Below, piece after piece: positions 1 through 24,000 of a stretch of 24,000 nt of DNA. The translations under genes were made by a program, and so were the position numbers. Under the pieces are notes generated by a model that was not told the origin of the DNA, searched no databases, and worked only from the letters and a program-made list of their open reading frames with translations. The stretch lies in assembly GCA_022834735.1 (NCBI GenBank), contig BQKD01000001.1, positions 139,659 to 163,658 on the forward strand, in the 5' to 3' direction. Positions within the stretch are counted from its first letter, which is position 1, and each line of letters starts with the position of its first letter. Source of the stretch: Erysipelotrichaceae bacterium OPF54. Its GTDB lineage: Bacteria; Bacillota_I; Bacilli_A; Erysipelotrichales; Erysipelotrichaceae.

Positions 1-105
1 TCCTCCTGTCAGCTGTGCAGGAAACAAATGGAAAAACGTAATGGCCAGGATCGCAAAGCCTTTCAGCGCATTGATCCCGGCAATCGAACTCGATCGATGA
101 TTCAT
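1..105 (-). CDS. Acyltransferase family 3 (membrane O-acyltransferase-like) protein; N-terminal fragment that continues beyond the window start
   Basis: A reverse-strand ATG at 105-103 is preceded by a GAAAGGGA RBS. The translation MNHRSSSIAGINALKGFAILAITFFHLFPAQLTGG resembles the conserved N-terminus of acyltransferase_3 proteins. Only 35 codons are visible. Confidence 0.45.
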   Translation of the reverse strand, partial: MNHRSSSIAGINALKGFAILAITFFHLFPAQLTGG

Positions 106-229
106 GATAAGATCCCTTTCTTTTTCCATTAAAAGATAACAGAATTTTCATCTTTTTCCTAATGCTTTTCGGTTTTGGCAATATCCGAAAAATCTAATGA
201 TTTCTTGTATTTATGCATAAGATTCGCGC

Positions 230-283
230 AAAAAAAGCGCAGAACGCTCCGATCGGAATGCGGTCGTGTCCTGCGCTTTTCTT
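230..283. terminator. Bidirectional rho-independent terminator candidate downstream of the YitT-family gene
   Basis: GCGCAG (237-242) pairs with CTGCGC (271-276). An A-run (230-236) and a T-rich run (277-283) flank the stem. The loop is long and contains an internal CCGATCGG palindrome. Confidence 0.5.
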
Positions 284-288
284 CGTTT

Positions 289-1179
289 CTATTCAATAGG
301 CTTCTGATAAAATCGTCCATAGAAATTATCAATTTTATATGTGTATACTATAGCTTCCGGATCAACGTGTTTCAGACAGTCGATCACCGGCTTTTCTTCA
401 TAGCTGCTCACGATCGATTTGCACAGCGAGAACGGCTTGCCGCTGTAGCCGCCCTGCCCGTTCACGATGCTCATGCCATGACGGAAGTTTTTCTTGAACG
501 CCTGCGAGACGGCTTCGGGACGGGCTGTCGTCACCTCGACCATGATCTGCGCATAGCGGTGATAGAAGGTGGAAATGGTCCTTGTCGAAATGAACTGGAA
601 CACGATCGAATACCCTGCGTATTCCCACCCGAAAAATGATCCGAAGATCACGATGATGCACACATTGAACAGGAAAACCTGGTTCCAGATGCTTTTGTTG
701 CGCTTGTCCGAAATGTACATCGCGATGAAATCGGTCCCTCCGGTCGAGCCTTCGGTGCGCAGAGCAATGACAGAAACAAAGCCGTACAGAAAGCCGCCGA
801 ACATGACGTTCAGGAACAGATCGTTGAAGATCGGCTGGAAATGACACACATCCAGAAGAAGCGAGGTCAGAGCGAACTGGATGCAGCTCAGCAGCGTGAA
901 CCGCTTGGAAATGTGCCTGCTGCAAAGCAGGGCGGCCGGAATGTTCAAGCACAGGATGCCAAGAGAAACCGATACCGGAAAGCCGGCCAGCGAAGTCAGC
1001 TTGTTGATCAGGATAGCAAGGCCCGTAAATCCGCTGGAAAGCAGGTTGGCCGGATCCATGAAGCTCTGGATCACGAAAGTCTGAAGGATCGAGCTGACCA
1101 TGATCCAGAAGATGGAAAAGGCCAGCCGTGTCTGTTTGTTCTTGATCGAAGTCGTATCAAATATATTTATCATAATCAT
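289..1179 (-). CDS. YitT-family membrane protein (multi-TM region plus C-terminal DUF2179-like domain)
   Basis: ORF 289..1188 has a hydrophobic multi-TM N-terminal part and the GGTDF motif typical of YitT/UPF0750. Its C-terminal soluble domain contains the segments MVEVTTARPEAV, IVNGQGGYSGKP and EKPVI. The ORF track starts at a GTG (1188). The ATG at 1179 has an AGGTG RBS about 6 nt upstream, and the ATG at 1173 is also possible. Confidence 0.85.
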   Translation of the reverse strand: MIMINIFDTTSIKNKQTRLAFSIFWIMVSSILQTFVIQSFMDPANLLSSGFTGLAILINKLTSLAGFPVSVSLGILCLNIPAALLCSRHISKRFTLLSCIQFALTSLLLDVCHFQPIFNDLFLNVMFGGFLYGFVSVIALRTEGSTGGTDFIAMYISDKRNKSIWNQVFLFNVCIIVIFGSFFGWEYAGYSIVFQFISTRTISTFYHRYAQIMVEVTTARPEAVSQAFKKNFRHGMSIVNGQGGYSGKPFSLCKSIVSSYEEKPVIDCLKHVDPEAIVYTYKIDNFYGRFYQKPIE

Positions 1180-1227
1180 CACCTGCACCTAGTATAAGAA
1201 GCTGGTATCAAAAATAGAAGAAACCAT

Positions 1228-1282
1228 TTCCTAACGCTAGGAAACACTTCGGAACAAGTTAGGAAATCCTGTGCATTACAAT
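1228..1282 (+). promoter_or_regulatory. Candidate activator-dependent promoter of the PRD regulator gene: TTCCTA-ACGC-TAGGAA palindrome, 33 nt, then a TACAAT -10 box
   Basis: A perfect inverted repeat is formed by TTCCTA (1228-1233) and TAGGAA (1238-1243). TACAAT lies at 1277-1282 and an extra TAGGAAA half-site at 1260-1266. The same palindrome, spacing and hexamer recur at 4172-4226. Confidence 0.45.
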
Positions 1283-1300
1283 ACAAACTGAGGAGGACAT

Positions 1301-3217
1301 ATGCTCACACAACGACAGAAAAAGATCTGTGAGATCCTGCGCCGGCACACCTGGCTCAAAGGCAAGGAGCTTGCCGCCATGCTTGGCGTTACCGACCGGA
1401 CCATACGCAGCGATATCGAAACGATCAATATGGAAGGAAGCGGTCAGACCATCGAAGGCAATCCGCAGAAAGGGTATCATCTCATCCGTGAAAAAACCGA
1501 TGGATCGAATGCCGGCATGACACGCATACCGCAGACCCCTCTGGAACGCCAGGAATATATTGTCCGTACGCTTTTGTTCGATAAACGCGAACTGAATATG
1601 TATGAACTTCCGGAACAGCTCTGCGCAAGCATGTACACGATCGAAGCGGATGTGAAAACGATCCGTACGCATCTGACACAGTACGGCAATGTCCGGCTCG
1701 CAAAACAAAAAAACTGGATCTGGCTCGAAGGACAGGAAGGCAGTAAGCGCAAACTGTGCAAGGACATGCTCAACAAGGAACTCGAAGACAATTTTTCCAA
1801 TCTGAACGAAATGATCGGCCTGTACCCGAAATTCGATCTGCTGCGGGTCAAGGAAACGCTCGAAACAATATTGGAGGAGCATGACTACAAGATCCGCCCA
1901 TCCAGCATGCCGATGCTGCTCATGCATATCGGCATCGCCATCGAACGGATGCTCAATTTTCATTATCTTGAAAACAAAGATGTGGAAAACGGCCTGAGCG
2001 ATACGATCGAATACCAGATCGCTTCCACCTTTTTTGCGCGCATATCCCGCCAGATCCCGATCGAGATCAACGAAGCGGAGATCCGTCTGCTCACCCTGCT
2101 GCTGCTTGGCAAGCGAAGCAAGGCCTATACGCAGGAGGAAGTGGAGACCGGCAGCGCCATGATCCGCATTCCGGATCTGGTGCAGACAATGCTCGACGAT
2201 GTATATCAGCGCTTCGATATCGACCTGCGCGCAGACAGGGAACTGCGCAACGGCATGGAACTGCATATCCGCTCGCTGCTCATGCGCCATGAGCAGAATG
2301 TCAGCGTCGACAATGTGTATCTCAATGATATCAAGATCAAGTTTCCGCTCATTTTCGAAATGGGCGTACAGGCGGCCCGCGCCCTTGAGCAGCAGCTCGA
2401 CTTTACGATCAGCGAAAGCGAGATCAGTTTTCTTGCCCTTCATCTTGGCAACGCGTTCAACCGGCTCCAGTCATCCGGAAAATATCAGGTCGTTATGATC
2501 TTTCCGGACGACCAGTCGCTCGCAAGACGATGCAAGGAAAAGATCGAATCGCGGTTCGGCGACCGGATCGAGATCACAGCCCAGATGAACGTGTTCGAAA
2601 AGGAAAGCATCGAACGGCTCGAGCCCGATCTTATCCTTTCGTCCGTATATCTCAAGCACGATCTGCCCGTGCCGACACTGACCATCTCGCTTTTCATGAA
2701 CTACGAAGATGAAAGCGAGATCTTTCAGGCACTCAATCAGCTGGATAAAAAACGGACAAGCGGCCAGTTTCAGAGAATGATCAGGGAACTGATCATGCCC
2801 GATTTCTTTTATCCGCATCTGCAGGCGGAAAACGAACAGGAAGTCATAGAAACAATGTGCAATACCCTGACAGAAAAAGGATATGTGGGCAAAGACTACT
2901 ACACGCAGGTGCTCGAACGCGAACGGACCGCATCCACCTCGTTTTACACCGGCTTCGCGCTGCCGCACACCTTTGAAGGAACTGTCCTGAAACCGGCCAT
3001 ATCGATCGCGATCCTGGACAAGCCGCTGCGCTGGGGCCAGTTCGACGTCCAGCTCGTGATCCTGCTCGCCATACGGGATGTCGATCAGAATCTGCTCCGG
3101 GTCTTTTTTGACTGGCTCGCCCACTTCGTATCGGACGAGAAGCAGTTTCAGGACCTTATCAATCAGCGGGATGTCCATTTGTTTATCGAAACCATCACAA
3201 AGGAGGAAGAAAGATGA
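1301..3217 (+). CDS. PRD-domain transcriptional regulator (LicR/MtlR type: HTH, two PRDs, EIIB-like and EIIA-like domains)
   Basis: The 638-aa ORF has a GAGGAGG RBS. An N-terminal HTH is visible (LKGKELAAMLGVTDRTIRSDIE). The central regions are PRD-like and histidine-containing. The C-terminus is EIIA(Mtl/Fru)-like (FALPHT), and the gene sits directly upstream of PTS genes. Confidence 0.9.
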   Translation: MLTQRQKKICEILRRHTWLKGKELAAMLGVTDRTIRSDIETINMEGSGQTIEGNPQKGYHLIREKTDGSNAGMTRIPQTPLERQEYIVRTLLFDKRELNMYELPEQLCASMYTIEADVKTIRTHLTQYGNVRLAKQKNWIWLEGQEGSKRKLCKDMLNKELEDNFSNLNEMIGLYPKFDLLRVKETLETILEEHDYKIRPSSMPMLLMHIGIAIERMLNFHYLENKDVENGLSDTIEYQIASTFFARISRQIPIEINEAEIRLLTLLLLGKRSKAYTQEEVETGSAMIRIPDLVQTMLDDVYQRFDIDLRADRELRNGMELHIRSLLMRHEQNVSVDNVYLNDIKIKFPLIFEMGVQAARALEQQLDFTISESEISFLALHLGNAFNRLQSSGKYQVVMIFPDDQSLARRCKEKIESRFGDRIEITAQMNVFEKESIERLEPDLILSSVYLKHDLPVPTLTISLFMNYEDESEIFQALNQLDKKRTSGQFQRMIRELIMPDFFYPHLQAENEQEVIETMCNTLTEKGYVGKDYYTQVLERERTASTSFYTGFALPHTFEGTVLKPAISIAILDKPLRWGQFDVQLVILLAIRDVDQNLLRVFFDWLAHFVSDEKQFQDLINQRDVHLFIETITKEEER

Positions 3218-3825
3218 GAACACCGATCCGCCGTTTTTGCGCGATCCTCGACCAGCATACGACCAATGTCGAAGACGGGCGGCGCTTCGCCGCCTATCTG
3301 ATCGACTGGTTCTTGAGCGCCTTGTGCATGATGCTGCCAATGTGCCTGAGCTGGCTGTATGTAACAAAAGAAGTGGAAACGATGCGTTATGTCAATGTAT
3401 GGACGCTGCAGACGCTGCTCGGCACAAAAAGCGCTTTGCTCATTGCCCTGGCTGCTCTGGCGTGCGCCCTGTTTTACGAAGTCATCGTGCCTTGGAAGAT
3501 CTATCCGGGACAGACGATCGGCAAACGTGTCATGGGTTACCGCATGGAAACAAAAGACGGGCACACGCCCGGACTGATGGCTCTGCTTTTGCGCCAGGGA
3601 CTTGGACTGTTCGTCCTGGAAGGATGTCTGTTCAATGCCAGCGCCCTCATCTCGAACGCGATCTCGATGGTATCCGGACTGAATGTGACCGGGATCTTTT
3701 TGTGGGCTTCGATCGTCCTCACGATCATTTCGCTGATCATTGCTCTTTCATCGCCCAGCCGGCGCATGCTGCACGACTACCTGGCAAAAACGCACGTGGT
3801 CCGCACAGAAGAAACGACAAAATAA
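3214..3825 (+). CDS. RDD-family integral membrane protein
   Basis: The start overlaps the regulator stop (ATGA). The N-terminal RRFAAYLIDW motif, several TM segments and the C-terminal RRMLHDYLAKT motif are typical of the RDD domain. Confidence 0.8.
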   Translation: MRTPIRRFCAILDQHTTNVEDGRRFAAYLIDWFLSALCMMLPMCLSWLYVTKEVETMRYVNVWTLQTLLGTKSALLIALAALACALFYEVIVPWKIYPGQTIGKRVMGYRMETKDGHTPGLMALLLRQGLGLFVLEGCLFNASALISNAISMVSGLNVTGIFLWASIVLTIISLIIALSSPSRRMLHDYLAKTHVVRTEETTK

Positions 3826-3851
3826 ATAAAAAAAGGGAAGGTACAATCAAT

Positions 3852-4178
3852 ATGGAAAATATGGAACTCATTTGTTTTCAGATCATCTCGAACGTAGGGA
3901 TGGCAAAAAGCGCGTATGTGGAAGCGATCCAGCTTGCCGAAAAAGGGGATTTTGACACGGCAGGAACGCGCATGAAAGAAGGAAAGGAATTTTTTGTCAA
4001 AGGACACGAAGCGCATGCCGGGCTCATCCAGAAAGAGGCGGCCGGAGAAAAAACGAACGTCAGCCTGCTGCTCATGCATGCCGAAGATCAGCTCATGAGC
4101 GCAGAAACGATCGAGCTGATGGCAAACACGGCAATCCGCAACCTGGCTCGCATTGCCGAACTGGAAAAAAATTCCTAG
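3852..4178 (+). CDS. PTS lactose/cellobiose-family EIIA component
   Basis: A 108-aa protein (MENMELICFQIISNVGMAKS...HEAHAGLIQKEA...LLLMHAEDQLMSAE) matches the helical EIIA(Lac/Cel) pattern, including the conserved His. A GGGAAGG RBS lies upstream of the ATG at 3852. The longer ORF 3078..4178 is an artefactual 5' extension. Confidence 0.9.
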   Translation: MENMELICFQIISNVGMAKSAYVEAIQLAEKGDFDTAGTRMKEGKEFFVKGHEAHAGLIQKEAAGEKTNVSLLLMHAEDQLMSAETIELMANTAIRNLARIAELEKNS

Positions 4179-4226
4179 AACTAGGAACGAGCATTCTGAA
4201 AAGAATGACAGCGCTTTCGATACAAT
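4172..4226 (+). promoter_or_regulatory. Candidate activator-dependent internal promoter for EIIB/EIIC: TTCCTA-GAAC-TAGGAA palindrome, 33 nt, then a TACAAT -10 box
   Basis: The perfect palindrome 4172-4187 overlaps the EIIA stop codon. TACAAT lies at 4221-4226. The geometry is identical to 1228-1282, with the palindrome centre 41.5 nt before the hexamer. Confidence 0.45.
4206..4219. promoter_or_regulatory. cre-like (CcpA-type) catabolite-responsive element candidate
   Basis: TGACAGCGCTTTCG matches the idealised cre palindrome TGAAAGCGCTTTCA at 12 of 14 positions. It abuts the candidate -10 box. Two mismatches fall at conserved positions. Confidence 0.3.
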
Positions 4227-4250
4227 ACGATCAACAGGAGGATTCACATT

Positions 4251-4577
4251 ATGAAAAAAATCTATTTATTTTGCAGTGCAGGCATGTCCACAAGCATGCT
4301 CGCATCCATGATGCAGGCCTGCGCCGACAGTCACAAGCTGCCGCTCGAGATCAAGGCGTTCTCGCACAACAAGCTCGAAGAGATCATTGCCAGCGACCGC
4401 CCGGACTGTATTCTGCTCGGACCGCAGGTCAAGTACATGTATGAGGAAACGGTTGCTAAATTCGGACATGAAGGCATCCCGATCGCCGTGATCGACGCGG
4501 GGGACTACGGAATGATGAACGGCGAAAAAGTTCTCAAGACAACGCTTGGCATCATGAAAAAAGCGAAACAAAAATAA
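4251..4577 (+). CDS. PTS lactose/cellobiose-family EIIB component
   Basis: The 108-aa protein begins MKKIYLFCSAGMSTSML, which contains the canonical EIIB(Cel) phospho-cysteine loop. An AGGAGG RBS is present. Confidence 0.9.
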   Translation: MKKIYLFCSAGMSTSMLASMMQACADSHKLPLEIKAFSHNKLEEIIASDRPDCILLGPQVKYMYEETVAKFGHEGIPIAVIDAGDYGMMNGEKVLKTTLGIMKKAKQK

Positions 4578-4598
4578 TGAAATAACGAGGTTTTGGAA

Positions 4599-6002
4599 AT
4601 GGACAAATTAGAAAAACTGCTGATGCCGCTCGCGTCAGCTATCGGTAAAAACAAATATTTAATGGCCATCAGGGACGGCTTTCTGATCTCGACCCCGCTG
4701 CTGATCGTCGGATCGGTGTTCCTGCTGCTCGCCAACTTCCCGATCGCGGCCTGGACCGATTTTGTGGAAAACTGCATGATCGGCGACTTCTCGCTTGCCA
4801 CGCTGCTTTCCAAACAGTCAGATGCCACTTTTACGATCATGGCTATCTTCGCCACTATGGGAATCGGCTATTACTTTGCCCGCGAAATGAAGACGACGCC
4901 GATCTTCGGCGCAGCCGTAGCTCTCATGTCGTGGTTCATCTTGATGCCGTACAACTTTACGGCAAAAATTGCCGGGCTCGCGGATGCGACCGGTGTGGCA
5001 GTCAACGTACCGGAAGGTGCGACAAGCCTTGTACGCGGCCTTGATCTTGGATGGCTTGGCGCCAAAGGAATCTTTGTCGGCATCCTGTGCGCCATCTTGA
5101 GCGTGCACCTGTATGCATGGGTAGAGAAGAAGGGCTGGGTCATCAAGATGCCGGCTGGCGTTCCGCCTACGGTCGTCGCTTCGTTTGCCGCCCTTATTCC
5201 GGCCGGCATCGTCATGCTCGTCTTCTTTTTGATCAATATGCTTTTTGCGGCATGCGGAACGAACGCGTTCGAATTTATCTTTCAGTTCCTGCAGACCCCG
5301 CTGCTCGGATTAGGCGATACGCTTGGCGCCATGATCGTGGCCTACATTTTCCTGCATCTGTTCTGGTTCTTCGGGATCAACGGCGGTTCGGTCGTAGGCG
5401 CGGTATTCAATCCGATCCTGCAGACGCTTGCGCTCGAGAACCTGAACCTGTATCGTGAAGTCGGAGCTGCCGGCTATACGGTTCAGAATGGTGCCCATAT
5501 CATTTCGCAGCAGTTCCAGGATCTGTTTGCCACATTCGGCGGTGCCGGATCCACGCTCTCGCTGCTCATCGCGATGCTGCTGTTCTGCCGCTCGAAACGA
5601 ATCAAGGATCTTGGCAAGCTCTCGCTCGTTCCGGGAATCTTCGGGATCAACGAGCCGATCATTTTCGGTCTGCCGATCGTCCTCAACCCGGTCATGCTCA
5701 TTCCGTTCGTGCTCGTGCCGACAGTCAATATCATCCTGTCGTACTTTGCGATGAATATGGGCATGTTCCCGCCATGCAACGGGATCAACATCCCTTGGAC
5801 GATGCCGGTCATCATTTCAGGCTTTTTGGCAACCAACTGGGTAGGTGCCCTGTTCCAGGCCGGACTGCTCGTGCTGGGCGTGTTCATCTACCTGCCATTC
5901 ATCAAGGCAATGGACAAGCAGTATCTCGAGGATGAACAAAAAGCGATGGAAAACCAGGAAGAGGAAATCGATCTTGATGATTTCTCCTTTGACGATCTTT
6001 GA
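4599..6002 (+). CDS. PTS lactose/cellobiose-family EIIC permease
   Basis: This is a polytopic membrane protein of about 467 aa with typical EIIC(Cel) segments (LMAIRDGF, GINGGSV, GINEPIIFGLPIVLNP). The ORF track begins at a TTG (4593). The ATG at 4599 has an ACGAGG RBS 8 nt upstream. Confidence 0.9.
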   Translation: MDKLEKLLMPLASAIGKNKYLMAIRDGFLISTPLLIVGSVFLLLANFPIAAWTDFVENCMIGDFSLATLLSKQSDATFTIMAIFATMGIGYYFAREMKTTPIFGAAVALMSWFILMPYNFTAKIAGLADATGVAVNVPEGATSLVRGLDLGWLGAKGIFVGILCAILSVHLYAWVEKKGWVIKMPAGVPPTVVASFAALIPAGIVMLVFFLINMLFAACGTNAFEFIFQFLQTPLLGLGDTLGAMIVAYIFLHLFWFFGINGGSVVGAVFNPILQTLALENLNLYREVGAAGYTVQNGAHIISQQFQDLFATFGGAGSTLSLLIAMLLFCRSKRIKDLGKLSLVPGIFGINEPIIFGLPIVLNPVMLIPFVLVPTVNIILSYFAMNMGMFPPCNGINIPWTMPVIISGFLATNWVGALFQAGLLVLGVFIYLPFIKAMDKQYLEDEQKAMENQEEEIDLDDFSFDDL

Positions 6003-6025
6003 TGAGAAACAAGGAGGACAGGACA

Positions 6026-6541
6026 ATGAAAGTGATCATGATCTATGACCAGATCCAGGCCGGTGCCGGAACGAAAGACGATAAGATGATCGGATTGAAG
6101 GCGACCAAGGAAACCGTCGGTCCGGCCGTGATGATGGACCGCTATCTGAAAGCGAACGACGAACATGTCATCGCTACGCTGTACTGCGGCAACGGCTACT
6201 TCATGGAACATCAGCAGGAAGTCGTGCATAAGCTGTGCGCGATGGTCAAAAAGCTGAACGCGGACGGCGTGATGTGCGGGCCGGCATTCAACTATGCCGA
6301 ATTCGCTCTCATGTGCGCCATGGTGGCCGATCAGCTCAAAAAGGAAAATATCCCGGTCGTTGCTGCGATGTCCGCAGAAAACGAAACGACCATCGAACAA
6401 TACAGAAACAGCATTCCGATCGTCCGCTGCCCGAAAAAAGGCGGGACCGGACTGAACGAGACCTTGTCCAATATGTGCCGGGCACTGCACGATATCGCAC
6501 AAGGCCAGCCGATCGCCGATCAGTCGGAAATTTGTTTTTAA
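6026..6541 (+). CDS. Small GrdB-N-terminal-like protein (glycine/sarcosine/betaine reductase component B family fold), function unknown
   Basis: The 171-aa protein resembles the N-terminal third of GrdB at three points: the start MKVIMIYDQIQAGAGTKDD (GrdB has ..HYINQFFAG.GGE.KAD), the segment CGNGYF..EVV.KL..MVKKLNADGVMCGPAFNYAEFALMCA, and IPVVAAMSAEN. The AAGGAGGA RBS favours the ATG at 6026 over the TTG at 5999. There is no in-frame TGA. Confidence 0.6.
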   Translation: MKVIMIYDQIQAGAGTKDDKMIGLKATKETVGPAVMMDRYLKANDEHVIATLYCGNGYFMEHQQEVVHKLCAMVKKLNADGVMCGPAFNYAEFALMCAMVADQLKKENIPVVAAMSAENETTIEQYRNSIPIVRCPKKGGTGLNETLSNMCRALHDIAQGQPIADQSEICF

Positions 6542-6564
6542 AGAGAGCCCGGCTCTCTTTTTTT
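6542..6564 (+). terminator. Rho-independent terminator or attenuator after the GrdB-like gene
   Basis: AGAGAGC (6542-6548) pairs with GCTCTCT (6552-6558) across a 3-nt loop, followed by TTTTTT (6559-6564). Confidence 0.6.
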
Positions 6565-6592
6565 AAGGAAAAGGAACAGAGGTAACAGGAAC

Positions 6593-7552
6593 ATGTATGG
6601 AATTATCGCAACATGGAGAATGGCGCTCGAAGGCATTACAAAAGCAGAAGAGATGCTCAAAGAACATGCCGACGCAGGCGATGCGATCGAGACAGCCATC
6701 CGCGAAGTGGAAGATTTTGAATATTATAAAAGCATAGGATACGGCGGACTGCCCAACGAGGAAATGCAGGTCGAGCTCGATGCCGCCTATATGGACGGCG
6801 ATACGTTCGATATCGGCTGCGTGGCCGCCATCAAGGATTTCGCCAATCCGGTATCGATTGCCAGAGCGCTCTCGAAAGAGCCTGTCAACAACTTTCTTGT
6901 CGGGGCAGGCGCAGAGAAGTACGCCCATAAAATGGGATTTGAGCGCAAGAACATGCTCACCGAAAGAGCGCGGATCCATTATCACAACCGCATGAAGGAA
7001 GTGCGCGAGCTCGAGCTCAAACCGTATTCCGGACATGACACGGTCGGCATGGTCTGCCTGGATGAGCGCCATCATATGGTCGCTGCCACATCGACCAGCG
7101 GCCTGTTCATGAAGCGGGCTGGGCGCGTCGGCGACTCTCCGATCTCGGGCTCCGGATTTTATGTCGATTCCGAAGTAGGCGGAGCAAGCGCCACCGGGCT
7201 CGGAGAAGATCTGATGAAAGGATGCATTTCCTATGAGATCGTCCGGCTCATGAAAGAAGGGCTGCATCCGCAGCAGGCATGCGAAAAAGCCGTCGCCAAT
7301 CTGGACGAGCAGCTCAGGCGCCGCCGGACAAAAGCGGGCGACCTCTCGCTGATTGCCATGAACAATAAAGGCGAATGGGGCGTGGCTACCAATATCGAAG
7401 GCTTCTCCTTTGCGGTAGCGACCGAAAACGAAGCGCCGCAGGTCTATCTGGTAAAATTCGATGAAGACAGGAACCAGTACATCGAAAAGGCGAGCGATGA
7501 ATGGATGGACAACTATATGAAGACGCGCACCGCGCCTCTGGAGCGCAAGTAG
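6593..7552 (+). CDS. N4-(beta-N-acetylglucosaminyl)-L-asparaginase / isoaspartyl-peptidase family Ntn hydrolase (asparaginase-2 family)
   Basis: The 319-aa protein carries the autoprocessing motif SGHDTVGMVCLD with the nucleophile Thr. Downstream segments GRVGDSPISGSGFY and GASATGLGEDLM are typical of glycosylasparaginase/EcAIII-type enzymes. Confidence 0.85.
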   Translation: MYGIIATWRMALEGITKAEEMLKEHADAGDAIETAIREVEDFEYYKSIGYGGLPNEEMQVELDAAYMDGDTFDIGCVAAIKDFANPVSIARALSKEPVNNFLVGAGAEKYAHKMGFERKNMLTERARIHYHNRMKEVRELELKPYSGHDTVGMVCLDERHHMVAATSTSGLFMKRAGRVGDSPISGSGFYVDSEVGGASATGLGEDLMKGCISYEIVRLMKEGLHPQQACEKAVANLDEQLRRRRTKAGDLSLIAMNNKGEWGVATNIEGFSFAVATENEAPQVYLVKFDEDRNQYIEKASDEWMDNYMKTRTAPLERK

Positions 7553-7553
7553 G

Positions 7554-8618
7554 ATGACAGGCGACTGGCACAACCGGCTCATCCGCCAGGTCGAAACCAA
7601 TCAAAAGGAAATGCTGCAAGGTATCCTGGACATCGTATCGATCGACAGTACCCGAAGCGAAGCGTGCGCAAACAAGCCATTCGGGCCGGGCGTGGACCTT
7701 GCCCTCGAACAGACGCTGCAGCTGGCCCGATCGATGGGATTCGTGGTCGAAAATGTCGATCATTACGCTGGGATCGTCAAGTACGGAACAAGACCGGGAT
7801 GGGAAAGCGATGAGAAGTATATCGGTGTATTCGGCCATCTGGATGTAGTGCCCGCAAAAGGGCAGTGGACCACTCCCCCGTTCGAACCTTCCATCCGGAA
7901 TGGACGCATCTTTGCCCGCGGCATCCTCGACAACAAAGGGCCGATCCTGTCGTGCCTGTACGGTCTGTATGCCATCAAACAGCTCGGGCTCCCGCTCGCC
8001 CATCCGATCTGGATCGTATTCGGAACGAATGAAGAGACCGGGATGGCTGACATGGACCATTTCCTGAAAAAGAAACCGGCACCGATCGCCGGATGGACGC
8101 CGGACTGCAAGTATCCGGTCGTATACGCAGAACGTGGCCGTGCCGTATTCGAGACAGCGGCAGACACGTCATCGTTCACGCCGGAACAGTTCGGTCTCGA
8201 TATCACCGACCCTGAATTCGGACGGCTGGAATTCCGGCTCGACGAGGAGCACAAGCTCAAGGTCAGCTATCCGGCCAGCGTCGATCTCGAAACGATCGAA
8301 ACGAAAGTAAAAGAACACATCGACGCAACTCTTGTCGACAATATGCCGCCGGTGTTTTTCCCGAAAGAAGGCGTTCTCTGCCGCATTTTGAAGGAAACGT
8401 ATGAGCAGATGACAGGAATGGATGGCACGCCGGTCACGACAACTGGAGGCACGTATGCCAAAAAGGTGCCGAACATCGTGCCGTTCGGGCCAAGCTTTCC
8501 GGGACAGAAAGGGATCGCCCATCTGCCCGATGAATGGATGGATGTCGACGATCTCATGCAGAACGCGAAGATCTACGCGCTCAGCCTGTATCGTCTTGGA
8601 ATCGAGGAAACAGTATGA
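7554..8618 (+). CDS. M20-family metallo-dipeptidase (PepV/Sapep-like) with an unusually short lid region
   Basis: The motifs GHLDVVPA, W..PPF, GRIFARGILDNKGP, GTNEETG, TPDCKYPVVYAERG and the C-terminal GIAHLPDEW match the PepV clade. At 354 aa it is clearly shorter than the ~470 aa I recall for characterised PepV/Sapep. Confidence 0.8.
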   Translation: MTGDWHNRLIRQVETNQKEMLQGILDIVSIDSTRSEACANKPFGPGVDLALEQTLQLARSMGFVVENVDHYAGIVKYGTRPGWESDEKYIGVFGHLDVVPAKGQWTTPPFEPSIRNGRIFARGILDNKGPILSCLYGLYAIKQLGLPLAHPIWIVFGTNEETGMADMDHFLKKKPAPIAGWTPDCKYPVVYAERGRAVFETAADTSSFTPEQFGLDITDPEFGRLEFRLDEEHKLKVSYPASVDLETIETKVKEHIDATLVDNMPPVFFPKEGVLCRILKETYEQMTGMDGTPVTTTGGTYAKKVPNIVPFGPSFPGQKGIAHLPDEWMDVDDLMQNAKIYALSLYRLGIEETV

Positions 8619-9364
8619 ACGAAATAATAACGATCGAAGTGTGTGCCGGAAGCCTGGAAGACGCGCTGGCAGCCTATGAGGGCGGGGCACAACGGATTGA
8701 ACTCAACAGCGCGCTGAGTGTGGGCGGCTTATCGCCGTCTTTGTATGCGCTGACTGAAACAAAAAAACGGACAAGCCTGGAAGTCATCTGCATGGTGCGC
8801 CCAAGAGCAGCGGGCTTCTGCTATTCGGAAATCGAAAAGAATGTCATGATCGAAGAAGCAAAGTGTTTCCTTGAGCACGGAGCGGACGGGATCGCGTTCG
8901 GATTTTTGAACGCCGACCGCACGATCGATACACAATGGACAAAAAAGATGGTCGAGCTGATCCACAGCTATGAAAAGACGGCAGTGTTTCACCGGGCGGT
9001 CGATGTAGTCTCTGATTATGAGTCTGCTTTTGAAACGCTCGTTGATCTCGGTGTGGACCGGGTCCTGACAAGCGGCACGCACGCCAAGGCAATCGATGGA
9101 GCCGACCGTATCCAGGCTATGCAGGAAAGATTTGCAGATCAGATCGAGATCCTGCCAGGATCAGGGGTCAATGCGCAAAATGCGCGCAGCCTGATCGAAC
9201 GCACAGGGACGGATCAGGTGCATTCCTCGTGCAAAGGGTATCGCGCCGATCCGACAACGAGCGGCAGCCGCGTGTCGTATGCCTATCTTTCGGACGGGCA
9301 TGAAAACGAGTATGACATTGTCGAAGTTTCCAGGGTGCGCGCACTTGTGGAAGCCGTAAAATAA
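8615..9364 (+). CDS. cutC: CutC-family TIM-barrel protein
   Basis: MNEIITIEVCAGSLEDALAAYEGGAQRIELNSAL..GGLSPS and LTSG are typical CutC signatures. The start overlaps the M20 stop (ATGA). The ORF-track start at 8534 is an upstream extension. Confidence 0.85.
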   Translation: MNEIITIEVCAGSLEDALAAYEGGAQRIELNSALSVGGLSPSLYALTETKKRTSLEVICMVRPRAAGFCYSEIEKNVMIEEAKCFLEHGADGIAFGFLNADRTIDTQWTKKMVELIHSYEKTAVFHRAVDVVSDYESAFETLVDLGVDRVLTSGTHAKAIDGADRIQAMQERFADQIEILPGSGVNAQNARSLIERTGTDQVHSSCKGYRADPTTSGSRVSYAYLSDGHENEYDIVEVSRVRALVEAVK

Positions 9365-9384
9365 GAACGGAAAGAAGAAACGTG

Positions 9385-9415
9385 TTCACTGCCAGAATGC
9401 GTTTTTTTGTATAAT
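9385..9415 (+). promoter_or_regulatory. Candidate sigma-A type promoter for the Crp/Fnr gene
   Basis: TTCACT (9385-9390) is followed after 19 nt by TATAAT (9410-9415). The GGAGGGGAG RBS and the ATG at 9449 lie downstream. Confidence 0.3.
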
Positions 9416-9448
9416 AATACAAGCAAAACGGAGGGGAGAAACATACGT

Positions 9449-10108
9449 ATGAACTATTTAAGCTATATTCCGGTCTTTGATCATCTGGCCCGATCCGAAC
9501 AGGAACGGCTGAGCCAGGCCTCTTTTATTCGAAAATTCAGAAAAAACGAGATCCTGCATAACGGTTCGCAGGACTGTACCGGACTTGTTCTTGTATTGTC
9601 AGGCCAGCTTCGGGTCTTTACGATATCCGAGGAAGGCCGGGAAATCACGATGTATCGTCTTTTCGAACGCGATCTTTGTCTTTTTTCGGCTTCCTGTATC
9701 ATACACAGCATTCAGTTTGATATGACCGTTTCGGCCGAAAAGGATGCCGAAGTTCTTATGATCCCTTCAGAAGCCTATAAAAGCGTCATGGAAGTTTCCG
9801 CGCCGCTGGCCAATTACACAAACGAAGTGATGGCAAGCCGCTTTTCGGACGTCATGTGGCTGATCGATCAGATCCTGTGGAAAAGTTTTGATAAAAGACT
9901 GGCTGGCTTTCTTTTGGAGGAGATGGATATCGAAGAAACGGATACGCTCAGGATCACGCATGAAGCGATCGGCAATCATCTGGGAAATCCGCGGGAAGTC
10001 GTGACCCGCATGCTGAAATACTTTGTGAATGAAAATCTGATCTCGCTCTCGCGCGGAACCATTGAGATCAAAGACAGAGGGGGCCTTCAAAAGATCGCGG
10101 GAAAGTAA
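9449..10108 (+). CDS. Crp/Fnr-family transcriptional regulator
   Basis: A cyclic-nucleotide-binding-like beta-roll (GLVLVLSGQLRVFTISEEGREITMYRL) is followed by a C-terminal HTH (ITHEAIGNHLGNPREVVTRMLK). No N-terminal Cys cluster is present. The ATG at 9449 has an RBS, whereas the TTG at 9407 lies inside the promoter. Confidence 0.85.
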   Translation: MNYLSYIPVFDHLARSEQERLSQASFIRKFRKNEILHNGSQDCTGLVLVLSGQLRVFTISEEGREITMYRLFERDLCLFSASCIIHSIQFDMTVSAEKDAEVLMIPSEAYKSVMEVSAPLANYTNEVMASRFSDVMWLIDQILWKSFDKRLAGFLLEEMDIEETDTLRITHEAIGNHLGNPREVVTRMLKYFVNENLISLSRGTIEIKDRGGLQKIAGK

Positions 10109-10145
10109 AAGCGCCGGATCCTGAAAACAGGACACAGCGCTTTTT
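10107..10145. terminator. Bidirectional terminator candidate between the convergent Crp/Fnr and CoADR genes
   Basis: An outer GCGC/GCGC stem (10111-10114 with 10137-10140) encloses an inner TCCTG/CAGGA stem (10119-10123 with 10128-10132). AAAA and TTTTT flank the structure. Confidence 0.5.
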
Positions 10146-10194
10146 ACTGTAGAGAGGTTAGTTAGAGTTTGTTTGAGTTTATTCGAGTTCACTT

Positions 10195-11886
10195 TTACTG
10201 ATCCATCCCGCATGGGGAAGATCTTTTGCTGAGTTCCTTTTCGCTGCGGACCGCTTCATAGAACCGGTACCCTCCGGCGAAGTTGTAAGCATCCAATCCA
10301 TGACCGCTCAGGATCCGGCACGCAATATAGCTTCGTAATCCGCTCTGGCACATCACATACACCGGCTTGTCCGTATCGAGCTCATCGAGACGTCCGCGCA
10401 GCTCGTCGACCGGAATATGGATAAAGCCGTTTATATGGCCTGCATTGAATTCAGCAGGCGTGCGTGTATCAAGGAGCGTGACCTTTCCGCTTTTCAGAAG
10501 GGGCCCGAGATCCTCGTAGTACCATTGTTTCACGAGTCCGTTTTTTATATTTTCGATCATGAAGCCAGCCATGTTGACCGGATCCTTCGCCGAAGAATAG
10601 GGCGGAGCGTAGGCAAGATCAAGTTCGGAAAGATCATATGCCTTCATTCCGGCACGGATCGCTGCCGCCAGCACATCGATCCGTTTATCGACTCCGCTGT
10701 ATCCTGCGATCTGCGCGCCAAGCAGATGATAGGTATCCTTTTCGAACAGCACTTTCAAGGTCATGAGTTCGCCGCCTGGATAATATCCGGCATGATTCAT
10801 AGGCGACAGGATCACTTTGCCGTACTCTATACCAAGCGCATTGGCGGTCTTTTCATTGATGCCCGTGGCCGCCGCTGTCATATCGAAAAGCTTGATCACA
10901 GACGAGCCCTGGCCACCTTTGTAATGGCTGTCCAGACCGCAAATCGTATCGGCAGCGATCCGGCCCTGCTTGTTGGCCGGTCCGGCAAGAGAAATGAGAG
11001 TGTCCTGCCCGGTCACAAAATTTCTGATCTGCACCGCATCGCCGACAGCATAAATATCAGGAACGGAAGTTTCCATTTGATCATTGACCACGATCGCGTC
11101 TTTGATTCCGAGTTCCAGACCAGCTTCTTTGGCAAGCGTCGTTTCAGGCGCTACGCCAATCGCCATGATCACCATGTCCGTATGGAGGGCGGGTGTGTTT
11201 TTAAGCTTCACCTCCATATGGTCTTCGTGATCGGCAAAGCCCTGTACCATCGTATCGAGCATCAGATGGATGCTGTTTCTGCGGACCTGCGCGTGAATCA
11301 AGGAGGCCATGTCCTTGTCGAACGGGGCCATGAGCTGATCAGACGCTTCCACAAGCGTCACATCAAGACCGAGATCACGCAGATTTTCTGCCATCTCGAT
11401 CCCGATGAATCCTCCGCCAACGATCACAGCAGAAGCTGGTCGTCTGGAATCTATGTAGTTTTTGATCTTCAATGTGTCCTCGACTGTTCGGATCGTAAAC
11501 ACTTTGCCGCTGTCCATGCCTTCAAACGGAGGGGTGATCGGTCTGGCGCCTGGCGAAAGCAGCAGCTTGTCATAACTTTCCTTAAAAAACTGTCCGGTTT
11601 CCACATTTTTAACGGCCACTGTTTTTGTTTCGGGATGGATGGCTGTTACTTCATGATGCACGTGCACATCAATGTTGAAACGGTCCTGGAAGCTTTGGGG
11701 TGTCTGCAAGGTCAGCTCCTTTTCGTCTTCGATCGTGCTGCCAATATAATACGGCAGTCCGCAGTTTGCGTAGGAAATGAATCCGGACCGCTCAAAGACA
11801 ACGATTTCTGCCTGTTCGTCAAGTCGGCGTATTCTTGCGGCTGCTGTCGCGCCGCCGGCCACGCCCCCTACAATGATCACTTTCAT
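10195..11886 (-). CDS. CoA-disulfide / CoA-persulfide reductase-like flavoprotein with a C-terminal rhodanese domain (CoADR-RHD)
   Basis: MKVIIVGGVAGGATAAARIRR is an FAD-binding GxGxxG motif. ISYANCGLPYYIG carries the redox Cys. A second dinucleotide fold is visible (AVIVGGGFIGIEMAE). The C-terminal rhodanese active-site loop is VYVMCQSGLRS. Confidence 0.9.
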   Translation of the reverse strand: MKVIIVGGVAGGATAAARIRRLDEQAEIVVFERSGFISYANCGLPYYIGSTIEDEKELTLQTPQSFQDRFNIDVHVHHEVTAIHPETKTVAVKNVETGQFFKESYDKLLLSPGARPITPPFEGMDSGKVFTIRTVEDTLKIKNYIDSRRPASAVIVGGGFIGIEMAENLRDLGLDVTLVEASDQLMAPFDKDMASLIHAQVRRNSIHLMLDTMVQGFADHEDHMEVKLKNTPALHTDMVIMAIGVAPETTLAKEAGLELGIKDAIVVNDQMETSVPDIYAVGDAVQIRNFVTGQDTLISLAGPANKQGRIAADTICGLDSHYKGGQGSSVIKLFDMTAAATGINEKTANALGIEYGKVILSPMNHAGYYPGGELMTLKVLFEKDTYHLLGAQIAGYSGVDKRIDVLAAAIRAGMKAYDLSELDLAYAPPYSSAKDPVNMAGFMIENIKNGLVKQWYYEDLGPLLKSGKVTLLDTRTPAEFNAGHINGFIHIPVDELRGRLDELDTDKPVYVMCQSGLRSYIACRILSGHGLDAYNFAGGYRFYEAVRSEKELSKRSSPCGMDQ

Positions 11887-12210
11887 CTATCTCATCGCCT
11901 TTCCTTTGTAGCGGCTGATCCCGCCAATGTTTTCTGCTTTCACGAAGCCGGCTTGCGTTAAATAGGAAACGGCCTGCCGGCTTCTTGCTCCGCTCTGGCA
12001 ATATACGTAAAGCGGGGTGTTTTTGTCTTTGATCTTTTTGTCGATCGTAGAGATTTTATCAAGAGGAATATTGATGCTGCCTTCGATATGTCCGCTCCGG
12101 TATTCCGGCGGTGTCCGCACATCCAGAAGAACGGCTTGTGGATCGGCTTTGTATTTGCTGACACCGGAATTGATGTCTGTACCTGCGCCTAAAAAATTAA
12201 ACAGTCCCAT
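11887..12210 (-). CDS. Single-domain rhodanese (sulfurtransferase)
   Basis: The 107-aa protein contains LLDVRTPPEYRSGHIEGSINIP and the active-site loop YVYCQSGARS. Its stop codon directly abuts the CoADR start. Confidence 0.85.
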   Translation of the reverse strand: MGLFNFLGAGTDINSGVSKYKADPQAVLLDVRTPPEYRSGHIEGSINIPLDKISTIDKKIKDKNTPLYVYCQSGARSRQAVSYLTQAGFVKAENIGGISRYKGKAMR

Positions 12211-12217
12211 TTTTTCC

Positions 12218-12523
12218 TCACAGCAGCTGTTCGATCTGGCTTTTCGGCCGATATCCCGTAACCCGGTTTTCCATTTTTCCGTTTCTGATCACGGCAAGAG
12301 TCGGGATCCCTGCCACCTGGAACCGTGCGGCCAGTTCCGGCTGTTCGTCCACGTTGATCTTGCCCACTTTGATGTCGCTTCTCTCTTTTGCGATTTCTGC
12401 AATAACGGGTCCAAGCATGCGGCATGGACCGCACCAGTCGGCATAGAAGTCGAGAAGCACAGGCTGGGGGCACCGGATCACTTCATCTATAATATTTTCT
12501 TTTGTGATTTGAATTTCAGACAT
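12218..12523 (-). CDS. trxA: Thioredoxin
   Basis: The 101-aa protein has the WCGPC active site, VGKINVDE and GIPTL. A GAAAGGAG RBS is present. Confidence 0.9.
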   Translation of the reverse strand: MSEIQITKENIIDEVIRCPQPVLLDFYADWCGPCRMLGPVIAEIAKERSDIKVGKINVDEQPELAARFQVAGIPTLAVIRNGKMENRVTGYRPKSQIEQLL

Positions 12524-12555
12524 TTGTTTGTTCTCCTTTCAGTTATCATGTCTTC

Positions 12556-12561
12556 ATTATA
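12556..12561 (-). promoter_or_regulatory. Candidate -10 box (TATAAT on the minus strand) for the trxA-rhodanese-CoADR operon
   Basis: The plus-strand ATTATA at 12556-12561 reads TATAAT on the minus strand. No good -35 box is present. The palindrome centre at 12590 would sit near -41 relative to the inferred start. Confidence 0.4.
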
Positions 12562-12571
12562 ATTGTCGATC

Positions 12572-12674
12572 CGCTCTTGTTCTGTGACATTGTCACGTAA
12601 TTCGTTTGTTTATTGTGATGTATCGCTCTTGTTCTTTGACATTGTCGCGTAATTCGTTTGTTTATTGTGATGTA
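12572..12674. repeat. Tandem direct duplication, two 51-nt copies with a 52-bp period
   Basis: Copy 1 (12572-12622) and copy 2 (12624-12674) read CGCTCTTGTTCT(G/T)TGACATTGTC(A/G)CGTAATTCGTTTGTTTATTGTGATGTA. They differ at only two positions, 12584/12636 and 12595/12647. Confidence 0.9.
12584..12596. promoter_or_regulatory. Perfect palindrome GTGACA-T-TGTCAC, a candidate operator; a degenerate second copy lies at 12636-12648
   Basis: This is a direct reading of the sequence. The copy-2 version is TTGACA-T-TGTCGC. Confidence 0.45.
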
Positions 12675-12678
12675 TAAT
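12673..12678 (+). promoter_or_regulatory. Candidate -10 box (TATAAT) for the VTC-DUF4956-CotH operon
   Basis: TATAAT lies at the 3' edge of repeat copy 2. No -35 match is seen. The copy-2 palindrome centre (12642) would sit near -43. Confidence 0.4.
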
Positions 12679-12780
12679 GCGTTTCTGGCATCGCAGGAGC
12701 ATCCGATAAGTAAACTGAGAAGATGCCTGTTAGACTGATTTTAAGAAAAGAGAAAAGATCATAAGCAAAGGAGGGGTGTT

Positions 12781-13482
12781 ATGAACACAGTGATGAGACA
12801 GGAAAAAAAATATCTGATCGACCGCGTGAAGATGGTAGAGCTCAAATCGTATTTTTCACATTTTCTTACGCTCGACCCCCACACAAAAAACGGAACGTAC
12901 CGCGTACGCAGCCTGTATTTCGATTCGATCGACGACCGGGACTATCATGAAAAGGAGGAAGGGATCGAGCTGCGGCGCAAGATCCGCCTGCGCATTTATG
13001 ATCCTGACAGCCCGTATGCGATGCTCGAAATGAAGAAGAAGGAAGGCAGCAGCCAGCAGAAGCGTTCGATGGCCATGTCGCGTCAGGATGCCGAAGAGCT
13101 GATCGGCGGACGGTATGATGTGCTGCTCCAGTACGATACGCCTTTTGCCAAAGAGTGCTATGTCGTCATGAACATGCATCTTTACCGTCCCCGCTCGATC
13201 GTGGAGTACGAGCGGATTGCGTATTGCGGGCCGGCCAATAATATCCGCATCACTTTCGATCATGATATCCGTTCGACCGAAACCGACTTCGACCTGTTTT
13301 CGAAAAATCTGAATCTGTATCCGGTTTTCGGACAGGACCGGGTCGTTCTCGAGGTCAAATACAACGGGTATTTGTTCAGTCCGATCAAGATGGCGCTGCA
13401 GAGCTGCGATCACAGCGAAGTGTCGGTCGGAAAGTACAGCCTGAGCCGCTCTGCCGGCCTGCACTATATTTATCAACTATAG
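12781..13482 (+). CDS. VTC-domain protein (polyphosphate-polymerase-like triphosphate tunnel fold)
   Basis: The 233-aa protein starts MRQEKKYLI, an E-x-K type tunnel motif. It also has YRVRSLYFDS, ELRRKIRLRIY, LEMKKK, VVLEVKYNG and KYS. It is soluble, with no TM segment. An AAAGGAGGGG RBS is present. Confidence 0.85.
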   Translation: MNTVMRQEKKYLIDRVKMVELKSYFSHFLTLDPHTKNGTYRVRSLYFDSIDDRDYHEKEEGIELRRKIRLRIYDPDSPYAMLEMKKKEGSSQQKRSMAMSRQDAEELIGGRYDVLLQYDTPFAKECYVVMNMHLYRPRSIVEYERIAYCGPANNIRITFDHDIRSTETDFDLFSKNLNLYPVFGQDRVVLEVKYNGYLFSPIKMALQSCDHSEVSVGKYSLSRSAGLHYIYQL

Positions 13483-13539
13483 GCAAGAAGACTCCCACCT
13501 CTATAGGTGAAAGATGAATTGCTAAGCTCAGTTTTTCTA

Positions 13540-13568
13540 TGGATAAAGATATAAAAATGCAGTATAAT
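13540..13568 (+). promoter_or_regulatory. Candidate promoter for tnpB inside the left end
   Basis: TGGATA (13540-13545) is followed after 17 nt by TATAAT (13563-13568). A GAGGAGG RBS lies at 13584-13590. Confidence 0.35.
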
Positions 13569-13597
13569 GAAATCAGGGAAAGTGAGGAGGAAACGAT

Positions 13598-14716
13598 ATG
13601 CCGAACAAAGCCTGCAAATTCAGACTCTATCCAACGCCAGCACAGAAGATCCTCCTTGCAAAGACATTCGGCTGTGTCCGCCTTGTCTACAACCATTGGC
13701 TCGATCGAAAGATCAGCCAATACAAAGAAGATCAGACAACCTTGAGTTACACTTTCTGTGCCAAAGAGCTGGCTGTACTGAAGAAAACAGAAGAGTCCGC
13801 CTTCCTGAAGGAAGTCGACAGCATTTCTCTGCAGCAGTCGCTCCGCCATCTGGATCAGGCCTTCCAGAACTTCTTCAAACGGCCCGGAACAGGATTTCCA
13901 CGATTCAAATCCAAAAGAAACAGAAAGAACAGCTATTCGACCGTCTGCGTCAATCAGAACATTCTCCTGTCCGACGGCTGTTTGAAACTGCCAAAGATCG
14001 GACAGGTCAAGGTGAAACAGCATCGGGAGATTCCTGAATCGTATGTTCTCAAGTCGGTGACTGTAAGCCAGAGCCCGAGCGGAAAGTATCATGCAAGCAT
14101 TTCGTTCGAGTACGAAAACCAAGTATCGGAAAGAAAGCCGCACACTTTCCTTGGACTCGACTTCTCGATGAACAGACTGTACAAAGACAGCGAAGGAAAC
14201 GAAGCAGAGTATCCTAAGTATCACAGGCAAGCGGAAAAGAAATTGAAACGGGAACAGCGCAAGCTGTCGCACATGCAGAAAGGCTCCAGAAACTGGGAGA
14301 AACAGCGGATCAAGGTCGCAAAGCTGCATGAAAAGGTTGCCAATCAAAGAAAGGATTTTCTGCATAAGCGATCAAGAGAGATTGTCAATGCGTATGACTG
14401 CGTCTGCATAGAAGACCTGGATATGAAAGCGATGGCAAGATCGCTGCATTTTGGCAAATCGGTTCATGACAACGGATGGGGCATGTTCACTGCTTTCCTG
14501 AAGTACAAACTGGAAGAAGAGGGAAAACAGCTGATCCGGATCGACAAATGGTTTCCTTCGAGCCAGACCTGCTCAGTATGCGGGTATAAGAATCCGGAAA
14601 TAAAAGATCTCGGCATGCGGGAATGGGACTGCCCTCGATGCAAAAGCCATCACGATCGGGATCTCAATGCGGCAATCAATATAAGAAAGGAAGGCATGCG
14701 GATCGTAATGGCATAG
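13598..14716 (+). CDS. tnpB: TnpB (IS200/IS605 OrfB) RNA-guided endonuclease-type protein
   Basis: MPNKACKFRLYPTPAQKILLAKTFGCVRLVYNHWL is a typical OrfB N-terminus. The RuvC-like acidic residues lie in LGLDFSM, CIEDLDMK and HDRDLNAAINI. A zinc ribbon is present (CSVCGYKN...CPRCKSHH). Confidence 0.92.
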   Translation: MPNKACKFRLYPTPAQKILLAKTFGCVRLVYNHWLDRKISQYKEDQTTLSYTFCAKELAVLKKTEESAFLKEVDSISLQQSLRHLDQAFQNFFKRPGTGFPRFKSKRNRKNSYSTVCVNQNILLSDGCLKLPKIGQVKVKQHREIPESYVLKSVTVSQSPSGKYHASISFEYENQVSERKPHTFLGLDFSMNRLYKDSEGNEAEYPKYHRQAEKKLKREQRKLSHMQKGSRNWEKQRIKVAKLHEKVANQRKDFLHKRSREIVNAYDCVCIEDLDMKAMARSLHFGKSVHDNGWGMFTAFLKYKLEEEGKQLIRIDKWFPSSQTCSVCGYKNPEIKDLGMREWDCPRCKSHHDRDLNAAINIRKEGMRIVMA

Positions 14717-14856
14717 CCTGTAAATAAAAAAGAACCGTGGGACACACGGGGATAGCTCGCTTATGCTTGATGAGATATCGTCATCGAACGAGAACCGACT
14801 GTTCGCTTTTTAAGCGAAAGGAAGCCCCCACCTCTATAGGTGGGGGAGGATGTCAC
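14660..14856 (+). ncRNA. Probable omega-RNA (reRNA) scaffold of TnpB; 5' end not determinable
   Basis: Position follows the known TnpB arrangement, overlapping the tnpB 3' end and the right end. Four consecutive hairpins are seen at 14735-14749, 14769-14785, 14802-14818 and 14825-14846. The guide would be the flanking sequence just 3' of the element end. Confidence 0.35.
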
Positions 14857-14874
14857 TACTAAAGGAGGTTTATA

Positions 14875-15552
14875 ATGAGAGACATTTTGGAAGGCATGCT
14901 TGCTGAATCCGGAACTTTGACCACCGAAGAGATCTTAATGCATATTTTCGCGGCTCTGGTATTAGGCATGTTTATTTATATATCGTATTATATCAGCCAC
15001 GCGGGAACGGCATATTCCCGCAAATTCAATATTTCGCTCGTCTGTCTGACAGTCCTGACCGCCACGGTCATGACCGTGATCGGCAACAATCTTTCGCTTT
15101 CGCTCGGTATGGTCGGCGCCTTGTCGATCGTCCGGTTCCGGACAGCGGTCAAAGATACGAGAGACACGATCTACATATTCTGGACGATCGTGGTCGGTAT
15201 CTGCTGCGGGGTCGCGGACTATCTGGTCGCGTGTGCCGGAAGTGCCGTGATCTTTGTCATCCTTTTGTTCCTCGGCCACGTGAAAAACGAAAACCGGATC
15301 CTGCTCATTGTCAAAGGGAGCAGGATGTACGAGGATCAGATCGAAAAGGAGATCTTCGATTATTTCAGCCGCAAGGCGCTGCTCCGCACCAAGAACACGA
15401 CGCCGACCACAGTGGAATATATTTACGAGCTGTCCAGGAAAATGCTGAATGAAAGCAGCCGGAGCGGCACATCGATCACCAGCGCTCTTTATGAGATCCC
15501 CGATACGCAGTATGTCGATATTGTCGCGCAGAGCGATGAGATCAGCGGATAG
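14875..15552 (+). CDS. DUF4956-family membrane protein
   Basis: An N-terminal TM bundle contains GALSIVRFRTAVKDTRDT, the hallmark I recall for DUF4956, and is followed by a soluble C-terminal domain. An AAAGGAGG RBS is present. Confidence 0.8.
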   Translation: MRDILEGMLAESGTLTTEEILMHIFAALVLGMFIYISYYISHAGTAYSRKFNISLVCLTVLTATVMTVIGNNLSLSLGMVGALSIVRFRTAVKDTRDTIYIFWTIVVGICCGVADYLVACAGSAVIFVILLFLGHVKNENRILLIVKGSRMYEDQIEKEIFDYFSRKALLRTKNTTPTTVEYIYELSRKMLNESSRSGTSITSALYEIPDTQYVDIVAQSDEISG

Positions 15553-15554
15553 AG

Positions 15555-17063
15555 ATGAAATACAAGATCATCAGCGCCGTATCGGTCGTTCTTCTGCTCG
15601 TCCTTCCGCTCGCTCTGCAAGCCCTGCGTTCGGACAGCGCGGTATCCAGGGCACGGGGACGATACATTCAGCATCTTGAAGCGCCAAAGGAACAAAGCGC
15701 TTCGAGCGCAACGGACCCTGTGCATTTTCAGACCCATCTGCCGGTCGTGGAAATCGATACGGACGATATACCGGTCCCGGGCAGCTGGATCCTGAACGCA
15801 CAGGGAGCACGGACCGGAACGGAAACGGTCAACGGACAGGAACAGATCGAAGCCCATATCCGCTGGATCGATCACGATACGTCTGTCAAAACATACAAGG
15901 ATGACGGGCTCGACACCCGCGCTCTGATCCGGATCCGGGGCAATTCCTCGCGCGCGTTTGACAAAAAAAGCTACCAGATCAAGCTGATCGATGAAAAGGG
16001 AAACGAAGAGAAAGCGCAGCTTTTCGGGATGGGCGCGCACGATAACTGGGCGCTGTACGGACCGTATCTGGATAAAACGCTCATCCGCAACTACCTGCTC
16101 ATGAACGTTTCGGCTTCGGTCATGGGATATGCGCCAGAAGTGCGCTTCTGCGAAGTTTTTCTCAACGGCCGGTATCAGGGACTGTATGTGCTCATGGAAA
16201 CGATCCGCAAAGGCGGTTCGCGTATCGATATAGAAACGTACGAGCCGGGGAAAGCGGAATTCGACTATATCCTGCGGATCGACCGCAATGATCCGGACAG
16301 CCGGGTCGTCAACTCGTTTTCAACCTACACGTTCCGGCAGGAAATGCTCGGAAGCAGCGCGGGCGTGCAGGTCATTTATCCGCCAGCCTCAAAGCTGGAC
16401 GAAAAAGGACTGAAATATATCGAAGACAATTTGAGCGCGTTCGAAAAGGCACTGTATTCCTCGGATTACCGGAGCGCTTCCAGGGGCTATCGCCGCTACA
16501 TCGATGTCGATTCGTTTGTCGACTATTATGTGCTCCAGGAATTTCTTGCGATCTCGGACGCCGGCACCCGGTCCACGTATTTATACCGCGATCGGTCCGG
16601 CAAGATAAAGATCGGTCCGGTCTGGGACTACAACAATGCCTGGAACAATTATTTCATGTCGTTTGACGAAGAGGGAAGCGAATTCATGCTGGTTGACCGG
16701 ATCTGGTACGACCGGCTGCTCAGCGACCCGTACTTCAATGAAAAAGTGATCGAACGCTACAGGGAACTTAGAAAAACGTTCCTTAGCGATGAAGCCCTGC
16801 TCAGCGAAATGGATGAGATCGTGGATTATCTGGGTAGTGCGGTCGGACGCAATGAAAGCGTCTGGGGCTATGCGTACGATCCGTCCCTGCTTGATGGCAA
16901 CCAGAAGCTTTTTCCGGATGAGCGCAATCCGGAAAACTATGAAAGCGCGCTCGAACAGATGAAAGAGTATATGCGCCGGCGCGGCGCGTGGATGGACCGG
17001 CATATCGATTCGCTGCGTCAGTATGCCCATTCATCGCGTACGGAGAAATACGAAACGAGGTAA
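15555..17063 (+). CDS. CotH-family (atypical kinase fold) protein with an N-terminal signal or anchor sequence
   Basis: The N-terminus is a signal or anchor sequence (MKYKIISAVSVVLLLVLPLALQAL). IRIRGNSSRAFDKKSYQIKL, YLDKTLIRNYL, YQGLYVLMETI and GPVWDYNNAWNN are typical CotH segments. The start lies 2 nt after the DUF4956 stop. Confidence 0.85.
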   Translation: MKYKIISAVSVVLLLVLPLALQALRSDSAVSRARGRYIQHLEAPKEQSASSATDPVHFQTHLPVVEIDTDDIPVPGSWILNAQGARTGTETVNGQEQIEAHIRWIDHDTSVKTYKDDGLDTRALIRIRGNSSRAFDKKSYQIKLIDEKGNEEKAQLFGMGAHDNWALYGPYLDKTLIRNYLLMNVSASVMGYAPEVRFCEVFLNGRYQGLYVLMETIRKGGSRIDIETYEPGKAEFDYILRIDRNDPDSRVVNSFSTYTFRQEMLGSSAGVQVIYPPASKLDEKGLKYIEDNLSAFEKALYSSDYRSASRGYRRYIDVDSFVDYYVLQEFLAISDAGTRSTYLYRDRSGKIKIGPVWDYNNAWNNYFMSFDEEGSEFMLVDRIWYDRLLSDPYFNEKVIERYRELRKTFLSDEALLSEMDEIVDYLGSAVGRNESVWGYAYDPSLLDGNQKLFPDERNPENYESALEQMKEYMRRRGAWMDRHIDSLRQYAHSSRTEKYETR

Positions 17064-17066
17064 TTT

Positions 17067-19157
17067 ATGAAACGATATCTCATCATTATGACATGTATCG
17101 TGTTCGCGATCGCAGCCGTCGTCTTTGCGTACGATCAGGCTTATTTTCCGAAAAGGAGAGCCACGCGGGTGACTTTCCCTTTTCATGTCGAGAACACGGC
17201 CATCATCGAGGAAAAGACCAATGAACCGTTTCTTGTCAAGGGCGTGGATGTCGACAGCTTCGTTCCGGGCTATTACGATACGGATCATGCGGTGAGCAAG
17301 CAGAAATACATGGAATGGTTCGAACAGATCGCCGATATGAACGCCAATACAGTGCGTGCGGTCAGGATCTACGATCCCGATTTCTATAATGCGTTCTATG
17401 AATTCAACACGCAGCAGATCGGAAAGAAAGAGAGTCCTTTGTATCTGATCCAGGTCGTCGGGGTGACGGACTATGCCCAGAACAATGCCCGGGATGCCTG
17501 GTCCGACGAATTTTACGGATCGCTGGTGCGCAACGCGAAACGGTGCGTGGATGTCGTGCACGGCCGGCAGTTTCTGCCGTACGCCCGAACATCCGGATAC
17601 GGACTGTATACGCGGGATATCTCGCCATGGCTTCTTGCCTATGAGATCGGCAGCCGCTGGGAAGCGGACACGATTGCCTATACGGACCACAAAGACGACA
17701 GGACCGGCGCGTATGAAGGAGAGTATATCGAGGTGGACGGAAATGCGACATCGTTCGAGCGCCTGCTTGGCCAGGTCATGGACACGCTCTGCCAGTATGA
17801 AACGGACAAATACGCCCAGCAGCATCTGATCGCGGGCACGACCCAGCTCAATACCGATCCGTTCGATTTCGAACCGCTTTATGATCAGCAGATCGGCAAG
17901 AGCGCGTCGATCGACTTTTCCCGCTTCAAGGCCGGACCTCGTCTGGTAAGCGGACTGATCATTGCCTACAGCTATCATGACTATGGACACGATTTTTCGA
18001 AAGATCTGACCCCCGACGAACAGGAACGCCTGAAAGGCGTGCTTGACCAGGACAATGCCGGGACCGGGGCAGATCCTTACCTGCGCCTGTTTGAACACTA
18101 CAGCACCCATCCGGTCATCCTGGTCAACGGCGGGTATTCGAGCAGCCGGGGACAGACCGGGCTGGATGGGCCGTACACGGAACAGGAGCAGGGCGAGGCG
18201 CTCGTGCGCTTGTATAGAAAAGCGCTGGCTTCAGGCCTTGACGGAATGGTGCTGACGGGCTGGCAGGACAACTGGTCGCGCAGCGACTGGAACACGAGCC
18301 CGTATGTCGAAGAGGGACAGCAGCCGTTCTGGCACGATCTTCAGTCCGAAGGACAAGGGTTCGGGCTGCTGGAGTTCAAGCCGCTCGGAATCAACGGAGC
18401 GATCGAAATCGATGGCGAAACGCAGGAATGGACGAAAAAGGAACAGATCCTGAGCTGCCCGGTCGGGAAGCTGTCGGTCCAGTTCGATGCAGAAGGGGTA
18501 TATATGAAAATAGACTGGGCCAAAGACGTGCAGTTTCCGGTCGTGATCCCGATCGATGTGACGCCGAACAGCGGGGCGCGCCAGATCGAGGGCGAGCCGT
18601 ACACATTTGACAGGGACGCGGATTTTGTGCTGGTGCTCGACAATAAAAAAGAAGCCATCCTGCGGGTGCAGACGTATTACGAGAGCGTGCGGGCAGCCTG
18701 GAACGCGCAGATCCGCGGTTCGGATGCGTATTCGATCCAGGTCCCCGAACCACATGAAGCACGGTTCGTGCCGGTTGAGTCGGTCGCCGAAGGGGCGATC
18801 GTGGATACGGCCGGACACCTGACCTATTTTATGCCGACGGTCGCCTCGGGCGTACTGCGCTGCGCAAAAGGGGCGGATCTGTATTCGATGGCGGATGTGA
18901 CAGAACTGCGGCTGCCGTGGGGCCTGCTGAACTTTTCGGCGCCGAACCAGGCGGCTGTCCACGATGATTACTACCTGCATTACGGTATCGAAAGCCTTCC
19001 TGTCGAAAATATGTATGTCGGGCTTGGCAACGCGGACGATCCGGATATCGTGATGGAAAAAATAAAGCTGCCGCGCTGGGTCCGCAATTTCGAGTACGAG
19101 GAACGGCTGAAGGATTCGTATGCGATCGTTCAGGACGCCTGGAAGGAAGAACGATAG
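17067..19157 (+). CDS. Membrane-anchored extracytoplasmic protein of unknown function; the N-terminal part looks like a clan GH-A (beta/alpha)8 glycosidase
   Basis: The 696-aa protein has a single N-terminal TM (MKRYLIIMTCIVFAIAAVVFAY). The segment FLVKGVDVDSFVPGYY....YMEWFEQIADMNANTVRAVRIYDPDFYNAFYEF resembles the first strands of TIM-barrel glycosidases or transglycosylases. No family could be assigned by eye. Codon usage and translational coupling support it being coding. Confidence 0.7.
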   Translation: MKRYLIIMTCIVFAIAAVVFAYDQAYFPKRRATRVTFPFHVENTAIIEEKTNEPFLVKGVDVDSFVPGYYDTDHAVSKQKYMEWFEQIADMNANTVRAVRIYDPDFYNAFYEFNTQQIGKKESPLYLIQVVGVTDYAQNNARDAWSDEFYGSLVRNAKRCVDVVHGRQFLPYARTSGYGLYTRDISPWLLAYEIGSRWEADTIAYTDHKDDRTGAYEGEYIEVDGNATSFERLLGQVMDTLCQYETDKYAQQHLIAGTTQLNTDPFDFEPLYDQQIGKSASIDFSRFKAGPRLVSGLIIAYSYHDYGHDFSKDLTPDEQERLKGVLDQDNAGTGADPYLRLFEHYSTHPVILVNGGYSSSRGQTGLDGPYTEQEQGEALVRLYRKALASGLDGMVLTGWQDNWSRSDWNTSPYVEEGQQPFWHDLQSEGQGFGLLEFKPLGINGAIEIDGETQEWTKKEQILSCPVGKLSVQFDAEGVYMKIDWAKDVQFPVVIPIDVTPNSGARQIEGEPYTFDRDADFVLVLDNKKEAILRVQTYYESVRAAWNAQIRGSDAYSIQVPEPHEARFVPVESVAEGAIVDTAGHLTYFMPTVASGVLRCAKGADLYSMADVTELRLPWGLLNFSAPNQAAVHDDYYLHYGIESLPVENMYVGLGNADDPDIVMEKIKLPRWVRNFEYEERLKDSYAIVQDAWKEER

Positions 19158-19158
19158 G

Positions 19159-20154
19159 ATGGGAACGGTCATATTTGTGATTCTGGTGCTGTACATGGCA
19201 TTCAGCGTGATCCTTGCGGTATTCAATTTGTATTATCTGCGGCAGATGGAGCGGCAGAGCCGACGGCAGATGGATACGGACAAATTCAGGCAGCGCCTTC
19301 TGGATGCGCTGGAACCGGCGGGAGAAAAGGCGGAGCGGCGGCGCATCAGATGGTACGTGCGCGCGGGCAGCCTGGGCCGTTTCAAAGAGGAGATGCGTTC
19401 TTTCCGAAAAGAAAATCCTGCTCTTGCGGATGCGTATTTTAAAAAGTACGCGGTCGATTATATGCGGCTGCTGCCGGCGATCCGGGAGGCGGAGCTTACC
19501 GAACGGACGATCTATGCTCGCTTTGTGGCGGAAAACGGGATCAACCGCGCTTATAAGAGCGAAGCGTTTGCGCGCGGCATGATCGATCTGATGGACCGCT
19601 CTTCCATGTTCCTGATCCAGGGGGTGCTTTGTGCTCTGGCTTCGATGGGGATGCCGGATGCGGTTGACGAAACGTTCAAAGTAATCACGGAACGGGGCTA
19701 TTACTGCTACAGTAAAAATATCGCTGCGGCCCTGATGAAGTTTTCGGGCTCTTTTGAAGAGCTGCTTGCGGTGCTTATCCGCTACCGGCACACCTACTCG
19801 GTCGAGATCCAGTGTGCCATCCTGCAGGTCCTGCGTCGTCAGGGGAGCGTCTATGCCGACGAAATGCTGGCTCTGCTCAAAGACGAAAGCGAAGACACGG
19901 AAGTGCGGATCGAGGCGCTGCGCTATCTGCTCAGATACCCGATCCGTCCGGCTGCCGACTATATCGCGTCCATGATTTCCGGGCGGAAGGAAACGAACTG
20001 GGTGATCGTGGCGCTCGGGCTGCGGCTGCTCGCGGATTTCCCCGATCCTGAAAACAGGGCGCTGCTGGAAGGGCTGGCGGACGATCCGATCTGGTACGTT
20101 CGTCAGAATGCTGCCGCTTCGCTTGAAAAAATGAAGAAAGGGGCCCGAAAATGA
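19159..20154 (+). CDS. Single-pass membrane protein with a cytoplasmic HEAT/PBS-lyase-like repeat domain
   Basis: The ATG at 19159 has a GGAAGGAAG RBS and lies 1 nt after the upstream stop. The TM segment MGTVIFVILVLYMAFSVILAVFNLYY is followed by a positively charged stretch. HEAT-like repeats include EDTEVRIEALRYLL and DDPIWYVRQNAAASLEKM. Confidence 0.7.
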   Translation: MGTVIFVILVLYMAFSVILAVFNLYYLRQMERQSRRQMDTDKFRQRLLDALEPAGEKAERRRIRWYVRAGSLGRFKEEMRSFRKENPALADAYFKKYAVDYMRLLPAIREAELTERTIYARFVAENGINRAYKSEAFARGMIDLMDRSSMFLIQGVLCALASMGMPDAVDETFKVITERGYYCYSKNIAAALMKFSGSFEELLAVLIRYRHTYSVEIQCAILQVLRRQGSVYADEMLALLKDESEDTEVRIEALRYLLRYPIRPAADYIASMISGRKETNWVIVALGLRLLADFPDPENRALLEGLADDPIWYVRQNAAASLEKMKKGARK

Positions 20155-21560
20155 ACATTCAGATGATCCTGTATATCGCGGAACTGTTTTTTGTTGTCTA
20201 TCTGATCATTTATTCTACGTTTCTGTTTGTCTCGATCCTTTTAGGGACGGTCGAGCTTTACAATATGCACCAGATGAAGCAGTACCGGATCGACCGGCTC
20301 GACGAGATCGATATTCCGGTATCGATCGTGGTGCCGGCCCATAATGAAAGCGTGACGATCGTTCAGACCATCCGCTCCCTGCTTGCGCTTGATTATCCGG
20401 TTTACGAGATCATCGTGGTGGATGACGGCTCGAGCGATGATACGGCATCCAAGGTGATCGAAACGTTCGGCCTGCACGAGATCGAGGCAAGCCTGCGCGA
20501 CGATCTGCGTTCCCGGCCGATCCGGCAGAGCTATACCGGTCATACGGACGGGGTGCATATCCTGCTGCTGGTCAAGGAAAACGGCGGGAAGGCGGACAGC
20601 CTGAACGCGGGGATCAACTGTGCGCATTTTCCGTATTTTCTGTGCATGGATGCGGATTCCCTGCTGCAGAAGGATGCGCTGATGGAAATTGTCAAGCCGG
20701 TCATGGAGCATGAAAATGTGGTGGCGTGCGGCGGTCTGATCCGGATCGTGAACGGCGCCGTGTTCCAGGATGGCCGGGTGGTGAAATACAGGATCCCGTA
20801 CCGGATCCTGGTTGGTACGCAGATGCTTGAATACGATCGTTCGTTTCTTGGTTCCCGGCTGTTCCTGAACCGGTTCAACGGCAATCTGATCGTTTCGGGA
20901 GCGTTCGGCCTGTTTCAGAAAAAGGCGGTGCTGCAGGTGGGCGGCTATTCGACCGATTCGCTGGGCGAGGATATGGATCTGGTCATGAAGCTGCATACGT
21001 ATTTTCGCATGAACCGCAGACCGTATACGATCGAATATGTGCCGAAGGCGGTATGCTGGACGCAGGCGCCTTCAAGCATAAAAGACATTTTTGTGCAGCG
21101 CCGGCGCTGGCATATCGGGCTCATGCAGTGCCTGAACAAATACTGGCGGATGTTTTTGTCGTTTGATTTTGGCGCGCTGGGCTGGCTTTCCTATCCGTAT
21201 TATTTGTTTTACGAGTATTTGTCGCCGTTTATCGAGCTGGCCGGGGTCGTGGTCACGCTGCTGGCCTTATGGTTCCGGCTGATCAACTTTTCCTATATGG
21301 TCACGTTCTTTCTTGTTTATTTTGTGTTCGGGGTGTTCATGAGCGTGAGCGCGTTCCTGGCCCGGGTGTATTCGCAAAATGTCCTGGTGACACGTCGGGA
21401 CATCGGGCGTGTCTGTCTCATGGCTGTGGTGGAAGCGTTTTTCACCCGGTTCGTGGTGCTGGCGGCGCGGATCAGCGCGCTTTTCAGGCTGCGCAGGAAA
21501 AAGATGGAGTGGGGCTCGATCACGCGGACCGAAAATCCGGGACCGGAGAAAAAACAATGA
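20151..21560 (+). CDS. Processive family-2 glycosyltransferase (PgaC/IcaA/cellulose-synthase-like polysaccharide synthase)
   Basis: The motifs are VVPAHNES...YPVYEIIVVDDGSSDDT, NGGKADSLNAGI, MDADS (DxD), GEDMDL and QRRRW (Q-x-x-R-W). TM segments lie at both the N- and C-termini. The start overlaps the upstream stop (ATGA). Confidence 0.9.
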   Translation: MNIQMILYIAELFFVVYLIIYSTFLFVSILLGTVELYNMHQMKQYRIDRLDEIDIPVSIVVPAHNESVTIVQTIRSLLALDYPVYEIIVVDDGSSDDTASKVIETFGLHEIEASLRDDLRSRPIRQSYTGHTDGVHILLLVKENGGKADSLNAGINCAHFPYFLCMDADSLLQKDALMEIVKPVMEHENVVACGGLIRIVNGAVFQDGRVVKYRIPYRILVGTQMLEYDRSFLGSRLFLNRFNGNLIVSGAFGLFQKKAVLQVGGYSTDSLGEDMDLVMKLHTYFRMNRRPYTIEYVPKAVCWTQAPSSIKDIFVQRRRWHIGLMQCLNKYWRMFLSFDFGALGWLSYPYYLFYEYLSPFIELAGVVVTLLALWFRLINFSYMVTFFLVYFVFGVFMSVSAFLARVYSQNVLVTRRDIGRVCLMAVVEAFFTRFVVLAARISALFRLRRKKMEWGSITRTENPGPEKKQ

Positions 21561-22087
21561 GGAAACGATGGCTGGCCGGAGTGGCGGCTCTCTTTCTGGC
21601 ATGCATACTGAACGGGTGCAGGACGCAGGCACATACGGCCCTTTTTTCCTGGGACCCACAGCAGGTCGGGCAAACGGATCAGAAAGAAATGGATGAGATC
21701 CTTTCTGTGTACGGGATCGATGCTCTCTATCAGCTGATGGATCGAAAAAATACGGCTGGACTGGAGCGGTTCATGGCGCATCTGGCCAAACAGGGTGTGG
21801 CGGTGTATGCGCTGGCTGGCGAGACGGAATGGGCCCTGCCGTCCGGCGCGGACGCTATGGAAGGGGAGCTGGAATGGCTGTTCTCGCTTTCCGGTTCGCT
21901 GAAGAACGGTTTTTCAGGGATCGTGCTGGATGTGGAGCCATATCGGAACGAACGCTGGGAAAAGGATCCGAGGCAGGGGATGAAGGAATATGTGGCGAAT
22001 ATGAAGCGCGCATACGAGTCGTGCCGGCAGGTACGCATGGCCTGGCCGAACGCAATACCTATGCCAATACGGACCGGGAACACGTAG
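21557..22087 (+). CDS. Lipoprotein with a glycoside-hydrolase-like motif (GIVLDVEPY); the 3' end is possibly frameshifted
   Basis: MRKRWLAGVAALFLACILNGC contains a lipobox (LNGC). The start overlaps the GT2 stop (ATGA). A different frame (to 22185) continues with genome-typical codons after the stop at 22087. Confidence 0.65.
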   Translation: MRKRWLAGVAALFLACILNGCRTQAHTALFSWDPQQVGQTDQKEMDEILSVYGIDALYQLMDRKNTAGLERFMAHLAKQGVAVYALAGETEWALPSGADAMEGELEWLFSLSGSLKNGFSGIVLDVEPYRNERWEKDPRQGMKEYVANMKRAYESCRQVRMAWPNAIPMPIRTGNT

Positions 22088-22210
22088 AGAGTTCGAAAAG
22101 GCGGCTGCAGGAATCGTATCCGGATATCCGGTTTGCCTATCATTCGCTGGAGGCCTTGAAAAAACAGGAACGTTCCATACAATGAAAGCAAGGAACAAGA
22201 GAAGGGAAAC

Positions 22211-22879
22211 ATGGAGAACAGACTACACAAAATTGCCTGCCGCATCCAGAAAGAAGGGGTCGTGCGGCGCGAATACGGTCACGCGTATGTGGCTGATGAT
22301 ATGGAAAAGGGGCTGGATCTGCGCCCGCGTCTGGAAGCGAAAGAGGCGATCGGACGAGAGATTGCAAAGCGTCTGGAGGATTTTCACACGGTCCTGCTCG
22401 ATTGTTCTTCAACGGTTCATAAGGCGGCTGCTCCGCTCAACCGGATGTCTTCGCGGGATATTTTCACCAACTCGCTTGTTCTGGCTGAGCGGCTGGATGC
22501 GCAGCGGCATTGTGTGTTCGTGCTTCCAGGGCGCAAGCGTTCGAAAAACGAAAGCCTGATCGGGCCGTGGACCGAGGAATATATCGCGAGGATCCATGTG
22601 GATGTCTGTGTGCTCGGCTCTTCGGGTGTCCTGCATGCGCAGGGACCAACGTGCCACTCTTACACCGAAATTTCGACGAAGAGGAAAATGATGGAAGCGG
22701 CTGATTTTGTGATCGTGGCGCTGGATGCGGGCAAGTTTCCGGAAAGCGGCCTGCACACCTATGCGTCCTGGGACGAGGTGGATGCGGTTATTACGGATCG
22801 CATGCTGGACAGGAAGACATATGCGTTCCTGATGGAAAAGATGGAAGTATGGGTGGCGCAGGATGAAGTGTCCGGATAG
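22211..22879 (+). CDS. DeoR-family C-terminal sensor domain protein lacking most of the N-terminal HTH (possible 5'-truncated remnant)
   Basis: The segments LLDCSSTV, VFVLPG, IHVDVCVLGSSGV, TEISTKRKMMEAADFVIVALDAGKF and AVITD fit the DeoR-C/sugar-phosphate-binding fold. An in-frame stop at 22157-22159 leaves no room for the ~55-aa HTH. The residual KEGVVRREYGHAYV resembles only the wing. Confidence 0.6.
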   Translation: MENRLHKIACRIQKEGVVRREYGHAYVADDMEKGLDLRPRLEAKEAIGREIAKRLEDFHTVLLDCSSTVHKAAAPLNRMSSRDIFTNSLVLAERLDAQRHCVFVLPGRKRSKNESLIGPWTEEYIARIHVDVCVLGSSGVLHAQGPTCHSYTEISTKRKMMEAADFVIVALDAGKFPESGLHTYASWDEVDAVITDRMLDRKTYAFLMEKMEVWVAQDEVSG

Positions 22880-22912
22880 CGAAAAGAACGGTGAAAATGG
22901 TATAGTGAGGCC

Positions 22913-23080
22913 ATGACATTAAATACGATAAAAAGTAAGCTGTGTCAGCTGGCATTCTTTCTGATTGTTTGCGGTTTTGCGTTTGCGGGCATGCCGGTCC
23001 ATGCCGAGGGCGAAGCGGCTGCCTGGGGAGCGCATACGGCTACGGTCATGATCGATCCGGGTCATGGGGGTTGTAGATAA
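22913..23080 (+). pseudogene. N-acetylmuramoyl-L-alanine amidase (Amidase_3-type); only the N-terminal 55 codons remain
   Basis: A signal peptide (MTLNTIKSKLCQLAFFLIVCGFAFAGMPVHA) is followed by VMIDPGHGG, the start of the amidase_3 catalytic domain. The frame then stops at 23078-23080, where base composition changes abruptly. Confidence 0.6.
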
Positions 23081-23153
23081 CGCAAGTGATGAAAACAATG
23101 AAAATACAAGGAGAAAGGCAACTGTTGTACCTATTAAAATAGAATATGTGTGA
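23073..23153 (+). pseudogene. Orphan 3' gene fragment (unknown protein tail) with its own terminator
   Basis: The frame reads VDNASDENNENTRRKATVVPIKIEYV-stop. It begins exactly at the junction with the amidase fragment and is followed by the terminator at 23176-23206. Confidence 0.3.
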
Positions 23154-23175
23154 GAGGACAAGCCTTTCAGTAATG

Positions 23176-23206
23176 TAGACGTTCAGAAATGAGCGTCTAT
23201 TTTTTT
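23176..23206 (+). terminator. Rho-independent terminator candidate
   Basis: TAGACG (23176-23181) pairs with CGTCTA (23194-23199) across a 12-nt loop, followed by seven T residues (23200-23206). Confidence 0.45.
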
Positions 23207-23233
23207 ACCCAAAATGAAAGGAGCATTAGATTT

Positions 23234-23287
23234 ATGAAAAAGACATTGAAACGATTGTGTACGGGCTTCTTAGCTCTTGCAACGTAA
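23234..23287 (+). pseudogene. Secreted-protein or lipoprotein gene start (MKKTLKRLCTGFLALAT) truncated by the IS66 insertion
   Basis: An AAAGGAG RBS and a signal-peptide-like 17 codons are present. The stop codon TAA is supplied by the GTAAGCG terminus of the IS. Confidence 0.3.
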
Positions 23288-23314
23288 GCGGGAAAAAGAA
23301 CCGCGGGTATTCAG

Positions 23315-23360
23315 CCTCCAGTTCATTGAGTATATTGATGCTATGAACTGGAGGTTTTTT
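23315..23360 (+). terminator. Strong hairpin plus T-run just inside the IS66 left end; a read-through insulator or RBS-sequestering structure
   Basis: CCTCCAGTTCAT (23315-23326) pairs perfectly with ATGAACTGGAGG (23343-23354) across a 16-nt loop, followed by TTTTTT (23355-23360). The 3' arm contains the GGAGG RBS of orf1, whose ATG is at 23362. Confidence 0.6.
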
Positions 23361-23361
23361 C

Positions 23362-23550
23362 ATGAGCGAATCAAAACAGAATTCGAATACCTATTCTTCT
23401 TTTGCTGAAGTCCGCCTTCCTGATCCGGGTCCCAGGAAACAAACCGGATCGGATCGGCCAGCTATCGTTATTCAGTCTTCCAAAGGCAAGATCTATATCC
23501 ATAATCATACGGAACCGGTGCTGATTCGAACGGTCCTCGATTCATTATGA
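23362..23550 (+). CDS. IS66-family accessory protein orf1 (TnpA-like)
   Basis: This 62-aa protein sits immediately upstream of and overlaps IS66 tnpB (ATGA). Its C-terminal pattern IYIHNHTEPVLIRTVLDSL resembles IS66 orf1 tails. Confidence 0.7.
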   Translation: MSESKQNSNTYSSFAEVRLPDPGPRKQTGSDRPAIVIQSSKGKIYIHNHTEPVLIRTVLDSL

Positions 23551-23909
23551 GATCTCTTGATTTTAACCGCATCGATCATGTGTACATCCGTCCCGGCTAC
23601 ACGGATCTGCGCAAAGGCATTGACGGCCTGTGCCTGCTGGTTCAATCTTCCATGAAGCTGGACCCGCGTCAGAATATCCTCTTCCTGTTCTGCGGCAGAA
23701 AGACTTCCACCATCAAAGGACTGCTTTGGGAAGAGGATGGGTTCATGCTCATCACCAAGCGTCTAGAGAACGGAAAATTTCAATGGCCCAGAACGGAGGA
23801 AGAAGTCATTGCGCTGAGCGAACAGGAGCTCAGATGGCTGCTTGACGGACTGAGCATTGTACAGAAAAATGCGATTCGTCCAGCACGAAAACGTGCATAT
23901 ATTGTGTGA
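23547..23909 (+). CDS. tnpB: IS66-family accessory protein TnpB (orf2)
   Basis: YIRPGYTDLRKGIDGLCLLVQ, DPRQNILFLFCGRKTSTIKGLLWEEDGFMLITKRLENGKFQWP is the hallmark IS66 Orf2 sequence. This family is unrelated to IS605 TnpB. Confidence 0.9.
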   Translation: MRSLDFNRIDHVYIRPGYTDLRKGIDGLCLLVQSSMKLDPRQNILFLFCGRKTSTIKGLLWEEDGFMLITKRLENGKFQWPRTEEEVIALSEQELRWLLDGLSIVQKNAIRPARKRAYIV

Positions 23910-24000
23910 TGGAAAAGCCTTTCCAAGTGTGTTATAGTCGGGTCATGAAAGATGGTTACTTCGCACAGGACAACGGATCCAGCATAGAAATTCAAAAGAT
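23909..24000 (+). CDS. IS66-family transposase (orf3); first ~30 codons, running off the window
   Basis: The ATG at 23909 overlaps the tnpB stop (TGATG). The frame stays open to the window end, and the position matches IS66 organisation. The visible sequence is too short to recognise, and the ATG at 23945 is an alternative start. Confidence 0.45.
   Translation, partial: MEKPFQVCYSRVMKDGYFAQDNGSSIEIQK

Follow-up and report, generated by a model that had tools for sequence, protein, structure and literature searches.

What might a bacterium import through a phosphotransferase system (PTS) whose permease genes are followed by genes for an amidase and a peptidase and not by one for a glycoside hydrolase? 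The question is raised by a locus of a gut bacterium, Erysipelotrichaceae bacterium OPF54, found within a stretch of 24,000 nucleotides of contig BQKD01000001.1 that was analysed as a whole and is referred to here as the window. Nine genes, all on the plus strand, occupy positions 1301-9364, and their families were assigned by profile search. The PRD regulator, RDD protein, complete lactose/cellobiose-family (Lac/Cel) PTS, GrdB-like protein, Ntn hydrolase, M20 peptidase and CutC named in a first-pass annotation of the sequence were all found in this way, with the start of the GrdB-like gene corrected from 5999 to 6026. The unit should also be extended leftwards to a YitT-family gene at 289-1188, a conserved tenth gene of the cassette that had been omitted. 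The features of the locus are as follows:

289..1188, minus strand: YitT-family membrane protein (Pfam YitT_membrane and DUF2179; start codon uncertain by about 15 nt)
1228..1243, no strand: operator palindrome 1, TTCCTAACGCTAGGAA (pattern search)
1301..3217, plus strand: PRD-containing transcriptional activator of the MtlR/LicR/ManR class (HTH_11, Mga, two PRD, EIIA(Mtl/Fru))
3214..3825, plus strand: RDD-family membrane protein (Pfam RDD, E 1.3e-17)
3852..4178, plus strand: PTS EIIA, lactose/cellobiose family (PF02255, E 4e-30; start read from the sequence)
4172..4187, no strand: operator palindrome 2, TTCCTAGAACTAGGAA (overlaps the IIA stop codon)
4251..4577, plus strand: PTS EIIB, lactose/cellobiose family (PF02302)
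4593..6002, plus strand: PTS EIIC, lactose/cellobiose family (family models)
6026..6541, plus strand: GrdB-N-terminal-like protein without selenocysteine (NF041545)
6540..6564, plus strand: intercistronic hairpin, AAAGAGAGC-CCG-GCTCTCTTT, and T run
6593..7552, plus strand: predicted cytoplasmic glycosylasparaginase (Asparaginase_2 Ntn hydrolase; HDTVG; no signal peptide)
7554..8618, plus strand: M20 (PepV/Sapep-type) metallopeptidase with truncated lid domain
8615..9364, plus strand: CutC-family TIM-barrel protein (PF03932)

The tight spacing described earlier for the last three genes is present in the sequence, with a single nucleotide between the amidase and M20 genes (TAG-g-ATG at 7550-7556) and an ATGA overlap of M20 and CutC (8615-8618). 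An ATGA overlap also joins the RDD gene to the regulator and indicates that the former is translationally coupled to the latter. The reported absence of a hydrolase of the 6-phospho-beta-glucosidase type was borne out as well, since neither a GH1- nor a GH4-type phospho-glycosidase was found among the genes of the locus.

The arrangement of the cassette is conserved far beyond chance. The amidase, M20 and CutC genes are kept together in 75 of the 80 best related loci, and the full nine-gene order in at least 35 of these 80; that order recurs in Erysipelotrichaceae, Clostridium and Lachnospiraceae. The cassette is carried by at least 396 species-representative genomes, the closest being those of gut Erysipelotrichaceae, Clostridium, Lachnospiraceae and Butyricicoccus. 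In related loci it is headed by the regulator (37-79% identity), with RDD directly 3' of it in 50 of the 80. The YitT gene, divergent from the regulator in the window, has homologues (46-87% identity) in 48 of the 80 related loci; in 40 it immediately follows CutC, or M20 in loci that lack CutC, and in 10 it is divergent from the regulator. In locus L003 it carries its own copy of the operator palindrome, and in L098 it lies immediately 5' of the amidase gene. RDD and the GrdB-like protein, previously set aside as unexplained extras, are both conserved members of the cassette.

The GrdB-like protein scores 228 bits with NF041545 (cut-off 175), although its 171 aa match only positions 2-165 of the 347 in that profile. 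An AF2 model (pLDDT 96) predicts a flavodoxin-like alpha/beta fold, for which no close neighbour was found in the PDB. GrdB itself, selenoprotein B of glycine/sarcosine/betaine reductase, was rejected as an identity on account of length (171 as opposed to about 430 aa), the lack of selenocysteine and the lack of grd genes nearby.

With respect to the amidase, comparison of scores places it clearly closer to the glycosylasparaginases (199 bits with the Flavobacterium enzyme) than to the isoaspartyl peptidases (111-117 bits), which together with its HDT autoprocessing site upholds the type first assigned to it. HDT at 148-150 and the motifs GRVGDSPI and ATGLGE align with H150-D151-T152, R180/D183 and T203/G204 of the Flavobacterium enzyme, and the sugar-stacking Trp, the Asp-binding motif GRVGDSPI and the T-G oxyanion pair are all retained. 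The Elizabethkingia/Flavobacterium enzymes (GA) and human AGA belong to the same Ntn-hydrolase fold family and have the HDT, Asp-binding and oxyanion residues in common with it. However, those enzymes are periplasmic or lysosomal, whereas no signal peptide was found in the window amidase, which continues about 35 residues further at its C terminus than they do. It is encoded by the sole Asparaginase_2 gene of the genome. In the sugar pocket, which in the Flavobacterium enzyme we take to be the aromatic pair Trp11 and Phe13, Trp11 is kept (W8) while Asn12 is replaced by Arg (R9) and Phe13 by Met (M10), and the sugar subsite therefore differs from that of the Flavobacterium enzyme. R9 and M10 are invariant in 81 PTS-linked amidase sequences, compared with N/D and F/T in the exported enzymes, and may have arisen to accommodate a 6-phosphorylated sugar.

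It had been stated that no PTS route for compounds of this kind was characterised, which is out of date given the 2023 account of the Enterococcus faecalis ega (enterococcal glycosylasparaginase) locus (Combret et al., Res Microbiol 175:104169, 2023/24; cited in PMC11549559 and PMC11976118). In the passages of the citing papers that deal with it, ega comprises a dipeptidase, a glycosylasparaginase, Lac/Cel EIIB and EIIC and a GrdB-like oxidoreductase gene (PMC11549559); it is named 'GlcNAc-L-Asn PTS', and GlcNAc-Asn is reported as a substrate utilised by E. faecalis (PMC11976118). By this description the window and ega share a cytoplasmic glycosylasparaginase, Lac/Cel EIIB and EIIC, a GrdB-like gene after IIC and a PepV/Sapep-type M20. 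The layout described for ega is found in Enterococcus raffinosus (GntR-Sapep-amidase-IIB-IIC-IIA). Relative to this congener, ega itself being compared by description, the window amidase is 58% identical over 315 aa, IIC 54%, IIB 47% and M20 46%; for congeneric ega-layout loci in general the M20 figure is about 45%. The ega layout is shared by around 35 loci in Lactobacillales, in which IIC is followed by a GrdB-like gene, as it is in the cassette, and the family follows IIC in many loci of Enterococcus, Vagococcus and Lactococcus. Identity between the window and ega-layout congeners is moderate, at 47-58%.

As far as ega is described in these sources, the two loci differ in gene order and in several components. 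The window encodes a PRD activator with coupled RDD and a palindromic operator where ega has the GntR repressor EgaR, and it encodes its own EIIA while E. faecalis borrows CelA1. Its M20 gene follows the amidase in the same unit, whereas the ega dipeptidase is separately transcribed, and unlike that of ega it lacks about 115 lid residues. CutC and the YitT-family gene are additions relative to ega. Judging from gene content and homology, we consider it quite likely that the locus allows GlcNAc-Asn (N4-(beta-N-acetylglucosaminyl)-L-asparagine) to be used by way of a PTS and is a functional counterpart of ega. PTS-dependent GlcNAc-Asn salvage as such is well supported by these comparisons and already known in kind, and the window locus would be an enlarged variant of it.

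GlcNAc-Asn is the linkage stub freed on deglycosylation and proteolysis of N-glycoproteins. In the proposed pathway EIIA, EIIB and EIIC would import this glyco-amino acid, and possibly short glycopeptides, with phosphorylation of the sugar to give GlcNAc-6P-Asn. The glycosylasparaginase would cut the amide in the cytoplasm, releasing L-aspartate and 1-amino-GlcNAc(-6P); the latter would decay, alone or helped, to GlcNAc-6P and ammonium, and NagA and NagB, whose genes lie outside the locus, would pass the product to glycolysis. The genome contains nagA (two copies), nagB and ptsI, and no GH18, GH85 or GH29 gene was found in it. The absence of an endo-beta-N-acetylglucosaminidase or fucosidase of these common families, alongside the presence of nagA and nagB, points to scavenging of GlcNAc-Asn that the host or neighbouring bacteria produce. 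Chitobiosyl-Asn, which the first-pass annotation had offered beside GlcNAc-Asn, is an unlikely substrate, as the locus has no hexosaminidase or phospho-glycosidase and the genome none of the three families above. The rest of that proposal (GlcNAc-Asn taken up by a PTS, glycosylasparaginase cleavage and peptidase trimming) is retained, its core being homologous to ega.

The combination of amidase and peptidase is also known from alf-2 of Lacticaseibacillus casei (fucosyl-alpha-1,6-GlcNAc-Asn), in which the cytoplasmic glycosylasparaginase AsnA2 is linked to PepV (Becerra et al. 2020, PMC6960285). Both loci pair a cytoplasmic glycosylasparaginase with a linked PepV-type peptidase and would lead from an N-glycan core glyco-amino acid to GlcNAc catabolism. 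Unlike the window, alf-2 has the MFS permease AlfH, the fucosidase AlfC, the ROK kinase SugK, AsdA and a GntR regulator, and it lacks a PTS, a GrdB-like gene and CutC; the window genome, in turn, lacks a GH29 fucosidase.

The M20 protein had been called a PepV-like dipeptidase, which holds with respect to the PepV/Sapep type but not for a full PepV. Its motifs HLDVVPA, LDNKGP, NEET, TPDCKYP and AHLPDE align with His87, Asp119, Glu153/154, Asp177 and His439 of PepV (1LFW), the metal ligands and the catalytic Glu being kept. At 354 aa, most of the lid domain is missing: 35 residues replace PepV 195-348, and Arg350 is changed to Ser. Jozic et al. are said to have reported in 2002 that Asn217, His269 and Arg350 of the PepV lid fix the dipeptide carboxylate. 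The lid residues that set dipeptide specificity are absent from the window protein, which counts against the GlcNAc-Asn reading. The short form is the rule in the cassette, with a median of 371 aa in relatives. Glycosylasparaginases require free alpha-amino and alpha-carboxyl groups, and the lid-less M20 would trim a residue still on the Asn.

The same principle could apply to another or broader substrate, either a glyco-dipeptide or short glycopeptide like X-Asn(GlcNAc), or a different N-glycosyl-asparagine like the Glc-Asn that arises by bacterial N-glucosylation, in which case M20, and perhaps CutC, would be obligatory. Nearly every locus links an M20 gene with that of the amidase, loss of the lid would leave the active site of M20 open, and the changes N12 to R and F13 to M set the sugar pocket apart from characterised glycosylasparaginases. 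IIC scores below the equivalog cut-offs of the cellobiose, lactose and chitobiose models and matches no characterised IIC model as an equivalog. In L. casei, PepV was not needed for the free glyco-amino acid, and its proposed substrates were glycopeptides (PMC6960285). However, the closest characterised system, as described in the papers citing it, takes GlcNAc-Asn itself, Lac/Cel-family permeases handle disaccharide-sized molecules, and nagA and nagB, required for GlcNAc-6P, are present. We regard a different or broader substrate as unlikely and retain GlcNAc-Asn.

Regulation bears on whether the PTS and amidase genes belong together at all. The regulator contains HTH_11 (5-59), Mga (83-149), two PRDs and EIIA_2 (504-634) by Pfam, with no Pfam match at about 400-500, where an EIIB(Gat)-like segment was expected. 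The palindrome TTCCTA-N3-6-TAGGAA has 128 matches in the 80 related loci, compared with 0.65 expected, and only two copies in the whole 3.22-Mb genome. At P1, palindrome 1 is followed after 33 nt by a -10-like TACAAT (1277-1282), and at P2 palindrome 2 is followed at equal spacing, again 33 nt, by TACAAT (4221-4226). Elsewhere the palindrome is found in front of detached amidase modules (L020, L028, L033 and L062) and of IIA-IIB-amidase units. Because it precedes both promoters and the detached amidase modules, and has only two genomic copies, the locus is taken as one regulon, and the regulon of the PRD activator appears to consist of this single locus. The activator is predicted to bind the TTCCTA-N4-TAGGAA palindromes and to drive two promoters, P1 giving a regulator-RDD-IIA transcript and P2 a transcript running from IIB through IIC, the GrdB-like gene and the hairpin to amidase, M20 and CutC. 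As expected from the class of regulator, phosphorylation of its PRD and EIIA domains by the PTS would tie induction to substrate availability.

Under a two-unit reading, an ordinary beta-glucoside or chitobiose PTS operon would lie beside an unrelated, separately regulated isoaspartyl/asparagine peptide unit, with the hairpin as a full terminator. The terminator noted earlier at 6542-6564 is a real hairpin with a T run (stem 6540-6560, T run to 6564) between the GrdB-like gene and the amidase. Its stem of 9 bp with 4 G-C pairs is weak (fold z-score -1.2), and most related loci have a hairpin of unrelated sequence at the same position; it probably terminates transcription in part or stabilises the transcript. 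The PTS and amidase modules do sit apart in some genomes, and the only NCBIfam match of the amidase is a beta-aspartyl-peptidase model, far below cut-off. Yet the hairpin does not part two independent units, the palindrome being common to the PTS genes, the detached amidase modules and the IIA-IIB-amidase units. No promoter-like site was found in the 28-nt spacer 3' of the hairpin, the locus has no phospho-beta-glycosidase, the amidase is on the glycosylasparaginase side by score, and PTS IIC is linked to the window's amidase clade in Bacillota, Actinomycetota and Gammaproteobacteria. Two unrelated units are accordingly given hardly any credence, and the locus is treated below as a single GlcNAc-Asn system.

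CutC matches PF03932 with 186 bits, and its model resembles human and Shigella CutC (TM 0.85-0.91). A copper-binding role is not supported. The pair Cys31/Cys52 in human CUTC is presumably the proposed Cu(I)-binding pair, and it is not kept in the window protein, where the second Cys is Asn, a residue (N31) invariant in 40 of 40 aligned cassette CutCs. CutC is an orphan TIM-barrel family extending from bacteria to humans, and its 'copper' name comes from a phenotype in E. coli since reassigned to an sRNA, MicL (PMC4102768).

CutC adjoins glycosylasparaginase genes in three phyla, the pair being present also in Bacteroidota and Pseudomonadota. In N-glycan loci of the Gram-negative Hymenobacter, Rhodanobacteraceae and Xanthomonas (XAC3092/XAC3091, beside the nix cluster; PMC6718126, PMC5700972) CutC lies directly 3' of the glycosylasparaginase gene, often overlapping it. 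In the one Hymenobacter locus examined (L083) the amidase bears a signal for export, and the genes around it encode GH92, GH18, a ROK kinase, NagB and an MFS transporter but no PTS, unlike the window. Tentatively, and with considerable doubt, CutC may be an N-glycan-core catabolic enzyme acting downstream of the glycosylasparaginase, yielding GlcNAc(-6P) and ammonium from 1-amino-GlcNAc or its 6-phosphate, with YitT, RDD and the GrdB-like protein as further dedicated parts of a ten-gene pathway. This glycosylamine decays only slowly at neutral cytoplasmic pH.

The four conserved genes without a role in a simple carbon pathway could also indicate that the locus serves nitrogen or aspartate acquisition, or detoxification of glycosylated amides, rather than carbon catabolism, with CutC, YitT and the GrdB-like protein handling non-sugar products, for instance by export or conversion of ammonium or aspartate. 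YitT is a membrane protein without known function, and alf-2 of L. casei includes the aspartate-handling enzyme AsdA. This is very improbable, however, as import through a PTS and regulation of the PRD type are characteristic of carbohydrate catabolism, the genome has the nagA/nagB route, and E. faecalis is reported, in the source that names its PTS, to utilise GlcNAc-Asn.

Carbon salvage from GlcNAc-Asn remains the preferred reading. The locus supplies a cleanly defined operator for a PRD activator. If the reading of CutC were true, the cassette would be a complete ten-gene pathway. The locus also provides leads on families of obscure function, namely CutC (with glycosylasparaginase in three phyla), the GrdB-N-like protein (always after IIC), YitT and RDD. 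GlcNAc-Asn is the universal end product of N-glycoprotein breakdown, and the spread of the cassette suggests that cross-feeding on this stub is a common gut niche, beyond the single enterococcal case studied so far.

The cassette at 1301-9364 of the window consists of nine genes, all in one direction. Pfam and NCBIfam assignments bore out the gene content proposed in the first-pass annotation, and the tight junctions it described were found as well (ATGA at 3214, TAG-g-ATG at 7550-7556 and ATGA at 8615). The genes, together with a divergent neighbor at 289-1188, are listed here.

Genes of the cassette and its divergent neighbor, by Pfam and NCBIfam assignment
289-1188, - strand: YitT-family membrane gene (YitT_membrane and DUF2179)
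1301-3217, + strand: PRD-containing regulator (HTH_11, Mga, two PRD domains and EIIA_2)
3214-3825, + strand: RDD membrane protein
3852-4178, + strand: EIIA, lactose/cellobiose family
4251-4577, + strand: EIIB, lactose/cellobiose family
4593-6002, + strand: EIIC, lactose/cellobiose family
6026-6541, + strand: 'GrdB-related putative oxidoreductase' without selenocysteine (NF041545, 228 bits against a cut-off of 175)
6593-7552, + strand: Asparaginase_2 Ntn hydrolase (amidase)
7554-8618, + strand: M20 peptidase
8615-9364, + strand: CutC

The Crp/Fnr gene that follows at 9407-10108 was considered as a member of the unit and ruled out, as a counterpart is absent from related loci. Beyond it, at 10195-12523 on the - strand, is a trio of sulfur/redox genes that has no relation to the PTS locus: a pyridine-nucleotide disulphide oxidoreductase-rhodanese fusion resembling CoA-disulfide reductase and, 3' of this on the same strand, small ORFs that by sequence look like a stand-alone rhodanese and a thioredoxin. 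An IS605-type OrfB/TnpB gene (13598-14716, + strand; OrfB_IS605 and a Cas12f1-like TNB domain) separates a VTC-domain gene (12781-13482) from a DUF4956-CotH pair (14875-17063) and seems to have inserted into a polyphosphate-related cluster. The 696-aa ORF at 17067-19157 (+ strand) has no Pfam match; after it come genes for a HEAT-repeat protein and for a chitin-synthase-like GT2 glycosyltransferase.

The amidase matches the solved Flavobacterium glycosylasparaginase at 199 bits (E 1e-57), compared with 111-117 bits for isoaspartyl peptidase/L-asparaginase structures, and retains the HDT nucleophile triad, the sugar-stacking Trp, the aspartate-binding GRVGDSPI and the Thr-Gly oxyanion pair. No signal peptide was found in it, which makes it a cytoplasmic enzyme, and it is the only Asparaginase_2 gene product of the 3.22-Mb genome. 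When 81 PTS-linked homologues were compared by residue with two exported enzymes, Arg9-Met10 beside the Trp was invariant in the PTS-linked group, whereas the exported enzymes carry Asn or Asp followed by Phe or Thr. The PTS-linked clade also possesses additional invariant basic residues and a C-terminal extension. To judge from sequence, Arg9-Met10 and the basic residues would fit a sugar subsite that has been remodelled and carries positive charge to accommodate a 6-phosphorylated substrate.

The genome, 99.85% complete, holds two copies of nagA together with nagB and ptsI, while GH18, GH85 and GH29 enzymes were not found in it. GlcNAc-6P would thus be usable, but release or defucosylation of N-glycan cores by the bacterium itself would not be possible, and the GlcNAc-Asn would have to come from host or other microbial activity. 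Chitobiosyl-Asn or a larger glycan was ruled out as the substrate on the same absences and on the lack of a hexosaminidase at the locus.

Import of GlcNAc-Asn through the PTS with cleavage by a cytoplasmic glycosylasparaginase, the reading advanced in the first-pass annotation, is essentially right. Its author was aware of no characterised PTS route for such compounds; one is already established in kind, the ega (enterococcal glycosylasparaginase) locus of Enterococcus faecalis. In the ega locus of Combret et al. (2023), genes for a dipeptidase, for EgaG (the glycosylasparaginase), for Lac/Cel EIIB and EIIC and for a GrdB-like 'putative oxidoreductase' are accompanied by one for a GntR regulator (PMC11549559), and the same group has named the locus a GlcNAc-L-Asn PTS served by the EIIA CelA1 (PMC11976118). 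Our sequence comparison with ega was made through congeneric Enterococcus loci of the described layout. A megaplasmid of E. raffinosus carries this layout (GntR-Sapep dipeptidase-amidase-IIB-IIC-IIA), with identities to the window proteins of 58% for the amidase, 54% for IIC, 47% for IIB and 46/41% for M20. Around 35 loci in Enterococcus, Vagococcus, Lactococcus and Pediococcus share it, usually with the GrdB-like gene 3' of IIC. A second characterised relative is the alf-2 cluster of L. casei, in which an MFS permease is linked with the glycosylasparaginase AsnA2 and with PepV (PMC6960285). Compared with ega, the window locus is differently regulated and enlarged, having a PRD/RDD control module, its own EIIA, a lid-less M20, CutC and YitT.

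The catalytic domain of the M20 protein aligns with PepV, all metal ligands included. Thirty-five residues stand in place of PepV lid residues 195-348, and Arg350 is aligned to Ser. As M20 is short in all related loci (median 371 aa), the 354-aa window protein is not a truncation. The GrdB-like model (pLDDT 96) is a flavodoxin-like alpha/beta domain, and the family has the invariant motifs DQ-Q-G-G-K, CG, GP and PKK-G. A fold search returned generic flavodoxin-like and CheY-like folds and no informative neighbor (best MlrC 7ylq, E 6e-4, TM 0.56), so function is not inferable from it, and no sequence relative was found in the PDB. The constant position of the gene after IIC, both in loci of the ega layout and in this cassette, points to a function connected with the transporter.

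The palindrome TTCCTA-N3-6-TAGGAA is conserved across families: the related loci, 1.2 Mb in total, contain 128 matches, where shuffled sequence would give 0.65. Its distance to the gene that follows is 20-100 nt for the regulator and about 70-105 nt for IIA or IIB. In loci whose amidase module is separate from the PTS genes (L020, L028, L033 and L062), the palindrome precedes the amidase by about 92-105 nt. In the whole OPF54 genome it occurs exactly twice, at 1228-1243 (between the divergent YitT and regulator genes) and 4172-4187, and TACAAT follows exactly 33 nt after each copy. From position and sequence, the PRD activator probably uses the palindromes as operators at two promoters: P1, which would drive regulator-RDD-IIA, and P2, which would drive IIB-IIC-GrdB-like-amidase-M20-CutC. 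A full terminator ahead of the amidase, which the first-pass annotation had allowed for, would split the locus into two independent units. A 9-bp hairpin with a T run is indeed present at 6540-6564, and most related loci have a hairpin of unrelated sequence between the GrdB-like gene and the amidase. However, the window hairpin is weak (z -1.2), the 28-nt spacer 3' of it has no promoter-like site, and the palindrome is shared, all of which make a partial terminator or stabiliser more likely than a boundary. There were no Rfam matches within the window, and thus a RAT or riboswitch element is absent.

The copper phenotype behind the cutC name stems from the MicL sRNA encoded within the gene (PMC4102768). 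The model of the window CutC (pLDDT 96) can be superposed on solved CutC barrels; after these, the nearest structures are barrels that bind phosphate (MJ1099, thiamin-phosphate synthase, ribulose-phosphate epimerase and KDPG aldolase). In CutC proteins of the cassette clade, an invariant Asn takes the place of the second Cys of the proposed copper site. In a sample of 201 genomes from the window's GTDB phylum, all in its class, CutC was present in 20/20 amidase-bearing genomes (within 3 kb in 9) and in 82/199 overall. Outside Bacillota, 77 CutC loci could be assessed, and in 42 of them the gene immediately upstream of CutC encodes a glycosylasparaginase, including 32/42 in Hymenobacteraceae and 6/7 in Rhodanobacteraceae. 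In Hymenobacter tibetensis the pair, with a Tat-type signal on the amidase, sits amid GH92, GH18, ROK kinase, nagB and MFS genes, and in Xanthomonas cutC (XAC3091) adjoins asparaginase XAC3092 beside the nix N-glycan cluster. The CutC-glycosylasparaginase link is real. That CutC hydrolyses the glycosylamine product of the amidase is our favoured guess, a speculative one. CutC is not restricted to amidase-bearing genomes, being found in many small (0.8-1.5 Mb) Mollicutes-like genomes without the amidase (G003, G014, G015, G023 and others; loci L085-L095), which counts against a dedicated role. There it is often located between metK and a GidA-family gene (trmFO-like by length); PhoU, an oxidoreductase and, in one case, an adjacent NagB-like gene are its other neighbors. 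These neighbors were uninformative as to CutC function.

The window amidase has 396 relatives in a species-representative genome collection, and synteny was counted in the best 80 of these (75-92% identical). They span Erysipelotrichaceae, Clostridium, Lachnospiraceae, Butyricicoccus and Peptacetobacter, with Dubosiella muris the nearest. Amidase-M20-CutC is retained in 75/80 loci and the complete order regulator-RDD-IIA-IIB-IIC-GrdB-like-amidase-M20-CutC in at least 35/80; a reduced layout, IIA-IIB-amidase-M20-CutC, is likewise seen among related loci. Three Clostridium loci (L034, L043 and L056) have the cassette and YitT without CutC, which is therefore dispensable to it. Gammaproteobacteria (L150-L157 and L174-L176; Buttiauxella, Vibrio scophthalmi, V. 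ichthyoenteri, Enterovibrio, Photobacterium, Testudinibacter and Parasalinivibrio) carry an amidase of the window clade, 54-58% identical to that of the window and flanked by Lac/Cel IIC and IIB; the association with a PTS thus extends beyond one phylum.

The YitT-family gene is the tenth gene of the cassette. Of the 80 loci, 48 have a homologue: in 40 it comes directly 3' of CutC, or of M20 in loci without CutC, and in 10, all of the window's clade, it is divergent from the regulator. A separate palindrome copy accompanies the gene in Amedibacillus dolichus, and weak homologues lie beside some Enterococcus loci of the ega layout. No assigned function for the family was found in the literature. 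In a second Erysipelotrichaceae genome (G186, locus L098) YitT is directly upstream of amidase-CutC, within a reduced YitT-amidase-CutC-IIA-RDD unit that has a divergent PRD regulator; a MupG-type 6-phospho-N-acetylmuramidase is encoded a few kb away (L098:12426-13577, - strand). We found no description of the enlarged PRD/RDD-type variant in the literature accessible to us; the variant is widespread in gut Firmicutes.

Follow-up and report, generated by a model that had tools for sequence, protein, structure and literature searches.

Among the closest known relatives of the locus studied here are the pel operons of Gram-positive bacteria, for which cotH, a polyphosphate (polyP) polymerase gene, DUF4956 and DUF4832 were described as an accessory set by Whitfield et al. 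2020 (PMC7112168). The accessory genes of S. intermedius (SIR_1594/1593/1592/1591) were the subject of an mBio 2025 study, which reported that deletion of the VTC polymerase gene gave no aggregation or Pel phenotype, while deletion of CotH or DUF4956 altered both Pel level and aggregation, with less Pel in the CotH mutant and more in the DUF4956 mutant (PMC12345266). The authors suggested that polyP may stay in the cytoplasm and found no triad of these genes outside pel loci (PMC12345266). A further relative is NELoc-2 of C. perfringens, which is associated with necrotic enteritis and was listed gene by gene by Lepp 2010 as encoding VTC (230-232 amino acids), a 'tubulin/FtsZ' protein in the DUF4956 position (222-226), CotH (497), a hypothetical protein (685), a HEAT protein (377) and a GT2 'chitin synthase' (466) (PMC2879425). 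Two other systems bear on single components: in yeast VTC, polyP is translocated along a basic path in a step coupled to its synthesis (PMC9911596), and Salmonella MgtC acts by contacting other proteins, namely the F-ATPase and PhoR (cited in PMC12345266). The preliminary description of the present locus had treated its context as undescribed; the association was in fact already in print for the pel loci and, as a gene list, for NELoc-2.

The window (the whole stretch of 24,000 nucleotides analysed, from Erysipelotrichaceae bacterium OPF54) carries the three ORFs for VTC, DUF4956 and CotH on the + strand exactly where the preliminary description had placed them. The first encodes a VTC-domain (triphosphate-tunnel) protein of 233 amino acids (12781..13482), a putative polyP polymerase, which matched Pfam PF09359 over residues 6-221 (E=7.9e-41, 140.6 bits, cut-off 23) and has no hydrophobic segments, as expected for a soluble protein. 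An AF2 model (pLDDT 88) was compared with the PDB using Foldseek, and Vtc4 occupied ranks 1-9 with E values of 7.5e-14 to 5e-11; the top folds, 3g3r and 3g3q (both Vtc4), gave E about 1e-13 and TM 0.73-0.76, while Vtc2 (2e-9), ygiF (2e-8) and CYTH cyclases (6e-8) were weaker. Compared with the triphosphatases and cyclases of the TTM group, Vtc4, a polyP polymerase, is therefore the nearer match to the predicted fold, consistent with the polymerase-like fold originally proposed. Alternating R/K/E residues (R6/E8/K10, R65/K67/R69/R71, E83/K85/K87, Y143/R145, E191/K193 and K218) were invariant in 20 orthologues and are compatible with a tunnel; sequence and profile searches, in which the Vtc4 residues R264, R266 and E426 were sought, yielded no alignment of VTC to Vtc4.

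The second protein, DUF4956 (14875..15552, 225 amino acids), matched PF16316 (E=3.1e-12, 47 bits, threshold 30.6) and, below the gathering score of 31.4, MgtC PF02308 (7e-4, 20.4 bits). At least 7,998 homologues were found, and a precomputed PF02308 match is present in many of the close ones. The sequence has 4-5 hydrophobic segments, and the AF2 model, of modest confidence (pLDDT 73), shows five TM helices followed by a beta-alpha-beta-beta-alpha-beta ACT-like C-domain predicted to be cytoplasmic, as is a conserved basic cluster. The best PDB matches were the MgtC C-domains 7qa5 and 2lqj, with TM 0.61-0.62 but E of only 6e-3. These features resemble the MgtC/SapB/YhiD family, from which DUF4956 differs in falling under the MgtC gathering score, in the distinctive RFRTAxKDxRD element of its invariant motif GNNxxLSLGMVGALSIVRFRTAxKDxRDT, and in its obligate pairing with a VTC gene. 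MgtC relatives are known as regulators, not as transporters. DUF4956 is MgtC/YhiD-like and has no relation to channels of the Vtc1 type, so the label of 'translocase' first given to it is no more than an analogy.

With the last base of the DUF4956 stop codon at 15552 and the ATG of CotH at 15555, the reported gap of 2 nt is confirmed. The CotH-family kinase-like protein (15555..17063, 502 amino acids) matched PF08757 over residues 125-480 (E=3.9e-62, 211 bits, cut-off 23.8), and its N terminus is K-rich with a hydrophobic stretch, as in 68/70 orthologues, which supports the earlier claim of a signal or anchor sequence and suggests a secreted or N-terminally anchored protein. Residues D335 and W357-D358 did not vary among 28 orthologues or among distant CotHs linked to VTC, and align with NFD...WDYD of B. 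cereus CotH 5jd9; the Asp pair of the atypical kinase site is thus present. It would correspond to D228 and D251 of B. subtilis CotH. CotH here belongs to the same Pfam family as the Bacillus proteins and has its catalytic and metal-binding aspartates at identical spacing; however, identity to the solved structure 5jd9 is only about 20%, and the protein studied here is exported, belongs to a non-sporulation context and has no CotB/CotG-type Ser-rich substrates nearby. Across the orthologues, the predicted placement of VTC in the cytosol, DUF4956 in the membrane and CotH outside was conserved, as judged from sequences and models.

Between VTC and DUF4956 lies an element of the IS200/IS605 type, also on the + strand, with approximate boundaries 13490..14850. 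Its ORF (13598-14716) was identified as TnpB (NF038281, 438.6 bits versus a cut-off of 425), near-identical hairpins are present at both ends (13495-13510 and 14828-14843; 0.01 matches expected by chance), and the 3' end contains a structured RNA (z=-3.1). No TnpA is present in the element, which is therefore non-autonomous. In a sister species (loci L006-L009), in which VTC is 74% identical, the VTC-DUF4956 spacer is 16 nt and lacks the IS, showing that the TnpB element is a true insertion and bearing out the earlier view that VTC is split from its neighbours merely by an IS. In this Dubosiella-like genome the element landed in the spacer and damaged neither VTC nor DUF4956, and it may uncouple VTC expression from the remaining operon genes in this strain.

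The triad had been presented as a stand-alone module, but it proved to head an exopolysaccharide operon of seven genes, with a GT2 synthase, whose members have diverged in concert. From DUF4956 onward the genes are tightly packed, with intergenic gaps of 2, 3, 1, -4 and -4 nt, and all further members lie on the + strand. CotH is followed by a 696-amino-acid GH-A-like protein (17067..19157), probably extracytoplasmic and N-terminally anchored, and resembling a TIM-barrel glycosidase or transglycosylase. It has no Pfam match in the window, though 12/27 orthologues matched GH72 weakly (best 3.8e-6), and its profile matched a PDB chain of a GH2 catalytic domain (2e-4) around E372 of an invariant 'SExG'. 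Next come a HEAT-repeat protein of 331 amino acids (19159..20154; PF13646, E=1.5e-9) with a TM-like N terminus and a polytopic GT2 processive synthase of 469 amino acids (20151..21560) with four hydrophobic segments, which is similar to PgaC/IcaA, NodC or chitin synthases. The synthase matched TIGR03937 PgaC_IcaA (E=2.3e-43, 148.7 bits) below the equivalog cut-off of 422, carries precomputed Pfam matches to Glycos_transf_2, Glyco_tranf_2_3 and Chitin_synth_2, and probably acts on a GlcNAc-type polymer. The final operon gene in this genus (21557..22087) encodes a lipoprotein with the lipobox-like N terminus MRKRWLAGVAALFLACILNGC and no Pfam match. The operon resembles PNAG-, cellulose- and chitin-like systems in its polytopic GT2 synthase, accessory membrane protein, extracytoplasmic glycosidase-like enzyme and adjoining c-di-GMP genes, but the synthase is no equivalog of PgaC/IcaA, BcsA or NodC, and PgaB, PgaD and PilZ are lacking.

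The locus also resembles the Gram-positive pel accessory sets: the same three families are contiguous on one strand and attached to a synthase-dependent exopolysaccharide operon, the fourth gene is of glycoside hydrolase type, and the predictions agree in a secreted CotH, a cytoplasmic VTC and an MgtC-like DUF4956 with an ACT domain. In contrast to pel, the locus has a GT2 synthase with a HEAT protein as its polymer machinery rather than pelDEADAFG, the fourth gene is GH-A/GH72-like rather than DUF4832, and the order is VTC-DUF4956-CotH, with the cassette upstream of the synthase where the pel sets lie downstream of pel. No GT4, PelG, PelD or DUF4832 matches were found at the locus, where the neighbours are GT2, HEAT and GH72-like proteins. 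NELoc-2 (PMC2879425; PMC11677781), judged from its published table, has the same gene order and similar sizes (233, 225, 502, 696, 331 and 469 amino acids in the window), and a mobile-element gene interrupts its VTC/DUF4956 region also, a resolvase there and the TnpB element here. It differs in having a duplicated VTC-DUF4956 pair, sigma/anti-sigma genes and a polysaccharide deacetylase, while the window has a single pair, the TnpB element and the lipoprotein gene, and domain searches found no deacetylase in the window.

The co-occurrence predicted for VTC, DUF4956 and CotH was strongly borne out by a neighbourhood survey of 80 species-level loci, with gene counts limited to loci having enough downstream sequence. 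DUF4956 followed VTC in 72/75 loci and CotH came next in 70/71; the GH-A-like protein then followed CotH in 63/64, and the HEAT protein (62/63) and the GT2 synthase (58/59) were nearly as constant. Genes for c-di-GMP turnover (GGDEF, EAL or HD-GYP) were present in 57/80 loci. The six operon families co-diverge (distance-matrix r=0.71-0.91), and the mean identity of VTC and DUF4956, 61-63%, equals the conservation of the synthase. The same operon is carried by a Planococcus plasmid, while in Pseudobutyrivibrio pNP95 the triad lies within a different heteropolysaccharide cluster, and it is also present in Nonomuraea; the 2025 report of no triad outside pel loci is contradicted by these three examples and by the present locus. 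The VTC-DUF4956 pair is very widespread, occurring in gut Clostridia, Erysipelotrichales, Actinomycetota, on plasmids and in NELoc-2. In Paenibacillaceae the pair is kept and CotH is replaced by a protein of the carbohydrate-binding Cthe_2159 family; the pair is always followed by CotH or Cthe_2159, even without a nearby synthase. It is very probable that the triad is a conserved accessory cassette heading one translationally packed secreted-polysaccharide operon of NELoc-2 architecture.

One mechanism that would join these components is the export of polyP to feed the CotH kinase, a plausible scheme but a doubtful one. What the analysis itself showed is which genes are present, in what order and how well conserved, together with their folds and topology. 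The soluble VTC tunnel enzyme would work at the cytoplasmic surface of the membrane, converting ATP to polyP, and would dock on DUF4956, in which an invariant basic loop (R87, R89, K93 and R96) and the ACT-like domain are predicted to face the cytoplasm. A DUF4956 oligomer might then pass the polyanion outward, or couple its delivery, and the anchored external CotH, with its catalytic Asp pair intact, would use polyP to add phosphate to the growing glycan or to some other component of the matrix or wall, so that the polymer could change in charge, retention or amount. Polymerase activity, export, phosphodonor and acceptor are each possible rather than probable elements of this mechanism. Features that may speak for it are the VTC fold nearest to Vtc4, the modelled cytoplasmic position of the DUF4956 basic cluster, and the predicted extracytoplasmic CotH with its invariant catalytic residues. 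The operon encodes no Ser-rich CotB/CotG-like protein substrate, which could also favour the scheme. By analogy, so might the S. intermedius CotH and DUF4956 deletion phenotypes and the coupling of synthesis to translocation in yeast VTC. The likeness to the eukaryotic complex of a Vtc4 TTM polymerase and a Vtc1/2/3 channel lies in the modelled tunnel fold, nearest to the Vtc4 catalytic domain, and in the genetic coupling of a soluble polymerase-like domain to a membrane protein; however, no operon protein has an SPX or a DUF202/Vtc1-type TM domain, and the membrane partner is from an unrelated MgtC-like family. Against the mechanism stand the lack of homology of DUF4956 to any known polyP channel, its only five TM helices in a model of pLDDT 73, and the lack of a VTC-DUF4956 or VTC-CotH fusion among the best 150 family representatives (the VTC profile matches 8,279 clusters at 50% identity). 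A strict supply chain, as first envisaged, would make all three deletions alike, so the silent S. intermedius VTC deletion and the opposite effects of the CotH and DUF4956 deletions on Pel tell against a simple linear form (PMC12345266). The cassette identity and the mechanism taken together are the best explanation at hand, and a tentative one. The fullest version, in which a bacterial VTC-type polyP synthase and the MgtC-like DUF4956 export polyP and the exported CotH uses it in place of ATP on a secreted polysaccharide or matrix component, is unlikely. We know of no protein-kinase-fold enzyme that uses polyP.

Other explanations of the locus were weighed against polyP export. A chance adjacency of three functionally unlinked genes has a practically negligible probability, being refuted by the survey counts for DUF4956 and CotH, by the co-divergence (r about 0.8) and by recurrence of the triad in other phyla and on plasmids. 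It could be that the locus is a decaying remnant in this genome and non-functional as a unit, since the IS separates VTC from DUF4956 in all same-species contigs read and deletions have shortened two genes of the window: the lipoprotein is 176 amino acids against 279 in other strains (deletion relative to L002; full-length in L002-L005 and L006-L009), and the DeoR regulator has lost part of its HTH relative to other strains. Such decay is nevertheless very unlikely, as none of the six core ORFs is disrupted and each keeps all residues that are invariant among its orthologues, the ribosome-binding site 5' of DUF4956 is preserved despite the IS, and the IS is co-oriented with the operon and contains no terminator-like site on the + strand.

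Somewhat unlikely, in our estimate, is a regulatory cassette in which DUF4956 and the VTC-like protein tune synthase output, or the ATP, phosphate or c-di-GMP status inside the cell, any polyP stays cytoplasmic, and secreted CotH would phosphorylate proteins of matrix, wall or host with whatever ATP it finds. The MgtC-like architecture of DUF4956, the protein contacts of Salmonella MgtC, the differing S. intermedius deletions, the suggestion by those authors of cytoplasmic polyP (PMC12345266) and the setting of the operon among c-di-GMP signalling genes all point that way. Note, however, that regulation leaves unexplained why a Vtc4-like polymerase fold is conserved as well as the synthase, and why CotH or Cthe_2159 always follows the pair, even where no synthase is near. 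A further interpretation, quite unlikely, is that polyP is itself the exported product, brought to the surface by VTC and DUF4956 as an anionic, cation-binding matrix partner that CotH or Cthe_2159 binds or organises, with no use as a phosphodonor. The conserved arrangement of cytosolic, membrane and outside proteins would suit this, as would the exchange of the third partner and the link of the triad to cationic or deacetylated polymers (Pel, PMC7112168; the NELoc-2 polysaccharide deacetylase), but the invariance of the CotH catalytic aspartates across very distant members argues for catalysis, the window lacks a deacetylase, and the problem of export is the same as in the model of a polyP-fed CotH kinase.

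The locus is a further example of an already described cassette, here in a GT2-synthase operon. Three or more unrelated kinds of polysaccharide machinery accompany the cassette (a GT2 synthase, a pel operon or a heteropolysaccharide cluster), and Cthe_2159 can take the place of CotH. This focuses the question on what the cell surface receives from VTC and DUF4956 and makes tractable organisms available for tests. If CotH were indeed driven by polyP, the cassette would be the first to provide a VTC-type synthase/translocase in bacteria, a molecular role for DUF4956 as an MgtC-like family, and an extracellular enzyme of protein-kinase fold driven by polyP. PolyP as an exported currency would account for the powering of secreted bacterial kinases and would show, contrary to the current view, that polyP synthesis of the VTC type is not confined to eukaryotes.

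The triad proved to be laid out on the + strand of the window as the preliminary description had it, with ORFs for a 233-aa VTC protein at 12781-13482 (Pfam PF09359, E = 7.9e-41), a 225-aa DUF4956 protein at 14875-15552 (PF16316, E = 3.1e-12, with a sub-threshold Pfam match to MgtC) and a 502-aa CotH protein at 15555-17063 (PF08757, E = 3.9e-62). Hydrophobic segments are absent from VTC and number four to five in DUF4956, and the CotH N-terminus reads MKYK and then runs into a hydrophobic stretch of 17 residues, in keeping with a soluble protein, a polytopic protein and a protein carrying a signal or anchor, respectively. The gap between DUF4956 and CotH was measured as the 2 nt originally noted, and VTC and DUF4956 are indeed parted only by an insertion element, which carries a TnpB ORF (13598-14716, + strand, 372 aa; OrfB_IS605/TnpB in Pfam, and IS200/IS605 TnpB above the cut-off in NCBIfam).

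This is a true insertion that has become fixed in the species, with no indication of gene decay. In a sister species (VTC 74% identical) the flanks and the operon are the same and the VTC-DUF4956 spacer is only 16 nt, while TnpB lies between the two genes in every contig of the window's species that was read; in addition, the Shine-Dalgarno sequence upstream of DUF4956 is undamaged, no terminator-like site was found on the + strand inside the element, and all residues invariant among VTC orthologues are kept in the window VTC. Near-identical hairpins at 13495-13510 and 14828-14843 delimit the element, which lacks TnpA. Its 3' end (14700-14875) gave a stable predicted fold (-55.5 kcal/mol, z = -3.1) terminating in a 9-bp hairpin, consistent with what is expected of a TnpB guide (omega) RNA; Rfam returned no match for this structured end. 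The identical VTC protein was also present in metagenomes and MAGs labelled uncultured Dubosiella.

The triad had been described as one module; it forms the front of a larger operon, with four more + strand genes packed behind CotH at gaps of 3, 1, -4 and -4 nt. The gene at 17067-19157 encodes an N-terminally anchored protein of 696 aa (X696), the window copy of which has no Pfam match. An identity as DUF4832 was considered for X696 and rejected, as no member matches that family; instead, GH72 was matched weakly by 12 of 27 orthologues and the family profile weakly matched the catalytic domain of a GH2-type enzyme in the region of an invariant glutamate within SExG. Behind X696 lie genes for a 331-aa protein with HEAT repeats and one TM helix (19159-20154), for a polytopic 469-aa GT2 synthase (20151-21560), which best matches PgaC/IcaA, NodC and chitin-synthase-type models while scoring below the equivalog cut-offs of all of them, and for a lipoprotein truncated in the window strain (21557-22087). 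No Ser-rich CotB/CotG-like substrate is encoded in the operon, and an Rfam search over 12000-23000 (E ≤ 0.1) found no riboswitch, for c-di-GMP for example, or other known RNA in or upstream of it. There is good support for reading the locus as an exopolysaccharide operon of the NELoc-2 type that depends on a GT2 synthase, with the CotH/VTC/DUF4956 accessory cassette at its head.

Several further features were observed around the operon. At ~22031-22270, the window and L001 lack ~190 bp and ~70 bp compared with strains L002-L005 of the same species, which leaves a lipoprotein of 176 aa against 279 aa and a DeoR regulator of 222 aa against 232 aa, the window regulator having lost its HTH and retained the DeoRC domain only. 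The lipoprotein family (278-308 aa) has no significant Pfam match and possibly forms a TIM barrel. Its gene is last in the Dubosiella operon and directly upstream of VTC on a Planococcus plasmid (L090, 4470-5396) and in loci L023, L028, L037 and L089, and so moves around the cassette. On the other side, a 52-nt tandem repeat (12572-12675; two copies in the window, three in strain L002), each unit containing the palindrome GTGAC-ATT-GTCAC, sits in the divergent intergenic region between a thioredoxin gene (- strand) and VTC (+ strand), and may be a regulator-binding or promoter region with copy-number variation. A block between cutC and VTC in the window's species (9407-12523) encodes a Crp/Fnr-type regulator (9407-10108), a CoA-disulfide-reductase-like protein that includes a rhodanese domain, a rhodanese and the thioredoxin; it is absent from the corresponding position in the sister species (L006, 9423-10001). 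A second mobile element, marked by an IS66 Orf2-like gene (TnpB_IS66, E = 7.9e-36), lies beside the operon at the window edge (23547-23909).

Conservation of the neighbourhood was surveyed by a VTC-alignment scan with one genome per species, which confirmed at least 584 loci; for the best 80 of these, ORFs were called and clustered, and all six frames were re-scored with family HMMs. Among loci with enough downstream sequence, VTC is followed by DUF4956 in 72 of 75 and by CotH in 70 of 71, bearing out the proposed co-occurrence of the three families, and also by X696 (63/64), the HEAT protein (62/63) and the GT2 synthase (58/59). Carriers among the best 80 loci include Clostridia, Erysipelotrichales and other Bacilli, and Eggerthellaceae, and 57 of the 80 contain c-di-GMP genes, most commonly for an SBP-TM-GGDEF-EAL protein downstream of the synthase. 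Over 48 complete loci, correlations between the pairwise-distance matrices of the six families lie at r = 0.71-0.91, and mean identity is equally high for VTC and DUF4956 (61-62%) and the synthase (63%); the six operon genes therefore form a single unit of inheritance and selection. Rearranged or degraded versions were seen at L011, L012 (Agathobaculum), L039 and L040: VTC lies downstream of X696-HEAT-GT2-GGDEF/EAL in Agathobaculum, DUF4956 is missing from L039, and CotH is split into two ORFs in L040. No VTC-DUF4956 or VTC-CotH fusion was found in the longer proteins of the best 150 VTC representatives, two of which appear chimeric, with YchF or EAL fragments.

Because the best-80 sample is skewed to near relatives of the query (VTC identity of 47% or higher), distant relatives were also examined, and a tblastn search of plasmids found four records. 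The 67-kb Planococcus plasmid carries the entire operon. On the Pseudobutyrivibrio xylanivorans plasmid pNP95 (L091, 8221-11360; VTC 32% identical) the order is CotH-VTC-DUF4956, inside a heteropolysaccharide cluster that also encodes GT2, GT4 and GT61 enzymes, acyl- and pyruvyl-transferases and a GH99-like protein. Phosphodiester-linked glycans are hinted at by a further product of the cluster, a very large 'phosphodiester glycosidase family protein'. In Nonomuraea the order is VTC-DUF4956-CotH, and no synthase is evident close by. CotH is absent from all four Paenibacillus/Cohnella loci; in three, VTC-DUF4956 is followed by a Cthe_2159 protein (PF14262, carbohydrate-binding), in what looks like a second conserved triad, and in the fourth by a 783-aa protein without a Pfam match. 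A two-component system adjoins VTC-DUF4956 in three of these four loci, and an OmpR-type system is divergently upstream in two of the three Cthe_2159 loci, at which VTC and DUF4956 overlap by 4 nt (L094, 7001-10249; L095, 7001-10476; L093, 7935-11353). What stays constant is therefore the VTC-DUF4956 pair, with a third protein, in most cases CotH, behind it, and the usual home of the cassette is polysaccharide loci of several unrelated types.

An AF2 model of VTC (pLDDT 88) best matched the Vtc4 polyphosphate (polyP) polymerase (E = 7.5e-14, TM up to 0.76), then the non-catalytic Vtc2, and then the triphosphatase ygiF and CYTH cyclases. Sequence and profile searches of the bacterial VTC against Vtc4 in the PDB gave no alignment at E ≤ 1, so this likeness was judged by fold comparison only. 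Across 20 orthologues the VTC strands carry invariant Arg, Lys and Glu residues in alternation, a pattern that would suit a tunnel whose lining accommodates a polyanion and metals; in yeast Vtc4, mutating R264, R266 and E426 kills the enzyme (PMC9911596). The DUF4956 model, built with database homologues (pLDDT 73), has five TM helices and a C-terminal beta-alpha-beta-beta-alpha-beta domain, for which the best solved matches, albeit weak, were MgtC C-terminal domains (E = 6e-3; TM-score 0.61-0.62, target-normalised); many homologues also have a Pfam MgtC match, and DUF4956 is unrelated to the Vtc1-type channel. From the positive-inside rule, applied by reading the sequence, this ACT-like domain and an invariant RFRTAxKDxRD loop are predicted to face the cytoplasm, on the same side as VTC. 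In CotH, 28 orthologues, along with the distant proteins of Pseudobutyrivibrio and Nonomuraea, all share D335 and W357-D358, which align with NFD...WDYD in the solved structure of B. cereus CotH; the catalytic Asp pair presumably corresponds to D228 and D251 of B. subtilis CotH. An N-terminal export signal is predicted in 68 of 70 orthologues. A change from HN to ST after the catalytic Asp was considered as a signature of VTC-linked CotH and rejected, the distant L091 and L092 proteins differing there.

The preliminary description stated that none of the partners was known to have a demonstrated biochemical role in such a context. No biochemical activity was found reported in the papers searched for bacterial VTC, DUF4956 or exported CotH, but their association was published in 2020 and 2025. 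A conserved set of cotH, polyP polymerase, DUF4956 and DUF4832 genes is contiguous with pel (Pel polysaccharide) operons in streptococci, clostridia and bifidobacteria (PMC7112168). In S. intermedius, deletion of CotH lowered both Pel and aggregation, deletion of DUF4956 raised Pel and lowered aggregation, and deletion of VTC changed neither (PMC12345266). The authors of that study proposed a connection with phosphate metabolism and considered that polyP might remain cytoplasmic. The triad was not found outside pel loci in that study (PMC12345266), contrary to the window locus and the distant relatives described here. The C. perfringens locus NELoc-2, in the 2010 gene list of which DUF4956 is mis-annotated as tubulin/FtsZ (PMC2879425), has the gene order and sizes of the window; according to a 2024 survey it also contains a polysaccharide deacetylase (PMC11677781), which fits a GlcNAc-type polymer.

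One interpretation of these data, as originally proposed, is that VTC and DUF4956 synthesize and export polyP that feeds the exported CotH. This is the most economical reading, and a tentative one. It fits the conserved cytosol/membrane/outside arrangement, the Vtc4-like fold of VTC, the basic loop that DUF4956 is predicted to have in the cytoplasm, and the retention of VTC-DUF4956 where the third partner differs. CotH is similar to Fam20, and the secretory-pathway kinases related to CotH include glycan kinases; for this reason, and because the cassette tracks polysaccharide loci and no CotB/CotG-like protein substrate is encoded, the acceptor of the CotH phosphate could be the operon's own glycan or matrix.

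Confidence in polyP export to CotH is lowered by the lack, among the best 150 VTC representatives, of fusions backing a physical complex, and no kinase-fold enzyme is known to use polyP. Nor does the proposal account readily for the silent VTC deletion in S. intermedius and the opposite effects of the other two, or for the resemblance of DUF4956 to a regulator family more than to a channel. The main rival, that the cassette is regulatory, is only slightly less likely than polyP export to CotH. It could also be that polyP is a component of the matrix, which is improbable.

The layout first noted is confirmed and its interpretation supported in part; the locus is an additional member of a described type of cassette and operon. 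The association itself had been described before; what makes it worth following up is how widely it occurs, that it does not depend on pel, and that the route to experiments is clear.

Follow-up and report, generated by a model that had tools for sequence, protein, structure and literature searches.

How did a tnpB gene come to lie between two genes of the VTC operon in Erysipelotrichaceae bacterium OPF54, and does it belong to an element that moves by its own means, to one that depends on a transposase encoded elsewhere, or to the host? The window analysed here, a stretch of 24,000 nucleotides from a 3.2-Mb genome assembled in two contigs, carries genes for a VTC-domain protein (12781-13482), a DUF4956 protein (14875-15552) and a CotH kinase (15555-17063), and tnpB sits between the former two. 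Our main conclusion, to which we assign a probability of about 0.93, is that positions 13474-14856 represent a 1383-bp insertion sequence of the IS200/IS605 family which lacks tnpA, is non-autonomous and belongs to the tnpB-only, IS1341-like type. The features of the element are collected in Table 1.

Both ends of the element could be placed to the base. Metagenome contigs were scanned for the two flanks separated by 0-12 nt, and two of them contained an exact empty site (...TATATTTAT/TACTAAAGGAGG..., the slash marking the junction; the join also reads ...GCCTGCACTATATTTAT/TACTAAAGGAGGTTTATAATGAGAG... and TTTAT/TACTAAAGG), with a gap of 0 in both. The two contigs are collinear with the window on either side of this base-to-base join, at 92-97% identity. 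Such an empty site fixes both element ends and indicates that no target duplication was made; since the bases flanking the join differ, the junction cannot be slid in either direction. Copies of the element found elsewhere in the genome were aligned together with their flanks, and the alignment is conserved from 15 nt to the left of 13484, where TTTAT is followed by CAACTATAGG, up to ...GGAGGATGTCAC, i.e., position 14856. TTTAT stands directly 5' of every left end found genome-wide (26 of 26), with no conservation farther upstream, and at 25 right ends the conservation halts exactly where the element ends, the downstream flanks being all unrelated. The initial annotation had set the left boundary at 13484; copy conservation and the empty site move it 10 nt farther left, to 13474, and both bear out its right end at 14856. 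The alignment with uninterrupted VTC-DUF4956 loci, which it had proposed, thus gave the ends, a TAM of TTTAT and a guide start at 14857.

The empty allele also reveals what the insertion did to the VTC gene. The ancestral reading frame ends with ...TAT ATT TAT TAC TAA, and the element entered between the last two codons. Hence, it did not land past the VTC stop codon, as initially thought, since the empty site (...TAT/TAC TAA) puts it one codon before the original stop. The first nine bases of the element, CAA CTA TAG, supply Gln-Leu-stop in place of Tyr-stop, and the C-terminus of the VTC protein, ancestrally ...IYY followed by the stop, now reads ...IYQL. For annotation, this means that the present end of the protein (QL-stop) is transposon-derived and that VTC and DUF4956 once lay a few bases apart, the DUF4956 RBS (AAGGAGG) starting right after the original VTC stop TAA. 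In a genome of the same genus, the two genes are only 22 nt apart. This genome provided the one homologue (73% identity) that turned up when 40 relatives were searched at the nucleotide level with the VTC gene; it demonstrates the adjacency and is too divergent to fix the ends.

On the other side, the DUF4956 RBS (AAAGGAGG, 14861-14868) and start codon (14875) belong to host DNA just right of the element, so that the earlier statement of an insertion co-oriented with the operon and leaving this RBS untouched holds. Because terminator prediction gives none on the + strand of the element, read-through from it into DUF4956 is plausible. Were an omega-RNA trimmed 16-20 nt past 14856 from such a read-through transcript, the DUF4956 RBS would be severed from its ATG, which might uncouple the downstream genes; this is a speculation to which we give little credence.

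Table 1. Features of the tnpB-only element in the window, its left flanking motif and its predicted guide
Feature	Position	Strand	Basis or remark
TAM / left cleavage motif, TTTAT	13469..13473	+	Host DNA, VTC codons ATT TAT; last 5 nt before the empty-site junction
Left end (LE), CAACTATAGG... to tnpB start	13474..13597	+	Start of conservation among copies; empty-site junction
AAGA, four bases 5' of the LE hairpin foot	13488..13491	+	Putative internal DNA guide that would pair with the left cleavage motif, on the model of IS608
LE subterminal hairpin, CTCCCACCT-CTAT-AGGTGAAAG	13492..13513	+	Window copy: 5 bp, 2 mismatches, 2 bp
Sigma-70-like promoter candidate, TGGATA-17-TATAAT	13540..13568	+	Consensus match, 10/12; upstream of tnpB
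tnpB RBS, GAGGAGG	13584-13590	+	
tnpB	13598..14716	+	372 aa; RuvC D188, E272, D355; zinc ribbon C325, C328, C345, C348
Vacant IS110 target, ATATAAGAAAGGAAGG	14679..14694	+	Core AA 14687-14688; only vacant occurrence in the genome
Omega-RNA scaffold (predicted), minimum extent	14735..14856	+	Fold z, RNAalifold covariation, counts for hairpin 1 and pseudoknot
Omega-RNA hairpin 1	14735-14749	+	
Omega-RNA pseudoknot	14741-14744 with 14851-14854	+	Hairpin 1 loop GACA against UGUC
Omega-RNA long-range helix	14756-14762 with 14787-14792	+	Encloses hairpin 2
Omega-RNA hairpin 2	14768-14783	+	
Omega-RNA hairpin 3	14802-14818	+	Confined to a close subgroup
Right-end (RE) subterminal hairpin, CCCCCACCT-CTAT-AGGTGGGGG; omega-RNA hairpin 4	14825..14846	+	9 bp; also the last omega-RNA stem
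Right cleavage motif (transposon-encoded motif), TCAC	14853..14856	+	Final element bases, 10 nt past the hairpin; stop of conservation, empty-site junction
Predicted guide, TACTAAAGGAGGTTTATAAT	14857..14876	+	Position from the family mechanism; host DNA

The protein encoded by the element is a TnpB whose RuvC triad and zinc ribbon are intact, and it would be expected to act as a nuclease. It contains the Pfam domains PF12323 (HTH_OrfB_IS605), PF01385 (OrfB_IS605) and PF07282 (Cas12f1-like_TNB), and scores above the cut-offs of two NCBIfam models, namely NF038281 (IS200_TnpB, 'IS200/IS605 family element RNA-guided endonuclease TnpB'; 438.6 bits, cut-off 425) and NF040570 (344 bits vs. 100). Residues 3-367 align with ISDra2 TnpB (PDB 8bf8/8exa/8h1j; E 1.9e-85, 290 bits). 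ISDra2 is also the closest solved structure to the window TnpB. Counting along the printed alignment, D188, E272 and D355 match ISDra2 D191, E278 and D361, which we take to be the catalytic residues there, and the cysteines given in Table 1 are the four of the zinc ribbon. The intact triad and ribbon read from the sequence at the outset are thus borne out by the alignment to ISDra2, and no catalytic residue is substituted; Pfam, NCBIfam and PDB agree in naming the protein TnpB. Upstream of tnpB lies a sigma-70-like consensus match, and promoter-like sites in the region are no more numerous than in shuffled sequences.

Terminal inverted repeats are absent from the element, which has subterminal hairpins at both ends instead. 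The 16-nt core shared by the left and right hairpins (CCCACCTCTATAGGTG; 13494-13509 and 14827-14842) is direct, not inverted, and extends to a 25-nt direct repeat (13485-13509/14818-14842) with 84% identity and a spacing of 1333; by our own estimate, a 16-mer would recur exactly within 1.4 kb about 2e-4 times by chance. The core, the 5-bp left hairpin and the 9-bp right hairpin are all present as initially described. The innermost left hairpin of the window copy is CACCT-CTAT-AGGTG, and its stem carries two G-to-A changes relative to most copies, in which a 9-bp stem ends with GGTGGGAG where the window copy has GGTGAAAG. A third CTATAGG had also been noticed at 13477-13483 and proposed to mark the cleavage or TAM-proximal site. 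It does lie there, across the TAG at 13480-13482, but it is internal LE sequence, with cleavage placed at TTTAT; most copies keep it, and TTCTTGAG replaces it in one subfamily. The right hairpin was considered as a terminator as well and rejected, there being no T-run after it on the + strand and no + strand terminator found in the element.

In IS608, base pairing joins four bases 5' of the hairpin to the cleavage site. The same genome houses a true IS608-like family (motifs TTAC/TCAA), which can be set beside the family of the window element. The last base of the pre-hairpin left segment covaries with the cleavage motif (AAAG/TTAC in the IS608-like family vs. AAGA/TTAT), and the right side reads GAAT/TCAA in the former and GAAG/TCAC in the latter. 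Such covariation appears to fit the IS608 rule of pairing.

The region downstream of tnpB is a conserved structured RNA in its predicted fold, as expected of an omega-RNA scaffold whose last stem is the right-end hairpin, and it is probably produced as RNA. The tail from the tnpB stop to the right end (about 120-140 nt) folds more stably than shuffled sequences (z = -3.0 for the single sequence). In 16 other genomes of the same family, TnpB relatives with a protein identity of 42-70% are accompanied by homologous tails, which end with GTCAC, GTCAA, TTCAA or TTCAC. An RNAalifold consensus of 13 sequences contains hairpin 1, the long-range helix around hairpin 2 and the terminal hairpin, with compensatory changes in 14 of 26 pairs. 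Together with the single-sequence fold, this bears out the four hairpins described initially for the 3' region. Lineages with the tail GUUC have GAAC in the hairpin 1 loop. When hairpin 1 and the pseudoknot, the latter having been proposed after viewing the same 20 sequences, were scored on these sequences, 98.9% of cells were paired and seven of the nine pairs changed on both sides; the covariation score was 0.68, compared with 0.20 for shuffled sequences (0/500 reached the observed value) and at most 0.12 for slid partners. An Rfam search of the region gave sub-threshold matches only (HgcC, E 0.31; a CRISPR repeat model, E 0.1), which are compatible with a TnpB-type RNA and carry no weight in our argument.

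If the guide has a length of 16-20 nt, as we assume from characterised TnpBs, it would consist of host DNA that runs from the former Tyr and stop codons of VTC across the DUF4956 RBS to the second base of its ATG. A guide starting at about 14850 had been suggested; the start is shifted to 14857. In the empty allele of the two metagenome contigs, the guide sequence comes directly after TTTAT. Within the genome, the sequence is unique and nowhere preceded by TTTAT. A TTTAT-adjacent match was sought in the genome for all 21 distinct guides and found for none, which is the outcome to be expected of filled sites. Overall, a compact 372-aa TnpB is fully read out here, with a TAM of TTTAT, a scaffold of ~120 nt whose fold is backed by covariation, a guide start placed to the base and an empty site that occurs in nature, and the locus is therefore ready for a cleavage assay. 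The practical value is modest, a TnpB with a TTTAT TAM being already characterised and thousands of comparable TnpB orthologues being known.

The genome-wide count of copies that had been recommended showed the element to be multi-copy: ten copies are full-length, with 91-93% identity, and together with many fragments the total comes to about 25. An intact 372-aa ORF is found in seven copies, and their pairwise dN/dS has a median of 0.16 at a dS of ~0.2, so that purifying selection has acted on TnpB for a long time. At genome positions 366826 and 472123, two copies in different flanks do not differ at all in their tnpB coding sequence, which suggests a fairly recent movement of the family. Besides, there are about six mini-elements of roughly 50 nt, each consisting of a left end, a single hairpin and the tail of the right end. 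These minis are similar to the PATE-like derivatives of Geobacillus and could alternatively have originated by deletion between the 16-nt direct repeats.

These data bear on whether the gene might have been taken over by the host, for instance to work as an RNA-guided regulator of the TldR kind that has become fixed in the VTC operon. The idea draws on the co-orientation with the operon, the intact downstream RBS and a guide region spanning the DUF4956 RBS and start codon. Against it speak the intact catalytic triad, the spread of about 25 copies with unrelated flanks, the exact empty site in close relatives and the preservation of both transposon ends. The initial annotation had named a domesticated gene as the outcome that would overturn its reading; the empty site, the multi-copy spread and the intact triad rule this out, and the locus is an insertion, as was first proposed, whose empty site can be shown. 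We consider a domesticated TnpB hardly credible.

What the element lacks is a transposase. The left end leaves only 124 nt before tnpB, with the Y1 transposase missing inside the element: no Y1 (HUH) TnpA ORF exists within 13474-14856, while the other features examined agree with the IS200/IS605 family. Absence of tnpA is the mark of a recognised non-autonomous tnpB-only subgroup, and membership of the family stands. The element had been described as 'autonomous-looking'; without tnpA, it is non-autonomous by the known mechanism of the family. An autonomous transposon with TnpB itself as the transposase would agree with the historical practice of databases, where OrfB/TnpB is called 'probable transposase' (see the description of Pfam PF01385), but neither a Y1 nor a serine transposase is encoded within 13474-14856, and we regard this reading as having next to no chance of being correct.

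The non-autonomous element that we favour would have to be served in trans. In the genome, there are 12 Y1_Tnp matches, distributed over two tnpA-tnpB IS families, here called A and B. The cognate TnpA was sought among these two tnpA-bearing families, and neither has the hairpin sequence of the element. Family B is IS608-like (target TTAC, right motif TCAA), with a right-end hairpin plus AGGATGTCAA and the tail AGGATGTCA shared with the element. Relatives of the element in other genomes have tnpA just upstream of tnpB, including a decayed tnpA in the same-genus relative; to this remnant, the family A TnpA is 45% identical and that of family B 28%.

From the established mechanism of the family, we infer peel-and-paste transposition by a TnpA acting in trans, combined with cutting of the donor site by TnpB; the scheme draws in part on Meers et al. 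(10.1101/2023.03.14.532601). A Y1 (HUH) TnpA from elsewhere in the genome would recognise both subterminal hairpins, excise the top strand as ssDNA at TTTAT/ and TCAC/, and paste the excised single strand 3' of another TTTAT. TnpB, in turn, would bind an omega-RNA that takes its 3' part from the adjacent host sequence, transcribed from 14857 onward, and would cut alleles reading TTTAT and then TACTAAAGGAGGTTTA..., i.e., the rejoined empty donor site. Repair or recombination from the copy on the sister chromosome could then restore the element.

It is tempting to ask whether the window copy itself still takes part in this cycle. Since its nearest paralogue is only 93% identical, it may no longer move, and it might be a stranded relic that perhaps still makes TnpB and omega-RNA, having lost transposition with a degraded left hairpin and no cognate TnpA left. 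The two G-to-A changes in its left-end stem, the distance of 93% to the closest copy, the finding that no TnpA-carrying element in the genome has the CCCACCT....AGGTGGG hairpin and the decay of tnpA already seen in the same-genus relative all point in this direction. Several observations pull the other way. The identical tnpB sequences at 366826 and 472123 speak for a family that moved fairly recently; the GGTGAAAG variant of the left stem is present in at least two other copies and has therefore propagated; and because the right end of family B has the hairpin foot and the AGGATGTCA tail in common with the element, cross-mobilisation by this family is conceivable. Overall, loss of transposition by the window copy appears possible, and we lean somewhat against it.

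The genome also hosts a 1656-bp IS110-family element in ten essentially identical copies, the protein of which passes NF033542 with 255 bits. All ten are located inside or abut copies of the TnpB element, and one further, internally deleted copy lies elsewhere. Seven occupy one and the same point, AATATAAGAA/AGGAAGG, with the AA core repeated at both junctions. All seven other TnpB-element copies with ATATAAGAAAGGAAGG carry IS110, and copies with GC at the core are never occupied. As the host copies differ within 45 nt of the junction and the IS110 copies are identical, the insertions look independent and recent. IS110 elements insert with sequence specificity, frequently into repeats, by means of a bridge RNA together with a core dinucleotide (Durrant et al. 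2024, PMC11208160). The 5' non-coding region of the IS110 element holds a 13-mer, TAAGAAAACTGTC, identical to the left insertion junction, and this could be what a bridge-RNA guide looks like; an Rfam search of the IS110-bearing composite found nothing. We would put at even odds a scenario in which the TnpB family is the dedicated landing site for a bridge-RNA-type IS110 that independently entered every other ATATAAGAAAGGAAGG copy and avoided the GC-core copies, leaving the window copy as the last vacant one, so that one guided element would parasitise and disable another. Because IS110 enters between the last tnpB codons and the omega-RNA scaffold, the nuclease gene would be separated from its guide. 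This pattern of IS110 in TnpB elements is the more interesting biology, most of it beyond the window. Altogether, the genome is heavily loaded with mobile elements: a 3319-bp two-gene element, judged to be IS21-like from gene layout alone, is present in 33 near-identical copies, three of them interrupting TnpB-element copies, and there are large repeats of ~71 kb and ~114 kb.

Finally, we would like to compare the element with known systems. With IS608 of Helicobacter pylori, the paradigm of peel-and-paste transposition by a Y1 TnpA, it shares the subterminal hairpins, insertion 3' of a short motif with no duplication, right cleavage 10 nt past the hairpin and four-base segments 5' of the hairpins that appear to covary with the cleavage motifs; it differs in having no tnpA and in its motifs, TTAT/TCAC as against TTAC/TCAA in IS608. 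ISDra2 TnpB is homologous over its full length and agrees in its D-E-D triad and its CxxC...CxxC ribbon; the guide RNA is built in ISDra2, and predicted to be built here, from the tnpB 3' end plus the right end, and the TAM is T-rich and 5 nt long in both, TTGAT in ISDra2 vs. TTTAT here; unlike the window element with its 372-aa protein, ISDra2 encodes a TnpB of 408 aa and has its own tnpA. The closest parallel is ISGst2 of Geobacillus stearothermophilus, whose TnpB2 uses the TAM TTTAT and has a guide aimed at the donor joint, whose tnpA-less copies are thought to be mobilised in trans, and which has PATE-like minis (Meers et al. 2023, 10.1101/2023.03.14.532601). The host lineages differ, the likeness drawn here to GstTnpB2 is one of features, and the minis of the window family are ~50 nt long and do not include the omega-RNA scaffold. 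In both cases, we see the TAM TTTAT, tnpB with an overlapping or 3' omega-RNA and no tnpA, many copies per genome with presumed mobilisation in trans, protein-less PATE-like minis and a guide matching the empty donor joint. The locus thus adds one element to the already described tnpB-only group of the IS605 family and closely parallels ISGst2 of Geobacillus.

A homologous element, with a TnpB 66% identical to that of the window element, is found in a same-genus relative, where a decayed tnpA remnant still separates the left end from tnpB. This remnant shows that the window element's family was derived from a tnpA-tnpB ancestor.

Within the genome holding the window, some copies of the family carry insertions of other mobile elements. 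An IS110-family element of 1656 bp has ten near-identical copies, and it occupies every TnpB-element copy reading ATATAAGAAAGGAAGG other than the window's (7 independent sites), with the AA core duplicated at each; none of the GC-core copies carries it. The window copy represents the sole vacant IS110-family target in the genome (window 14679-14694). A 13-mer in the 5' non-coding region of the IS110-family element is the same sequence as the left insertion junction. Another element, 3319 bp long, carries two ORFs of 456 and 268 aa, has GTAGAGCGTCG.../...CGACGCGCTAC as inverted ends, and looks IS21-like from its gene layout only; it breaks three TnpB-element copies, with 7-bp overlaps. Its 33 copies are 99.9-100% identical, pointing to a very recent burst.

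The family also includes protein-less mini-elements of ~50 nt that consist of a left end, one hairpin and a right-end tail. All are preceded by TTTAT and lack the omega-RNA scaffold. Such elements represent PATE-like derivatives or, alternatively, products of deletion between the 16-nt direct repeats found at both ends.

At a larger scale, recurring features lie exactly 71,006 bp apart in three cases and 113,631 bp apart in two, a pattern suggestive of large duplications (tandem or segmental) or else of an assembly artefact. These exact-spacing repeats may explain the 9% 'contamination' figure.

Coordinates of the features discussed (G000:C1 is the contig holding the window)
Feature	Location	Remark
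Homologous element with tnpA remnant, same-genus relative	L048 (G001:C55), oriented positions ~1160-1440	
IS110-family element	G000:C1:2147634-2149289	example copy; L046:235-1890
IS21-like element	G000:C1 1163489-1166807	example copy
Mini-elements	G000:C1 759616-759665, 789317-789366, 184723-184772, 667827-667876	
Further mini-element	G000:C1 2743281	duplicated at 2856912
Recurring-spacing regions	G000:C1 ~2.33-2.50 Mb and 2.74-2.89 Mb	
IS608-like family	G000:C1 838558 region	L035
IS608-like family	138919-139272	one copy, just outside the window, ~400 bp left of its start

The same genome also harbors an IS608-like tnpA-tnpB family, whose TnpA has 134 aa and whose TnpB has 478 aa. The family targets TTAC, and a hairpin followed by AGGATGTCAA forms its right end, with a tail closely resembling that of the window element.

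Follow-up and report, generated by a model that had tools for sequence, protein, structure and literature searches.

An uncharacterised gene cassette of the synthase-dependent exopolysaccharide type, with a VTC/DUF4956/CotH trio, in an Erysipelotrichaceae genome

Introduction

Gram-positive pel operons have been described as accompanied by accessory genes for CotH, polyphosphate-polymerase, DUF4956 and DUF4832 proteins (Whitfield 2020, PMC7112168). In S. intermedius the pel-linked accessory genes are SIR_1591-1594, and deletion of the pel-adjacent genes for DUF4956 and CotH lowers the Pel level and reduces aggregation; the same 2025 paper did not find the synteny of the polymerase (VTC), DUF4956 and CotH trio outside pel loci (PMC12345266). 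NELoc-2 (CP4_0460-CP4_0468), from chicken necrotic-enteritis strains of C. perfringens, was recorded as a strain-associated locus only, with no function assigned and neither an exopolysaccharide (EPS) reading nor a link to c-di-GMP (Lepp et al. 2010, PMC2879425).

Further points of comparison are the yeast VTC complex and the EPS systems IcaADBC/PgaABCD, Listeria PssA-E and B. subtilis YdaJKLMN. In the last two, an IcaA-like family-2 glycosyltransferase (GT2) of Firmicutes adjoins a large extracytoplasmic partner, EPS production depends on c-di-GMP, and the receptor is a degenerate GGDEF protein. PssZ and YdaJ are GH8 enzymes. Listeria PssD is an orthologue of BcsB (PMC4125290). Here we describe, in a 24,000-nucleotide stretch of Erysipelotrichaceae bacterium OPF54 DNA (the window), the trio beside a non-pel synthase, an arrangement present in at least 65 species loci, whereas outside it the trio has been known from Gram-positive pel loci only.

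Results

The cassette comprises genes for VTC, DUF4956, CotH, a 696-aa protein (X), a HEAT-repeat protein, GT2 and a lipoprotein (features are on the + strand unless marked otherwise), the last five at the positions given in an earlier note on this DNA. The junctions CotH/X, X/HEAT, HEAT/GT2 and GT2/lipoprotein measure +3, +1, -4 and -4 nt, the latter two being ATGA overlaps in which GT2 starts at 20151 and the lipoprotein gene at 21557; no convincing + strand terminator was found from 14875 to 22185. ORF coordinates and gaps thus bear out the tight coupling that the earlier note had described from CotH onward, although its 'translationally fused' should read 'tightly coupled', the ORFs being separate.

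How does this locus compare with those already described? Its gene order equals that of NELoc-2, and the likeness lies in this order and in near-identical product lengths (PMC2879425): VTC has 230-232 aa there and 233 aa in the window, the 'tubulin/FtsZ' membrane protein equivalent to DUF4956 222-226 and 225, CotH 497 and 502, a hypothetical protein corresponding to X 685 and 696, the HEAT repeat protein 377 and 331, and the GT2, annotated 'chitin synthase', 466 and 469. NELoc-2 differs in that the VTC-DUF4956 pair is duplicated around a resolvase and a sigma factor gene is added. As in Gram-positive pel operons, VTC, DUF4956 and a secreted CotH are contiguous with a synthase-dependent EPS locus and adjoin a protein that has a TM anchor, a glycosidase-like TIM barrel and a beta-domain; however, the synthase is GT2 plus HEAT rather than PelDEAFG, no pel genes were found in the window or in cassette flanks, and X has no Pfam match to the pel-linked DUF4832. 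IcaADBC/PgaABCD share with the cassette the QRRRW-type processive synthase motifs, PgaC/IcaA being nearest to its GT2, and, in a few related cassettes, a CE4 deacetylase likeness, but IcaD, PgaD, IcaC, PgaA and PgaB are missing, and in their place the cassette has a putative HEAT co-subunit, an anchor protein of GH-A-like fold and a kinase/polyphosphate module. The resemblance to the Pss and Yda systems extends to the large extracytoplasmic partner adjoining an IcaA-like GT2 and to the c-di-GMP link of the family, but X matches neither BcsB, as PssD does, nor GH8, as PssZ and YdaJ do. The claim of an accessory set unlike known systems therefore holds in part: in the window no partner of the ica, pga, bcs, pel or pss type could be detected, yet the gene order had already been listed as NELoc-2 and the trio was known beside Gram-positive pel.

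An intergenic leader (12524..12780) lies between a thioredoxin gene on the minus strand (12218-12523), oriented divergently, and the gene for the VTC-domain protein (12781..13482; 233 aa, no TM segment; Pfam VTC, 7.9e-41). This protein is predicted to be a Vtc4-like triphosphate-tunnel polyphosphate-polymerase domain; the family profile matches yeast Vtc4 (3G3Q), key tunnel residues are conserved, and K10, R69 and R71 align with the key lysine and arginines of Vtc4, which we take to be K200, R264 and R266. Like the yeast complex, with its Vtc4 tunnel and TM channel, the cassette always pairs VTC with a multi-pass membrane protein, but the TM domain is DUF4956/MgtC-like rather than Vtc1-type and there is no SPX domain. 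The DUF4956 protein (14875..15552; 225 aa; Pfam DUF4956, 3.1e-12; MgtC, 7e-4) has an MgtC-like hydrophobic N-terminal part of ~4 TM helices and a soluble C-terminal part. In the window the two genes are split by an inserted IS200/IS605-family element carrying tnpB only (13484..14856; hairpin ends CCCACCTCTATAGGTG; tnpB at 13598-14716; Pfam OrfB_IS605, Cas12f1-like_TNB and HTH_OrfB_IS605), whose right-end hairpin has a folding energy of -11.1 kcal/mol (z -4.5); close relatives lack it, and in locus L086 the site is empty.

The CotH-family atypical kinase (15555-17063; 502 aa; Pfam CotH, 3.9e-62, whole model covered) is predicted to be extracytoplasmic because hydrophobic residues 1-27 form an N-terminal signal or anchor segment. 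Its D335 and D358 are invariant and 23 residues apart, the spacing of D228 and D251 in B. subtilis CotH, which is a Ser/Thr protein kinase by experiment (PMC7821199).

X (17067-19157) begins after a 3-nt gap, has a single N-terminal TM anchor and matches nothing in Pfam or NCBIfam, with weak Pfam matches to GH113 and GH72 in some family members. The cassette ORFs are genuine genes rather than chance reading frames; for X, relatives over the full length occur in at least 301 species genomes, mostly of gut Firmicutes. Its AF2 model (pLDDT 90.4) comprises a clan GH-A-like (beta/alpha)8 barrel at ~55-430 and beta-rich C-terminal domains at ~435-690, and Foldseek returns GH157, GH2, GH5 and PslG; the protein is thus modelled as a clan GH-A TIM barrel anchored in the membrane, in keeping with what had been proposed from the sequence. 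Both the best structural match (Foldseek E 3e-13) and the sole sequence-profile match (hmmsearch E 8e-4) are to the endo-beta-1,3-glucanase LaGH157 (PDB 9FZ9/9G4N), and TDP and E-F-G regions are common to X, LaGH157 and clan GH-A enzymes such as PslG. Catalytic positions were assigned by profile alignment to LaGH157 and by position statistics. The acid/base Glu of the LaGH157 NEP motif is replaced by W in most X proteins and by Q260 (codon 17844) in the window, where N354 (codon 18126) also stands at the nucleophile site, so that the fold is glycosidase-like but both canonical catalytic Glu are missing. The enzymology of the family is doubtful, since most members lack the canonical pair (W/E in 53/88).

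The HEAT-repeat membrane protein (19159-20154; 331 aa; Pfam HEAT_2, 1.5e-09) starts 1 nt past the X stop. The Pfam match and a hydrophobic TM segment at residues 1-28 support its earlier description as single-pass, and the positive-inside rule predicts a cytoplasmic HEAT domain. The same 331-aa product is called in the close relative L086; across the family the protein is poorly conserved (median 24% identity) and was undetected in 4 loci.

The processive GT2 (20151-21560; 469 aa; Pfam Glycos_transf_2, 6.5e-25, Glyco_tranf_2_3 and Chitin_synth_2) has TM clusters at both its N- and C-terminal ends by hydrophobicity. The D,D,D and QRRRW motifs previously noted are present as DDGS (20421-20432), DAD (20649-20657), GED (20964-20972) and QRRRW (21096-21110). 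Its top NCBIfam match is PgaC_IcaA (E 2.3e-43), at 148.7 bits far under the equivalog cut-off of 422, and against PDB sequences it gives weak BcsA matches (E 2.5e-05).

The lipoprotein gene, with an LNGC lipobox and a GIVLDVEPY motif, encodes 176 aa and ends at an in-frame stop at 22087 (21557-22087). It had been drawn to 22185, but 21557-22185 spans 629 nt, a length not divisible by 3. Alignment of the DNA to L086 and L087 shows a 211-bp internal deletion between imperfect direct repeats (junction ~22010-22031), which is why the stop at 22185 lies in a different frame; tblastn places an out-of-frame remnant of the C-terminal ~45 residues at 22025..22185. The window's gene is thus a deletion and frameshift remnant. 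Pfam, GH18 included, gave no match for the lipoprotein. An intact orthologue (P0062; 279 aa, 91% identity) models with pLDDT 95.2 and matches GH18, GH191, GH84 and GH20 in Foldseek, the likeness to GH18 being modest (E ~1e-6, TM 0.45-0.59); the fold carries D125-x-E127 after beta4 and an M-N-Y motif. These models suggest a small GH18-like TIM barrel, with the window ORF corresponding to the N-terminal half of a ~280-aa barrel, so that the GH-like character earlier ascribed to the lipoprotein fits the family, while the window retains only a truncated remnant.

Among loci with sufficient flanks, drawn from 82 different species, the order VTC-DUF4956-CotH-X is held in 65/68 and X-HEAT-GT2 in 70/74; the linkage of the synthase genes to the VTC/CotH module is therefore not incidental. 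Carriers include Roseburia intestinalis, Harryflintia acetispora and Planococcus maritimus XJ11. Recurrent extra neighbours are limited to the lipoprotein, GGDEF-EAL and DivIVA-like genes (the last in at least 10 cassettes) and CE4 deacetylase genes (within 6). A c-di-GMP-I riboswitch (RF01051) lies directly 5' of VTC in 27 related loci, 24 of them confirmed by Rfam with scores of 57-82 bits (gathering score 35); GT2 is followed by a GGDEF-EAL gene in 36/64 loci, the two being fused in a single locus (L033), and distant HEAT-GT2-X loci adjoin GGDEF and HD-domain (PF13487/PF01966) genes. For the window's own VTC leader, Rfam returned no c-di-GMP riboswitch, nor anything else, at E<=1. The absence of GGDEF receptors stated in the earlier note is accordingly correct for the window but not for the family.

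Discussion

On balance we favour the view that the cassette belongs to a widespread, conserved family that follows the synthase-dependent route to build a surface or extracellular polysaccharide and export it, with the trio as accessory. The proposal of a synthase-dependent EPS-type module around a processive GT2 is supported, and we regard the cassette as a real, uncharacterised variant of such systems. We propose the following model. The membrane GT2 would polymerise a sugar-nucleotide and extrude the chain, with the single-pass HEAT protein as its cytoplasmic co-subunit. The sugar is probably an N-acetylhexosamine, as hinted by the best score of GT2 against PgaC_IcaA, the CE4 genes in 6 cassettes and the proximity of the lipoprotein fold to GH18/GH84/GH20; the window was found to contain neither a sugar-nucleotide gene nor a deacetylase gene from which its identity could be settled. 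Anchored outside the membrane, X may receive, bind or remodel the emerging chain through its glycosidase-derived barrel and beta-domains, the window's X being presumably limited to binding because both catalytic Glu positions are replaced, and the small GH18-like lipoprotein could trim or release the polymer. In most relatives the cassette would be under c-di-GMP control.

The trio may be considered a separable accessory module, used with Gram-positive pel operons as well. Most likely, cytoplasmic VTC and the DUF4956 membrane protein would make polyphosphate available as a phosphoryl donor on the far side of the membrane, and the secreted CotH kinase would phosphorylate either the polymer or a protein of the matrix or cell surface. 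That the polymer carries phosphate is plausible; a glycan substrate for CotH is speculation, since to our knowledge CotH has been described as a protein kinase only. We know of no precedent for its use of polyphosphate, and any extracellular kinase requires a donor.

It is conceivable, though we give it appreciably less weight, that the trio leaves the polymer unmodified and controls the synthase, or the assembly of the matrix, by phosphorylating proteins or by polyphosphate signalling, with CotH targeting X, the lipoprotein or other surface proteins. CotH is an experimentally established Ser/Thr protein kinase (PMC7821199), and a regulatory role was suggested for its pel-linked counterpart (Whitfield et al., PMC7112168); the kinase domain is, however, predicted outside the membrane, on the opposite side from the catalytic and c-di-GMP-sensing parts in the cytoplasm, and regulation is already provided by c-di-GMP elements. 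Association of the trio with two unrelated synthases, GT4 Pel and GT2, would suit a generic regulator and a generic modifier equally.

Two further readings appear improbable, to nearly the same degree. One is that the cassette makes not a biofilm exopolysaccharide but an envelope layer of the spore or septum, with CotH acting as it does in spore coats. The role of CotH as a spore-coat kinase in Bacillus, the many Clostridia among the carriers, the DivIVA-like genes in at least 10 cassettes and the fact that B. subtilis yda EPS reaches spores (PMC13274460) would fit this; yet the window's CotH has a signal anchor, and riboswitch control by c-di-GMP typically goes with surface and biofilm functions of vegetative cells. 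Carriers also include Streptococcus merionis, Gordonibacter and Planococcus, of genera not known to form spores. Slightly less probable still is a diverged PNAG (ica/pga-type) system with kinase and polyphosphate genes as mere neighbours: the top GT2 match, the CE4 deacetylase of some cassettes and the dispersin-like and chitinase-like folds among the lipoprotein matches point that way, but the 148.7 bits stand against a 422-bit cut-off, IcaD, PgaD, IcaC and PgaA were not found, CE4 is missing in the window and most cassettes, and in 65/68 loci the trio forms an unbroken block on one strand, between riboswitch and synthase genes.

Within the family that we take to make such a polysaccharide, the window's copy is partly decayed by the tnpB insertion, the truncated lipoprotein gene and a DeoR-family regulator lacking its HTH, and the cassette may be non-functional here altogether. 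The regulator gene (22211..22879) carries an 87-bp in-frame deletion at ~22253-22267 and most of its HTH is missing, whereas its relatives have 232-251 aa with HTH_DeoR.

Gene Organization and Predicted Proteins

A single, tight array of + strand genes spans 12781-22879 of the window and comprises a VTC-domain gene (12781-13482; Pfam 7.9e-41), the IS605-family tnpB gene of an inserted element (13598-14716), and genes for a DUF4956 membrane protein (14875-15552), CotH (15555-17063; Pfam 3.9e-62), X, a 696-residue membrane-anchored protein without a Pfam or NCBIfam match (17067-19157), a single-pass membrane HEAT protein (19159-20154), a family-2 glycosyltransferase (GT2; 20151-21560), a lipoprotein that is truncated in the window (start at 21557), and a DeoR-type regulator whose HTH is largely deleted (22211-22879). 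We refer to VTC–DUF4956–CotH–X–HEAT–GT2 as the cassette and to its first three genes as the trio. The close junctions listed in the earlier note (17063/17067, 19157/19159, and the ATGA overlaps at 20151 and 21557) were all recovered; the observation is confirmed, and its central interpretation as a synthase-dependent exopolysaccharide module stands. No convincing + strand terminator was detected inside the array. By hydrophobicity, CotH, X, and HEAT each have one N-terminal segment; DUF4956 and GT2 have several, whereas VTC has none. The genes upstream of the array are unrelated, encoding a PTS regulator and EIIC, an asparaginase, a peptidase, CutC, a Crp-type regulator, a CoA-disulfide-reductase-like protein, and a thioredoxin. 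A 180-residue, GRDB-like open reading frame adjoining the PTS EIIC gene (5999-6541) has a match to glycine/sarcosine/betaine reductase selenoprotein B that is confined to the N-terminal half of the latter; selenocysteine read-through was considered, and translation past the stop shows no obvious protein continuation.

The motifs on which GT2 had been called a processive synthase (DDGS, DAD, GED, and QRRRW) are present, and hydrophobicity predicts a C-terminal transmembrane cluster at residues 355-444, giving the protein the D, DxD, (G/T)ED, QxxRW, and membrane features of that class. The best NCBIfam model is PgaC_IcaA (TIGR03937), with 148.7 bits against a cut-off of 422.3; the cellulose synthase (CelA) model reaches 52 bits against a cut-off of 699, and NodC 34 bits. 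This ranking, together with a lipoprotein resembling GH18, GH84, and GH20 enzymes and CE4 genes in six related cassettes, leads us to favor an N-acetylhexosamine polymer as the probable, if unproven, product.

Single-sequence PDB searches with X, CotH, and VTC returned nothing useful, and profiles were needed. With a mean column identity of 66%, the VTC family is well conserved, and its profile matches yeast Vtc4; K10, R69, and R71 in the tunnel domain of the window protein, all invariant in the family, align with required Lys/Arg residues of Vtc4 that we take to be K200, R264, and R266. The CotH match extends over the full Pfam model, and the protein has two invariant aspartates, D335 and D358, 23 residues apart. 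Judged by that spacing only, these residues may be equivalent to D228 and D251 of Bacillus subtilis CotH, whose numbers differ by 23 as well and in which the D228Q and D251A substitutions render the kinase catalytically inactive (PMC7821199).

What are the roles of the two proteins with glycosidase-like features? An AlphaFold model of X, computed on a 33-sequence alignment (pLDDT 90.4, pTM 0.89), predicts a (beta/alpha)8 barrel preceded by a transmembrane helix and followed by beta-rich C-terminal domains, in keeping with the TIM-barrel-glycosidase-like N-terminus proposed earlier. Foldseek comparison with the PDB places the modeled barrel in clan GH-A, closest to GH157 (3e-13), followed by GH2 glucuronidases, GH5 mannanases, and PslG; the family profile also matches LaGH157 by sequence (E 8e-4), and family members show sub-threshold Pfam matches to GH113 and GH72. 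In the alignment with GH157, most X proteins show N-W-P where the enzyme has its NEP acid/base motif; S-E-F-G aligns with the T-E-F-G nucleophile motif (E224A structure). Of 88 X sequences, 53 have W/E as their acid/base–nucleophile pair, and just three have E/E. The window protein carries Q260 after beta4 and N354 after beta7 at these positions, and the loss of both canonical glutamates makes hydrolysis by the canonical mechanism very unlikely. We thus rejected an active hydrolase role for this copy, which is best read as a putative glycan-binding, anchor-type protein.

The lipoprotein had been described as glycoside-hydrolase-like from a single motif, and this view gains support from modeling. 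An exhaustive profile search recovered 1314 cluster representatives of its family, a word-indexed protein search only two to four relatives. The AlphaFold model of an intact orthologue, P0062 (pLDDT 95.2), is a compact TIM barrel whose best PDB matches by Foldseek are GH18 chitinases, GH191, O-GlcNAcase (GH84), and a dispersin (GH20), at a modest similarity (E ~1e-6, TM 0.45-0.59). A near-invariant D125-x-E127 after beta4 and an M-N-Y motif recall the DxE and MxY(D) motifs of GH18, which we treat as a lead, not proof; no Pfam GH18 match was obtained for the lipoprotein. The window copy lacks beta5–beta8. In one 912-residue protein, P0122, a domain of this family is fused to a purple-acid-phosphatase/metallophosphoesterase domain, one possible connection between the lipoprotein barrel and phosphate-ester chemistry.

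Conservation and Spread of the Cassette

One genome per species was scanned with a 14-sequence X alignment, the 33-sequence alignment being too diverse for this use, and full-length, unannotated relatives of X turned up in at least 301 species. Most are Clostridia from guts, and others belong to Erysipelotrichales, Coriobacteriia (Gordonibacter faecis), and Streptococcus merionis, or lie on a 67-kb plasmid of Planococcus maritimus. When the window proteins were mapped onto 82 species loci, the order VTC–DUF4956–CotH–X was kept in 65 of the 68 loci with enough upstream DNA, and X–HEAT–GT2 in 70 of the 74 with enough downstream DNA. Distant X homologues, in Neobacillus and a metagenome contig, occur in HEAT–GT2–X loci that are devoid of the trio and adjoin a gene for a GGDEF response regulator or an HD-domain protein. 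HEAT–GT2–X is therefore the core, and VTC–DUF4956–CotH an added module.

All-against-all clustering of flanking open reading frames revealed few further recurrent families, namely the lipoprotein, a GGDEF–EAL protein, a DivIVA-like protein, and a CE4 deacetylase; pel, bcs, ica, and sugar-nucleotide genes are not among the recurrent neighbors. The lipoprotein gene is found in 20 loci, in 12 of which it lies directly upstream of VTC and overlaps it. Genes for CE4 polysaccharide-deacetylase lipoproteins, one of them with SLH domains, are inserted at differing places inside six cassettes (L029:6324-7763, L082:5981-7732, L033:443-1744, and L062:5196-6614, as well as loci L076 and L039). The DivIVA-like gene encodes a coiled-coil protein of ~180 residues and sits between GT2 and the GGDEF–EAL gene in L026 (8661-9308) and at least nine further loci. 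On the P. maritimus plasmid (NZ_CP059541.1; locus L089), the whole cassette and a lipoprotein gene occupy 4099-12453 of the locus and adjoin a Qat anti-phage system; this placement indicates that the cassette is horizontally mobile.

A c-di-GMP Link and Two Sub-Architectures

In Roseburia intestinalis, Rfam places a c-di-GMP-I riboswitch (RF01051) directly upstream of VTC. Ten such matches served to build a covariance model, which identified these riboswitches in 27 of the 82 loci, all on the + strand upstream of VTC and mostly 40-150 nt away (for example, L053:135-221, L045:6899-6985, and L055:6841-6927); Rfam confirmed 24 of the 27, whose scores of 57-82 bits exceed its gathering score of 35. 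In locus L033, a CE4 gene lies between riboswitch and VTC. At the other end, 36 of 64 loci have a gene for a weak-GGDEF/strong-EAL protein right behind GT2, often overlapping it by 4 nt (for example, L021:14664-16550 and L054:14677-16593), and in L033 the GGDEF–EAL module is fused to GT2 (8344-11658). Together, a riboswitch 5' of VTC and a GGDEF–EAL gene 3' of GT2 argue that, in these relatives, the genes from VTC to beyond GT2 are a single c-di-GMP-controlled unit. Such control is a classic signature of biofilm or exopolysaccharide operons. The earlier statement that GGDEF receptors are missing thus holds within the window and fails for the family.

Riboswitch and GGDEF–EAL gene are both missing from the window and its close relatives, which have lipoprotein and DeoR genes in their place; an Rfam search of the window for RF01051 gave no match at E<=1. 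The lipoprotein gene is adjacent in 10 of 24 loci whose X has lost the nucleophile glutamate versus 4 of 58 that retain it (Fisher p 4e-4, uncorrected for phylogeny), and c-di-GMP elements accompany 40 of the 58 retaining loci versus 4 of the 24 others (p 2e-5, likewise uncorrected). The window represents the subtype with the nucleophile lost, the lipoprotein present, and c-di-GMP elements absent. These associations would fit a lipoprotein that supplies hydrolase activity where X has lost its own; they describe sub-clades and do not prove compensation.

Lesions in the Window Copy

The lipoprotein gene had been given an end at 22185, which is wrong: 21557-22185 is 629 nt, not a multiple of three, and an in-frame stop at 22087 yields a 176-residue product. 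Homologues have 270-290 residues; in the window, the last ~45 of these are specified by a different frame, at 22025-22165. Public data hold both the intact P0062 (279 residues, 91% identical) and a truncated form, P0061 (99% identical). Comparison with the undamaged locus in three related contigs (L086-L088; DNA 93-99% identical) reveals three lesions in the window. An IS200/IS605-family element of 1373 bp with hairpin ends (CCCACCTCTATAGGTG) that encodes only TnpB (372 residues; OrfB_IS605 and Cas12f1-like TNB) occupies 13484-14856, having entered the final VTC codons immediately ahead of the ribosome-binding site of DUF4956; it is absent from L086 and L087. The lipoprotein gene has a 211-bp deletion between imperfect repeats, GCATACGAG(T)TC(G/C)TGCCGGCAGG. 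The DeoR gene has lost 87 bp (29 codons) in frame between short direct repeats (junction ~22253-22267), removing most of the HTH of a regulator that has 251 residues in L086 and 232 in L087 and L088; this loss could derepress whatever the regulator controls. A sequencing artifact as the source of the lipoprotein frameshift was rejected, as the same 176-residue product comes from another assembly source (ENA) in a cluster of seven member sequences and the deletion is situated between direct repeats. Given these three lesions, the window's copy is partly decayed; for experiments, L086, a relative with the intact locus, or carriers that can be cultured offer better material.

Discussion

Does the cassette belong to a known exopolysaccharide system? 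Pfam and NCBIfam searches bear out that the partners of ica/pga, bcs, pel, and pss synthases are absent from the window. PNAG systems possess a CE4 deacetylase (IcaB/PgaB), whereas no Polysacc_deac_1 (CE4) match occurs among the window proteins, unlike in the six related cassettes, and GT2 scores below the PgaC/IcaA equivalog cut-off. PilZ, BcsB, and GH8 (BcsZ) are without matches in the window, as are the BcsB-like PssD/YdaN, the GH8 hydrolase, and the degenerate-GGDEF receptor of Pss/Yda; in Listeria Pss the partner of the IcaA-like GT2 is a BcsB orthologue, whereas X has no BcsB match. With the accessory module of Gram-positive pel loci, the window shares contiguous genes for VTC, DUF4956, and a CotH predicted to be secreted (PMC7112168, PMC12345266). 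Whitfield et al. (2020) and a 2025 study of S. intermedius describe Gram-positive pel operons with neighboring genes for CotH, a polyP polymerase, DUF4956, and a DUF4832 glycosidase (PMC7112168, PMC12345266), and S. intermedius deleted for the DUF4956 and CotH genes makes less Pel and aggregates less (PMC12345266). A Pel locus was rejected, as PelF (GT4), PelG, PelD, PelE, and PelA are absent among the window's open reading frames and the recurrent flank families. The 2025 paper did not find trio synteny outside pel loci (PMC12345266); we observe the trio beside a different synthase, GT2, in at least 65 species.

The cassette is not categorically new, being an uncharacterized variant listed once before in the literature without interpretation. 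Its gene order and product lengths match Table 4 of Lepp et al. 2010 (PMC2879425), where Clostridium perfringens NELoc-2 (CP4_0460-CP4_0468) encodes VTC, a membrane protein annotated as 'tubulin/FtsZ', a resolvase, a second VTC–membrane protein pair, CotH (497 residues), a 685-residue hypothetical protein, a HEAT repeat protein (377 residues), and a GT2 annotated as 'chitin synthase' (466 residues). By order and size, NELoc-2 appears to be the same cassette. C. perfringens does not occur among the best 80 of the at least 301 genome matches to X. Later papers treat NELoc-2 as a marker locus only.

We propose a synthase-dependent exopolysaccharide system in which GT2 and HEAT likely polymerize and export the inferred chain, X would bind or remodel it on what we infer to be the outer side of the membrane, and the lipoprotein would trim it. 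The trio would complete the system as an accessory phospho-module, with VTC and DUF4956 passing a phosphoryl donor through the membrane to secreted CotH. In the main rival, the trio acts as a regulator by phosphorylating proteins and does not modify the glycan. The trio is a portable module attached to two unrelated polysaccharide synthases, Pel and GT2, which argues that it may act on a shared step outside the cell. An elaboration of glycan modification, in our estimation improbable, is that VTC and DUF4956 form a polyP synthase-translocase like the yeast VTC complex, exporting polyP as phosphoryl donor for secreted CotH, which would (poly)phosphorylate GT2-made poly-HexNAc outside the cell in an ATP-independent extracellular glycan phosphorylation; nucleophile-only X proteins, with tryptophan in place of the acid/base glutamate, would then act on phospho-activated linkages.

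If the exopolysaccharide reading is true, at least 301 species, mostly gut Firmicutes including R. intestinalis, carry an unstudied c-di-GMP-controlled surface polymer system, and NELoc-2, a chromosomal marker of necrotic-enteritis C. perfringens strains without an assigned role since 2010, gains its first functional hypothesis. The roles of bacterial VTC-domain proteins and secreted CotH kinases become directly testable in culturable carriers; few of the papers searched mention DUF4956. A second mobile-element gene lies near the cassette in the window, an IS66 Orf2-like gene (TnpB_IS66; Pfam 7.9e-36) at 23547-23909.
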